In this document: positions 1 through 44,835 of the stretch, piece after piece
How the letters are laid out: the number at the start of each line of letters is the position of its first letter
Numbering within the stretch: position 1 is the first letter of the stretch
From: a virus
Virus record (IMG/VR): IMGVR_UViG_3300037511_000186
Location: 1-44,835 of that record
Direction: 5' to 3' (one strand)
DNA length: 44,835 bases
Notes under the pieces: generated by a model
The model's database searches: none
Told to the model about the DNA's origin: nothing
The model's input: the letters and a program-made list of their open reading frames with translations, nothing else
Made by a program: the position numbers and the translations under genes

Positions 1-127
1 TAATAATAGCCTTGCGGGCACGATTCGTTTCGCATTCGGTAAATTAATTCAAAATGTAAATGGTATGCTCCCAGCCCAAGTAATTGAGTACAACAGGGAA
101 ACAAATCGAGTCCAAGTTCAAATATTA
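1..127. repeat. terminal direct overlap, identical to 44709..44835
   Basis: Read base by base: 1-127 (taataatagccttgcgggc...caagttcaaatatta) equals 44709-44835. This implies a circularly closed or terminally redundant unit of 44708 bp. Confidence 0.95.
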
Positions 128-652
128 ATATCCCTTATTACAACAGATGGCAGCGTGGTACCTCGTCCACAAGTTGCTAGTTTACCCGTACTATTACTAG
201 GTGGCGGGGGGCTATTTTTAAGTTTCCCAATCAATACGGGAGATTTGGGTTGGTTAATTGCAAACGATAGGGATATTAGTAATTTTCTTCAAACATACGC
301 CCAAAGTATCCCTAATACTAAACGTATTAATAGTTTTTCGGATGGTTTATTTATTCCCGATATTATGCGTGGGTATACCTTAGCGGAAGGTTCGGATGAC
401 GGGGCGGTTTTACAAAATAAAGATGGTACTACCGCGATCATTATATCTAATACCGGCGTAACGATAAATGCCCCGGATGTGATAATAGCCTCCGCAGAGA
501 CCGTAACGATAAATGCGAGTCATAACCTTAATGTTAATGCTGATGCAAATTCCGTTTTTACATTAAACTCAGGCGCAGGTACACTTGGTGTCGTGGGTAA
601 TATTACTGCAACGGGAAGTATCACGCCAAGTACTGCACCCCCACCCCCTTAG
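1..652 (+). CDS. baseplate central spike protein, 3' part (phi92 gp138 / Mu gp45 / P2 gpV type); continuation of 44668..44835
   Basis: Frame 2 is open from the left edge to the stop at 650-652. Through the 127-bp overlap it is in frame with the ATG at 44668, giving one 230-aa protein. PAQVIEYNRETNRVQVQ...FLSFPINTGDLGWLIANDRD fits the OB-fold N-domain pattern of gp138/gpV spikes. The C-terminus (VTINAPDVIIASAETVTINASHNLNVNA) looks like a beta-helical needle. Confidence 0.8.
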   Translation, partial: NNSLAGTIRFAFGKLIQNVNGMLPAQVIEYNRETNRVQVQILISLITTDGSVVPRPQVASLPVLLLGGGGLFLSFPINTGDLGWLIANDRDISNFLQTYAQSIPNTKRINSFSDGLFIPDIMRGYTLAEGSDDGAVLQNKDGTTAIIISNTGVTINAPDVIIASAETVTINASHNLNVNADANSVFTLNSGAGTLGVVGNITATGSITPSTAPPPP

Positions 653-660
653 GAGCATAA

Positions 661-1023
661 ATGACCATTTTAACATTTGCGGTTAATAGTAATAACGACC
701 TATATTTAGATGAATTTGGTAACATTGCTTTTGCTTTTGATTTGACGGCAATAACACAACAATGTCAACAAGCAGCAAAAACGTTGTTGGGTGAAATGGT
801 GTATGATATTAATAATGGTATACCTTACTTTCAAACGCTTTGGGTTGGGACACCTAATATAGTCCAGTACACGAGTGCTTTACGCCGCGCTTTCTTAGCT
901 GTGGGTGGAGTTGTTGAAGTGGTGTCCCTATTGACTTCACAGAGCGATAATACACTTTCCTATTCTGCCGCCATTCGTACAATTTATGATAATGGTGGAT
1001 TTACAGATACTATATCTCAATGA
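661..1023 (+). CDS. small baseplate wedge protein (gpW / gp25-like)
   Basis: 120-aa ORF 8 nt after the spike gene and directly before a baseplate-J-like gene. The pattern DLYLDEFGNIAF...QQCQQAAKTLLGE...GIPYF resembles W/gp25-type proteins. Confidence 0.55.
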   Translation: MTILTFAVNSNNDLYLDEFGNIAFAFDLTAITQQCQQAAKTLLGEMVYDINNGIPYFQTLWVGTPNIVQYTSALRRAFLAVGGVVEVVSLLTSQSDNTLSYSAAIRTIYDNGGFTDTISQ

Positions 1024-1034
1024 GGGTTTAACAG

Positions 1035-2249
1035 ATGGCAGAAGTTTATAACTATATAACCCAAACCGGGGTAATTGTTCCAGATACAGGCGTTATACAA
1101 GATGAAGTAATTGAGGAATATAAACAGGCGTTTGGTACCGATTTGGTTACCACACCAAATACCCCTCAGGGATTATTGATAGTTTCTGAAACAGCTGGAC
1201 GTTCTGCTGTAGCAAATAATAACGCGACTTTAGCTAACCAAATAAATCCTAATGTATCCGGGGGTGTTTTTCTTGATGCGATAGGGTTTTTAACCGGTAT
1301 AGAAAGAGTAGCAAATCAACCCTCTACGGTAACGGCTACTTTAACTGGAGTATCGGGTACCATAATACCGCAAGGGTCTAGAGCATCCGATTCCATTAAC
1401 AATAATTTATTCCAAACTAATTCTACGGTAACCTTGGTTGAAGGTACCGCAACGGTTGTTATGAGTTCAATAGTTCCTGGACCCGTTGTTGCAGATGCGG
1501 GTACATTAACCCAAATAGTAAGTAACGTCCCTGGATGGGAAACTGTAACAAATGCTGAAGCAGCGATACCAGGACAAGTTACTCAAGCCGATGAACCTTT
1601 TAGAGAATTTAGAAGAGTCACTTTATTTGCGCAAGGGTCACAAACGGCAGGGGCGATTATAGCTCAAGTAAGACAAGTTCCGGGTGTTACAAGCTTAAGG
1701 TTTTTAGAAAATATATACCCAACCACTCGGGTTATAGAGGGGGTAACAATGGTATCTCACTCTATTTATGCATGTGTGGATGGAGGTACCGATTTGGAAG
1801 TAGCGGAAGCTCTGCAGCAAAAGAAAGCAGCGGGAGCCTCTTATAATAATGGTGCATCTTTAACTCCGATAGAACAGGAGGTAACGGTACCATTTAGCGG
1901 CCAGGTTATTACTGTACTTTTTGATCGTCCTGATATCATACAAATAGGGGTGTCTATTTCCGTTATAGTAGTTCAGCCAGTACAAGACCCTACAGGTGCG
2001 GTACAACAAGCCATTCTAGATTATGCTAATGGGTTGGTAAATGGATTAGCTGGATTAGTAGTTGGCGCAAATGTAAGCCCGTGGGAATTAGGCGGTGCGG
2101 TAACTACTCAACATCCAGGTATTTATGTTCAAGATTTACAAATTCGTAATATTACAGATTTAGGGTCATATCAATATGAAGAAATAGAAATTGAGCCATG
2201 GCAAATTGCTAATATCGATCAATCTTCTATTGTGGTAACGGTGCTATAA
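1035..2249 (+). CDS. baseplate J-like wedge protein
   Basis: 404 aa. Its position between the W-like and I-like genes and its N-terminal region (GVIVPD...EEYKQAFG...TPNTPQGLL) are typical of the Baseplate_J family. Confidence 0.75.
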   Translation: MAEVYNYITQTGVIVPDTGVIQDEVIEEYKQAFGTDLVTTPNTPQGLLIVSETAGRSAVANNNATLANQINPNVSGGVFLDAIGFLTGIERVANQPSTVTATLTGVSGTIIPQGSRASDSINNNLFQTNSTVTLVEGTATVVMSSIVPGPVVADAGTLTQIVSNVPGWETVTNAEAAIPGQVTQADEPFREFRRVTLFAQGSQTAGAIIAQVRQVPGVTSLRFLENIYPTTRVIEGVTMVSHSIYACVDGGTDLEVAEALQQKKAAGASYNNGASLTPIEQEVTVPFSGQVITVLFDRPDIIQIGVSISVIVVQPVQDPTGAVQQAILDYANGLVNGLAGLVVGANVSPWELGGAVTTQHPGIYVQDLQIRNITDLGSYQYEEIEIEPWQIANIDQSSIVVTVL

Positions 2250-2996
2250 ATGGCAACTATCCAAGAATTTAATTACAGCGTAAATATACTTAAGTCCATC
2301 TTGTGGCAATATGATAAATCCCCCAATATTTTAAGTTTGCTTACGCAAAAACAAGATTGGTATACAGAATTTCAAACGGATTTTTGGGCTTCTTGGTTCA
2401 CTGATGTTTTTAATTTACAAACTGCAAATTTATTCGGGTTGTCAGTTTGGTCTATTATTTTGAATGTCCCCTTATACGTGCCTTATGACCCTGAACCAGA
2501 TGACAAGCCCATATTCGGTTTTAATGACAATAGTGACTTCCCTACATTACAAAATACGTATTTAAATTTTGATAATAGTAACTTTTCTTCACGTGGTGAT
2601 ACCATTATCTTAACCGAAGAAGAACAAAGATTTTTGTTGCGTTTACGTTATTATCAATTAACTACGCGAGGGGAAGTGTGGGATGTTAATAGGTTTCTAA
2701 ACTATCTCGTTAATACCTCTAATATCGGTTTTACTGGTGAAATGTATGCCTTAGATGGTCTTAATATGAGTATGAGATATATAATTACTGATGAAACTTT
2801 CCCCCAAGTTTTGCTTGATGTTCTATTAAAATTAGACATCTTACCACGTCCGGCGGGCGTATTAATTGATGGCGTATTAGTAAATTGGGAATTAACATTC
2901 GGGTTTAATAATAATGATGATTTCCCATTGCTTGAAAATACGTATATGAATTTTGAAAATGGTAACTTTTTTGATGGATTTTTTATAACTTTTTAA
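2250..2996 (+). CDS. baseplate / tail-fibre attachment protein (P2 gpI position, DUF2612-like)
   Basis: The start abuts the stop of the J-like gene (TAAATG). The N-terminus ILKSILWQYDKSPNILSLL resembles DUF2612 phage proteins. It contains an internal 25-aa repeat. Confidence 0.5.
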   Translation: MATIQEFNYSVNILKSILWQYDKSPNILSLLTQKQDWYTEFQTDFWASWFTDVFNLQTANLFGLSVWSIILNVPLYVPYDPEPDDKPIFGFNDNSDFPTLQNTYLNFDNSNFSSRGDTIILTEEEQRFLLRLRYYQLTTRGEVWDVNRFLNYLVNTSNIGFTGEMYALDGLNMSMRYIITDETFPQVLLDVLLKLDILPRPAGVLIDGVLVNWELTFGFNNNDDFPLLENTYMNFENGNFFDGFFITF

Positions 2997-3008
2997 GGAG
3001 CCTTTATT

Positions 3009-4064
3009 ATGGCAGAGACCGCACCATATTTCGTATTTCCATTCGCCGTAGAAGGTGATGTAACTACGGTACCACAGACGACTCAACCTGACGGATCTAT
3101 TAGTTATCAGCAAGGTTGGGGTCCTGATTACGTAAAAAATCTATTGACTGATCCTACAGCAAAGCCAATGGGACGTACCTCAACTAACCAAGTACTTTTT
3201 GATATTACTACTTTGCTTCAACAATATTCTCAATATGGTACACCTCCTTTTATTACTAGTGATCAAAACTTAGGTACGCCGTTCCCTTATCCACAATATG
3301 CGCGGGTGTATTATGAAGGTGTGGTATATGAAAACCAAGTTGTGGATAATATAGCACTTCCCGGAACCGATAGTACGTGGTTAGCTATCAGTGGTGATTC
3401 AACGGGTGTTTTACCTGGGACGATTATTGATTATGCGGGGATAGTTGCACCCGCGGGTTATTTAGTTTGTGATGGTAGTGCGGTGCTTCGTTCTTCTTAC
3501 GGTACGTTACTTTCTATATTGTCGCAAACACAATCAGGCACCACTACTAATACAATGGATACGGTAAGTGGTTTGACAGATACTTCACAAATGTATGTGG
3601 GTATGGCTTTAGAATCTGCAAATTTCCCAGCGGGTACTACTATTGCAACTATTGTTGATGCTAATAATATTACAGCGAGTGCAAATGCGACAGCCTCTGG
3701 CGCTGTAGATATTCAATTTTTCAACTGGGGTAATGGTGACGGTTCTACCACTTTTAACGTGCCGGATTTAAGACGTAAAGTTACTATTGGCCAAGGTGGT
3801 ACTGGTTCGTCTACGGACTTTGGTGTGGCGGGAACTGTAGTTGGTGAAGAGGGTGGTGAAGAATCTCATACCATGACTCTTGATGAATTAGTAGCGCATA
3901 CACATACTATACGTTTCTATAACAATGGTGTAAATAATAGTAATCCTGCAGATGTTTCGGATACTAATGCGGGTACATTATGGCCAACTAGTTCAACGGG
4001 AAATAGTCAGCCATTTAACGTTATGCAACCTTCTGGTATTGTATATAAGATTATTAAGACTTAA
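3009..4064 (+). CDS. tail fibre protein with C-terminal phage tail-collar domain
   Basis: The C-terminal third carries the collar signature GTIIDYAG..APAGYLVCDGS....SYGTLLSIL ... FNVPDLRRKV.IGQGG ... GEESHTMTLDELVAHTH ... QPFNVMQPSGIVYKIIKT. It is the last gene of the late operon. Confidence 0.85.
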   Translation: MAETAPYFVFPFAVEGDVTTVPQTTQPDGSISYQQGWGPDYVKNLLTDPTAKPMGRTSTNQVLFDITTLLQQYSQYGTPPFITSDQNLGTPFPYPQYARVYYEGVVYENQVVDNIALPGTDSTWLAISGDSTGVLPGTIIDYAGIVAPAGYLVCDGSAVLRSSYGTLLSILSQTQSGTTTNTMDTVSGLTDTSQMYVGMALESANFPAGTTIATIVDANNITASANATASGAVDIQFFNWGNGDGSTTFNVPDLRRKVTIGQGGTGSSTDFGVAGTVVGEEGGEESHTMTLDELVAHTHTIRFYNNGVNNSNPADVSDTNAGTLWPTSSTGNSQPFNVMQPSGIVYKIIKT

Positions 4065-4081
4065 TATACGTAGTAACACGG

Positions 4082-4121
4082 CCCGGTCCTCTGCCTCGAA
4101 AGACGTACGATCGGGTTTTTT
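4082..4121 (+). terminator. probable terminator between convergent tail fibre and csrA genes
   Basis: cccggtc (4082-4088) pairs with gatcggg (4109-4115, one G-U), followed by tttttt (4116-4121). The loop is long (20 nt), so it is not a textbook hairpin. Confidence 0.4.
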
Positions 4122-4302
4122 ATTCTCCGTTTTGTTTCTTTTCATTTTGAATACGAATATAAACTTCTTCACGATGTACAAAAGTATCGTCTGGAGCTTT
4201 AATACCTATACGGACTTGATTACCTTTAACTCCTAAAATTACAACCGATATATTATCTCCGATCATTAATTTTTCATTGACTCTTCTTGTTAGAATTAAC
4301 AT
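4120..4302 (-). CDS. csrA: carbon storage regulator CsrA/RsmA homologue (RNA-binding translational regulator)
   Basis: The 60-aa product [60 protein letters not shown] is colinear with bacterial CsrA. About two thirds of residues are identical to E. coli CsrA as I recall it, including [18 protein letters not shown] and VHREE. AAGGAG lies 7 nt upstream of the ATG. Confidence 0.95.
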
Positions 4303-4322
4303 CCCTATTTCTCCTTTAGTGT

Positions 4323-4571
4323 TTAATTTTGTACCGTTTCTTCATACCCACACGTGCCTGTAATTAATTCTTCATCACTTAATGTTAGGCATTCTTTCAA
4401 ACTCTCTATTTGGCTCATACAGAAATTATACTCTGCACTGTCATTAGGTACCTTCTCGGTATGGGTATGACAGCAGTAGATTTCGTATGCATACTCACTT
4501 AATATAGTTTGCACAAGTTGACTCTTAGTTAATATTCGTCCTGTTGCTATGTGCCTATATAAAAAGGGCAT
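4323..4571 (-). CDS. hypothetical protein (82 aa, Cys/His-containing)
   Basis: GAAGGA Shine-Dalgarno upstream of the ATG at 4571. Co-directional and tightly packed. No motif recognised. Confidence 0.65.
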
Positions 4572-4583
4572 TTTAATTCCTTC

Positions 4584-4925
4584 TTACGCAAAACGTCTGT
4601 GCCTTACTTCGGCAGCGGTCCAGGCTTTTATTTTCTCTTTTTTCTTAGGTATATAAACCCGGCTTGCGTTTCCGGTTAGGGAATCGTTATATCCGCGTGT
4701 ATAGCATTCGGTATATTTTTTAAAATTTAGTTTTTGACCTTTCACAACAACGCGACCCGTAGGCGTCAAAATATTATTTTTTCTCATTAGGTCTATAAAT
4801 AGGTTGTCGTATAAAGGAAGTGGCTCGAAGTCTAGAGGATTCTCAGGAGAGTATTCATCTAGCTTATGTGCCAGGTAGCCAAGTGCGTAAGATTCTATTA
4901 AAATTTGTTCATGAAATACGGTCAT
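4584..4925 (-). CDS. hypothetical protein (113 aa)
   Basis: First ORF downstream of promoter copy P1, with AGGAAA upstream of the ATG. No motif recognised. Confidence 0.65.
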   Translation of the reverse strand: MTVFHEQILIESYALGYLAHKLDEYSPENPLDFEPLPLYDNLFIDLMRKNNILTPTGRVVVKGQKLNFKKYTECYTRGYNDSLTGNASRVYIPKKKEKIKAWTAAEVRHRRFA

Positions 4926-4964
4926 TTTATTTTCCTGTCTAGTTAAATTGTTGCTGTTGAAGTA

Positions 4965-4993
4965 ACTATAGGGTATTGTGCGGGTGTTGTCAA
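4965..4993 (-). promoter_or_regulatory. sigma70-type promoter, copy P1 of a conserved 34-bp family
   Basis: The minus strand reads TGTTGACAACACCCGCACAATACCCTATAGTTAC: TTGACA (4993..4988), 17-nt spacer, TATAGT (4970..4965). Confidence 0.7.
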
Positions 4994-5199
4994 CAGAGAA
5001 TTTCTTTAATAAAACAAAATATATTAGGGATTAGATTTCTTATTAAATCGATTTTACGGCATCTACGAGAGCAAAATAACTGAATAGTAAAGATGAGTAT
5101 TTCGGGGTCCGCAACCTCCATAAGAGGCTTATGTTCATGTTGTTGTACATTAACACTAGACCTACAAACCTTAAGACAATTAGTGCAATAAAACATCAT
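4990..5199 (-). CDS. hypothetical Cys-rich protein (69 aa)
   Basis: AGGAAA overlaps the polymerase stop just upstream of the ATGATG. There are CxxC pairs. The 3' end overlaps promoter P1. Coding status uncertain. Confidence 0.45.
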   Translation of the reverse strand: MMFYCTNCLKVCRSSVNVQQHEHKPLMEVADPEILIFTIQLFCSRRCRKIDLIRNLIPNIFCFIKEILC

Positions 5200-5207
5200 T
5201 TATTTTC

Positions 5208-7364
5208 CTATTTACAATATCTTTGACCTATCCAGCCGCCTTTAGCGACTATAGGCCAATCTTTAGCCCACTCAGGCATAGTTGACATAATGCGCTCGAA
5301 CTCCTCAAGTGATTTAGTACCACGTGGGATCTCTGCCACAATTTCATCATGAACATGTAAAACTACGGGATACCCCGCTTCTTCGAGATTAACAATGGCG
5401 TGGGCTAAAATATCCCGTGCGACTGCTTGGGTAATATTTTCCACAAGTTTTCCACCGTAAGTACTCTGGCGAATCCATCCTGGCGCTCCATTCTTAGGGT
5501 TAGTGTTCCAGCCTTCGTAGCTAAGCTCATAGGTCCCTGGTCTACGCGTGGATTGTTCTAGTCGTGGTTTGTGATAAGTTAAGCGTCTACCGCTTGGTAA
5601 AGTGCAGTATAGGGTCCTATCCATAACTTCAAACCGTATCATGGGTATTTCAAAATTTGAAGCTACGTAATAGGGGGTTCCCGGATATAGAACAGCTTCA
5701 ATAGCTGCACCTTCTACGCCATGATAGTGAATGGTACTACTGCCTCTTTGCCATGAATTTTGTCCGCCCCAAAATTCTACGATTGCGGGAGATGCTTCTC
5801 GCCAAGCTAAGATAGCTTTTTTAATATCATCTTCTAAAAGAAATTCATCCGCTTTGAAAGCTTTCCATGCACCTATCCAACCACCATAACCAGATGCTAG
5901 TTCGGCTACTTTACCTAAAGCGCGCAAGTGATGGTGTTTACCCGTCTCTTCTTTGTGTTTAAGAATCTCTTGAAAAGGTATTCCGGAAATTTTACTTGCC
6001 GACATTTCGTATATCTTGCCGTGAGTGCGAAATACTTCTTTACGCCATTCCTCACCAGCTAGCTCTGCAAGAACTACGGCTTCTATAGCACTATAATCAC
6101 TTGCTATTAGTTCGTGTCCTGGTTTAGCTATAAACATCCCACGCAAACAGTTTGATACCGCGGTGGTAGCATTACCATAAGCCGCTTCAACTTTCTCTAA
6201 AGACCCGGTACTTATGACCTCTAAAGCTTTATCCACATCGAAGCCCTCTTCCCCTCGCGGTAAATTTTGTGGTTGTACGCCAGCGCCTGCGGCTCTTCCG
6301 GTACGTGCTGAATGGTAAATAAATAGGTCATGTAAACGCCCATCAAGTGTACATTGATTGAGCATGGCGTATAGTTTCTTAACAGCTGCAGAGCCTATCA
6401 GTTGTCTAATTTCTAACACACGACGAACCTGTGGAAGTAGTAGAGGATTTTTCAATAAATCATTAATACTTTCTTCATCTAATGATTTTGTATTAATATC
6501 TAAAGAAGCCATCCATTTATTAATACGCCCTATTTCTGAGGATTTGTTAACGGCACCATTAGTTAAAATAGGTAACTCAGCGTTATATTTAGCGTGAGCT
6601 TGCTCGATTATGTGGATACAATTTAAGACTGGCACAACATCAATTTGTACCCCACGGTGATTTATTTCTTGATCGCATTGCCAGAACTTTAGCTCAAAAG
6701 GGGATAGGTCGGGTATGCGTTGGGATATTTCAATCTCTGCTTGAATGTCTTGAATATTGTATTGATACAGTAGTTCGGTATCTTTTATATCCATGTCGGT
6801 AGCAATTGTCCGAGGGTGGACGGGCCAAATTCGAAGCCGATTATCTTTAATTGTAGGATTACGAGGAATACTAAATTTATTAAGTAGCCTGATACCATCT
6901 TTATCTTTTTGTATGGTAGTTTGAAGTACTTTTCCACACTCTCCAAGACTTCCGGGTAGTGCAAAAGCACGCGATTTGGCCATGGCACAACGCCATTTAG
7001 TGGCAGGTATTGATGGGAACCCATGGCGTTTGATAGCTACTTCTTCCCATATCCAACGTTCGAAACCTACGTTCCATGCTTCAAAATAAACATTTGTTAG
7101 GTTATAGAAAATATTATTTATGTACCAAATTAAATCATCGGGGATGTCGGTATCTATAGATGGCATCCACAACTTGATATCTTTATCAGGCAACTTATAA
7201 GCAAGCGATAATATCCGTGTGGAAGGATGTTTAGCATAAACAGCCGCACCGACTTGCGAGATGCCTTTTTTAGAAGCGTTGAGCAAACCTTCCCATTTAC
7301 GTGTAGTTTTATTGTAAACAAAACCAGCTTCGGAATACGTTTCAAAGTCTATCGTTATATGCAT
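5208..7364 (-). CDS. family A DNA polymerase with N-terminal 3'-5' exonuclease domain
   Basis: Exo I ITIDFETYSE, Exo II-like AWNVGFERW, Exo III-like YNIQDIQAE. Pol motif A LIASDYSAIEAVV, motif B KVAELASGYGG, motif C VLHVHDEIVAE. Confidence 0.92.
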   Translation of the reverse strand: MHITIDFETYSEAGFVYNKTTRKWEGLLNASKKGISQVGAAVYAKHPSTRILSLAYKLPDKDIKLWMPSIDTDIPDDLIWYINNIFYNLTNVYFEAWNVGFERWIWEEVAIKRHGFPSIPATKWRCAMAKSRAFALPGSLGECGKVLQTTIQKDKDGIRLLNKFSIPRNPTIKDNRLRIWPVHPRTIATDMDIKDTELLYQYNIQDIQAEIEISQRIPDLSPFELKFWQCDQEINHRGVQIDVVPVLNCIHIIEQAHAKYNAELPILTNGAVNKSSEIGRINKWMASLDINTKSLDEESINDLLKNPLLLPQVRRVLEIRQLIGSAAVKKLYAMLNQCTLDGRLHDLFIYHSARTGRAAGAGVQPQNLPRGEEGFDVDKALEVISTGSLEKVEAAYGNATTAVSNCLRGMFIAKPGHELIASDYSAIEAVVLAELAGEEWRKEVFRTHGKIYEMSASKISGIPFQEILKHKEETGKHHHLRALGKVAELASGYGGWIGAWKAFKADEFLLEDDIKKAILAWREASPAIVEFWGGQNSWQRGSSTIHYHGVEGAAIEAVLYPGTPYYVASNFEIPMIRFEVMDRTLYCTLPSGRRLTYHKPRLEQSTRRPGTYELSYEGWNTNPKNGAPGWIRQSTYGGKLVENITQAVARDILAHAIVNLEEAGYPVVLHVHDEIVAEIPRGTKSLEEFERIMSTMPEWAKDWPIVAKGGWIGQRYCK

Positions 7365-7864
7365 TAGTTATTTTCTGCCCATTGATTTAGTATTATGTCA
7401 TACGCTATAGGAGTTAAATTAATTCTTTCTGCAGAACAATTAAAGTAACGGTAATCATTAAGTATATGATTATGTAAATGGCCGTGTATATTCATAAAAT
7501 AACGAGGGAATTGACTCGGGTGAACGGGTATATGAGTTAGTACGGCGCCCTTATATTCACATACTCCGCATACTTTTTTAAAATACTTTAAGTAATCTTC
7601 TGTAGCGTACATATCATGATTGCCGGCAATTAATACTTTATACCCATTGAGTTCTCCAGCAATATCTATATTTCTTTTTCCAAAACAGAAATCCCCAAGC
7701 ATAAATACTTTATCTTTTGCACCGACGGCGGCATTCCATCTTCTTACCAATTCCGCGTCATGCTCTTCAATCGTGGTGAAAGGTCTAAGTTCTTTAGTGG
7801 AGCTAAAGGAAAGAATACCTCTATGGCCGAAATGGGTGTCCCCAATAAAAAATATTTCACTCAT
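7364..7864 (-). CDS. calcineurin-like metallophosphoesterase
   Basis: Motifs IGDTHFGH, GDFCFG, AGNHD, HGHLH in canonical order. The stop abuts the polymerase ATG (shared base at 7364). Confidence 0.85.
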   Translation of the reverse strand: MSEIFFIGDTHFGHRGILSFSSTKELRPFTTIEEHDAELVRRWNAAVGAKDKVFMLGDFCFGKRNIDIAGELNGYKVLIAGNHDMYATEDYLKYFKKVCGVCEYKGAVLTHIPVHPSQFPRYFMNIHGHLHNHILNDYRYFNCSAERINLTPIAYDIILNQWAENN

Positions 7865-7998
7865 AATTCTTCTTCTATTTCTTTAAGTAAGTTCCACGCG
7901 TTGCTGGCTTCTTTAATAAGCTCTTCTGTGGGCGTCATACAAGATTTTGTAGATTCACTTAGCAAAACATACATTGTCACAAATTCTTTTTTCGTCAT
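7861..7998 (-). CDS. small hypothetical protein (45 aa), below the ORF-track cutoff
   Basis: My translation is MTKKEFVTMYVLLSESTKSCMTPTEELIKEASNAWNLLKEIEEEL. AAGGAA lies upstream. ATGA overlaps occur at both ends (7998/7995 and 7864/7861). It shares MTKKEF and a ...KEI.E motif with 16689..16934. Confidence 0.55.
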   Translation of the reverse strand: MTKKEFVTMYVLLSESTKSCMTPTEELIKEASNAWNLLKEIEEEL

Positions 7999-8426
7999 GG
8001 TGTTTCCTTGGGTTTAATGCGGCAACTTTCTAGGCCATTTAAAGTTATTTTGGTTACGTTAAGTATTTCTCTTAATTGAAAATTTTCTTTTTTAAGCTTT
8101 CCATTTTTATCAATTAACTTAACCCAGTCGTGATGCTCTTTTTCATATGATTCTATTTTTTCTTCTAGTCTTCGATTAATTGCTCTGTGCGTCTCAATTA
8201 CTGAGATCAAGTAAAAATCATTATGTGCTACTTGCTTTTTCAGATCTTCGTTTTCTTCTCTCAGGCCCTTAAGGGCCTGAGCTACTCTGGTGGGATTGTT
8301 AGAAGCATAGCCCTCTTTATAAGCTTTGTTCATTAATTCGGTAATTAAATCATTATCTAATCCGCAAGCGTAATTATCGCAAAAATCTATAGCTCTAATC
8401 TCATCAATTGTATATCTATCTGTCAT
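7995..8426 (-). CDS. hypothetical coiled-coil protein (143 aa), paralogue of 8416..8706
   Basis: N-terminus MTDRYTIDE..FC...ELMNKAYKEG is shared with the upstream gene. Confidence 0.65.
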   Translation of the reverse strand: MTDRYTIDEIRAIDFCDNYACGLDNDLITELMNKAYKEGYASNNPTRVAQALKGLREENEDLKKQVAHNDFYLISVIETHRAINRRLEEKIESYEKEHHDWVKLIDKNGKLKKENFQLREILNVTKITLNGLESCRIKPKETP

Positions 8427-8706
8427 CCTTTAACTCCGCCTGTAAATAATCAATTAATTCAGGAGTTAAATAAACATCAGCGGGGAGACCATCTATTTCT
8501 TTTAAAGCATCGATCTTGCCTTTTTCATAAGCAAAATCAATCGCTTCATTAACAGCGTCATCTGATGATAGGAGCATATCTTTCTTACCTTCTTCGTAAG
8601 CTTGATTCATTAGTTCCACAATGCATTTTGCTTCTTGTTCAGGATCGGGGCAATGCGCACAAAACCAAACAGATTCGGTGTCCTTAATAGTATATTTATC
8701 TGTCAT
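8416..8706 (-). CDS. hypothetical protein (96 aa), paralogue of 7995..8426
   Basis: I prefer the ATG at 8706 (MTDKYTIKD...) with GGGAG 5 nt upstream over the GTG at 8712 used by the ORF track. Shares MTDxYTI, FC and ELMNxAYxEG with its neighbour. Confidence 0.65.
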   Translation of the reverse strand: MTDKYTIKDTESVWFCAHCPDPEQEAKCIVELMNQAYEEGKKDMLLSSDDAVNEAIDFAYEKGKIDALKEIDGLPADVYLTPELIDYLQAELKDDR

Positions 8707-8715
8707 TTTCACTCC

Positions 8716-9006
8716 CTATCTAAAATAAATATCATTCATATAGCAGTCATCGTTAAATACTTCGTCGCCATAATAATCCATACCCTCATCAATTAAATCT
8801 TGTTTAGATTCATCTGTTACCATAACGGAAATATTATAAGCGGGATATCCGTGAGAAACACCATCGAGCATAGCTAAAATACTATGCGCCATTCCATGAC
8901 AAGCGGTAGAAATATCAACATTTTGTCTTGACCAATAATTAGCCGCTTGGCGGATACCTTCAATAAACTCCTCAAGAGTTTCTTCTGTGGTTTTTTGCCT
9001 GCTCAT
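8716..9006 (-). CDS. hypothetical protein (96 aa)
   Basis: ATGA overlap with the stop of 9003..9356. No motif recognised. Confidence 0.6.
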   Translation of the reverse strand: MSRQKTTEETLEEFIEGIRQAANYWSRQNVDISTACHGMAHSILAMLDGVSHGYPAYNISVMVTDESKQDLIDEGMDYYGDEVFNDDCYMNDIYFR

Positions 9007-9356
9007 TTTTCATTCCTTTTATGAAGCTTCCAACTAATCCATAAATCAACCAAATCTGAAATAGCCGTATTTATATTTTGGGATTCTGACCTTTCTAAAA
9101 ACTGAGCAGAATCACCTTCACCAAAAGTTAATCCGGCTTCATAACGCGAACCGGTATGACGTATTTCTAGTCTTCCAGAATCAAAAAAATCAGATAAATT
9201 TATATAGGAAGAATAGGGTGGATCGTATCTATCTTTTACAGCTTCTTGACATTTGAAATCACAAACTCTGTATTCCTCTCCGTTGGATAACTCAACCGAT
9301 CTAAGACCATCGTGAGCTTCACGGTCACAGAAATCACAAAAATATTTAACAGCCAT
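9003..9356 (-). CDS. hypothetical zinc-ribbon-like protein (117 aa)
   Basis: N-terminal CDFCD...CDFKC Cys pairs. GGAGAG lies 8 nt upstream of the ATG. A 150-nt non-coding leader precedes it. Confidence 0.6.
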   Translation of the reverse strand: MAVKYFCDFCDREAHDGLRSVELSNGEEYRVCDFKCQEAVKDRYDPPYSSYINLSDFFDSGRLEIRHTGSRYEAGLTFGEGDSAQFLERSESQNINTAISDLVDLWISWKLHKRNEK

Positions 9357-9506
9357 ATTCTATTCTCTCCTTTTAAGCGGGGACACATCAGGATACGAGC
9401 CTGATTAGTTCAGCAATCCCCATAAGATACAACCCCGAATTCAAGTTATCTGTTTATAGCGTATATCCCGTTATCTACAGAATCCGAGGCTGTATTTTAT
9501 GAGAAC

Positions 9507-9938
9507 TTATTCATGAACCGCATTAATACTCGTTCCACTACAGAAGTTAACGTTAAGATATAGTGTTGTGCGCGTACTATTGGGTATATCTTGAAAATTT
9601 TCTGTTGCGTATAGATTACATGAAGGGCTATTACCTAACACGCTCTCATAGTATCGAGCCGTACCTTTATGGTAGTATTCTACGCTTTCAATATTAACCT
9701 CGGTAGGGTCTGCGAAATTAACTACTTCAATCGGAAAGTGATACACATAGTCCCCTATATCATCATTGGTAGCGATGTAGTGTACGGTATCGTTAATTAA
9801 AAGCTTAACTTTTATTTGTTCTATCTCTTCTGAATTAGTTATATGCAAAGAAAAACTATGATCGTATTTTCCGGTAGCGTTTACGGTGAAGGGCAGTATA
9901 GATAAAAGGAATAAAAACGGTATTGATTTTTTAAGCAT
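9507..9938 (-). CDS. secreted or periplasmic protein of unknown function (143 aa)
   Basis: N-terminus MLKKSIPFLFLLSILPFTVNA/TG has the n-h-c layout of a Sec signal peptide with an AxA-like cleavage site. AAGGAG lies upstream. Confidence 0.65.
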   Translation of the reverse strand: MLKKSIPFLFLLSILPFTVNATGKYDHSFSLHITNSEEIEQIKVKLLINDTVHYIATNDDIGDYVYHFPIEVVNFADPTEVNIESVEYYHKGTARYYESVLGNSPSCNLYATENFQDIPNSTRTTLYLNVNFCSGTSINAVHE

Positions 9939-9955
9939 AATAAAATACTCCTTAT

Positions 9956-10279
9956 TTAATTAGATAGTGAAACTTTGTTGACGTTATCTTGTTCTAAGCT
10001 CTTATCGATTTTCTCAATATTATTAATTATCGGCACAAAAGATTCCAGAACCATTTTAGATGCATCTTCCTTTTCCATTAGCATAAGAAAAGAAACTGGT
10101 ATGACACTGTGGAAAGTTACTAAAGGTTCCTTTGTGTCAGAAAACATTAAAGTAAATCTAACTGATTTGGTGGTAAATAAAGGTGTCGTACAAAAATGCA
10201 AAGTGTTGTAGTCGTTTTCTTTAATATATGTTTCCATATCTTTTTGTATCCTGCTTAGTATATCATTAAGGTTGCTCAT
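9956..10279 (-). CDS. hypothetical protein (107 aa)
   Basis: Co-directional and abuts its neighbours. No motif recognised. Confidence 0.6.
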   Translation of the reverse strand: MSNLNDILSRIQKDMETYIKENDYNTLHFCTTPLFTTKSVRFTLMFSDTKEPLVTFHSVIPVSFLMLMEKEDASKMVLESFVPIINNIEKIDKSLEQDNVNKVSLSN

Positions 10280-10485
10280 TATTGTTTGCCTTTATTAACG
10301 GAATTAAATTTTCTTATTACCCTACGTTTAGCGGGCTCTAGCATCTTAAAGGTATTAGTACAAGCATCGTACTCCATGTGATAGGGATACAATCCGTACT
10401 TATCGATTAAATAAGATTCTAGTTCGGTGTAGTTCATTTCAATGAATTTCATAAATCTTGTTAATTTGTTACTCATAATCTTCAC
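10279..10485 (-). CDS. hypothetical protein (68 aa)
   Basis: The stop overlaps the next start at 10279. No motif recognised. Confidence 0.55.
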   Translation of the reverse strand: MKIMSNKLTRFMKFIEMNYTELESYLIDKYGLYPYHMEYDACTNTFKMLEPAKRRVIRKFNSVNKGKQ

Positions 10486-10690
10486 ACTTTGAAAAATCTA
10501 TATCGTTCATTAAAATATAGGTACCGTCTAAATCCTTCGCTATGTTACGAACGTCTTGGCAAGTTCTTACTTCATAAACGGTGGGACTTGGCTTTACTAA
10601 AAAGAAAAGTGACACACCTAAGAAACTAGCCAATACGAGTAACATAAAAACTTGCACATCTTTAAACACGATCATCTTCACCATTTTCAT
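10469..10690 (-). CDS. small membrane protein (73 aa)
   Basis: One hydrophobic segment, FMLLVLASFLGVSLFFLV. First ORF after promoter copy P2. Confidence 0.6.
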   Translation of the reverse strand: MKMVKMIVFKDVQVFMLLVLASFLGVSLFFLVKPSPTVYEVRTCQDVRNIAKDLDGTYILMNDIDFSKCEDYE

Positions 10691-10719
10691 TTCTACAAAC
10701 TCCTAATCTTTATAAAGTA

Positions 10720-10748
10720 AGTATAGGGTATTGTGCGGATGTTGTCAA
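10720..10748 (-). promoter_or_regulatory. sigma70-type promoter, copy P2
   Basis: The minus strand reads TGTTGACAACATCCGCACAATACCCTATACTTAC: TTGACA (10748..10743), 17 nt, TATACT (10725..10720). It differs from P1 at 2 of 34 positions. Confidence 0.7.
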
Positions 10749-10751
10749 CAA

Positions 10752-11594
10752 TTAAATTGATAAAACTCCTTCAGCTATCATTTGCTCGTCAGTCCATCCA
10801 GCCTGCTTATATTGCTCATATGTTATGCCGTTGGCTTTAGGCGTCATTACACGAGTCGGCGCAGGGGGCACATTAAGAATCTGTGGATAAGGTGGAGGCA
10901 TAACACCAGAAGTTACTTTGCCTTGATCATCACAAGCCACATAAGAGACAGGTTGAACCGGAGGTACAAAAGAAGCGGGCGGAGTAGCGCTTGCACCAGG
11001 AGGTAAAGGCGCGTTGCCAAAACCTACTGATTTGGGATCTGGCCCAAGTACTATACGTTCGCCATACGCACTGAACGCTACCATCATGTGGTTTAAGTAA
11101 ACACCAGGTTGTTTATCGGAATCATTACCTGCGATAAGTGCGTGCACTTGCATAAAGTCACCAAGGTTGACGTAGTTTTCTTCAGTAATCAATTGGCTCC
11201 CATCTGCATTATAAATCTTAGGTGCGAAGGAGCGAGAGAACTTAAGCACCCAATTGCCGGGAAAACCTTCCTTATCACAAGGACGGCGATTAGCTTTATT
11301 AAGCACCGTGGAATCCCCGTCAGTAATCTTCCAACTAAAATCTGGCCTTTCCCATTGACCTTTAGGAAAAGCAACTTTACCAACATTGTAAATTACTTTA
11401 CCCCACTCTGTTTGGTTCCAGTGTGTTTCATTCCCTTTAGGTATTGCTAAAGCAAAATAATAATCCACACGGGGTTGACCCGCGTTCTTGCCGGTTTTAA
11501 ATACTAAGGGCTGGTTTTCTGCGTTAAATTCATTGCCTTTATATAAACTACCTTCTACTAAACGTCCGACTGGTGTTGTGATTGTTTCACTCAT
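10752..11594 (-). CDS. putative ssDNA-binding protein (T7 gp2.5 / DUF2815-like)
   Basis: 280 aa. It sits between the DUF2800-type nuclease and PolA, as in other phages with this replication module. The N-terminal two thirds are followed by a Pro-rich linker (PLPPGASATPPASFVPPVQP) and a C-terminal tail. Called by context and general pattern only. Confidence 0.55.
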   Translation of the reverse strand: MSETITTPVGRLVEGSLYKGNEFNAENQPLVFKTGKNAGQPRVDYYFALAIPKGNETHWNQTEWGKVIYNVGKVAFPKGQWERPDFSWKITDGDSTVLNKANRRPCDKEGFPGNWVLKFSRSFAPKIYNADGSQLITEENYVNLGDFMQVHALIAGNDSDKQPGVYLNHMMVAFSAYGERIVLGPDPKSVGFGNAPLPPGASATPPASFVPPVQPVSYVACDDQGKVTSGVMPPPYPQILNVPPAPTRVMTPKANGITYEQYKQAGWTDEQMIAEGVLSI

Positions 11595-11808
11595 TTGCTT
11601 TGTTTCCTTTTATTGTGTTAAATTCATTTTCGGATAATCCCATTACGAAATTTATTTTAAATAATCGATCTTCTTCTGAAATTACTGAAGTATTTAAATT
11701 TCTTAGCACTTCAGAAAAATCATTAGCTTCAAAAATTTCTTGAATAAGGGTAATTACTCCAAGAGTATGTCTATTTATTATTTCACCTTGAATAAACCAA
11801 TATTTCAT
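11587..11808 (-). CDS. hypothetical protein (73 aa)
   Basis: Preceded by the conserved junction AGGAACCAACAGAATGA. Confidence 0.6.
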   Translation of the reverse strand: MKYWFIQGEIINRHTLGVITLIQEIFEANDFSEVLRNLNTSVISEEDRLFKINFVMGLSENEFNTIKGNKANE

Positions 11809-11978
11809 TCTGTTGGTTCCTCTTTAAATAAGCTAATTAATCGGCTCATGCCCTCCGAAATTAAAGTAAAAGCAATTATCATTTCTTCGTGGTCCATAGA
11901 TTCTAATTTCTCATCCGATAAATTCTCATAAATACTTCTTAATTCTGTTTCAAGATTAGTTAAATTTTTAAGGTTCAT
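11805..11978 (-). CDS. small hypothetical protein (57 aa), below the ORF-track cutoff
   Basis: My translation is MNLKNLTNLETELRSIYENLSDEKLESMDHEEMIIAFTLISEGMSRLISLFKEEPTE. It starts and ends in the conserved AGGAACCNNCAGAATGA junction. Confidence 0.55.
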   Translation of the reverse strand: MNLKNLTNLETELRSIYENLSDEKLESMDHEEMIIAFTLISEGMSRLISLFKEEPTE

Positions 11979-12118
11979 TCTGATGGTTCCTTTTGTTGAT
12001 TAAGAGTTTTCATTAGTTGATGTAGGTTTTGTAGTATTTCTTTTTGTTCGGGGTTAGCATGAAAAGGTATGCAGCGTAGAACAAGTAGTACTGCCTGTGC
12101 GATCAGTTTATTTATCAT
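11975..12118 (-). CDS. small hypothetical protein (47 aa), below the ORF-track cutoff
   Basis: My translation is MINKLIAQAVLLVLRCIPFHANPEQKEILQNLHQLMKTLNQQKEPSE. Same conserved junction at both ends. Confidence 0.5.
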   Translation of the reverse strand: MINKLIAQAVLLVLRCIPFHANPEQKEILQNLHQLMKTLNQQKEPSE

Positions 12119-12130
12119 TCTGTCGGTTCC

Positions 12131-12331
12131 TTATAAGTTATTTAAGTATTTGTTAAATAGCTCTTCCCTATTTTCAGCATCAAAAGGCATTGCTATAATG
12201 GAGTTATTAGTTAGATGTATTTCCACATAAAATTCTAGGAGGTCATCTTTACCGCTAACCATGTATAAAATATCTTTAGAATCTAATAAATATTGCACTT
12301 GGCTTATAGAGTCTATCAATCTCATTTTCAT
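12131..12331 (-). CDS. hypothetical protein (66 aa)
   Basis: ATGA overlap with the nuclease gene stop. No motif recognised. Confidence 0.6.
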   Translation of the reverse strand: MKMRLIDSISQVQYLLDSKDILYMVSGKDDLLEFYVEIHLTNNSIIAMPFDAENREELFNKYLNNL

Positions 12332-13464
12332 TTCTTAAATACCTCTTTACTCTTTTTAAAATCGATTCTGTTTAATTTTAAACTCTGTTTTCGCTCAGAA
12401 TAACTTTTAACTATTGTTTCATCCATTCCTAATTTTATAGCTTGAGTGGGTGTTATTATATCTTCCTTTCGTAGGTTTACTCCCAAAATATCACCTAACG
12501 CCAGTAATTCATTTCTATCTGCACTCCAATTTAAGTTTCCATATTTAGAGGTAAGTTCGTAGTGGTCCACGGGGGTGCCATTCATAAGATGATGAGTCAC
12601 TTCAGTCTCTAATGCAGTAATACGAAAGTCTAAAAGGTCGCGAGCTTCGTGTAGTAACTTTAATTCACTACCCACGTGTCTAGGGTCCAGGCCTTGCGGA
12701 GCGTCCCTGAAGGCTACTTCAGTAGCACCAAAAGCTGCTTGTTGCAAAGCGGGACATGCATGACGTGCTGGGCAGTATTTACATTCTGCGCTTACTTTAA
12801 GTGGCGCATTAGGGGACATTGAAAGAGCTTCGCTGATAACCAAGCGTTGACGATAGCTTTCAAGTTCTTGCAAGGTTAGATGCCAAAGCCTATGTTTACT
12901 ACCGGAATTAAAATCTCGAGGTTGTATTATGTGGAGATAGATAGAAATAGGTGTTGTACAATCGGGTATTCTTTTATCTAATTTCTGTTCAATTTTTTTT
13001 ACTATTCCACATGTGTATTCCAACAATTGCCAGTTTTCATAAATCTCTATAGGTGTAAATCCAAATTTATAATCAAATACGTGAATAGCGGTAGAGGAAT
13101 TATCGTTTAAATCGAAAGCCCAGGCATCTGGCGTCCCCCAACATTCTAAGTGTATATCTGAAATATCTATTTTTTCTTCTATGTGTATGTCCGCCAAATT
13201 AGATACGAATTTTTTAAATATTTCAAAATAGTATTTAGCGCCCTCATACATTTCTTCAGTAAATTTAGCTTGACCATTCGCAGTTGTACTAATAATAATA
13301 TTTTCTTTTAAATATAAAGCCGCTAACTCATGCGCTAAATCCCCTTCAGTACTAGCCTCGGTTTTTTCATTACGTCCGTATCGTTCTTCCATAGCGCGTG
13401 AGCCGGGACAAGCCATACGACGCGCTGCGCTGCTGGGGGGTAGCTTACTGTGTTCGTTAGTCAT
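12328..13464 (-). CDS. PD-(D/E)XK exonuclease, DUF2800 / Cas4-like with Cys cluster
   Basis: N-terminus KLPPSSAARRMACPGS resembles the DUF2800 start. The FDYK...E..Q nuclease core region and the C-terminal CKYCPARHACP Cys cluster are typical of Cas4-like phage exonucleases. Confidence 0.8.
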   Translation of the reverse strand: MTNEHSKLPPSSAARRMACPGSRAMEERYGRNEKTEASTEGDLAHELAALYLKENIIISTTANGQAKFTEEMYEGAKYYFEIFKKFVSNLADIHIEEKIDISDIHLECWGTPDAWAFDLNDNSSTAIHVFDYKFGFTPIEIYENWQLLEYTCGIVKKIEQKLDKRIPDCTTPISIYLHIIQPRDFNSGSKHRLWHLTLQELESYRQRLVISEALSMSPNAPLKVSAECKYCPARHACPALQQAAFGATEVAFRDAPQGLDPRHVGSELKLLHEARDLLDFRITALETEVTHHLMNGTPVDHYELTSKYGNLNWSADRNELLALGDILGVNLRKEDIITPTQAIKLGMDETIVKSYSERKQSLKLNRIDFKKSKEVFKK

Positions 13465-13769
13465 TACGGTATCCTTGGTAGGTATTTATAAATAGGAACG
13501 TATACACTTTTGGATTCCTGAGTAAGTTCCTTCCATTCGTTAAAAAATTTTTCATTCTCTTTAGAAATATCTAATTCAGGGTTTTCAGTAGCATGCTTTG
13601 CCCATTTCTCATGTCCCTCTAAAGCTCTAGATTCATTTTCATATCTTTCCGCAACTAACCATTTGTCCTTAATAAATAAAGCGGTTTCCCACATCTTTAC
13701 ATCGAGTGCATAGATAGTGCTAATCGTGATGCCGTTTTCAAGCTTGGTTTTAATATTCATGTCGCTCAT
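13464..13769 (-). CDS. hypothetical protein (101 aa)
   Basis: Its stop shares base 13464 with the nuclease ATG. No motif recognised. Confidence 0.6.
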   Translation of the reverse strand: MSDMNIKTKLENGITISTIYALDVKMWETALFIKDKWLVAERYENESRALEGHEKWAKHATENPELDISKENEKFFNEWKELTQESKSVYVPIYKYLPRIP

Positions 13770-13948
13770 TTGAAAAACTCTATAATAAAATGGCAGCTGC
13801 TTAAAAGAATAGCGATAAGAGATACTTTAAAAATAAATTCTTGTCGTTCATATAGGTTGCCCATACGCTCCTTAGTAATTTCATTAACAGCATTTTGGTG
13901 TTTCATATAAACGGCAATATTTGTTAAAACCTCATTTAAGTCAGCCAT
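13766..13948 (-). CDS. small protein with C-terminal hydrophobic segment (60 aa)
   Basis: C-terminus VSLIAILLSSCHFIIEFF. The start overlaps the stop of the small ORF upstream. Confidence 0.55.
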   Translation of the reverse strand: MADLNEVLTNIAVYMKHQNAVNEITKERMGNLYERQEFIFKVSLIAILLSSCHFIIEFFK

Positions 13949-14108
13949 TTTTTTGCATCTCTAACATGTATTGTTTAATAATTTTTTCTACATCATACTT
14001 AATTAAAACCGGGTCTATTTTTTTAGGGCCAAACATCTTTAAAGTTTCTTGCATTTTGTGGGTACAGCTTACGATACATTCGTTAATTACTTGTTCACTT
14101 TTAGTCAT
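13941..14108 (-). CDS. small hypothetical protein (55 aa), below the ORF-track cutoff
   Basis: My translation is MTKSEQVINECIVSCTHKMQETLKMFGPKKIDPVLIKYDVEKIIKQYMLEMQKNG. AAGGAG lies 7 nt upstream. First ORF after promoter P3. Confidence 0.55.
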   Translation of the reverse strand: MTKSEQVINECIVSCTHKMQETLKMFGPKKIDPVLIKYDVEKIIKQYMLEMQKNG

Positions 14109-14131
14109 TTCGAATCTCCTTGTGCGCTGTT

Positions 14132-14160
14132 AGTATAGGGTGGTGTGCTGTAGTTGTCAA
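14132..14160 (-). promoter_or_regulatory. sigma70-type promoter, copy P3
   Basis: The minus strand reads TGTTGACAACTACAGCACACCACCCTATACTAAC: TTGACA (14160..14155), 17 nt, TATACT (14137..14132). Confidence 0.65.
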
Positions 14161-14168
14161 CATGATTT

Positions 14169-14372
14169 TTAAATAAGTTCTAATTTACGTAAGGACTCTT
14201 TCACTTTTTCAAATTCCAGGTCTCTGACTTCTTTATTCTCGTATTTGGTTTTGTGATAATTGGTTCCAAAAACGAAAATAATTAAAAACAATCCTTCCTC
14301 TTCAGAAAGTAATATGAAGTCTATTTTATCAAGGGAAACCACACTATTACTAAACTCTAGAAATTTAACCAT
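14169..14372 (-). CDS. hypothetical protein (67 aa)
   Basis: Overlaps the upstream gene by 8 nt. No motif recognised. Confidence 0.55.
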   Translation of the reverse strand: MVKFLEFSNSVVSLDKIDFILLSEEEGLFLIIFVFGTNYHKTKYENKEVRDLEFEKVKESLRKLELI

Positions 14373-15357
14373 TTTCTACAACCTCCGTAAGTTCATTATA
14401 AAAAGGAGCTAATAGCTCGGGATGTTTATCAAGTTCATTAATATTAGAGACGCCGAATTTAGCCGCTAAAGCTATAACCTGTTCGAACTTTAGTTTTTTA
14501 GTCCGAGTATTCTCAAGTACGTACGCTATTAAATCAGCGTGGGTTATGTCTGTTTTAACGGGTTGAAGCTCTTTTTCGGTAAACATAGACGAGTCTTCAT
14601 CTATAAAAATCTTGGTATCGGGACCTCCCCTGCCTAACTTTTCATCAAACTCTAGCGGCTTTCCTTTCTCGGATTTTAAACGCTGTAGGGTTTCTGAATT
14701 TAAAGAACCGAAAGTTTTTAAAGTTTGATATTCTTCCTCACTTATAGTGTGGACTTGATGTTGAAAAACCACGGTTCTTTGCGACTCGGGCTTAATTTTT
14801 TCTTCTCCGTAACAAGAATCTGCGTAAGCTTCATCTAATTTCTCTTGTTTGGTTTTACGTTTCTTACGTGGTTTTATAATTTTACAGTTAGGGTTTGTTG
14901 GGACATCTACAACGCCAACTCTACGAACATCTATCGGTTTTTGATCCGAATCAAATTTAAGCTTACCTTCATGCCTATCAATAATATGCTGTGGAACCCA
15001 CGCGGTGCCAGCATCACCGTTAAAGACAACCATTCGTAATGAATCACCTACGTATCCTGTATATTCTGTGAAAGGTTTACCACGGGGTGGGAGACGTTCG
15101 CTTCCTACCATAAGTTCATATTCACCTTCTGTTAATATTATTACATCCTCGGCAACGGGAGGTTCTGATGCGCTAGCAGGTTTACCTGGATTCTCTTGCT
15201 GCTCTTTTGTCCAAGCGTCATAAAAGTCTTTAGGAATTCTTTCCACTTCAGTTTCCATAATTTTGGATACACGAGAAGCGGTTAAGTAATTACTTAAATC
15301 CGTTATATCATTTTCTGTAAGGTCTTTAATATTAGTTATTTTAATTTCAATTGGCAT
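14365..15357 (-). CDS. hypothetical protein (330 aa) with a basic KPRKKRKTKQEK patch
   Basis: Largest ORFan of the early block. No catalytic motif recognised. Confidence 0.7.
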   Translation of the reverse strand: MPIEIKITNIKDLTENDITDLSNYLTASRVSKIMETEVERIPKDFYDAWTKEQQENPGKPASASEPPVAEDVIILTEGEYELMVGSERLPPRGKPFTEYTGYVGDSLRMVVFNGDAGTAWVPQHIIDRHEGKLKFDSDQKPIDVRRVGVVDVPTNPNCKIIKPRKKRKTKQEKLDEAYADSCYGEEKIKPESQRTVVFQHQVHTISEEEYQTLKTFGSLNSETLQRLKSEKGKPLEFDEKLGRGGPDTKIFIDEDSSMFTEKELQPVKTDITHADLIAYVLENTRTKKLKFEQVIALAAKFGVSNINELDKHPELLAPFYNELTEVVENG

Positions 15358-15493
15358 TTTCGATTTCCTTTTCTATTTTAGCTATGCGATGTTCTAAATC
15401 AGAACAATTCTGTTCAACCTTAGATTCTTGAATTATCCAAAGAAAGGTTAGTGTAATTAGAGTTATAAAAAACGCCCAATCAACTTTAGTCAT
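15347..15493 (-). CDS. small membrane protein (48 aa), below the ORF-track cutoff
   Basis: My translation is MTKVDWAFFITLITLTFLWIIQESKVEQNCSDLEHRIAKIEKEIENAN. AAGGAA lies upstream. It overlaps the next start by 11 nt. Confidence 0.5.
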   Translation of the reverse strand: MTKVDWAFFITLITLTFLWIIQESKVEQNCSDLEHRIAKIEKEIENAN

Positions 15494-15661
15494 TTATTCA
15501 GTTTCCTTTAGTAGATATTTAAAGAGTATCTTTTCGATCTCTTTTTCAATTAACACTTTCTCTGATTGTTCGATCATCTTAAATACACGTAAAGCGTTGA
15601 ATATTTTAATGGCACACTTCTTACTACAAGCATTAAGTACTGCTAATTCCATTGGCTTCAT
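15494..15661 (-). CDS. small hypothetical protein (55 aa), below the ORF-track cutoff
   Basis: My translation is MKPMELAVLNACSKKCAIKIFNALRVFKMIEQSEKVLIEKEIEKILFKYLLKETE. ATGA overlap with the stop of 15658..15852. Its TAA is directly followed by the next ATG. Confidence 0.5.
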   Translation of the reverse strand: MKPMELAVLNACSKKCAIKIFNALRVFKMIEQSEKVLIEKEIEKILFKYLLKETE

Positions 15662-15852
15662 TTTACTTCCTCTTGATCACATCGTTGTTGTAAAGGTCCC
15701 GGCGTAGCCCCTTGTGGTACCTCGTTAATATCTTCACAGTTAAGTTCGGGAGGCTCATTAGCCTCTTCTTTTTTAAGTACGTCCACATGGGCTACGCCTA
15801 TTATAATACTACCAGCAAGTACTGCAGCGTGTAGGAGGTCCATGTTAATCAC
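15658..15852 (-). CDS. small protein with N-terminal hydrophobic segment (64 aa)
   Basis: LLHAAVLAGSIIIGVAHV segment. Tightly coupled to its neighbours. Confidence 0.55.
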   Translation of the reverse strand: MINMDLLHAAVLAGSIIIGVAHVDVLKKEEANEPPELNCEDINEVPQGATPGPLQQRCDQEEVK

Positions 15853-16054
15853 CTTTTAATTCGTTAACTAGTTTTTTGTCACACCAGAGTTCAATTTGCC
15901 AGTGCCCGTGATCGATGGTAACGTGAAAATCGTCTTTAGTTAAAGGCGCTGCGCTGGTTGACTCTATAGTAATTTTTATCTGTTTGTCAGAAAAGTTTCT
16001 AATCGTCATTTTGTTTTTACAATTAGTAATTTTCTTTTCGCTATGAAGTGCCAT
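15845..16054 (-). CDS. hypothetical protein (69 aa)
   Basis: Co-directional, with an 8-nt overlap downstream. No motif recognised. Confidence 0.55.
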   Translation of the reverse strand: MALHSEKKITNCKNKMTIRNFSDKQIKITIESTSAAPLTKDDFHVTIDHGHWQIELWCDKKLVNELKGD

Positions 16055-16060
16055 TTTAAT

Positions 16061-16267
16061 TTAATCCTCCGTAAATGACTTTATTTTGGCCTTATTAAAC
16101 TCTTTATCAATCAAACATAAATCCTTGAGCACATCTTTAAGCTTTTGTTTACCTGCTTCGTTATGTGCCGCAATGAGATATTTACCAGTTTCTGGGTGCA
16201 CAGCCATCTCACCATTAAGTTTTATAAAATAGCGTTCGACTCTTTTACCGGTTAATCCCCAAAACAT
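16061..16267 (-). CDS. hypothetical protein (68 aa)
   Basis: Co-directional and closely spaced. No motif recognised. Confidence 0.55.
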   Translation of the reverse strand: MFWGLTGKRVERYFIKLNGEMAVHPETGKYLIAAHNEAGKQKLKDVLKDLCLIDKEFNKAKIKSFTED

Positions 16268-16270
16268 TTA

Positions 16271-16531
16271 CTACCCCTCGGTTCTTTCAATAATTTGAAG
16301 CATGGTACCGGCTATCTCACTAAGAGACATGGGTGGTAAATCTTTCCACACTTTTCTTTTCGCCTCATGCTTTAATTCGCAATTCTCGTTACAATAGTAG
16401 TTGCCTTTAAAAGTGGATTTTTTAGACCAAAAGAATTTTCCACCAACCGTAAATTCTTTTCCATTTCTTAGATATATGGTGATGGGGCTTATACAATTCT
16501 TACAATAGTTTTTGTGGATTGAGTAGTTCAT
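16271..16531 (-). CDS. hypothetical Cys-rich protein (86 aa)
   Basis: CKNC ... CNENC pairs suggest a zinc-binding fold. Confidence 0.55.
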   Translation of the reverse strand: MNYSIHKNYCKNCISPITIYLRNGKEFTVGGKFFWSKKSTFKGNYYCNENCELKHEAKRKVWKDLPPMSLSEIAGTMLQIIERTEG

Positions 16532-16689
16532 TATTCGAGCCCCTCTTTAATAGCGCAGATTGCTTTATATTTCTGTACCAACTTTAGCAGGTACTCTACT
16601 TCTAATTCCAAAGCTTGTTTTTCTTCTGTTAGCTGCCATATCTTTTTTTCTAAAGCCTGAACTTGATCAAGCATTTTTATCTCAAACAT
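16531..16689 (-). CDS. small coiled-coil protein (52 aa), below the ORF-track cutoff
   Basis: My translation is MFEIKMLDQVQALEKKIWQLTEEKQALELEVEYLLKLVQKYKAICAIKEGLE. TAATG overlaps at both ends. Confidence 0.5.
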   Translation of the reverse strand: MFEIKMLDQVQALEKKIWQLTEEKQALELEVEYLLKLVQKYKAICAIKEGLE

Positions 16690-16934
16690 TATTCGCGCCC
16701 CTTTTCGTTTATATATTGTTGTCTTTTTTGCTCTAATTCTTGCATTCTTAATTTTTCAAATTCGGGGCTTGTGAAATTTTCCTCGCGCCCGCATTCGATA
16801 CGAATGTTTTCATAAATTTCTTTCGCGTTCTCCATTGCATAGGACAGTTCTCGTTCATCAATTTTTCTGTTTTGACCGTAACATTTAATATCTTTGGAAA
16901 GTATATATCTGCACATAAATTCTTTTTTAGTCAT
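16689..16934 (-). CDS. hypothetical protein (81 aa from MTKKEF)
   Basis: I prefer the ATG at 16934, which forms an ATGA overlap with the upstream small ORF, over the track start at 16949. The N-terminus MTKKEF is shared with 7861..7998. Confidence 0.6.
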   Translation of the reverse strand: MTKKEFMCRYILSKDIKCYGQNRKIDERELSYAMENAKEIYENIRIECGREENFTSPEFEKLRMQELEQKRQQYINEKGRE

Positions 16935-17062
16935 TTTGTAACCTTCCAAGTAGTTACAAGAAGCGCCGGTTTCCCAGTGAGCTTATATATTTCAAGACAA
17001 GCTTCTATAGCTTTAGCTTCATCTATTTCAGTATAAGGAGCATAAATTGATCCATTAGACAT
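16931..17062 (-). CDS. small hypothetical protein (43 aa), below the ORF-track cutoff
   Basis: My translation is MSNGSIYAPYTEIDEAKAIEACLEIYKLTGKPALLVTTWKVTK. TAATG overlap with the stop of 17062..17496. Confidence 0.45.
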   Translation of the reverse strand: MSNGSIYAPYTEIDEAKAIEACLEIYKLTGKPALLVTTWKVTK

Positions 17063-17496
17063 TATTCAAGCTCCTTATGCTCGTTTATACCCTCTAGGAA
17101 TCGGTATGTGTGGGATGCCTTAATACCCTCGACACGATTTTTGTACCAGCGGTAGGTGTTAAGTGCGTTTATTTTTTTATAACCTTCAAATTCACTTCCG
17201 TAACTATACCCTGAGTAGTGTTTGTTTAGGTGGTTAAGAGCATTTAAAGAATCTGCGGTTTCCTCCGCTGTTTTATAAATAGTAAAAATAAACGCAACAA
17301 CAGCCTCCGGGATATTATCAAAATCATCGATGGGATAATGTTCATTTAAAAATAACTCGCAAGCATCTAGTTTTTTTTTATGAGAAGCATAAATATCTAG
17401 TAGCTCTTTTTTTTGTGCTTCTTTTTCTTCCTCATTTTCAGATAGATTAGATTTTAACTCTTCTTTTTTTCTAGTAAACCAATTCATTTTCTTCAT
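17062..17496 (-). CDS. hypothetical protein (144 aa), first gene of the leftward early block
   Basis: First ORF downstream of promoter P4, with a Lys/Glu-rich N-terminus. No motif recognised. Confidence 0.65.
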   Translation of the reverse strand: MKKMNWFTRKKEELKSNLSENEEEKEAQKKELLDIYASHKKKLDACELFLNEHYPIDDFDNIPEAVVAFIFTIYKTAEETADSLNALNHLNKHYSGYSYGSEFEGYKKINALNTYRWYKNRVEGIKASHTYRFLEGINEHKELE

Positions 17497-17526
17497 CCTC
17501 TTTAAGTTTCTGTAAGTCTGTCTTTG

Positions 17527-17555
17527 TTGACATTGAAATTAGTATAGGGTATTGT
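17527..17555 (+). promoter_or_regulatory. candidate rightward early promoter overlapping P4
   Basis: TTGACA (17527-17532), 17-nt spacer, TATTGT (17550-17555). The predicted start is around 17562, at the helicase ATG (17563). Confidence 0.5.
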
Positions 17556-17569
17556 GCTGAGCATGTCAA
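17541..17569 (-). promoter_or_regulatory. sigma70-type promoter, copy P4 (leftward early)
   Basis: The minus strand reads TGTTGACATGCTCAGCACAATACCCTATACTAAT: TTGACA (17569..17564), 17 nt, TATACT (17546..17541). Confidence 0.7.
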
Positions 17570-19743
17570 CAATAATTTTACGTGATTATCAAAAGAATCT
17601 TATCGAATCCGCACTAGATGCGTGGGATAGTGATCTTAGAAATGTATTAATCCAGTCCCATACGGGAAGTGGAAAGACGGTTATGCTTACCCACATAGTA
17701 GAGCACGTTAATGTGCCTACCGTTATAGTGGCGCATCGTATCGAATTGGTGAGCCAACTCTCGCTTGCTCTCGCACGTGCAGAAATCCCTCATGGGTTAC
17801 TCTCTTCTGCCGCTTCTATACCCGATATTATAAAGTTACATTTGCAGATGGGGCGTAAACACTACTTTAGCCCAACAGCGCAAGTTATCGTAGCAAGTGT
17901 GGACACGCTAATACGACGTACTCCACAGTGGGCGGCCCGTATAAAACTTGTAGTAATAGATGAGGCGGCACATGTTTTACGCGCTAATAAATGGGGCAAA
18001 GCTATGGAAATGTTCCCTAACGCGAAAGGATTGCTTGTTACGGCAACCCCGTTACGCGCTGATGGAAAGGGACTCGGAAGAGAAGCAGAAGGTATTGCGG
18101 ATATACTTATCGAAGGCCCAAGTATGCGTCAACTTATTGACGAAGGATATCTTAGTCGGTATCGCATATTTGCACCTCCGAATAGTTTGGATTTGACTCC
18201 TGTTAAGGTTACGGCGAGTGGTGACTATAGTCCCGACCCTTTACGTAAAGCTGTTGCACGCGCAAGCATTACCGGCGATGTGGTAGAGCACTTCAAGCGA
18301 CATGCAGGTGGATTAGGTATTACATTTGCAGTAAGTGTGGAAGCTGCTCAAGAACTTGCCGTTGCATATAGTAACGCGGGGGTGCCTGCTGTATGTCTCC
18401 ACGCGGGGACGGGTATTAGTGAACGTGCATCTATTATGCGTAGGTTCCGTGAAGGTACTATACAGCAACTCGTTAATGTAGACATATTAGCGGAAGGTGT
18501 AGATGTTCCGGCGGTAAGTTGCGTAAGTATGGCGCGTCCTACCGCTAGCTATGGGCTTTATATGCAGCAAATAGGTAGGGCTTTACGACCGGCTGAAGGT
18601 AAGACTCATGCAGTTATACTCGATCATGTCGGTAACGTTATGAAGCATGGACTACCTGAAACTACCCGTACTTGGACCCTCGCAGCACAAGAACGTAAAG
18701 GTAAGGGCGTTAGTGGTATGATACCATTACGAACTTGCCTCAATCCAATATGTGTTGCCGTATTTGAACGTAATCGTGATCGCTGTCCATATTGCGGACA
18801 CCCCATCCCCGAGCCTAAAGAACGCGCTACGCCAGCACAAGTGGAAGGAAACCTACTTGAGTTGACGCCCTCCACATATAAAGAAATAGAGAAAGAAATC
18901 TCACGTATAGATAGCGCACCACGTATCCCACGTGGGGTGTCTGGTATAGTAAGTACGAGTATTGTTAAAAAACATCACGCTAGGCAAGATGCTATTCGTA
19001 ATTTGCGAATCGCGATTAGCGAATGGGCTGGGGAATGGCATACGAAAGGAGAGAGTGATAGTGAAATTCATCGACGTTTCTGGTTCACTTTTGGCATAGA
19101 TATATTAACGGCACAAACTTTAAATACTAAAGAGGCTTTACAATTACTTGAAAAACTAAACCCTGAACAGAAGCAGAAGCTATCGGGTTTATTAACTGAT
19201 GAAATAATTTTATCTGCCACATCAAAAAAAGAAAGATATAGAATTGCAGATGGGAATAGTCTTTACTTGATCGTGGAAGCTACGGGTGCCAAAGGATGGA
19301 AATTTAGGTATCGTATAGATGGAAAAGAAAAAGCTATTACATTAGGGAAGTATCCTGAAATATCCTTAAATAAAGCAAGAAATTTACGTTATGAAATTAA
19401 AAAAATGACGGATGTCGGACAAGACCCCCGTAAAGAATTTTTAGTTTCTCTTGTTCCCTTATACAATAAAAATAAATTAACCGATCAAAAAATTTTAGAT
19501 GCGAAACCTAAAGATAGAAGATATAAAATAAGTGACGGTAATCAATTATTTTTAATTGTTCAACCTACAGGTTCCAAGTATTGGTCTATTAATTACGTCC
19601 TTCAAACCTTACGTACAAGTAAATATATAGGACCCTATCCACAGGTTAGTCTAGAGAAGGCTCGAGAGGTGAGAGATGAATGTTTACGTTTGCTAAAACA
19701 GGGTATTGACCCTAAAGATTTTATTGACAAGATGCGCACATAA
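17563..19743 (+). CDS. SF2 DEAH-type DNA helicase with Cys4 zinc ribbon and two C-terminal integrase-type Arm DNA-binding domains
   Basis: Motif I HTGSGKT, II DEAAH, III TATP, VI QQIGRALR; CLNPIC...CPYCG. Residues 547-629 and 642-729 (track numbering) are two copies of the P4-integrase N-terminal Arm pattern. I prefer the ATG at 17563 to the GTG at 17554, which would lie upstream of the predicted transcript start. Confidence 0.85.
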   Translation: MSTIILRDYQKNLIESALDAWDSDLRNVLIQSHTGSGKTVMLTHIVEHVNVPTVIVAHRIELVSQLSLALARAEIPHGLLSSAASIPDIIKLHLQMGRKHYFSPTAQVIVASVDTLIRRTPQWAARIKLVVIDEAAHVLRANKWGKAMEMFPNAKGLLVTATPLRADGKGLGREAEGIADILIEGPSMRQLIDEGYLSRYRIFAPPNSLDLTPVKVTASGDYSPDPLRKAVARASITGDVVEHFKRHAGGLGITFAVSVEAAQELAVAYSNAGVPAVCLHAGTGISERASIMRRFREGTIQQLVNVDILAEGVDVPAVSCVSMARPTASYGLYMQQIGRALRPAEGKTHAVILDHVGNVMKHGLPETTRTWTLAAQERKGKGVSGMIPLRTCLNPICVAVFERNRDRCPYCGHPIPEPKERATPAQVEGNLLELTPSTYKEIEKEISRIDSAPRIPRGVSGIVSTSIVKKHHARQDAIRNLRIAISEWAGEWHTKGESDSEIHRRFWFTFGIDILTAQTLNTKEALQLLEKLNPEQKQKLSGLLTDEIILSATSKKERYRIADGNSLYLIVEATGAKGWKFRYRIDGKEKAITLGKYPEISLNKARNLRYEIKKMTDVGQDPRKEFLVSLVPLYNKNKLTDQKILDAKPKDRRYKISDGNQLFLIVQPTGSKYWSINYVLQTLRTSKYIGPYPQVSLEKAREVRDECLRLLKQGIDPKDFIDKMRT

Positions 19744-19759
19744 GTACTAAGGTAAATAC

Positions 19760-19871
19760 AGGGGTACTGTAAGTGACTTCATCCTCTAGCGTTTCCGCGC
19801 GGATATAACGACTAGGTCAACGTCTTACTACCCGGTAATGCCATTGTACAAGGCTCGAACCAGGTACCCCT
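19760..19871. other. 112-bp element closed by an 8-bp inverted repeat and containing nested palindromes (structured RNA or protein-binding site)
   Basis: aggggtac (19760-19767) is the reverse complement of gtacccct (19864-19871). Inside are TCCGCGCGGA (19794-19803, perfect 10-bp palindrome), CTAGCGTT/AACGaCTAG arms around it, and TTGTACAA (19844-19851). Confidence 0.4.
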
Positions 19872-19894
19872 ATTACGGAGTAAAATAAGAATCT

Positions 19895-20218
19895 ATGAAT
19901 GATAAAGAAATTATCCTAAATAAAGAATTTTTAAAAAAATGCTGGCAAATAGACTACATACCTTTAGGGGTATCTTGCTTTTTATTATTTTTAAATCTTT
20001 TAGTTGGGCCAAACTTGGCATCAATGATATCAGTAGGCTTAAGTATGCTTTGTATATTTACGGTATTAGCAACTATGCAACTCGATAAAAAATACCTAAT
20101 TATGCTATCACAAGAAAGAGAGGATACCCCTGATTTGATTCTGACTCGTTTGGGGCATTTTAAACGAGCAACTTTAGTAGGCGCTTTAATTTTTTATTTT
20201 ATTGGTTGGGCCCTATGA
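19895..20218 (+). CDS. integral membrane protein (107 aa, about 3 hydrophobic segments)
   Basis: Segments GVSCFLLFLNLLVG, MISVGLSMLCIFTVLA, LVGALIFYFIGWAL. Confidence 0.6.
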   Translation: MNDKEIILNKEFLKKCWQIDYIPLGVSCFLLFLNLLVGPNLASMISVGLSMLCIFTVLATMQLDKKYLIMLSQEREDTPDLILTRLGHFKRATLVGALIFYFIGWAL

Positions 20219-20499
20219 TAAAGGTGAAACAATTAACACAAACCTGTCGTTGGCAACCATCTCAATGGGAAGGCACTACCGAATGCGGTAAATATATTTA
20301 TATACGTGAACGTCATGATTATTTAACTGTAGACATAGCTGATACCGAGAAACGTTTTATGGACCACGATTGTGAATGTATTTTAACTGTGGATGATACG
20401 GGTACAAATAGTTGTATGACAAAAGGACAAATGATTGAACTTACTAAAGATGTTTTAGATTTTAATGACGCAGTTATTAGTGCTATGGAACCCTTTTAA
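20215..20499 (+). CDS. hypothetical protein (94 aa)
   Basis: I prefer the ATG at 20215, which forms an ATGA overlap with the upstream stop, over the TTG at 20206. No motif recognised. Confidence 0.6.
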   Translation: MIKVKQLTQTCRWQPSQWEGTTECGKYIYIRERHDYLTVDIADTEKRFMDHDCECILTVDDTGTNSCMTKGQMIELTKDVLDFNDAVISAMEPF

Positions 20500-20501
20500 A
20501 T

Positions 20502-20867
20502 ATGACTGAAGCCGACATACAAGCTAAACTAAGACTCAAGGCCTCCCAATGCGGTATGCGTTTATGGCGCAACAATGTGGGTGTACTATGCGATAGCACA
20601 GGACGGCCTATACGTTATGGACTAGCTAATGATTCTGCAGAACTTAATAAAGTACTTAAGTCGTCCGATCTTATTGGTATAAGACCGGTAGTAATTACAC
20701 AAGATATGGTAGGTAAGACTATTGGTCAATTTGTAGCGCGTGAGGTCAAGTCCTCATCTTGGATATTCCGAAACACCAATAGGGAAAAAGCACAATTGGC
20801 TTTCATTAATTTAATTAACTCCCTTGGGGGTGATGCTAAATTCTATAACGGGGAAGATGATTTATGA
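20502..20867 (+). CDS. VRR-NUC domain nuclease
   Basis: EADIQAKL...GMRLWRNNVG...GRPIRYGL...SSDLIGIRPV...GQFVAREVKSS matches the VRR-NUC layout, with a D ... E-x-K catalytic core. Confidence 0.75.
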   Translation: MTEADIQAKLRLKASQCGMRLWRNNVGVLCDSTGRPIRYGLANDSAELNKVLKSSDLIGIRPVVITQDMVGKTIGQFVAREVKSSSWIFRNTNREKAQLAFINLINSLGGDAKFYNGEDDL

Positions 20868-21094
20868 ACCATATAAAGCAAGAGGAAGGTAATAGCTGGT
20901 GTGGCGCCCCTTTAGATACGATTTTTCATTTTAAAGAGATAGAACAGGTTATTATTAATAATTTCCACGGTGAACGGTCTGTCTGTTTAAAGTGTGTTTG
21001 TCAGGTTATTGCGGCGTTAGTTAAGTCGCCTACGCAGTTGACCGCGGAAGCACAAAATGGTATAACAGTAGATAATTACGGGAGTACCATATGA
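20864..21094 (+). CDS. hypothetical protein (76 aa)
   Basis: ATGA overlaps at both ends. No motif recognised. Confidence 0.55.
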   Translation: MNHIKQEEGNSWCGAPLDTIFHFKEIEQVIINNFHGERSVCLKCVCQVIAALVKSPTQLTAEAQNGITVDNYGSTI

Positions 21095-21420
21095 TTGAAG
21101 GTAAATTAAAATTGCCGATTAGGCGTGAATTACCCGCAGTGAGACGTGCTGAAATTATAGAAGCGGCCCTTCGTATAGCAGGAAGGGTTGGCGCACAAGG
21201 TCTAGTTAGAGATCGAGTGGCGGAAGAAGCGGGTATATCTAGTTCCCTTCTTCACCGATATTTTGGTAGCATGGACCTAATGCGAGAAATTATTATTCAG
21301 ACAGCTTTTCAACGTGGGGATACGGATGTTCTTTATAAGTCCCTATCAATTGAAGACTTTAAGAAACTGAATAGTAACCCTAAACTGGCAAAGCAGTTGT
21401 GTGAGTTTATAATGAATTAA
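21091..21420 (+). CDS. short TetR-family-like HTH DNA-binding protein (109 aa)
   Basis: RRAEIIEAALRIAGRVGAQGLVRDRVAEEAGISSSLLHRYFGSMDLMREI follows the TetR_N helix-turn-helix pattern. The protein is only about half the length of a normal TetR regulator. Confidence 0.7.
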   Translation: MIEGKLKLPIRRELPAVRRAEIIEAALRIAGRVGAQGLVRDRVAEEAGISSSLLHRYFGSMDLMREIIIQTAFQRGDTDVLYKSLSIEDFKKLNSNPKLAKQLCEFIMN

Positions 21421-21447
21421 TTCTAATTTTATAAGGACGTAAATCCC

Positions 21448-23682
21448 ATGCAATTCGCTCAACACCTCACTTTAGCTGAGGTGTTTCCTCAGTTTATAGT
21501 TAGTAAAATAGTTATAGATGATAATGGCCACGTCAATAAAATCCCCTGTAATCCACAAGGTATAACTTCCGACCATAAAAATCCCGCTAATTGGTTAACA
21601 CTTGAACAAGTAACCGAAGCAGTTACACGCTTGGGTTCTTCTTATCGTGTGGGATATTCCATCACTCGTGAAACTAAATTGTTTTTTATCGATATAGATA
21701 AAGCCCTTGTTAATGGTACTTGGTCTCCTCTTTCTACTGACCTTTGTAATGCTTTTCCAGGCTGTTATGTGGAAGTTTCTTATAGCGGTACAGGCCTTCA
21801 TATTATGGGACGCTATAAAGGCGAACTCGTTCACAAAAATAAGAATAGTGCGCTTGGTATAGAGCTTTATACACACGATAGATTCGTTATGTTTGGCGGC
21901 CATCACCCCCGCGGAGATTGGAACCAAGATGCTACCCTTTCAATTAACATGATCGTAAGTCAATATTTCGATAAAGACTCTTCGGTTGTAACCAAACCCG
22001 CACCTATTGAAGAATTAGATGTCCTGACGGATGAAGAAGTAATTGCACGCTGTCGCAATAACTCTAAGCCACGTAAAGTGTTTGGGGGTGGAGCAGGCTT
22101 TGATGACTTATATGAGGCAAGAGAAGATGTCCTCATTAATGCCTACCCCACACAAAGTGAAGGTAAATTATATAACGCAAGTGGCGCGGATATGGCTATA
22201 GCCAATATGCTAGCGGCACATACTAAAAATGAAGATCAAATAATTAGAATAATGAGGGGGTCTAAACTAGTAAGGGACAAATGGGATAATAATAGGACTT
22301 ACCTATCAGATACGGTTATACGTGCGATATCTGATAGGAAGGCCATACAAACCACTCCTAATCAGTTTACTAAATCGGGGTCATTAAGTCAAACTATTGA
22401 CGGGGAGATGCCTAAAGAATTCGACGGCTGTTTCTATGTGGTATCTGAGCGAGAAATATATACCACGTCTTACGGACTCGTTAATCAAGAAGGCTTTAAC
22501 GTCTGCTATGGCGGTCCCTATCTCAAAGAGCAACCCTATAAAACCTTTAAAGGACATGCTAAAGGCTCAGGACGGATAGTAGGTAGATTGGGGTTTAGAC
22601 CAGACTTACCACATGGGGCAATTACGGAACGCGAAGGCATTACCGCTATCAATATGTACAAGCCTTTAAATATTAAAATGCGTGAAGGCGATATGACACC
22701 TTTTTGGCGCTTCTTTAAAGCTATGATCCCAAATAAAATAGACCAATACATACTCATGTCTTATGTTTGTACTCTGGTACAAAAACCAGGTGTTAAATCC
22801 CAATGGTGCCCTGTTCTTCAAGGCGTACAAGGTTGCGGTAAATCCCTTTTTGCGGACTTTATCGCCTATGCATGCGGAGAAACATATACCCACAGGGCTA
22901 AAGGCGATGAGTTTGAAAATAAATTTAATGCGCAATGGTTTGGTAAAACTTTAATTTTGGTTGAAGATGTCGATTTAAAGGAAAAGAAACTTGAAGTTGT
23001 CCTTAAACCACTCATTACTTCAAAACTTCTCGCGTTTGAAGGAAAGGGTAAGAACGTGCAGATGAACGACTTCCCCGCTAACTTTATCCTTACCCTTAAC
23101 GACTTTGATTTGCTGCAAAAGAAAGCAGACTCTCGTAGGCTTGCTGTCTTTATGTCTGCACTTCAAACTCCCGAGGATTTAATTAACGCAGGTCTTACCC
23201 CTGCTGAATACAGAAGAATCGTAGATTGGCGTGATAATGGTGGGTATGAGATTGTCGCCCATTATCTTCATAATACACCCCCACATCCAGATTATGATTT
23301 CTCTAAAAATTGTGTCACTGCACCTAAGACTAGTACCACAGATGAAGCTATCGAAGCGAGCCGCCCTAACATCGAGCTTATGATACTAGAGGAAATAGAA
23401 TTAGGACGCGTCGGATTTAGAGGTGGTTGGATATCATCCACAGCATTGAATGATTTTATCTTCGCGCAACGTGTGCGTCATTTAATGCCGGACAATAGAC
23501 GCGGAGGAATTTTGAAAGATTTAGGTTATATCCGCCATCCGGGATTACGTGACGGTCAAGCCGTACGCGAAGTAATGCCGGATAATAAGCGTTCGCGTTT
23601 ATATGTTAGACACGATCACCCTTCCCTAGAGTTAGATGACCGCGAGCTAATTGTTCGTGCGTATGAAGAAGCTCAGAAGTAA
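21448..23682 (+). CDS. bifunctional primase-polymerase (AEP) / SF3 (D5-P4 type) helicase
   Basis: AEP motifs FFIDIDK, SYSGTGLHIMG and IELYTHDRFVMFGG. Walker A GVQGCGKS and Walker B TLILVEDVD lie in the C-terminal half. Confidence 0.88.
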   Translation: MQFAQHLTLAEVFPQFIVSKIVIDDNGHVNKIPCNPQGITSDHKNPANWLTLEQVTEAVTRLGSSYRVGYSITRETKLFFIDIDKALVNGTWSPLSTDLCNAFPGCYVEVSYSGTGLHIMGRYKGELVHKNKNSALGIELYTHDRFVMFGGHHPRGDWNQDATLSINMIVSQYFDKDSSVVTKPAPIEELDVLTDEEVIARCRNNSKPRKVFGGGAGFDDLYEAREDVLINAYPTQSEGKLYNASGADMAIANMLAAHTKNEDQIIRIMRGSKLVRDKWDNNRTYLSDTVIRAISDRKAIQTTPNQFTKSGSLSQTIDGEMPKEFDGCFYVVSEREIYTTSYGLVNQEGFNVCYGGPYLKEQPYKTFKGHAKGSGRIVGRLGFRPDLPHGAITEREGITAINMYKPLNIKMREGDMTPFWRFFKAMIPNKIDQYILMSYVCTLVQKPGVKSQWCPVLQGVQGCGKSLFADFIAYACGETYTHRAKGDEFENKFNAQWFGKTLILVEDVDLKEKKLEVVLKPLITSKLLAFEGKGKNVQMNDFPANFILTLNDFDLLQKKADSRRLAVFMSALQTPEDLINAGLTPAEYRRIVDWRDNGGYEIVAHYLHNTPPHPDYDFSKNCVTAPKTSTTDEAIEASRPNIELMILEEIELGRVGFRGGWISSTALNDFIFAQRVRHLMPDNRRGGILKDLGYIRHPGLRDGQAVREVMPDNKRSRLYVRHDHPSLELDDRELIVRAYEEAQK

Positions 23683-23689
23683 AAATTTT

Positions 23690-24050
23690 AAGTGTGCGCG
23701 GTAAAAATATTTTAGGAATACTAACTACTAATGTCAGCACCTAAACTACGTCATTTTCTTGCACAACCGCACACCTGCGCACACTTTCGCATGCTTAAAT
23801 TGCACGCTAGTATGCGTATGATTTTATTGAGGAAAAGTACGCTGCCGCACACTTGCACACAAAAAACGTATCAGTCAATAAAAATACATACATTATGTAC
23901 TCATGTAATGCTACACCATTACACGTTTCACCACCAATTTATATTTAGTATGCAAGTATGCAGTAAGTAGTAGAATAGTAATAGAATCATAGAGTTGAGA
24001 GACGAACACTTAACAGAAATCTAGCGTGTGGAATTTTAGTAAGTGTGCGG
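23690..24050. repeat. iteron-like repeat cluster in the 490-bp non-coding region (candidate origin, pac or regulatory region)
   Basis: AAGTGTGCG(C/G) occurs at 23690-23699 (+), 23777-23786 (-), 23845-23854 (-) and 24041-24050 (+). Partial copies are at 23767-23774, 23855-23860 and 24023-24030. AGTATGC(A/G) occurs at 23809, 23947 and 23955 (the last two in tandem). The palindrome TACATTATGTA lies at 23889-23899. Confidence 0.7.
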
Positions 24051-24059
24051 CGATGAGAG

Positions 24060-24090
24060 TTGACTACATAATCCCAGAGTGTGATATAAG
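24060..24090 (+). promoter_or_regulatory. candidate promoter of the late operon
   Basis: TTGACT (24060-24065), 17 nt, GATATA (24083-24088). An alternative is TG-n-TATAAG at 24082-24090. An iteron copy lies 10 bp upstream of the -35. Confidence 0.35.
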
Positions 24091-24172
24091 CGCCACGCAA
24101 CGTAACTAACAGACTAAATACGATCAGCACCCATGTGGTATAGTTCAACAGTGACACACAGAAGGAATTAGA

Positions 24173-24595
24173 ATGTCTAATGCTTACGCTACTTTTCAAG
24201 TCGGTAATTTTGACCGAACTGAATCTATCGAATTTCAAGCCGAGATGGTTCATCTAGGAACGCTAGGGCTTTCGCTAAAAGAATGTGGTGATTACTACGG
24301 TCTTGATCCCGATGATTGGATTGAGTGGTGTGAAGAGCACCCCATAACAGAAGCTAGACATAATTGTGGCAAAGCACGTGGCATTGCTTTAGCCGGCGAA
24401 AAGTTAATGAATGAAATTAAAGCGGGTAAGATTAATGCAATTACATTTTATCTAAAAACCCAAGGTAACTTCTTGGAGAAATCCGCAATTTCAATTGAAG
24501 AGAATTTAAAAATTTCTAAAATACCTCTTCCTCCGATCCCTGTTGACCCCGTGGAAGCCGCTAAGGTATACAAGCAGTTTATGCAAAGCTCTTGA
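24173..24595 (+). CDS. putative small terminase subunit
   Basis: HTH-like segment LGLSLKECGDYYGLDPDDWIEW followed by KINAITFYLKTQGNF, which resembles the conserved small-terminase motif. First gene of the late block, with AAGGAA upstream. Confidence 0.5.
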   Translation: MSNAYATFQVGNFDRTESIEFQAEMVHLGTLGLSLKECGDYYGLDPDDWIEWCEEHPITEARHNCGKARGIALAGEKLMNEIKAGKINAITFYLKTQGNFLEKSAISIEENLKISKIPLPPIPVDPVEAAKVYKQFMQSS

Positions 24596-24649
24596 CGCGA
24601 CTCCAAAAGGGTATAGACTCTAGGTATTTATTCATGAGAGATATTTTTT

Positions 24650-24844
24650 ATGGCTGGCGGAACTACTGTTCAAGCAGATAATGGTGTTGCACTTCCCATT
24701 GATAATCTGGCGATCACTTTTACATACTCCGGTAGTTTTGTTACTACCGCCACTGTAGTTTATCGTACTATTACTTATGTTCAAACTTTCACTAACAATG
24801 GAACCCACATTACTAATATCTCGCAGTGGGTGGCTCAACCATGA
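24650..24844 (+). CDS. small beta-rich hypothetical protein (64 aa)
   Basis: ATGA overlap with the following fibre-like gene. Thr/Val-rich. No motif recognised. Confidence 0.5.
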   Translation: MAGGTTVQADNGVALPIDNLAITFTYSGSFVTTATVVYRTITYVQTFTNNGTHITNISQWVAQP

Positions 24845-26496
24845 ACTATGCAGAATTTTATCAAGGTCTACTCCTCTTTAACGTGGCCTTTGGTGGCGGC
24901 GGGGGTGGCGGAGGTACCGTTACTAACGTTGGTACCGGAACGGGTCTTACCGGCGGTCCTATTACTACTACCGGTGTGGTATCCCTCGCATCTATTGCCG
25001 CGGGTTCTTTACTCGCAAACACTACAGTAGGTGCCGCGGCACCTGTAGCTACAACCCCTTCTGCTTTGCTCGATAATGCTTTTGGTAATACTAGAGGCAA
25101 TATTCTTTTTCGCGGTTCAACAGGTTGGCAATCTCTCGCCCCTTCTTCTGACTCTAGTTATTTCTTAAAGTCTGGTGGAGTTGGCGCCGATGTGGCATGG
25201 GCAGCACCTACGGTTACACTTTTTAACCCTGCCTTTACTCTGTATTTTGGTCCTGGCGGCGATGATACGGATGGAGATGGCACCGAGAACAATCCGTTTG
25301 AAACTTTAGCTAAGGTAACTACAGTAGGCCAAGCACTTATCGTTGGGGGTGCTGATTTTGTTCAGATCATAGGTTTAGGCCGAGGTGTAGACATCACCAA
25401 TGTATCAATTACGGAAAGTGGGCTTGATATCTACGCCCCGGGCATTCAGCATGACCCTACGATGGGCGATGCATTCACTGTGGATTTATCGGGAGCAGGG
25501 TCTGCTTCCTATATTAATGTACTTTTAGCTTCTTCAGCTGTAGAAGTAGGCGCTAAAGTTTTAAATCTTATAGGTACTTTCGGCGGTAATGATAGCGTAG
25601 CCGCATTTACGTATATTGGAGCGGCTACAGGTGATGTGTATCTTAACGTTCGATGTGATTTTAGCACCACTTTTATTGGGGGGTTGTTAACCGCTAATGC
25701 TCCTAACACTAAAGTTTTTACGCAATATGGTATCGCTACTCAAACACAAGCAACAAGACTTAATTTAATCGGCATGTTATTTGGCGCTGGGGGCGGTGCA
25801 ATTCACGGTCCAGTAACCTGTACTAATAATTGGCGCTATCCTATGCGCCGTACCGTTACCTTGTCTGGGAATTATACACTACTTACTGGCGACTCTGGCT
25901 TGCTGTTCGTTAATGATGGTAGTGGCGACTATACTATTACGCTTCCGGAAGTATCGAACCAAGGTACACCTCCATTTAACGAAGGGTATGAAGCTGAATT
26001 TTTAAACACGGGTTCCGGTAGTATTAGCTTCGCTGTGGAAGGTACAGATACTTTTCTTGGTATAGCAACCCTTGATGCACCAGGACAAAGAGCAACTGTG
26101 ATTGAACCAGAAGCGGGACAATGGGTTGCGAGTCTTCAAAATAATACGGCGGGCGGGGGCGGTGGTGGCGGCCTAACAACGAATACGGTTTCTAGTACAT
26201 CGCAAGCGGCCGCAGTAAATAATCGATATATCTGTGCGAATGCCGCACAAACTACTGTTACATTACCCACCACTTTCGCAGTAGGGGACGTAATTGTGAT
26301 TAACGGTCTAGGGGCGGCAGGTTTCATAGCCCAGTGTGGAACGGGCACCAAGATTGCAACGGTTGATGATTCTGTGAGCGTGGGCGGGAGTTTGACTTCA
26401 GCTAATTCAACAGATTCGCTTACCTTGAGCGGTTTAGTAGCTAATTCTATTTGGGCTATTGAATCTATCGTAACAACCGGTATGACGTCAGCTTAA
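24841..26496 (+). CDS. fibre-like structural protein with two poly-Gly linkers (551 aa)
   Basis: I prefer the ATG at 24841 (ATGA coupling). Gly8 lies at nt 24892-24915 and Gly7 at 26152-26172. TGTGLTGGPITTTGVVSL and GNILFRGSTGWQSLAP are motifs seen in phage fibre proteins. The central region resembles the beta-helix-like modules of the next two genes. Confidence 0.65.
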   Translation: MNYAEFYQGLLLFNVAFGGGGGGGGTVTNVGTGTGLTGGPITTTGVVSLASIAAGSLLANTTVGAAAPVATTPSALLDNAFGNTRGNILFRGSTGWQSLAPSSDSSYFLKSGGVGADVAWAAPTVTLFNPAFTLYFGPGGDDTDGDGTENNPFETLAKVTTVGQALIVGGADFVQIIGLGRGVDITNVSITESGLDIYAPGIQHDPTMGDAFTVDLSGAGSASYINVLLASSAVEVGAKVLNLIGTFGGNDSVAAFTYIGAATGDVYLNVRCDFSTTFIGGLLTANAPNTKVFTQYGIATQTQATRLNLIGMLFGAGGGAIHGPVTCTNNWRYPMRRTVTLSGNYTLLTGDSGLLFVNDGSGDYTITLPEVSNQGTPPFNEGYEAEFLNTGSGSISFAVEGTDTFLGIATLDAPGQRATVIEPEAGQWVASLQNNTAGGGGGGGLTTNTVSSTSQAAAVNNRYICANAAQTTVTLPTTFAVGDVIVINGLGAAGFIAQCGTGTKIATVDDSVSVGGSLTSANSTDSLTLSGLVANSIWAIESIVTTGMTSA

Positions 26497-26507
26497 GGAG
26501 ATTTTAA

Positions 26508-27092
26508 TTGTCTATAGTAAATGCGATTAATGCTGCAAAGTATCCGAATAATGGCGTCAGTCTTTATGTATCTAAATTAAATGGAAATGATGCAAATACA
26601 GGAAGTATATTTTCTCAATTAGCTTCAATGAATGCTGCACACGCATTGGCGCGTTCTCTGCCCGCAACTTATTTTTTTATTAATGTAACGGATGCTGAGA
26701 CTTATGATGAAGCACAAGTATTAGATTATCCTGTTAACATCTACGCTCCTGCTGCTACCTTTCAAACTATTGCAGCATCGGGGGATTGTATGACTCTGAC
26801 CGGTTCTGGGGTGGTAGTTTACGCTTCGGTTATTCAATCAACCGCGGGCAATGCCGTAACAGTAAATGGCGGCTATCCCATCCTTGGGTTTAATGCTTCA
26901 TTTGCGGGTAACTTTGTTGCTAATTCGGGTGCGGGTTATGTAACTATTAATGCTAATACTATATTTGGTAGCGTATCAAATCCCGGTTTTGCTGGGGGCA
27001 CCAGAACTATACTTAATCTTTCTACACCGATAGGTGGCTCTGTGGATGCTTATACATTTGCCCCGTGGTCTAATTCATTAACACCATTTTAG
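26508..27092 (+). CDS. beta-helix-like structural protein (194 aa)
   Basis: TTG start with AAGGAG 7 nt upstream. LYVSKLNGNDANTGS...YPVNIYAPAATF parallels LYFGPGGDDTDGDG...LDIYAPGIQH of the preceding gene. Confidence 0.55.
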   Translation: MSIVNAINAAKYPNNGVSLYVSKLNGNDANTGSIFSQLASMNAAHALARSLPATYFFINVTDAETYDEAQVLDYPVNIYAPAATFQTIAASGDCMTLTGSGVVVYASVIQSTAGNAVTVNGGYPILGFNASFAGNFVANSGAGYVTINANTIFGSVSNPGFAGGTRTILNLSTPIGGSVDAYTFAPWSNSLTPF

Positions 27093-27102
27093 GAGAGAAA
27101 TA

Positions 27103-27240
27103 ATGGCAAATGAAGGCAGAGAAACACTTCTTAAAAATATTGAAACATATATAGATAAGATGATCGCAGAAGGCAGGATTCCCCTTGAGCAAAGAGAAAA
27201 GGCTATTGAGGAATATAAGATTAGGGCCAGGATTTATTAA
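27103..27240 (+). CDS. small hypothetical protein (45 aa), below the ORF-track cutoff
   Basis: My translation is MANEGRETLLKNIETYIDKMIAEGRIPLEQREKAIEEYKIRARIY. AGGAGA lies 6-7 nt upstream. Confidence 0.45.
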   Translation: MANEGRETLLKNIETYIDKMIAEGRIPLEQREKAIEEYKIRARIY

Positions 27241-27279
27241 TTAGAATTTAGATTTTTCATGAATTTATAAGGAGCTTAA

Positions 27280-28614
27280 ATGACATTTCAATCATCCGTT
27301 TCAATTAAACAGGGTTTTAGCGTACCCGGTGAGATATTTCAAGATGTCGCATGGACCGTACTTTCATATACATTAGATAGTGACGGCACTCCTAATAACG
27401 TAGGTTCTACCGCATACACTATTACTAGCGAAGGCGTAGTGCAGGCGGGTAATGGCGGTGAATTTGGCTATGCTGGTATTTTAGCCATTCCTAAAAGTTA
27501 TTCACTTTTTGGGGTGGATGGAAGCGGACTAGAACCCTCTCTACAATTACCGGATTTTACTCAAGCTGAGATAGCTAGCCAAGGTATGATGGCGGTTATT
27601 TTACCGAACGAAGCGGATATTAACGATCTTATTATTTATGATAATGATACTGGGACTTTATCATCTATTGGACCTGATGAAGAATTACCCGATGGTTTTA
27701 GTTATGCAGGTGCTGTTGTATCTCAATTCACCCAAACCGTGGGCGGTCAGGGTTTAGCTATTATTAATTTAACTCCTGGGGCGGCTAATAATGCGGCTAG
27801 TGCCGAATATAATTATCGCAACATTTTTTGGGTAGATGAAGATGGCGAAGCTTTGGAAAACTGGGGTAATTCGCCAGTTAGACCTTTACCAAGTATTAGT
27901 GACGTAGTTGCTAGAATGGAGTTGGGCCAAACTTATGTTATTAATATTCCCGGGGGTCAACAATACGATGGTGCTTATGTATTACCAACAGGGGTACAAT
28001 TATCTATTGTTGGGCCTTCTTGCACATTAGCAAGTAATGGCGATACCATGTTTACTATGGACGGCGGTACTTTGAATTTAGATGTGGGGATAATAGATGC
28101 AGATACGTTCACTCCCATTACAGATTTAACTGGGTTTGCTAGTGTTTTTATTAAAGCAGTAGCGGTAACTGGAGATTTAATCAGTAACGGTAGTACCAAT
28201 TGTAATATTCATGCTGAAATTCAAGATAGTTTTAATGGTAGCTTTATTATTTCTTCAAATGCGCGCCATTACTTAAAATGCAACACAATGAGTGGTGATT
28301 ATACAGATACTAGTTCGGGTACCGGAGTACCTAGAAATGGTTTATTTGCTAATGTTGTGGGCGGCGATATATCTTCAACTAATTCGGTGATTTATGGAAA
28401 CGTAACGACCCCGAGTGGTTCTGTAGGTGGTATTGGTCATGGAATTTTTGGTAATACTATGTATAATATTACTACCTTAAGCACACCTCCAGCAACAGGC
28501 GTAACCTTTACATCTAGAACTACAGGGTCTTATATGTTTGCACCAAATGATGGCGCTGCAGGTCAAACACAGGTAACTAATGGCTTGGGTACACTTTCTT
28601 GGATTTCTAATTAA
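27280..28614 (+). CDS. decoration-protein paralogue fused to a beta-helix/fibre-like C-terminal domain (444 aa)
   Basis: The first ~170 aa align with the 178-aa product of 34402..34938 (53 of the first 77 aligned residues identical by hand). The remainder resembles 26508..27092 and ends with the fibre-type motif GQTQVTNGLGTLSWIS. Confidence 0.7.
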   Translation: MTFQSSVSIKQGFSVPGEIFQDVAWTVLSYTLDSDGTPNNVGSTAYTITSEGVVQAGNGGEFGYAGILAIPKSYSLFGVDGSGLEPSLQLPDFTQAEIASQGMMAVILPNEADINDLIIYDNDTGTLSSIGPDEELPDGFSYAGAVVSQFTQTVGGQGLAIINLTPGAANNAASAEYNYRNIFWVDEDGEALENWGNSPVRPLPSISDVVARMELGQTYVINIPGGQQYDGAYVLPTGVQLSIVGPSCTLASNGDTMFTMDGGTLNLDVGIIDADTFTPITDLTGFASVFIKAVAVTGDLISNGSTNCNIHAEIQDSFNGSFIISSNARHYLKCNTMSGDYTDTSSGTGVPRNGLFANVVGGDISSTNSVIYGNVTTPSGSVGGIGHGIFGNTMYNITTLSTPPATGVTFTSRTTGSYMFAPNDGAAGQTQVTNGLGTLSWISN

Positions 28615-28626
28615 TAAGGATTGAAA

Positions 28627-28917
28627 ATGACGATACCTAATGACGTTTTAACTCTTCAGAGTGCTTTAAAGACTACTGTTGCTAAACTTATGGCGCATAG
28701 TCAAACAGTTCAAGAGTTGATGAAAGCTAATCTAGATTTACGTGCAGCTTTGCATTTAGCACAAACGGATAAAAATCAACTTGAAGAATACGTTAATAGC
28801 CTATTAAATCCACCTGCAACTCCCGAAGCTGTGGAACCAGAAAAAGTTGCTGAAGAAGTAGCGGTTTCTGAAACAACTGAGGCTGCTAAAGTAGATGCCC
28901 CTTCCGTTCAAGCATGA
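28627..28917 (+). CDS. coiled-coil / acidic Pro-rich hypothetical protein (96 aa)
   Basis: I prefer the ATG at 28627 (AAGGA 6 nt upstream) over the TTG at 28621. The 3' end overlaps the large terminase start by 23 nt. Confidence 0.55.
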   Translation: MTIPNDVLTLQSALKTTVAKLMAHSQTVQELMKANLDLRAALHLAQTDKNQLEEYVNSLLNPPATPEAVEPEKVAEEVAVSETTEAAKVDAPSVQA

Positions 28918-30514
28918 CTTTAAAAATCCCGATTACGCATTCGTATTTGAATATCGAATGCGTAAATTGGAACAGCTGAGAAAAGATCCTAAGTTACTTC
29001 GAGATTTAAAAGTTTTCTATAAGCATAACCCCGCTCAATTTATAATTGACTGGGGTGTTACTTATGACCCAAGAAAAGTTGAAAAAGGGCAACCAAGCTT
29101 TTTACCTTTTTTACTTTTTGAGCTTCAAGAAGAATGGGTCCATTGGTTTGTTGCACGTTGGAAAAATCAAGAACCAGGTTTATCTGATAAATCCCGTGAA
29201 ATGGGTTTGAGCTGGCTTACTATTGCTACGGCATGTACCTTATGTTTATTCCATGAAGGTATGACTATAGGTTTTGGTTCTCGCAAAGAAGAATACGTTG
29301 ATAAGCGTGGAGATCCTAAATCCCTTTTATATAAAGCACGTTATTTTTTATCTAATCTACCGAAAGAATTTAGAGGTTCTTTTGATGTTAATAGACACGC
29401 ACCTTATAAACGTATTGAATTTCCGGATACGAATTCCATCATTACGGGAGAAAGTGGTGATGGAATTGGCCGAGGCGATAGAGCTTCTATTTACGTCGTG
29501 GACGAATCCGCATGGTTACCCCGACCTGAATTGGTAGAAGCTTCTCTTTCCGAAACTACAAATTGTCGTATAGATATTTCCACCCCTTGGGGTATGAATA
29601 ATCCTTTTGCGCGTAAAAGACACGGCGGTAAAATTTCTGTATTTTCGTTACATTGGAAAGATGACCCACGTAAAGATCAAGCTTGGTACGATAAGAAATG
29701 TCGTGATATTGACGATCCTGTAGTTATTGCACAGGAATTGGATTTAGATTATTCCGCTTCGGTAGAAGGGATTGTTATACCTTCTGCTTGGGTAAGAGCG
29801 GCTATAGATGCGCATATCCATCTAGGAATAACCCCGACGGGTAGAAAACGCTTAGGGGGAGATATTGCAGATGAAGGAGCCGATAAAAATGCGGCTGCAG
29901 GTAATCATGGGATTTTAATTGACTATTTGGAACAGTGGAGTGGAAAAGGTGGAGATATTTACAGTACGGTAGAAAAGATTTTCGGTATATGTGATGACTA
30001 TGGATATTTAGAAGTAATATACGATGCGGATGGTTTGGGTGCAGGGGTACGGGGTGACGCACGTGTAATTAATGCTAAACGAACTCGTAAAATAAAATTC
30101 GAGCCCTTTCGTGGTAGTGGCGCTGTGATAGATCCTAAAGGGGATCCTTTTAAGAATTCTCAAGAGCTAAAAGGAGTAGACAGAGGACGTACTAATGAAG
30201 ATTATTTTGCTAATTATAAAGCGCAAAGTTGGTGGGCGCTTAGGCGTAAATTTCAGTTAACCTATCGTGCGGTAGTAGAGAAATTAATAGTAAATCCTGA
30301 CGATATTATAAGTCTAAGTAGTAAACTACTAAATCTGAATCAATTAGTATTAGAGCTATCACAACCTACCTATAGTCAAAATAACGTAGGTAAGATTCTT
30401 ATCGATAAAATACCCGACGGCGGTCGTTCTCCTAATCTTGCTGATGCCGTTATGATAGTATCCGCACCATTTAAGAAAAGTGCTCCCGGGGCCTTCAGTG
30501 CTCCCAGGCTATAG
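28895..30514 (+). CDS. terL: large terminase subunit
   Basis: Deviant Walker A SDKSREMGLSW, Walker B IYVVDESAW, and a C-terminal nuclease-like half. It directly precedes the portal gene. Confidence 0.85.
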   Translation: MPLPFKHDFKNPDYAFVFEYRMRKLEQLRKDPKLLRDLKVFYKHNPAQFIIDWGVTYDPRKVEKGQPSFLPFLLFELQEEWVHWFVARWKNQEPGLSDKSREMGLSWLTIATACTLCLFHEGMTIGFGSRKEEYVDKRGDPKSLLYKARYFLSNLPKEFRGSFDVNRHAPYKRIEFPDTNSIITGESGDGIGRGDRASIYVVDESAWLPRPELVEASLSETTNCRIDISTPWGMNNPFARKRHGGKISVFSLHWKDDPRKDQAWYDKKCRDIDDPVVIAQELDLDYSASVEGIVIPSAWVRAAIDAHIHLGITPTGRKRLGGDIADEGADKNAAAGNHGILIDYLEQWSGKGGDIYSTVEKIFGICDDYGYLEVIYDADGLGAGVRGDARVINAKRTRKIKFEPFRGSGAVIDPKGDPFKNSQELKGVDRGRTNEDYFANYKAQSWWALRRKFQLTYRAVVEKLIVNPDDIISLSSKLLNLNQLVLELSQPTYSQNNVGKILIDKIPDGGRSPNLADAVMIVSAPFKKSAPGAFSAPRL

Positions 30515-30550
30515 TGCTATACTCATTTACAAACTTAAAGGAACACCCCC

Positions 30551-32071
30551 ATGTGGAATTTATTCAAAAAGAAAAAAGCCCCAGAAGTTGTTACGCCTCC
30601 AGCTGAAGAGCCTAAAGCTTTTATGTCTACGCATAGAAATCCGTATAACCGGCTTCAAAAATTAGTTGACGATCAGCTTAAACGAATGCACGAAAAAGGG
30701 TTTGAACCTTTTCATCAAATACAAAATATTGCAGGCACTGCAATGGATAATCAAATTAATACTAAAGCACAAAGTCAGGGCGGCCAAACCATCCCTTCGC
30801 AACAAGTGTATTGGTATGCCTCCCAAAGTTTTATCGGCTTTCAATTATGCGCAATGTTATCTCAACAGTGGCTTATTAAGAAATGTTGTTTAATGCCGGC
30901 AAAAGATGCGGTTAGAAATGGGTTTGATATTACGGTTAATGATGGTACCGTAGTGGGACCTGAAATTTTAGATGAAATTAAGCGCTTAGATGTTGCTTAT
31001 CGTTTAAATTATAACCTCATTCAACTAATAGACCAGGGACGTACTTTTGGTATTCGTATAGCAATGTTCATTGTGGAATCCGATGATAAAGATTATTATA
31101 AAAAACCTTTTAATCCTGATGGTATTTTGCCGGGGTCTTATAAAGGGATTTCTCAAGTAGACCCCTATTGGATAACTCCACAGTTGGATAGTGAAGCCGC
31201 GGGATCTCCTGGAAGTATACATTTCTATGAACCTACTTGGTGGAATATCGATAATAAATTAGTTCATAGAACACATCTTATTATTTATAAAACAGAAGAA
31301 CTTCCAGATATTATTAAGCCTACGTATATTTACGCAGGGGTGTCTATTCCTCAAAAAATATATGAACGCGTATATGCGGCTGAACGTACGGCTAATGAAG
31401 CTCCGTTATTAGCTTTGACTAAACGTACGGATGTTCTAAAAACAGATATGGCACAAGCGATCGCGGACGAGCCGGGTTTTGTAGCGCGCATACAAAACTG
31501 GGTTTTTAATCGAGATAACTACGGTATTAAGACTATCGGTCTTGACGATGACTATGACCAAAGAGATACAAGTCTTGCTGATTTAGATGCGGTTATTATG
31601 ACCCAATATCAACTAGTAGCAGCGGCGGCAAATATTCCTGCGGTTAAACTCTTAGGTACAGCCCCTAAAGGATTTAATTCTACGGGTGAATATGAAGAGG
31701 CTAACTATCACGAAGAATTAGAGTCTATTCAAACGCATGATTTAACCCCTTTAATAGAACGTCATTGGCTCTTATTAATCCGGTCTGAAATTTGTCCGAA
31801 ATTTAATATAGAGCCTTTCATAGTTACCCCCGTGTGGAGACCACTAGATGCTATGACGGCTAAAGAATTGGCTGAAGTTAACTTCTTTAAAGCTCAGACG
31901 GGTAGCCTTCTTTCTCAAAGTGGTGCGATAGATGGGTATGATGAAAGAGAGCGTATTATTGCTGATTCCGAAAGTGGGTATTCGGGGCTGAATGTTGAAG
32001 AAGTTCCAGAAAATCCAGAAGTAAATGAAAATGATTTCGAGCCGGTTAAAAAGGATCGGGAGTTGATTTGA
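30551..32071 (+). CDS. portal protein
   Basis: 506 aa. It follows terL and precedes the Mu-F-like gene. AAGGAA lies upstream. Called mainly from size and position. Confidence 0.75.
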
Positions 32072-32940
32072 CTATCAAAACGTTAAAACTGTCTGATAAA
32101 AAAGCGCGGTGGGCTAAAAACCGTAATGTTGTTTTACGCGGAAAGCGTTTAAACTATAATGCTAGCTTACAAACCTGGTATGGGAGAAAGCTTTTAAAAT
32201 TAATTAATGAAATGACGTTAGAAGTAAAACTGGAAGTAACTAGATTGTTTAAACGTTTACCGGTTGAAACTTTTGGAACAACGGATGAAAGTATAGGTTC
32301 CCAAGCTAGAATATTGATGAATAAGTTAACTGAAAAGTTTGAGGCTCTTTTTGCCCTTGAATCTAAAACGTTAGCGGATGAAATGTTGGAACGGACCCTA
32401 AAGACTAGCGAGAGTACTTTAAGTAGTAGCTTAAAACAGCTATCCGGTGGTTTGAGTATTAACACGAGTATTGTTCCTCCCGAACTTATGGATGTAATAA
32501 ATGCTTCTATAGCTGAAAACGTTTCTTTAATTAAGTCTATTCCCTCTCAGTATTTTAAAGATGTAACCGGGTCCGTAATGCGTTCCATTACTTCCGGTGA
32601 GGGGTTATATGATCTGCTTCCCGAGATTAAGAAGTACGAAAATCTCACGGAACGAAGAGCAGAATTATTAGCGTTAGATCAAACTCGAAAAGCATATACT
32701 TCTATTAATGCAGTTAAGTTAGATAAATTGGGTGTTAAAAAGTTTGAGTGGATTCATAGTGGCGGGGGTCAAACTCCACGTCCGTCGCATGTTAGGATGA
32801 ACGGAGAGATTTTCAGTTTTGAAAATCTACAAGCGGAGCAGGCGGCTTTGAATATACCTAAAGATGACCGTGGATTACCTGGTTATCCTATTAATTGTCG
32901 TTGTACTTTTAGCCCAGTAATAGAATTTGAGGATGAGTAA
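32068..32940 (+). CDS. head morphogenesis protein (Mu gpF / SPP1 gp7 family)
   Basis: C-terminal signature [12 protein letters not shown]...[13 protein letters not shown]. The start overlaps the portal stop. Confidence 0.75.
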
Positions 32941-33080
32941 TGGTTACTTTATTAACGGCATTTTTTCTATACCAATTTCAAGCTTCCTTCTTTTGGTGGA
33001 TATTTTTTATAATTATTTTTCTTTTAGATTTTTATCCTTTTGCTCTAAGAGCATACGAAAAGATACGTAAAAGATTTTGA
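32940..33080 (+). CDS. small hydrophobic protein (46 aa), below the ORF-track cutoff
   Basis: My translation is [51 protein letters not shown] coupling to the preceding gene. Coding status uncertain. Confidence 0.4.
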   Translation: MVTLLTAFFLYQFQASFFWWIFFIIIFLLDFYPFALRAYEKIRKRF

Positions 33081-33106
33081 CACTTATTTAATTTCGGTGC
33101 TATTCT
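33077..33106 (+). promoter_or_regulatory. candidate internal promoter ahead of the scaffold-decoration-capsid genes
   Basis: TTGACA (33077-33082), 18-nt spacer ending in TGc, TATTCT (33101-33106). Confidence 0.4.
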
Positions 33107-33133
33107 CAACATAATATTTTATGGGGTTGTTAA

Positions 33134-34402
33134 ATGTATTTAATGGAGAGTTCATCTCAGGTGGAGTTAAATAACCACTTCAGCAACAATACCGCACCGG
33201 AAGTAGCACCGGTAAAGTCTGCAAGAAAATATGATGATAACGGATGGCCAGAAATTAAAGGTAATCCGATAAGTAAAGTAGGTGTATTTCCATATTCGGG
33301 AGCGCAAATAGGTCATCCCGAATTGGACCCAAATAAAATTTATATGGTGTATCGTCCTGAAGAGGAACTAGCGGATGAAGAAACAATAAATTCATTTAAG
33401 CTTTTGCCGTTTACGGATGAGCATGCTATGCTTGGTTCTGAAGAAGAAGGATTAATGCCAGCCGAAAATAAAGGTATTGAAGGCATTACCGGGGAACATG
33501 TTTATTTTGATTTCCCTTATTTACGATCCAATCTAAAAATATTTTCAGAGAAAGCGCACGATCGAATCGAGAGTGGCAAAAGAGAAATATCCATCGGATA
33601 CCGTTGTATATATGAAAAGAAGAATGGTGTTTATGATGGACAATCATACGACTTTATTCAACGTAATCTGCGTGGGAACCATGTAGCTTTAGTTGATGAG
33701 GGCCGTTCGGGATCTGATGTTGCGGTATTAGATCGATTAAAATTTACTTTTGATTCTAAGGATATTAATATGCCAGATATGACTAAGCCAGACGGCGAGG
33801 CAGAAGATTTAAAAAACCCAGAAGGTACTGATACTATGGAAAATGAAATGGAAAAAGAAAATGTATCTAATGATAACGAGGGCATGAACTTAGAGATGGT
33901 TTGTAATGCTCTTCGGGATGCCGTAGGTTATATGGAGAAAATGATGACTAATAAGAATGGTACCGATGTGGATTGGAATAAAGAAGGCATGACCGGTGAT
34001 ACAGAACCTAAAGATTTTGTAAAAAAAGCTGATATTACAGATGATTCTGAAACTGAAAAATCTGAAAAAGAAGAAGCTAAAGATGAAGAAGCTGAGAAAG
34101 AAAGTAAACAATCTACCGAAAAAGGAATGGATTCCAAAGCTATTTTTAGAGAAATTTCTCAAAGAGACGCTTTAGCAGCTAGACTTTCTCAACATATTGG
34201 CACTTTTGATCATAAAGAAAAGACCCTCGATGAAGTTGCATCTTACGGCGTACGTAAATTAGGATTAACTTGTAAAAAAGGTCATGAACAATCTGTGTTA
34301 CAGGGTTTTTTAGCAGCTGCTAAAATAAGCACGGCTGTAGTAGGACAGGATTCTGCACCGCGTTCCAATTTAATCGAAGAATTCTTAAAAGGAGCTAAAT
34401 AA
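33134..34402 (+). CDS. capsid scaffolding / maturation protein (DUF2213-like)
   Basis: The N-terminal domain (PISKVGVFPYSG ... FTDEHAML ... LRGNHVALVDEGRSG) is followed by a long acidic Lys/Glu-rich region. It lies immediately upstream of the decoration and capsid genes. Confidence 0.55.
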   Translation: MYLMESSSQVELNNHFSNNTAPEVAPVKSARKYDDNGWPEIKGNPISKVGVFPYSGAQIGHPELDPNKIYMVYRPEEELADEETINSFKLLPFTDEHAMLGSEEEGLMPAENKGIEGITGEHVYFDFPYLRSNLKIFSEKAHDRIESGKREISIGYRCIYEKKNGVYDGQSYDFIQRNLRGNHVALVDEGRSGSDVAVLDRLKFTFDSKDINMPDMTKPDGEAEDLKNPEGTDTMENEMEKENVSNDNEGMNLEMVCNALRDAVGYMEKMMTNKNGTDVDWNKEGMTGDTEPKDFVKKADITDDSETEKSEKEEAKDEEAEKESKQSTEKGMDSKAIFREISQRDALAARLSQHIGTFDHKEKTLDEVASYGVRKLGLTCKKGHEQSVLQGFLAAAKISTAVVGQDSAPRSNLIEEFLKGAK

Positions 34403-34938
34403 TGTCTAGCCCAGCAGCTTTTCAATCAAGTGTTGCGTTGCAACAAGGTTTTGGCGTACCTGGTGATATATTTCAGGATGTAGCTTGGGTTGTTCAATCT
34501 TATACTATTGTAAGTGATCCACAAGTAAACACCGTGGGTTCTACTGCATATACAATTACGAGTCAGGGTCTTGCTGAAGCGGGTAGTGGTGGTAGTTTAG
34601 GTTTTGCTGGTATTTTATGTGCCCCAAAAAGCTATTCACTTTTTGGTACTGGCGGCGTACCTCTTCAACCCACTTTGGTATTGCCAGATGAAACTCAGGC
34701 AGAGCTATTAACGCAAGGTATGATGATTGCGAAATTGCCCGGAGCGGCCAGTATCGGAGATTATGTACTTTATGATAATACTACTGGTGTTTTAGAAACT
34801 ACAGCACCTACAGATACTCTTCCGACTGGTAAAAGTTTTGCAAATGCGGTCGTAGCACTATTTGATGTTAGTGATAATGGCATAGCTGTAATCCAAGTTA
34901 CCCCTGTAATTAACCCTATCCCAGTATTAGCACCATAA
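34402..34938 (+). CDS. head decoration / cement protein (178 aa)
   Basis: Small ORF between the scaffold and major capsid genes, with its start overlapping the scaffold stop. It has a paralogue in the N-terminal domain of 27280..28614. Confidence 0.55.
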   Translation: MSSPAAFQSSVALQQGFGVPGDIFQDVAWVVQSYTIVSDPQVNTVGSTAYTITSQGLAEAGSGGSLGFAGILCAPKSYSLFGTGGVPLQPTLVLPDETQAELLTQGMMIAKLPGAASIGDYVLYDNTTGVLETTAPTDTLPTGKSFANAVVALFDVSDNGIAVIQVTPVINPIPVLAP

Positions 34939-34950
34939 GGAACTATTGAA

Positions 34951-36072
34951 ATGCCTACACCTAGTAAAGTTATTGCTCAAATAAGTGCAAAAAGCGCCGG
35001 GCTTATGCAAAAAGAAATTGAGAAATTTTCAGTTTCTGAATATGAAAACTTATCCCTTTTGGGGATTGGTCTGGATTCTAAAGCTGTAAATAAGATGATG
35101 AGAGCTACAAATGCAACTGATGCTATGGATGCTTTGCAACCTTTAGTAACTGTTGCTTCTGTTAATACGCCTGTTCAATTTTTACAAAACTGGTTACCCG
35201 GATTTGTATTTGTTATTACCGCGGCTCGTAAAATCGATGATCTTATCGGTATTCAAATTACCGGTTCTTGGGAAGATGAACAAATAGTACAGGGCGTTTT
35301 AGAGCGTACAGGTACTTCTCTTCCTTACGGTGATTGGACTAACGTGCCTTTGAGTTCATGGAACACAAACTTTGTTACCCGTACTGTTTTCCGTGGTGAA
35401 GAAGGAATGAAGGTAGGTAGTTTAGAAGCTGCTCGTTCTGCACGTATGCTTGTAGACGATGCGGGTACTAAACGTGAAGCTTGCGCACTTGCTCTTGAGA
35501 TTCAACGTAATGAAATTGGTTTTTATGGGTTCAATAACGGTAACAATAACACCTACGGTTTCTTAAATGACCCCGGTTTGAATGCGTATACTGAAGTTGC
35601 AACAGGTACAGCTGGCTTTACTTGGAGTGTTAAAACTTTCTTAGAAATTCAAAGAGACATTTTAACTGCGATCCAAACTTTACGTACTCAATCACAAGAT
35701 ACTATCGATCCTGAAAAAGTTGATTTGACTCTTGCAGTTGCTACTGATGCTGTGGATTATCTTGCTACTACTTCAGATTTTGGTATTTCTGTACGCGAAT
35801 GGATGCGCCAAGCTTATCCACGTATTCGTGTTGTTTCTGCTCCTCAATTAAACGGCGCTAATAGTGACGAGAATGTGTTTTATCTTTATGCAGATAAAAT
35901 CCAAGATATGAGTACCGATGGTGGTGCCGTGTGGATCCAAGCTGTTCCTTCTAAATTCCAGATGCTTGGTGTTCAACAACTTGCTAAGGCTTATGAAGAA
36001 GATTATTCAAATGCTACAGCGGGTGCGATGGCTAAACGTCCTTGGGCTATTACACGTTGGTATAATATCTAA
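34951..36072 (+). CDS. major capsid protein
   Basis: 373 aa. It comes after the scaffold and decoration genes and is followed by the strongest hairpin terminator in the window. Called from position and size. Confidence 0.75.
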   Translation: MPTPSKVIAQISAKSAGLMQKEIEKFSVSEYENLSLLGIGLDSKAVNKMMRATNATDAMDALQPLVTVASVNTPVQFLQNWLPGFVFVITAARKIDDLIGIQITGSWEDEQIVQGVLERTGTSLPYGDWTNVPLSSWNTNFVTRTVFRGEEGMKVGSLEAARSARMLVDDAGTKREACALALEIQRNEIGFYGFNNGNNNTYGFLNDPGLNAYTEVATGTAGFTWSVKTFLEIQRDILTAIQTLRTQSQDTIDPEKVDLTLAVATDAVDYLATTSDFGISVREWMRQAYPRIRVVSAPQLNGANSDENVFYLYADKIQDMSTDGGAVWIQAVPSKFQMLGVQQLAKAYEEDYSNATAGAMAKRPWAITRWYNI

Positions 36073-36096
36073 ACGGTTTGTATTAGTGAGGAAGGT

Positions 36097-36132
36097 AATT
36101 AAAGGCGTCTTTATGGCGCCTTTAATTTATTT
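36097..36132 (+). terminator. rho-independent terminator after the major capsid gene
   Basis: aattaaaggcgtc (36097-36109) pairs with ggcgcctttaatt (36115-36127): a 13-bp stem with one G-U and a 5-nt loop tttat, followed by a T-rich tail. Confidence 0.8.
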
Positions 36133-36146
36133 AGGAATAAGATAAT

Positions 36147-36557
36147 ATGGACCAGTTACGTGAATTAATTATAAAACACGAGGGGTTAAGACTTAAACCA
36201 TATCGTGATACGGTAGGAAAATTAACTATTGGTGTTGGAAGAAATTTAGATGACCGAGGAATAACTCAAGATGAGGCTTTATCTCTTTTAAATAATGATT
36301 TATCTGTATGTGTTTCCGAACTTAAAAATTATTCTTGGTTTATTAGCCTGAATAAGATCAGACAAGAAGTTTTAATTGAGTTGGTTTTTAATATCGGAAT
36401 TGCGCGAGTGTTAAATTTTAAAAAAATGATTAGCGCTCTTTCTCTTCAAAATTATGTTCTAGCCTCAAGAGAACTTCTTGATAGCTCATGGGCGAAACAA
36501 GTAGGTATAGAACGTTCTAATAATATGGCTTCTCGATTATTGACCGGTAAATATTGA
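36147..36557 (+). CDS. endolysin, T4-type (GH24) lysozyme
   Basis: IIKHEGLRLKPYRDTVGKLTIGVGRNL carries the E ... D ... T catalytic arrangement of T4 lysozyme-like enzymes. Confidence 0.88.
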   Translation: MDQLRELIIKHEGLRLKPYRDTVGKLTIGVGRNLDDRGITQDEALSLLNNDLSVCVSELKNYSWFISLNKIRQEVLIELVFNIGIARVLNFKKMISALSLQNYVLASRELLDSSWAKQVGIERSNNMASRLLTGKY

Positions 36558-36597
36558 GCTATTCTTAAAGTATCGTTAAAGGATAGGGAGGGCGGCC

Positions 36598-36819
36598 ATG
36601 TGTATATTCGATAGAATGAAAAGTTTTTCTTCTTGTTTTGCAAAAGCTATTCCTTTGCTCGTTACATTAGCATCTTTAGCTACCGCTTTAATGCCTAATC
36701 CATCTCCACGTGAGGCGGAACTTTTAGCTACGGTTCATAGAATTTTAGATGTGCTCGCTTTAAATGTGGTACATAATTCTCATCAATTAAATGCACAAGA
36801 CATTTCAGAAGATAATTAG
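36598..36819 (+). CDS. small membrane-associated protein, possible lysis accessory (73 aa)
   Basis: Hydrophobic stretch AIPLLVTLASLATALM directly after the endolysin gene. No definite holin or spanin signature. Confidence 0.4.
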   Translation: MCIFDRMKSFSSCFAKAIPLLVTLASLATALMPNPSPREAELLATVHRILDVLALNVVHNSHQLNAQDISEDN

Positions 36820-36846
36820 GGGACCTGCTATACTTTTTAAAATGTC

Positions 36847-36903
36847 TTGATGGCCTATCTTCAGTGGGGTATAGTTGACTTATACAGTACTGATAATGTC
36901 AAC
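36847..36903 (+). promoter_or_regulatory. candidate promoter plus 30-bp palindrome upstream of the neck/tail genes
   Basis: TTGATG (36847-36852), 17 nt, TATAGT (36870-36875). The palindrome is GTTGAC (36874-36879) ... CAGTACTG (36885-36892) ... GTCAAC (36898-36903), symmetric about 36888/36889. Confidence 0.4.
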
Positions 36904-36917
36904 AAAAGGAGTTTTTC

Positions 36918-37310
36918 ATGAGCTATTATATTTATTCAACACATACCAATCCGGTGCAATACGTAAAATATGAGACGAATTCAAACAAGAATCATAACGT
37001 AATTCAACGTCGTTTTTTGGTGAATGGTGGTCACGGCTTATGTAATAAAGCATTAGTTACACCTCAAGGTGTGGTTACTTTTGTAAAAACGCAAGAAGAA
37101 ATGGATTGGTTAAATAGTATTCCAGCATTTCAAAACGATATTAAAAAGGGTTTTATTACGGTTACTAAACGTAAAGAAGAACCAGAAAAAATAGCTAAAA
37201 ATATGACAGCTAAAGATGGGTCTGCACCTAAGACTGAAAGAGATTATGTAAAAACTAGAGAAGGTGGATATACTAGTCAAAATTCAATCGCTGCGAGATC
37301 GACATTATGA
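36918..37310 (+). CDS. hypothetical protein (130 aa)
   Basis: AAGGAG lies upstream. First gene of the neck/tail segment. No motif recognised. Confidence 0.65.
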   Translation: MSYYIYSTHTNPVQYVKYETNSNKNHNVIQRRFLVNGGHGLCNKALVTPQGVVTFVKTQEEMDWLNSIPAFQNDIKKGFITVTKRKEEPEKIAKNMTAKDGSAPKTERDYVKTREGGYTSQNSIAARSTL

Positions 37311-37759
37311 CAATCTTAATTTTTGATGTTACTATTTTCAGGGCCCAATGCCCGGCGTATGCTAATCCTGCAGAGTTTCCCGATATTATGCTTCAAGCTT
37401 TTTGGGATGCAGCAACGTATTATGTTAGTGACATTGGAAATTTTGGAAGTTTACAAGGTGATGCAAGACGATACGCGCTGAATTTAATGACGGCGCATCT
37501 TTTATATATTTCTCAATTAACAGCACAAGGCCAAGTACCTTATGTGTTGTCGGCAAGTACAATTGATAAAGTTCAAGTTAGTACCGTTCAAGTACCCCTC
37601 AAAAATCAATGGGGCTGGTGGATGATGATCAGCCCTTATGGTCAAGAATTGTGGGCTCTTTTACAAGTACGATCTGTTGGCGGTTTTTATATTGGTGGTA
37701 CCCCCACAAAAAGTGCTTTTAGAGGATATGGATGTAGTGGCTACGGAATTTCGAACTGA
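37307..37759 (+). CDS. head-tail connector protein (DUF4054-like)
   Basis: N-terminus IFDVTIFRAQCPAYANPAEFPD...QAFWDAATYYVS resembles DUF4054 head-completion proteins. ATGA overlap upstream. Confidence 0.6.
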   Translation: MTILIFDVTIFRAQCPAYANPAEFPDIMLQAFWDAATYYVSDIGNFGSLQGDARRYALNLMTAHLLYISQLTAQGQVPYVLSASTIDKVQVSTVQVPLKNQWGWWMMISPYGQELWALLQVRSVGGFYIGGTPTKSAFRGYGCSGYGISN

Positions 37760-38234
37760 GAAGCATATCGACCTAGATAAATTGATTGCTGACTTAAGTA
37801 CTGATAAAGTTCTTAAGGTTGGTTGGCCTAAAGCTATTCGATATTCTAAAGAAAGTGGGGGGAATTACATTGCTGAAATTGCGGCACAAAATGAATATGG
37901 TGCCCCGCATAAGCGAATACCTGCTCGTCCTTTTATGGGGCCCGCCATTACCAACAACAAAGCTAAATGGTTGAATACGCTTGAACGTGGAGTTAAAAGT
38001 GTTATTAAGGGTAATAACGACATAGATGAAGTACTTAAGTTAATAGGTGCTCAAGCGGCCGGAGATGTATCACAAGCTATTAAAGATGTAACTTCTCCAC
38101 AATTATCAGAAGTTACGATTGCCATACGGTTAAGTAAACTTAAGAAAAAAGCCAGGACTGCTTCTCTAGAAAAGCCCTTAATTGATACCGGGATTATGCT
38201 ACGATCCGTTACTTATGCTGTGGAGAAAGAGTAA
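37728..38234 (+). CDS. HK97 gp10-like head-tail joining protein
   Basis: The KRIPARPFMGPA motif is typical of the HK97 gp10 family. I prefer the internal ATG at 37728 (MDVVATEF...) to the track start at 37638, which would overlap the previous gene by 122 nt. Confidence 0.6.
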   Translation: MDVVATEFRTEKHIDLDKLIADLSTDKVLKVGWPKAIRYSKESGGNYIAEIAAQNEYGAPHKRIPARPFMGPAITNNKAKWLNTLERGVKSVIKGNNDIDEVLKLIGAQAAGDVSQAIKDVTSPQLSEVTIAIRLSKLKKKARTASLEKPLIDTGIMLRSVTYAVEKE

Positions 38235-38692
38235 TGAGTTTTATCCCCGGACAGAATTTATTAAATATGGCGTTAACTTTAATAGCACGTCAAGGTCTTA
38301 CTTACTATCGTGCTTTGGGTAGGGAGCTTAATGATTTAGGCCTATATGATACAACTTACGCTAATGGTTCGGTAATGTACGGGAGTTGGCAGCCGGTACC
38401 TAGACAATTAATGATTCAGTATGGTCTAGACCTACAAAAGAACTATTTTACCTTTTATACATCCAATAATGTTCTAGATTTAGATCGAGATATTACAGCA
38501 GATCAATTGGCTTTTAATGGGGAATTATACCAAGTTGAAAGTGCTAATAATTGGTATAGGCTAGATGGTTGGAAGGGTATTTTATGTATTCATATTGGTC
38601 GTGATACCAGACAATCTAATATTTTTGGATTTGGTACTATTCCTTCTTCAAATAGTTATGTTAACTTCGAACATGGAAATTTTTTAGGTTGA
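38234..38692 (+). CDS. neck/tail hypothetical structural protein (152 aa)
   Basis: TAATG coupling to the preceding gene. Position is between the connector and sheath genes. Confidence 0.6.
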   Translation: MSFIPGQNLLNMALTLIARQGLTYYRALGRELNDLGLYDTTYANGSVMYGSWQPVPRQLMIQYGLDLQKNYFTFYTSNNVLDLDRDITADQLAFNGELYQVESANNWYRLDGWKGILCIHIGRDTRQSNIFGFGTIPSSNSYVNFEHGNFLG

Positions 38693-38702
38693 AACAAAGC
38701 TA

Positions 38703-39242
38703 ATGCAAACGGATAATACGCTTATACAATTATTTCTACCCATTATAAAAAGTGGTTTGATTGCTGATGGGTTTGATGACGTAGTAGTGCAACAAGCAAA
38801 TCAACCCACGCAACAAGGCGTACCTACTAGCCCCACTGTTTATTTTTATAAAACAGGAAACAAACGATATGGGTTTCTCGGTCGGTTAGATGAATGGGAA
38901 CCTATAGGCAGTAGTATGGTTCATCATGAAAAACAATATTACGAAACCACTTTTAGGATACAAACCCTAGTTTTACAAAATGTAAAATCACCTACTTATA
39001 CCTCATCGGATTTGGCTAATGAAGTTGCAAGTATCTTACAAAGCGATAGAACCTTAACGATATTAAATACTCAAGGGGTTGGTATTTTAAGGATTACGGA
39101 TATTGTTAATCCTTATTTTACGGATGATAGAGATAATTTTGAGGCGCTACCATCTTTTGATTTCACTATGCTATACTTGAACGATAGATTATCTACCAAC
39201 CCGATAGTTGATTCGTTTGAAAGTGGCATATATCGTGTTTAA
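38703..39242 (+). CDS. putative tail completion / terminator protein (179 aa)
   Basis: It lies immediately upstream of the sheath gene. Function inferred from position only. Confidence 0.5.
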   Translation: MQTDNTLIQLFLPIIKSGLIADGFDDVVVQQANQPTQQGVPTSPTVYFYKTGNKRYGFLGRLDEWEPIGSSMVHHEKQYYETTFRIQTLVLQNVKSPTYTSSDLANEVASILQSDRTLTILNTQGVGILRITDIVNPYFTDDRDNFEALPSFDFTMLYLNDRLSTNPIVDSFESGIYRV

Positions 39243-39256
39243 GTAAGGAAACAAAA

Positions 39257-40801
39257 ATGTCAATAAGCATAAATCGTTACGTTGATATCACTTCGGGAGT
39301 CGGCGCCGGGTCTGCTGTTCCGACAAGAGATTTAGTCGGTCGTTTTTTCACTGGAAATGTATTTCTACCTCCAGAAACTTTTTTATCTTTCGATAGCGCC
39401 GCTGCGGTTGGAGAATATTTCGGAACAGATTCTGAGGAATACCTTAGAGCTGTTTTTTATTTCGGTTGGATTAGTAAAAGTGTAACCCAACCCGGGTCAA
39501 TTCAATTTGCTCGTTGGGTTAATTCTGCAGTAGGTCCTTTGGTATATTCCTTAAAGAATAACAATACGGCGCTAGCAGATTGGACCGATATTACCGATGG
39601 TTCCTTTATATTAACCATGGGTACTTTTACTTTTACTCTCAGCAGCCTGGATTTTAGTACAGCTTCAAATTTAGCTGACGTTGCGGATGTCCTAGAGGCG
39701 GCAGTACAAGCCCAAACCGGGGGCGGCGCATTATGGACCGCGGCAACCGTGGAATATGTTTCTGAGTTAGGTGGTTTCAGCCTTGTTGGGGGTGCCACAG
39801 GTGCCGCCGCTATTGTTGTTGAATCACCTGATAGCGGTACAGACATTACTCCAGCCGGTTTATTAGGCTGGCTTCCTAAAGCAGTTAACACTAACGGTAC
39901 TTTGAGTCCGGGCGCACTATGGTCCCCCGGTGCCGATGTGGAAACGATTACTGATGCGCTTACGGCTTCTAATAATTCATCTAATAACTTTGGTTCTTTT
40001 ACCTTCTTAACTAATTTAGATTTAACGCTCGATCAAGTAACAGAAGCGGCCGAATGGAACTATGCGCTTAACAACATTTACTTATATTCCGTAGCGGTAC
40101 TTCCCGAGGATGCTTCAGAATGGGCAACTGCCTTAGAAGATATCGGCGGCGTGGGATTAACCTTAAGTCCGGAATTAGATCCTTTAGAATATCCCGAAAT
40201 GGCACCAATGATGATTGAAGGTGCTACAGATTATGATCGTATTAATAGCGTTCAAAATTATATGTTTCAGATATTTGATCTTACTCCTAGCGTTACTTCT
40301 GATTCTGATGCTGCTGCGTATGATGCCCTTAGAATTAATTACTATGGTCAAACTCAAAGTGCTGGCGCTCAAATTAGATTTTATCAAACAGGTATTTTGC
40401 AAGGCACCCCTACTAGTCCATTAAATATGGGTGTATACGTTAATGAGATTTGGCTAAAAGATGCAGTTACATCTGCGCTTGCTACCATGCTTTTATCTCA
40501 AACTTACATTCCGGCAAATGCACAAGGCAATAGTTTAGTAATCGGAACGGTGCAAGGAGTGGTTAATCAAGCTCTAAACAACGGGACCATTAGTGTTAAT
40601 AAAACACTTACTATCCCCCAACAAATGTATGTTACCAGTGTTACTAACGACCCTAACGCATGGCATCAAGTGCAAGACATTGGGTATTGGTTAAACTGTA
40701 ATATCGTTACAAATGGTAGTAGTAACGAAGCTCATTATATTCTCGTATATAGTAAAAACGACGTAATTAACTTCGTATCTGGTACACACATTTTGATCTA
40801 A
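39257..40801 (+). CDS. contractile tail sheath protein (DUF3383-like)
   Basis: 514 aa. N-terminus SINRYVDITSGVGAGSAVPTRDLVGRFFT. It is followed by the tube, frameshifted chaperone and tape measure genes in canonical myovirus order. Confidence 0.7.
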   Translation: MSISINRYVDITSGVGAGSAVPTRDLVGRFFTGNVFLPPETFLSFDSAAAVGEYFGTDSEEYLRAVFYFGWISKSVTQPGSIQFARWVNSAVGPLVYSLKNNNTALADWTDITDGSFILTMGTFTFTLSSLDFSTASNLADVADVLEAAVQAQTGGGALWTAATVEYVSELGGFSLVGGATGAAAIVVESPDSGTDITPAGLLGWLPKAVNTNGTLSPGALWSPGADVETITDALTASNNSSNNFGSFTFLTNLDLTLDQVTEAAEWNYALNNIYLYSVAVLPEDASEWATALEDIGGVGLTLSPELDPLEYPEMAPMMIEGATDYDRINSVQNYMFQIFDLTPSVTSDSDAAAYDALRINYYGQTQSAGAQIRFYQTGILQGTPTSPLNMGVYVNEIWLKDAVTSALATMLLSQTYIPANAQGNSLVIGTVQGVVNQALNNGTISVNKTLTIPQQMYVTSVTNDPNAWHQVQDIGYWLNCNIVTNGSSNEAHYILVYSKNDVINFVSGTHILI

Positions 40802-40811
40802 GGATTTAGAA

Positions 40812-41255
40812 ATGGAAAATATTTCAGGTTATGGCATATCGGTTAGTATCATTGCTTCTAAAACATTTCCTGTTGGATTGTTTTTAACAGAATTTGCGGA
40901 TGATACAGACCCTGTCGAGATTCCCAGCATACAAATTGCTGATAAAGCCATGGGCCTTAACGGAGATTTAGTTGCTTGGTCTAGAGCTAATCCCATACTT
41001 TTAACTCTTGCGGTTATTCCTGGAAGTTACGCAGATATTAATCTTGCTATTTTATTAGAAGCCAACCGCGTGGGTAAAGGTAAAATTGGTGCGCGTGATG
41101 TAATGAGCGCAACCGTAACTTATCCCGCTGGTAATTTCATCGTTTTAACTGATGGATTAATTACTGACGGTACGCCAGCCAGTAGTACAGCAAGCAGTGG
41201 ACGTTTAAAATCTAAAACTTATGCATTTGCATTTGAAAATAGAATCGGAGGTTAA
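40812..41255 (+). CDS. tail tube protein
   Basis: 147-aa ORF between the sheath and chaperone genes. Confidence 0.6.
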   Translation: MENISGYGISVSIIASKTFPVGLFLTEFADDTDPVEIPSIQIADKAMGLNGDLVAWSRANPILLTLAVIPGSYADINLAILLEANRVGKGKIGARDVMSATVTYPAGNFIVLTDGLITDGTPASSTASSGRLKSKTYAFAFENRIGG

Positions 41256-41258
41256 TTC

Positions 41259-41579
41259 ATGGCTTTGATCCAACCTCTAGAAAAAGAGATTAACGGACGT
41301 AGGTTTATCTTATCTAAATTTCCCGCTGTTGCCGGCCGGGAAATTGCCGCAATTTATACTGATAATGTTTTAAATAAAAGTAACGATTATAATTTAAGTG
41401 AATCCACGATGCTTAAGTTAATGTGTTATGTTGCGGTGCCTACTGAAACCGGAGTCCCTCTTAATTTAACTACCCGAGCTTTAGTGGACAACCATACCGG
41501 GGATTGGGAAACGTTAGTTAAAATTGAAAGAGAGATGATGGAGTACAACTGCTCTTTTTTCAAAGAAGGGCGGGTCTAA
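41259..41579 (+). CDS. tail assembly chaperone (G-type, zero-frame product)
   Basis: 106 aa. It lies immediately upstream of the tape measure gene and contains the slippery heptamer T TTT TTC at 41555-41561. Confidence 0.75.
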   Translation: MALIQPLEKEINGRRFILSKFPAVAGREIAAIYTDNVLNKSNDYNLSESTMLKLMCYVAVPTETGVPLNLTTRALVDNHTGDWETLVKIEREMMEYNCSFFKEGRV

Positions 41580-41797
41580 AATTCCCGGGTTGGTCTCGTC
41601 CTGAAAGTAAAAATATAGATTTCCCCAACGTGGATCAACTGATCGGTTCTATTGTTGCTTCTAAATTAGCTACCCTTCATGAATTAAATACGGTGTATAC
41701 TTTGGAAGATGCTTACGATCTCTTTGAAGTAGTAGCAGTTACGCGATATAACGAATGGTTGACTATCCAAGAAGCCAATAAAAAGGTACGTAGATAA
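41259..41797 (+). CDS. tail assembly chaperone, -1 frameshift fusion product (GT-type): 41259..41561 joined to 41561..41797
   Basis: The -1 frame is open without stops from 41561 (CAA AGA AGG ...) to the TAA at 41795-41797, which overlaps the tape measure ATG. I translated it codon by codon, giving a 78-aa extension with no ATG-initiated ORF of its own. Confidence 0.7.
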
Positions 41798-42921
41798 TGG
41801 CAATTTTTGAAACCTTTACCTTACTATTTAAAACGGATAGTGCGCAACTAAAAAAAGAAGTTGATGACGTTAAGAAAAAAACGTCAGAAACGACTGAAGT
41901 TTTCAAAGATGTACAAGATCAAACTAAAAAAACCGATAATGAATTTATAAATTTAAGTAAATCTCTTGCTGCTGTTGCCGCTACCTATTTTGGTGCTGCT
42001 TCAGTTATCGGGGGCTTTAAATCTTCTCTTTCCCAAACGACTAATCTATCCCAATTATCCAAACAATTAGATGTTGATATCGAAACATTAGATGCTTGGG
42101 GAAGAGCGGTAGAGAATTCCGGAGGTAGCGCAGCTTCGTTTCAAAGTTCCTTACAATCTCTTGCTGAAACCTTTAATACCAGTGGTGCCGTGGCTTTAGA
42201 ATACCTTCCAAAGCTTGCGGAAAAATTTCAAAATCTTACAGCTACACAAGCTCAAATATATGGTAAGAGACTAGGGTTATCTCCAGATATTATAACTTTC
42301 ATACGACAAGGTCGTTTAAGTATAGAGTCTCAAGTTGAAGAACAAAAAGCTATAGGCGTTACCACACAAAAAGATACTGAACTTGCAGAAAAGTATAATG
42401 CCGCCACGGGTAAATTATCTGATTCTTTTGATGATTTAAAAAGAGCCATCTTAGAGGATGCCTTACCGGAGCTAACTAAACTTGTAGAAGTTTTAACTGC
42501 TATTGTACAATTCTTTACCAGAAATAAAGAGAATGACGGCGAAGTTCCTTACAAAACCCCTTCATGGAAAGAAATTTTTAGTGGGAATGTACCGTTTATA
42601 GTCGAAAAAAATAATAAAACATCTTCACCCGTGGAACAAGGTAAGAATGAACAGGTCCCCCTGCCTCCTATTCCCGGTTATAACGATACTTATGAGACTC
42701 CGGCATCTTTTAATCAGATGCCCTATTTACCGCCGATAATACCTCAAGTTAGCAATTCTCAAGCACGTAGCCTTTACGTAGGGGATGTTACTATTAATAC
42801 CACCGCACAGGATGCTAAGGGTATAGGTAGGGATATTGTAGGACAGATAGATAATCAAAGTGAATTTTTAAATCAACTCCAGCAAAGTAATGCTAATTTC
42901 GACAATGGGGTGGTAATTTAA
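41797..42921 (+). CDS. tape measure protein
   Basis: 374 aa. It has a coiled-coil N-terminus, a hydrophobic stretch AAVAATYFGAASVIGGF, and follows the chaperone pair. Confidence 0.7.
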   Translation: MAIFETFTLLFKTDSAQLKKEVDDVKKKTSETTEVFKDVQDQTKKTDNEFINLSKSLAAVAATYFGAASVIGGFKSSLSQTTNLSQLSKQLDVDIETLDAWGRAVENSGGSAASFQSSLQSLAETFNTSGAVALEYLPKLAEKFQNLTATQAQIYGKRLGLSPDIITFIRQGRLSIESQVEEQKAIGVTTQKDTELAEKYNAATGKLSDSFDDLKRAILEDALPELTKLVEVLTAIVQFFTRNKENDGEVPYKTPSWKEIFSGNVPFIVEKNNKTSSPVEQGKNEQVPLPPIPGYNDTYETPASFNQMPYLPPIIPQVSNSQARSLYVGDVTINTTAQDAKGIGRDIVGQIDNQSEFLNQLQQSNANFDNGVVI

Positions 42922-43475
42922 TGGCGACGGGAATTTCAATTATTGATACACTTTTACCGAGCTTTGCTTCGGATAGAGTTGGAGTATTCACGCAAGACTA
43001 CGAACCTTTGTTTAGAGATGCGCGAGCTATTAAAGCAGACATTAAAGAACAAGCAAAGATAATGGAACACCCTATCGAGAATGGGGCCGTTATAACAGAC
43101 CATCGTGTGATTCTCCCCGTGGAAATAGAGCTATCAGTAATTCTGTTACCCAAGTCCTATCAAGACACATATAAGGCAATCAGATCTTATTATCTTAATG
43201 GCACTCTTTTGGTAGTACAAACCCTAACTGGTATTTATGAAAATCAAATAATAGCGGCAATGCCCCATGAAGAAACATCAGAACAATATGATGCAATTTC
43301 TTTAAATTTAAGTTTACGTGAAGCTCTTTTCGTAGCCCCTGCAGGTAACATAACACCGCTTAATCCGGAAGATAGCAACACTGTGGACCGGGGTCAACAA
43401 GGGATAAGTCCAGCTAATGCAACACAAATAGCATTAGCTATAGCAATATATCAATCTATTAATAATTTGTTATAG
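42921..43475 (+). CDS. tail/baseplate assembly protein (184 aa)
   Basis: TAATG coupling to the tape measure gene. Function inferred from position only. Confidence 0.5.
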   Translation: MATGISIIDTLLPSFASDRVGVFTQDYEPLFRDARAIKADIKEQAKIMEHPIENGAVITDHRVILPVEIELSVILLPKSYQDTYKAIRSYYLNGTLLVVQTLTGIYENQIIAAMPHEETSEQYDAISLNLSLREALFVAPAGNITPLNPEDSNTVDRGQQGISPANATQIALAIAIYQSINNLL

Positions 43476-43484
43476 GGGACATAA

Positions 43485-43805
43485 ATGAATTTAATACCTC
43501 TTGCTGCTGTTCCAAGTCAATCACTATCTATAACCTTGGATAGACAAAGATATGATTTGAGAATACACGATTGTGGTAATGACGTGATGTCGATTGATGT
43601 GACTATTAATAATGAAATAGTATTAACCGGTATACGTATGGTCCCCAACTACCCCATAATCGTTAGTAAATATATGCAAAATGGAAATTTTATTTTACAG
43701 ACAATGAATAATCAATATCCGGATTGGACTAGGTTTGGAATAGATCAAAATTTAATATACGCAAATCAAGCGGAAATAGGGGCTATTGATGGCAGTACTA
43801 CCTAA
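43485..43805 (+). CDS. tail/baseplate hypothetical protein (106 aa)
   Basis: Lies between the tape measure and hub genes. No motif recognised. Confidence 0.55.
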   Translation: MNLIPLAAVPSQSLSITLDRQRYDLRIHDCGNDVMSIDVTINNEIVLTGIRMVPNYPIIVSKYMQNGNFILQTMNNQYPDWTRFGIDQNLIYANQAEIGAIDGSTT

Positions 43806-44667
43806 CGAGCTTGCAGCGCCTAGTACCCAATCGGAACTTGATCTACGTATAGTACGATTAAAATTAGAAGTTAACGGCGTGATAAAAACTTATGAGAATC
43901 TTTTTATCTCAGCGGTTGGTGTAAAATACGCGAACCCACTGCAAGATGAAGCCGAGATAATACTATATAATTTAGATAAAGCAACTCAAGATTATATACT
44001 TACCGAAACATCACCCTATAATCTTAATCGTACTCCTAAAACCGTAATTCTAGAAGCGGGCAGACAATCCTACGGCACCTCGGTTATTTATGTGGGTAAT
44101 ATTATATATTCAAGCGTCACACAACCTCCAGATGTAGGGGTTATTTTAAGATGTATGACGGGTAATACCTTAAAAGGCAGTATTATTAGCCGTACTCAGC
44201 CCGGTACTACCACGCTGGAACAGATAGCTAATGCGGTCGGACAAGATTTAGATGTATTTGTTAATTTTCAAGCAGAGAATAAAGATATATCTAATTACGT
44301 ATACGCGGGTGCGGCCCTTCAACAAATAGAAGCTTTGTCTGCGTTAGGTAATCTAAACGTCTTTCTCGATGGAGACTCTTTGGTTGTCAAGAGTGCTGGA
44401 GCTGCGCTCAATGGTAATTTTAGAAAAATGTCTGCATCGACAGGCATGATTGGGATCCCTGAGCTTACGGAGCAGGGGGTAAGAGTCAAATTTTTTATTG
44501 ATAATAAAACGGTTCTTGGGGGTGGAATTGAGCTTCATAGCGACATTTATCCAACGGTTAACGGTTTTTATGTAATATATCAACTAGCTTTTATAATTAC
44601 TAATCGCATGGTTCCTTTTTATTATATTGCGGATTGTGCTTGGCTGCCTATAGATGGGGGTTCTTAA
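43789..44667 (+). CDS. baseplate hub protein (Mu gp44 / P2 gpD position)
   Basis: About 292 aa, directly upstream of the spike gene. I prefer the ATG at 43789 to the TTG at 43786. Function inferred from position and size. Confidence 0.5.
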   Translation: MAVLPNELAAPSTQSELDLRIVRLKLEVNGVIKTYENLFISAVGVKYANPLQDEAEIILYNLDKATQDYILTETSPYNLNRTPKTVILEAGRQSYGTSVIYVGNIIYSSVTQPPDVGVILRCMTGNTLKGSIISRTQPGTTTLEQIANAVGQDLDVFVNFQAENKDISNYVYAGAALQQIEALSALGNLNVFLDGDSLVVKSAGAALNGNFRKMSASTGMIGIPELTEQGVRVKFFIDNKTVLGGGIELHSDIYPTVNGFYVIYQLAFIITNRMVPFYYIADCAWLPIDGGS

Positions 44668-44835
44668 ATGCCAACTACGTATAACAATCCTTCGTTAGAT
44701 CCTGCAAATAATAATAGCCTTGCGGGCACGATTCGTTTCGCATTCGGTAAATTAATTCAAAATGTAAATGGTATGCTCCCAGCCCAAGTAATTGAGTACA
44801 ACAGGGAAACAAATCGAGTCCAAGTTCAAATATTA
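44668..44835 (+). CDS. baseplate central spike protein, 5' part (continues at 128 after the overlap)
   Basis: The ATG at 44668 directly follows the TAA of the hub gene. The frame is open to the window end (56 codons) and continuous with the frame ending at 652. Confidence 0.8.
   Translation, partial: MPTTYNNPSLDPANNNSLAGTIRFAFGKLIQNVNGMLPAQVIEYNRETNRVQVQIL
44709..44835. repeat. terminal direct overlap, identical to 1..127
   Basis: Same comparison as for 1..127. Confidence 0.95.

Follow-up and report, generated by a model that had tools for sequence, protein, structure and literature searches.

A RadD-like helicase of a virulent myovirus ends in two tandem integrase-type Arm domains, and related phages carry a slippery tract at the same junction

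To our knowledge, Arm domains are known almost solely as the parts of tyrosine integrases that read the arm sites of att, and in every characterised setting of which we are aware (lambda, Tn916 and P4-type integrases) the fold binds specific arm-type repeats. RadD (YejH) of Escherichia coli is a DNA-repair ATPase of the SF2 group that carries a zinc ribbon. The tau and gamma products of dnaX arise in E. coli by -1 frameshifting at A AAA AAG, and in Thermus by transcriptional slippage on an A9 run. Features of the first two systems come together in the DNA described here, a complete phage genome of 44.7 kb, and relatives of the phage add features of the third. Throughout, the window is the whole stretch that was analysed, all 44,835 nt of the IMG/VR record IMGVR_UViG_3300037511_000186.

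One open reading frame in the window codes for an SF2 helicase that bears a Cys4 zinc ribbon and then continues, in the same frame, into two Arm-DNA-bind_3 domains (PF13356; Table 1), much as an initial annotation of the bare sequence had claimed. Walker A, DEAH, TAT and QxxGR motifs and two RecA-like domains, found in the sequence and by Pfam, place the protein in SF2. In the translation, the motifs read HTGSGKT, DEAAH, TATP and QQIGRALR, and the ribbon is spaced C-x4-C-x10-C-x2-C; its four cysteines and the SF2 motifs are invariant in an alignment of 13 relatives. The helicase core and ribbon are thus complete, as proposed. A profile search of the C-terminal region had also been suggested, and it returned significant Arm-DNA-bind_3 matches to both copies. 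Scanned alone, copy 1 (nt 19192-19440) and copy 2 (nt 19477-19740) each matched PF13356 at E of about 1e-20, with scores (73.5 and 75.2 bits) well above the gathering score of 27 bits. The copies align without gaps and are identical at 35 of 80 positions (BLASTP, E 5e-24), in keeping with the 35 of 79 first counted by hand. Solved integrase N-domains are matched by the same fragment (3JU0, E 3.3e-17; 3JTZ/3RMP, E 1.4e-15). Single-sequence AlphaFold2 modelling of the tandem gives strands and then a helix in each repeat, but at a pLDDT of only 47.

Table 1. Positions of the helicase-Arm gene, its parts and neighbouring features in the window
Feature	Position	Strand	Basis or remark
Two overlapping face-to-face sigma70-like promoters (predicted)	17527..17569	both	Consensus scan
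Predicted promoter that would drive the helicase gene	17527-17555	+	Consensus scan
Predicted leftward early promoter, one of four copies	17569-17541	-	36-nt repeat family D3
Helicase-Arm ORF	17563..19743	+	726 aa from ATG 17563 (start called in public data)
Helicase-Arm ORF, alternative start	GTG 17554	+	729 aa; numbering of the initial annotation
SF2 helicase core, RadD-like	17572..18588	+	Pfam ResIII/DEAD aa 7-167, Helicase_C aa 245-345
Cys4 zinc ribbon	18736..18795	+	C395, C400, C411, C414 (729-aa numbering)
Helicase C-terminal domain, conserved	18826..19158	+	…WAGxWHxxGESDxEIxRRFxxxFGxDxLTAQTL…; alignment, C-termini of 120 relatives
Linker NPEQKQKLSGL	19159..19191	+	Homologue of the relatives' slippery-tract linker
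Arm-DNA-bind_3, copy 1	19192..19440	+	aa 547-629; Pfam 73.5 bits, E 1.6e-20
Inter-domain linker, 12 aa	19441..19476	+	FLVSLVPLYNKNK region
Arm-DNA-bind_3, copy 2	19477..19719	+	aa 642-722; Pfam 75.2 bits, E 4.6e-21
Promoter-like site for the downstream operon	19724..19753	+	In the last ORF codons, tail …FIDKMRT-stop
Primase-polymerase (NrS-1-like) fused to DUF5906/VapE SF3 helicase	21448..23682	+	Pfam
Origin-like iteron cluster, candidate Arm target	23690..24049	.	CGCACACTT-type repeats
CGCACACTT-type repeats	23690(-), 23767(+), 23777(+), 23845(+), 24041(-)	as marked

On profile and structure matches, the helicase is RadD-like and is not RadD. Its core finds its best solved-structure match in E. 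coli RadD (6JDE, E 3.5e-21 over aa 5-365), and the RadD equivalog model NF053632 (NCBIfam) gives 120 bits over aa 5-368 only, missing the full-length cut-off of 720 bits. The conserved C-terminal domain matched no Pfam family, and Arm-less relatives terminate shortly past it. The helicase had at first been called replicative, a label that finds no support: its core is RadD-like and a separate primase/SF3 helicase gene sits 1.7 kb downstream. The SF3 protein is probably the replicative helicase of the two.

One might suspect chimeric assembly, or an overlooked stop or frameshift, in a single metagenomic contig whose composition changes sharply at the junction. The G+C content is 0.458 in the core (top 1.3% of windows), 0.333 in the Arm part (bottom 6%) and 0.387 in the genome. 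The contrast reported by the initial annotation is therefore real, but the core is as much an outlier as the Arm module that had been singled out; of the spot counts of G+C, 30, 25 and 18 were reproduced, and the last is 13 where 14 had been given. An artefact of this kind is effectively refuted and now barely credible. A second assembler (Logan assembly L003) gives an identical protein, with DNA 100% identical over 15,517 nt. Synteny is kept on both sides of the helicase gene in all relatives. A search for the same fusion in related phages, proposed at the outset, revealed Arm modules at the same junction in four other lineages, three of them with a homologous linker. Among their proteins, P0002 (one Arm and a tail) is found in two different samples with differing neighbour genes, and P0005 comes from a third source. 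Moreover, the extension ends in the conserved promoter and tail of the helicase gene. The fusion is in frame and reproducible, and is not an assembly artefact.

Both flanks of the gene have counterparts in other phages. A face-to-face promoter pair also lies upstream of the helicase in six of eight relatives scanned. Where the helicase ORF ends, a site of the form TTGACA-N-GCAC-N-TAnnnT occurs in the window and again in 6/8 relatives scanned, and the window copy shows about 80% identity to its counterparts in L008 and L007. The protein tails IDKMRAEG (P0003) and VDKMRT (P0020), each ending at the stop codon, compare with the FIDKMRT of the window. Since the window tail is homologous to the 3′ ends of Arm-less helicase genes, the Arm cassette lies between the C-terminal domain and a conserved, promoter-bearing tail, and the conserved downstream promoter at the end of the extension places the cassette in the helicase transcription unit. 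In six relatives without the module (L004-L009), no frame contains an Arm, and the 3′ end is free of A runs of seven or more. Unrelated extensions occupy the same spot in other relatives, namely P0012 and the tail of P0002, and nothing in Pfam matches either. Just beyond the gene, the supposed palindromic element at 19744-19894 finds no support, folding no better than shuffled sequence (z -0.17) and having no significant structure. No Rfam family or tRNA was found in the window.

The phage is a virulent myovirus of about 44.7 kb, and no recombinase is present. An integrase HMM built from 21 P4-like integrases and run unfiltered on six-frame segments of at least 40 aa matched the two Arm copies only. 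None of 20 early/replication ORFs matched Phage_integrase, and the 25 PHROG families listed for the remaining 26 ORFs (100 aa or longer) include no integrase, the matches being myovirus structural families. Within the helicase-Arm ORF, Pfam found neither the core-binding domain (PF22022) nor the catalytic domain (PF00589, RHRY). All these tests agree with the earlier claim of a genome without an integrase. The architecture is rare, and the initial impression that it is undescribed also holds: a helicase and an Arm are adjacent, in any frame, in 0 of 50,697 deposited phage genomes, and no description of the combination was found in the literature. Two proteins labelled 'DUF4102/arm-type domain protein', Chronis gp27 and S1 gp28, were considered as stand-alone Arms and rejected, being of ordinary integrase length at 386 and 421 aa.

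Arm modules do occur in other combinations. The 1.84 billion representatives searched include a protein of two Arms only (P0122), one of five Arms (P0121), one that joins HNH, two Arms and an AlpA-like domain (P0124), and integrases with two or three Arms. None of the best 150 matches in that set is more than 52% identical to the Arm module, and the window Arms share no more than about 51% identity with any integrase Arm. Capture of integrase 5′ ends, as first proposed, is a plausible origin; it was not recent, given identities of 52% or less and a junction common to four related lineages. These comparisons point to an old capture from integrases. Between lineages, the Arm modules share 14-48% identity (70% for the close pair P0002/P0005), and lineages differ in carrying one copy or two. 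The copies are as near to integrase Arms as to one another, with no clear one-to-one orthology, and it is conceivable that Arm modules have repeatedly been replaced.

A search for related loci with the helicase alignment yielded three, of which L010 was the useful one; L012 proved to be an ordinary P4-like integrase and L011 a distant helicase. In IMG/VR, a pattern scan for the junction (CTTTTTTTTT-N55-61-ARNGTYTGNGC) found only the L010 contig again, and in metagenomes the junction scan gave at least 120 loci, all attributable to chance, with no relative among the matches listed.

The pattern sought in these scans is a feature of the relatives. Three of the four Arm-bearing relative lineages have a conserved A9G tract at the junction, with an A_AAA_AAG heptamer lying in the zero frame within it (L010, L013/L014 and L001/L002). 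This conserved slippery tract is new here. In L010, two intact Arms (iE 1e-27 and 4e-21) are encoded in the -1 frame that runs on from A9G (9638). That frame has no in-frame ATG, GTG or TTG for 208 codons and stays open for 243 codons at about 35% G+C, for which we estimate a chance of roughly 1e-7. In L013/L014, the -1 frame from the tract encodes one very divergent Arm (iE 6e-11), and three stops shut the Arm frame just upstream of A9G. In neither of these two lineages does the Arm ORF have a start codon that could be used. In L001/L002 the tract is kept with the Arm in frame, and it is the -1 frame that ends, after 5 codons. The codon ahead of the tract varies (GTA, TTA or CTA) and always ends in A, so that the run is kept at A9, which suggests selection on the tract. 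Together, the A9G tract and an Arm in the -1 frame or in frame point to dnaX-like recoding that would give short and Arm-bearing isoforms. We infer that these relatives probably make both a free and a DNA-anchored helicase via the slippery A run. This reading derives from metagenome assemblies alone, where a homopolymer error (A9 for A10) would mimic recoding; the same A9 is present in every Arm-bearing lineage with DNA, the window excepted. A stimulatory hairpin is significant in L010 only (z -4.3, with a short spacer), and L013 and L001 have none.

The window linker is homologous to the NP(D/N)xE(F/Y)LKKK linker that holds A9G in the relatives. An NPxxE…KKK-type linker is common to the window, P0015 and P0019, with EKLNP in the window and P0015 and a looser form in P0002, and it is in none of the other 115 relatives listed. 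The window junction itself reads AAC CCT GAA CAG AAG CAG AAG CTA. The A tract has been lost here, and the fusion is constitutive, with the fused form as the only product. As a separate matter of annotation, 'Arm-less' calls can hide frameshifted domains, as in P0015 and P0019, which are annotated as short helicases. One Arm ORF appears in the gene calls as an orphan of 76 aa that begins at an internal Met.

A decaying or selfish cassette with no role for the helicase, in origin the DNA-binding remainder of an integrase or homing endonuclease gene that had inserted at the end of the helicase gene, would fit an extension that is low in G+C and patchily distributed, the unrelated sequences at the same spot in P0012 and in the P0002 tail, and the existence of P0124 with its HNH, two Arms and AlpA-like domain. 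We consider this reading quite unlikely, however. The Arms are open and intact in five lineages that are more than 50% diverged in the region, the 243 open codons of L010 have the low chance estimated above, the A9G tract and linker are conserved, and nuclease or recombinase remnants were undetected in any frame.

The most likely role of the Arms is to act as a sequence-specific tether for the helicase. Tentatively, and with slightly less than even confidence, we favour a RadD-like helicase/translocase with a C-terminal DNA-targeting cassette and a two-isoform ancestry, tethered by sequence, with the iterons of its own genome as the candidate site. Ancestrally, -1 ribosomal frameshifting or transcriptional slippage would have produced two isoforms, a free helicase and an Arm-bearing one, of which the window phage would have fixed the long form. 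The Arm module would act as it does in integrases, binding short repeated sites specifically and so holding the enzyme at a chosen locus. The likeliest such locus would be the DNA of the phage itself, with the iterons as candidates, and this is the weakest step of the explanation. Two of the repeats (23767 and 23777) are direct repeats with a spacing of 10 bp, an arrangement that would fit a pair of readers in tandem. At the iterons, the helicase would remodel intermediates, either of the origin or of recombination.

The iteron cluster adjoins the primase-helicase gene. All six genomic matches to CGCACAC fall within 23471-24049, against a genome-wide expectation of 2.1, and k-mer enrichment and local repeat clustering found no other repeat arrays in the window besides the iterons and the promoter family. 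Every relative has its own iteron cluster, Arm or no Arm; because Arm-less relatives all have such clusters, a protein other than the Arm must recognise iterons. Iterons of the GCACACT type are common to the window and L001, and the Arm is the sole replication-module element exclusive to both. A correlation of Arm with iteron type nevertheless failed once two further Arm-bearing loci were added, L010 (TGATCA-type) and L013 (ACCCCGCTAA), whose iterons are unrelated to those of the window. The link between Arm and GCACACT therefore involves two lineages and may reflect chance or shared ancestry. No Arm binding site is readable from sequence.

That iteron type and Arm presence do not track would also be expected of Arms that read no sequence at all and whose part is general contact with DNA, branched DNA or protein, raising the affinity or processivity of the helicase on its substrates. 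A copy number of one or two by lineage and the great divergence of the L013 Arm (iE 6e-11) accord with such a role. Against this, the characterised Arm folds of which we are aware (lambda, Tn916, P4-type) bind specific arm-type repeats, and the Pfam signature is complete in each window copy, at about 75 bits; a generic role is in our judgement improbable.

An address on foreign DNA is another unlikely alternative. Here the Arms would target the arm sites of a P4/CP4-57-like element resident in the host, such as a satellite, PICI or defence island, and the helicase, as an anti-element weapon, would compete with, strip off or exploit the integrase complexes of that element. The Arms are of the type found in island and satellite integrases, the phage has no att/integrase system for them to serve, and the module is patchy in the clade, fast-diverging and low in G+C, as counter-defence accessory genes often are. 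Yet the matches listed from the 1.84 billion representatives all stay at or below 52% identity with the module, which argues against mimicry of a specific element. The window contains nothing like a satellite-interaction module, and targeting of foreign DNA leaves the fusion to this particular helicase at a conserved recoding site unexplained.

Returning to a tether on the phage's own DNA, we speculate, with slightly less assurance than we attach to that account of the window protein, that the Arm is a portable address label for a motor across this clade of virulent myoviruses. The ratio of free to anchored enzyme would be set by -1 recoding, and the window phage would be hard-wired in the anchored state with two readers. 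That Arms are maintained on a helicase in non-integrating phages suggests that the fold is a reusable targeting module, and the fusion would be a simple example, found in nature, of an ATP-driven motor that a separable reader domain brings to its address on DNA. The slippery tract makes the helicase gene of the relatives, a gene of phage replication or repair, a candidate for recoding. If the iterons are the target, a RadD-type enzyme would be linked to the working of an origin, a setting in which little is understood of what such enzymes do.

Compared with the described systems, the window helicase shares with E. coli RadD the order of RecA-like domains and then a Cys4 ribbon. Its C-terminal domain, in contrast, is phage-specific, and RadD is without a sequence-specific DNA-binding module. 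The closest deposited phage homologues of the core come from PEAT2, Jedunavirus, MSW-3, CP-T1, SppYZU01 and Acinetobacter phage Scuro, helicases that share 41-44% identity with it between aa 9 and about 545; no Arm-coding stretch is adjacent to them in any frame, and the best place covers at most 77% of the query. As in dnaX, the A_AAA_AAG of the relatives stands in the zero frame at a domain boundary, and the frame of the short product soon reaches a stop. Unlike in dnaX, the tract lies in a helicase gene and not a clamp-loader gene, the shift adds the Arm module in two lineages but takes it away in another, a conserved stimulator is lacking, and the window phage is without the tract.

The window copies belong to the same family as the Arms of P4/CP4-57-like integrases (PF13356, formerly DUF4102; 3JU0, 3JTZ/3RMP), at about 75 bits. 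In those integrases a core-binding and a catalytic domain follow the Arm, whereas here the Arms are C-terminal, in tandem and on a helicase, with neither domain after them. Proteins P0121, P0122 and P0124, which are unannotated metagenomic sequences, and phage homing endonucleases with their modular DNA-binding domains likewise place a portable targeting module on another catalytic partner. Where that partner is elsewhere a nuclease or recombinase, in the window it is an ATP-driven motor.

The window is a complete genome of ~44.7 kb (44,708 bp), circularly assembled or terminally redundant, because its ends overlap in an exact 127-nt direct repeat (window 1-127 = 44709-44835). None of 50,697 deposited phage genomes is closely related to it. 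Its SF2 helicase gene, with its start at ATG 17563 in the public annotation (726 aa), contains two stretches of Arm-DNA-bind_3 (PF13356), the N-terminal DNA-binding domain of integrases. The initial annotation had placed two such domains behind the helicase, and this was correct as written, residue numbering included. Scanned singly against Pfam, its first segment reaches 73.5 bits and its second 75.2 bits (E ~1e-20; gathering score 27). The copies are identical at 35 of 80 positions without gaps (BLASTP), and integrase N-domains of solved structure, 3JU0 (E 3e-17) and 3JTZ/3RMP, are matched by the Arm fragment.

Features of the window and of related loci (L numbers)
Feature	Position	Strand	Remark
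DNA polymerase A	5208-7364	-	window
DUF2800 PD-(D/E)XK nuclease	12328-13464	-	window
Helicase-Arm ORF	17554..19743	+	729 aa from GTG
ResIII/DEAD	aa 7-167 of helicase ORF	+	Pfam
Helicase_C	aa 245-345 of helicase ORF	+	Pfam
NrS-1-type primase-polymerase fused to DUF5906/VapE SF3 helicase	21448-23682	+	window
Two near-consensus promoters, face to face, fully overlapping	17527-17569	both	between leftward early operon and helicase gene
3'-end promoter-form site	19724-19753	+	encodes tail …FIDKMRT and stop
Leftward promoter copies (4)	4960-4995, 10715-10750, 14127-14162, 17536-17571	-	window
Iteron-rich, origin-like gap, window	23683-24172		after primase-helicase gene
Iteron-rich, origin-like gap, L001	15479-16104		after primase-helicase gene
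Iteron-rich, origin-like gap, L004	15150-15672		after primase-helicase gene
Iteron-rich, origin-like gap, L007	14693-15141		after primase-helicase gene
Iteron-rich, origin-like gap, L008	6366-7005		after primase-helicase gene
Iteron-rich, origin-like gap, L009	16945-17595		after primase-helicase gene
Iteron-rich, origin-like gap, L010	13904-14231		after primase-helicase gene
Iteron-rich, origin-like gap, L013	~13350-13910		after primase-helicase gene

Fusion by a chimeric join is contradicted by a second assembly (Logan, run SRR12692973), in which 15,517 nt are 100% identical to window 14227-29743, and by Arm-bearing relatives that are syntenic. In a set of 5.8 billion proteins, the 120 top-ranked homologues are nearly all 530-560 aa long, and PF13356 also occurs in P0002 (724 aa) and P0005 (736 aa), each with a single Arm and an unrelated ~110-aa tail. 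The syntenic position is identical for these two and the Logan copy, and P0002 was found in two samples with slightly different neighbouring genes. Both the architecture of the protein and the fact that it recurs within the clade are certain. The tail (P0002 aa ~615-724, P0005 aa ~625-736) is conserved, contains cysteines (…LGQALCLDPKS…IKMYNCLCEAL…) and has no Pfam match. Another relative, P0012 (676 aa), bears a different C-terminal extension at the same junction, which appears to hold a second, divergent helicase C-terminal motif (…EMWRNEGESDLFIYERIF…). The 3' end of the helicase gene has the look of a hot spot where modules are added.

Beyond this clade, the Arm domain keeps other company. 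Searched exhaustively with aa 540-729, a set of 1.84 billion representatives yielded 14,522 Arm-containing proteins; among ten high-scoring matches examined for domains, eight had multiple Arms and none a helicase. The multi-Arm metagenomic proteins (P0121, P0122, P0124, P0125, P0131, P0123, P0126 and P0168) include an 839-aa protein with five tandem Arms (P0121), a two-Arm-only protein (P0122) and an HNH endonuclease with two Arms and an AlpA-like domain (P0124). Stand-alone two- and three-Arm proteins exist, and integrases with two or three N-terminal Arms were also among the matches. Since multi-Arm and HNH-Arm proteins occur outside ordinary integrases, the Arm domain is a portable module. 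The full protein, compared with the deposited phage genomes, is nowhere covered beyond 77%; an adjacent Arm would join the helicase match, so none lies beside one in any frame, and the best Arm matches there all fall under integrase genes. As far as seen, helicase partners of Arm are limited to this small clade (5 of ~20 close relatives). Full-text literature yielded nothing relevant on DUF4102/Arm-DNA-bind_3 with a helicase, or on a frameshifted phage helicase.

The helicase had been given the name "replicative". The solved structure closest to its core is that of E. coli RadD (6JDE, E 3.5e-21, aa 5-365), and none of the four ribbon cysteines varies among relatives. The helicase reaches 120 bits on the NCBI RadD equivalog model, whose cut-off is 720, and is therefore best classed as RadD-like, not RadD. 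The name "replicative" is unsupported because that role would conventionally fall to the separate primase-polymerase/SF3 fusion. That the genome lacks an integrase was borne out. An unfiltered profile of 21 P4-like integrases, run over all segments of at least 40 aa in the six frames, matched only the two Arm copies; no recombinase family was found in 20 early and replication ORFs; and the other 26 large ORFs matched myovirus structural families (sheath, baseplate, portal, terminase and others), with no integrase among the 25 PHROG families listed. Window 27394-27512 resembles 34528-34646, and 27635-27675 resembles 34769-34809, at 72-73% identity and always 7134 nt apart; this suggests a domain common to a 444-aa ORF without family match (27280-28614) and ORF 34402-34938, the latter in the structural-gene region. 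ORF 2250-2996 has an internal 74-nt repeat, 77% identical (2513-2586 vs 2897-2970), possibly a repeated fibre-like module.

The Arm cassette sits within the helicase transcription unit. A clade promoter form, TTGACA-N5/6-GCAC-…-TAnnnT (also TTGACA-N5/6-GCAC-N-TATACT), recurs at the helicase 3' terminus in the window and in 6/8 relatives scanned (L009 and L013 excepted), where it probably drives the downstream operon. The window site is ~80% identical to its L008 and L007 counterparts, and it encodes a tail homologous to the sequences IDKMRAEG and VDKMRT in which Arm-less helicases naturally end. On this homology and conservation, the cassette is placed between the helicase C-terminal domain and the promoter-encoding tail. 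The form is equally present in Arm-bearing and Arm-less relatives, and its conserved spacer GCAC points to either an extended promoter element or a site for a shared regulator. Upstream of the gene, the -10 of the rightward promoter reaches to within 7 nt of ATG 17563, which may leave the helicase mRNA with little or no leader. The leftward early operon of L001, which carries P0002, encodes a 63-aa protein (5089-5280) of the Acb2/Tad1-hairpin family, an anti-CBASS/Thoeris sponge type; no counterpart was noticed in the window.

G+C is 0.333 in the extension, 0.458 in the core and 0.387 genome-wide, and L010, L001 and L013 show the same contrast. Helicase cores are 69-76% identical to that of the window. 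Arm modules are 14-48% identical across lineages (70% for the close pair P0002/P0005) and at most about 50% identical to integrase Arms, which are no farther away than other lineages' Arms. The module either evolves fast or has been replaced repeatedly, and it was not acquired recently. Capture of integrase 5' ends is a plausible source for it, but not as a recent event.

What the Arms might bind is a matter for cautious speculation. The proposed palindromic element downstream of the ORF (19744-19894) shows no significant structure. Clustered repeats form a single array in this genome, in the 490-nt gap that follows the primase-helicase gene. The six CGCACAC matches all lie in 23471-24049 (2.1 expected genome-wide), and among five CGCACACTT-type iterons is a direct pair (23767/23777) whose 10-bp spacing would suit two tandem Arm readers. 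The window and L001 iterons have a GCACACT core in common, and Arm is the only replication-module element that these two share exclusively. However, all relatives, Arm-bearing or Arm-less, have iterons clustered here, each with a motif of its own (CGCACACTT, TGCACACT, ATAACGAGTA, TCGACGGAA, GACGACTAA, TGATCA-type, ACCCCGCTAA), and those of L010 and L013 are unrelated to the window's. Primase sequence does not obviously follow the motif across the clade. With the comparative evidence so mixed, the cluster is a reasonable guess as Arm target and no more.

The best reading, we infer, is a RadD-like phage helicase that integrase-derived domains tether to specific DNA sequences. Of the earlier interpretation, which is partly supported, this retains the integrase-type Arms on a helicase in a genome without integrase, and drops the replicative role and the structured element. 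The tether would be attached permanently in the window phage and conditionally in the wider clade, through a slippery A9G tract. Apart from the window, all Arm-bearing lineages with DNA have A_AAA_AAG precisely at the boundary between domains and in the zero frame, preceded by GTA, TTA or CTA (the final base invariably A), and an early stop after the tract in the short-product frame. L010, an IMG/VR contig, has a helicase (P0019) annotated as 551 aa and ending …EYLKKKNG. Its -1 frame from TTA AAA AAA AAG reads KKK-ERLIEIEEEKPLELNRLTEE… through two intact Arms (HMM iE 1e-27 and 4e-21), with no in-frame ATG/GTG/TTG in the first 208 codons. L010 also has three tandem copies of a ~48-nt unit (…CTTATTCAGCAGTG…) at 1690-1800, in its leftward early region. 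L013 and L014, two data sources for P0015 (541 aa), have the identical tract CTA AAA AAA AAG AGC TGA; the -1 frame leads into one divergent Arm (iE 6e-11), with three stops directly upstream of the tract. A public call at L013 9707-9937, a 76-aa orphan from an internal Met, corresponds to the second half of this Arm and is probably an annotation artefact of recoding. In L001/L002 (P0002) the tract is retained as GTA AAA AAA AAG with Arm in frame, and a -1 shift would yield DKEPL and a stop.

Homopolymer length error could mimic such frame changes; against it speaks that the tract is A9 in all Arm-bearing lineages for which there is DNA, the window aside. In the Arm-less L004-L009, no frame encodes an Arm, and the helicase 3' end is free of A runs. 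The homologous window linker, NPEQKQKLSGL (AAC CCT GAA CAG AAG CAG AAG CTA), also lacks an A run, and the window's fusion is constitutive. Among the sites, only that of L010 is followed by a significant hairpin (z -4.3). The junction has the same arrangement as dnaX, in which A_AAA_AAG yields the two isoforms tau and gamma; by this analogy, we infer that the relatives also make two isoforms, through ribosomal -1 frameshifting or transcriptional slippage on the A9 run.
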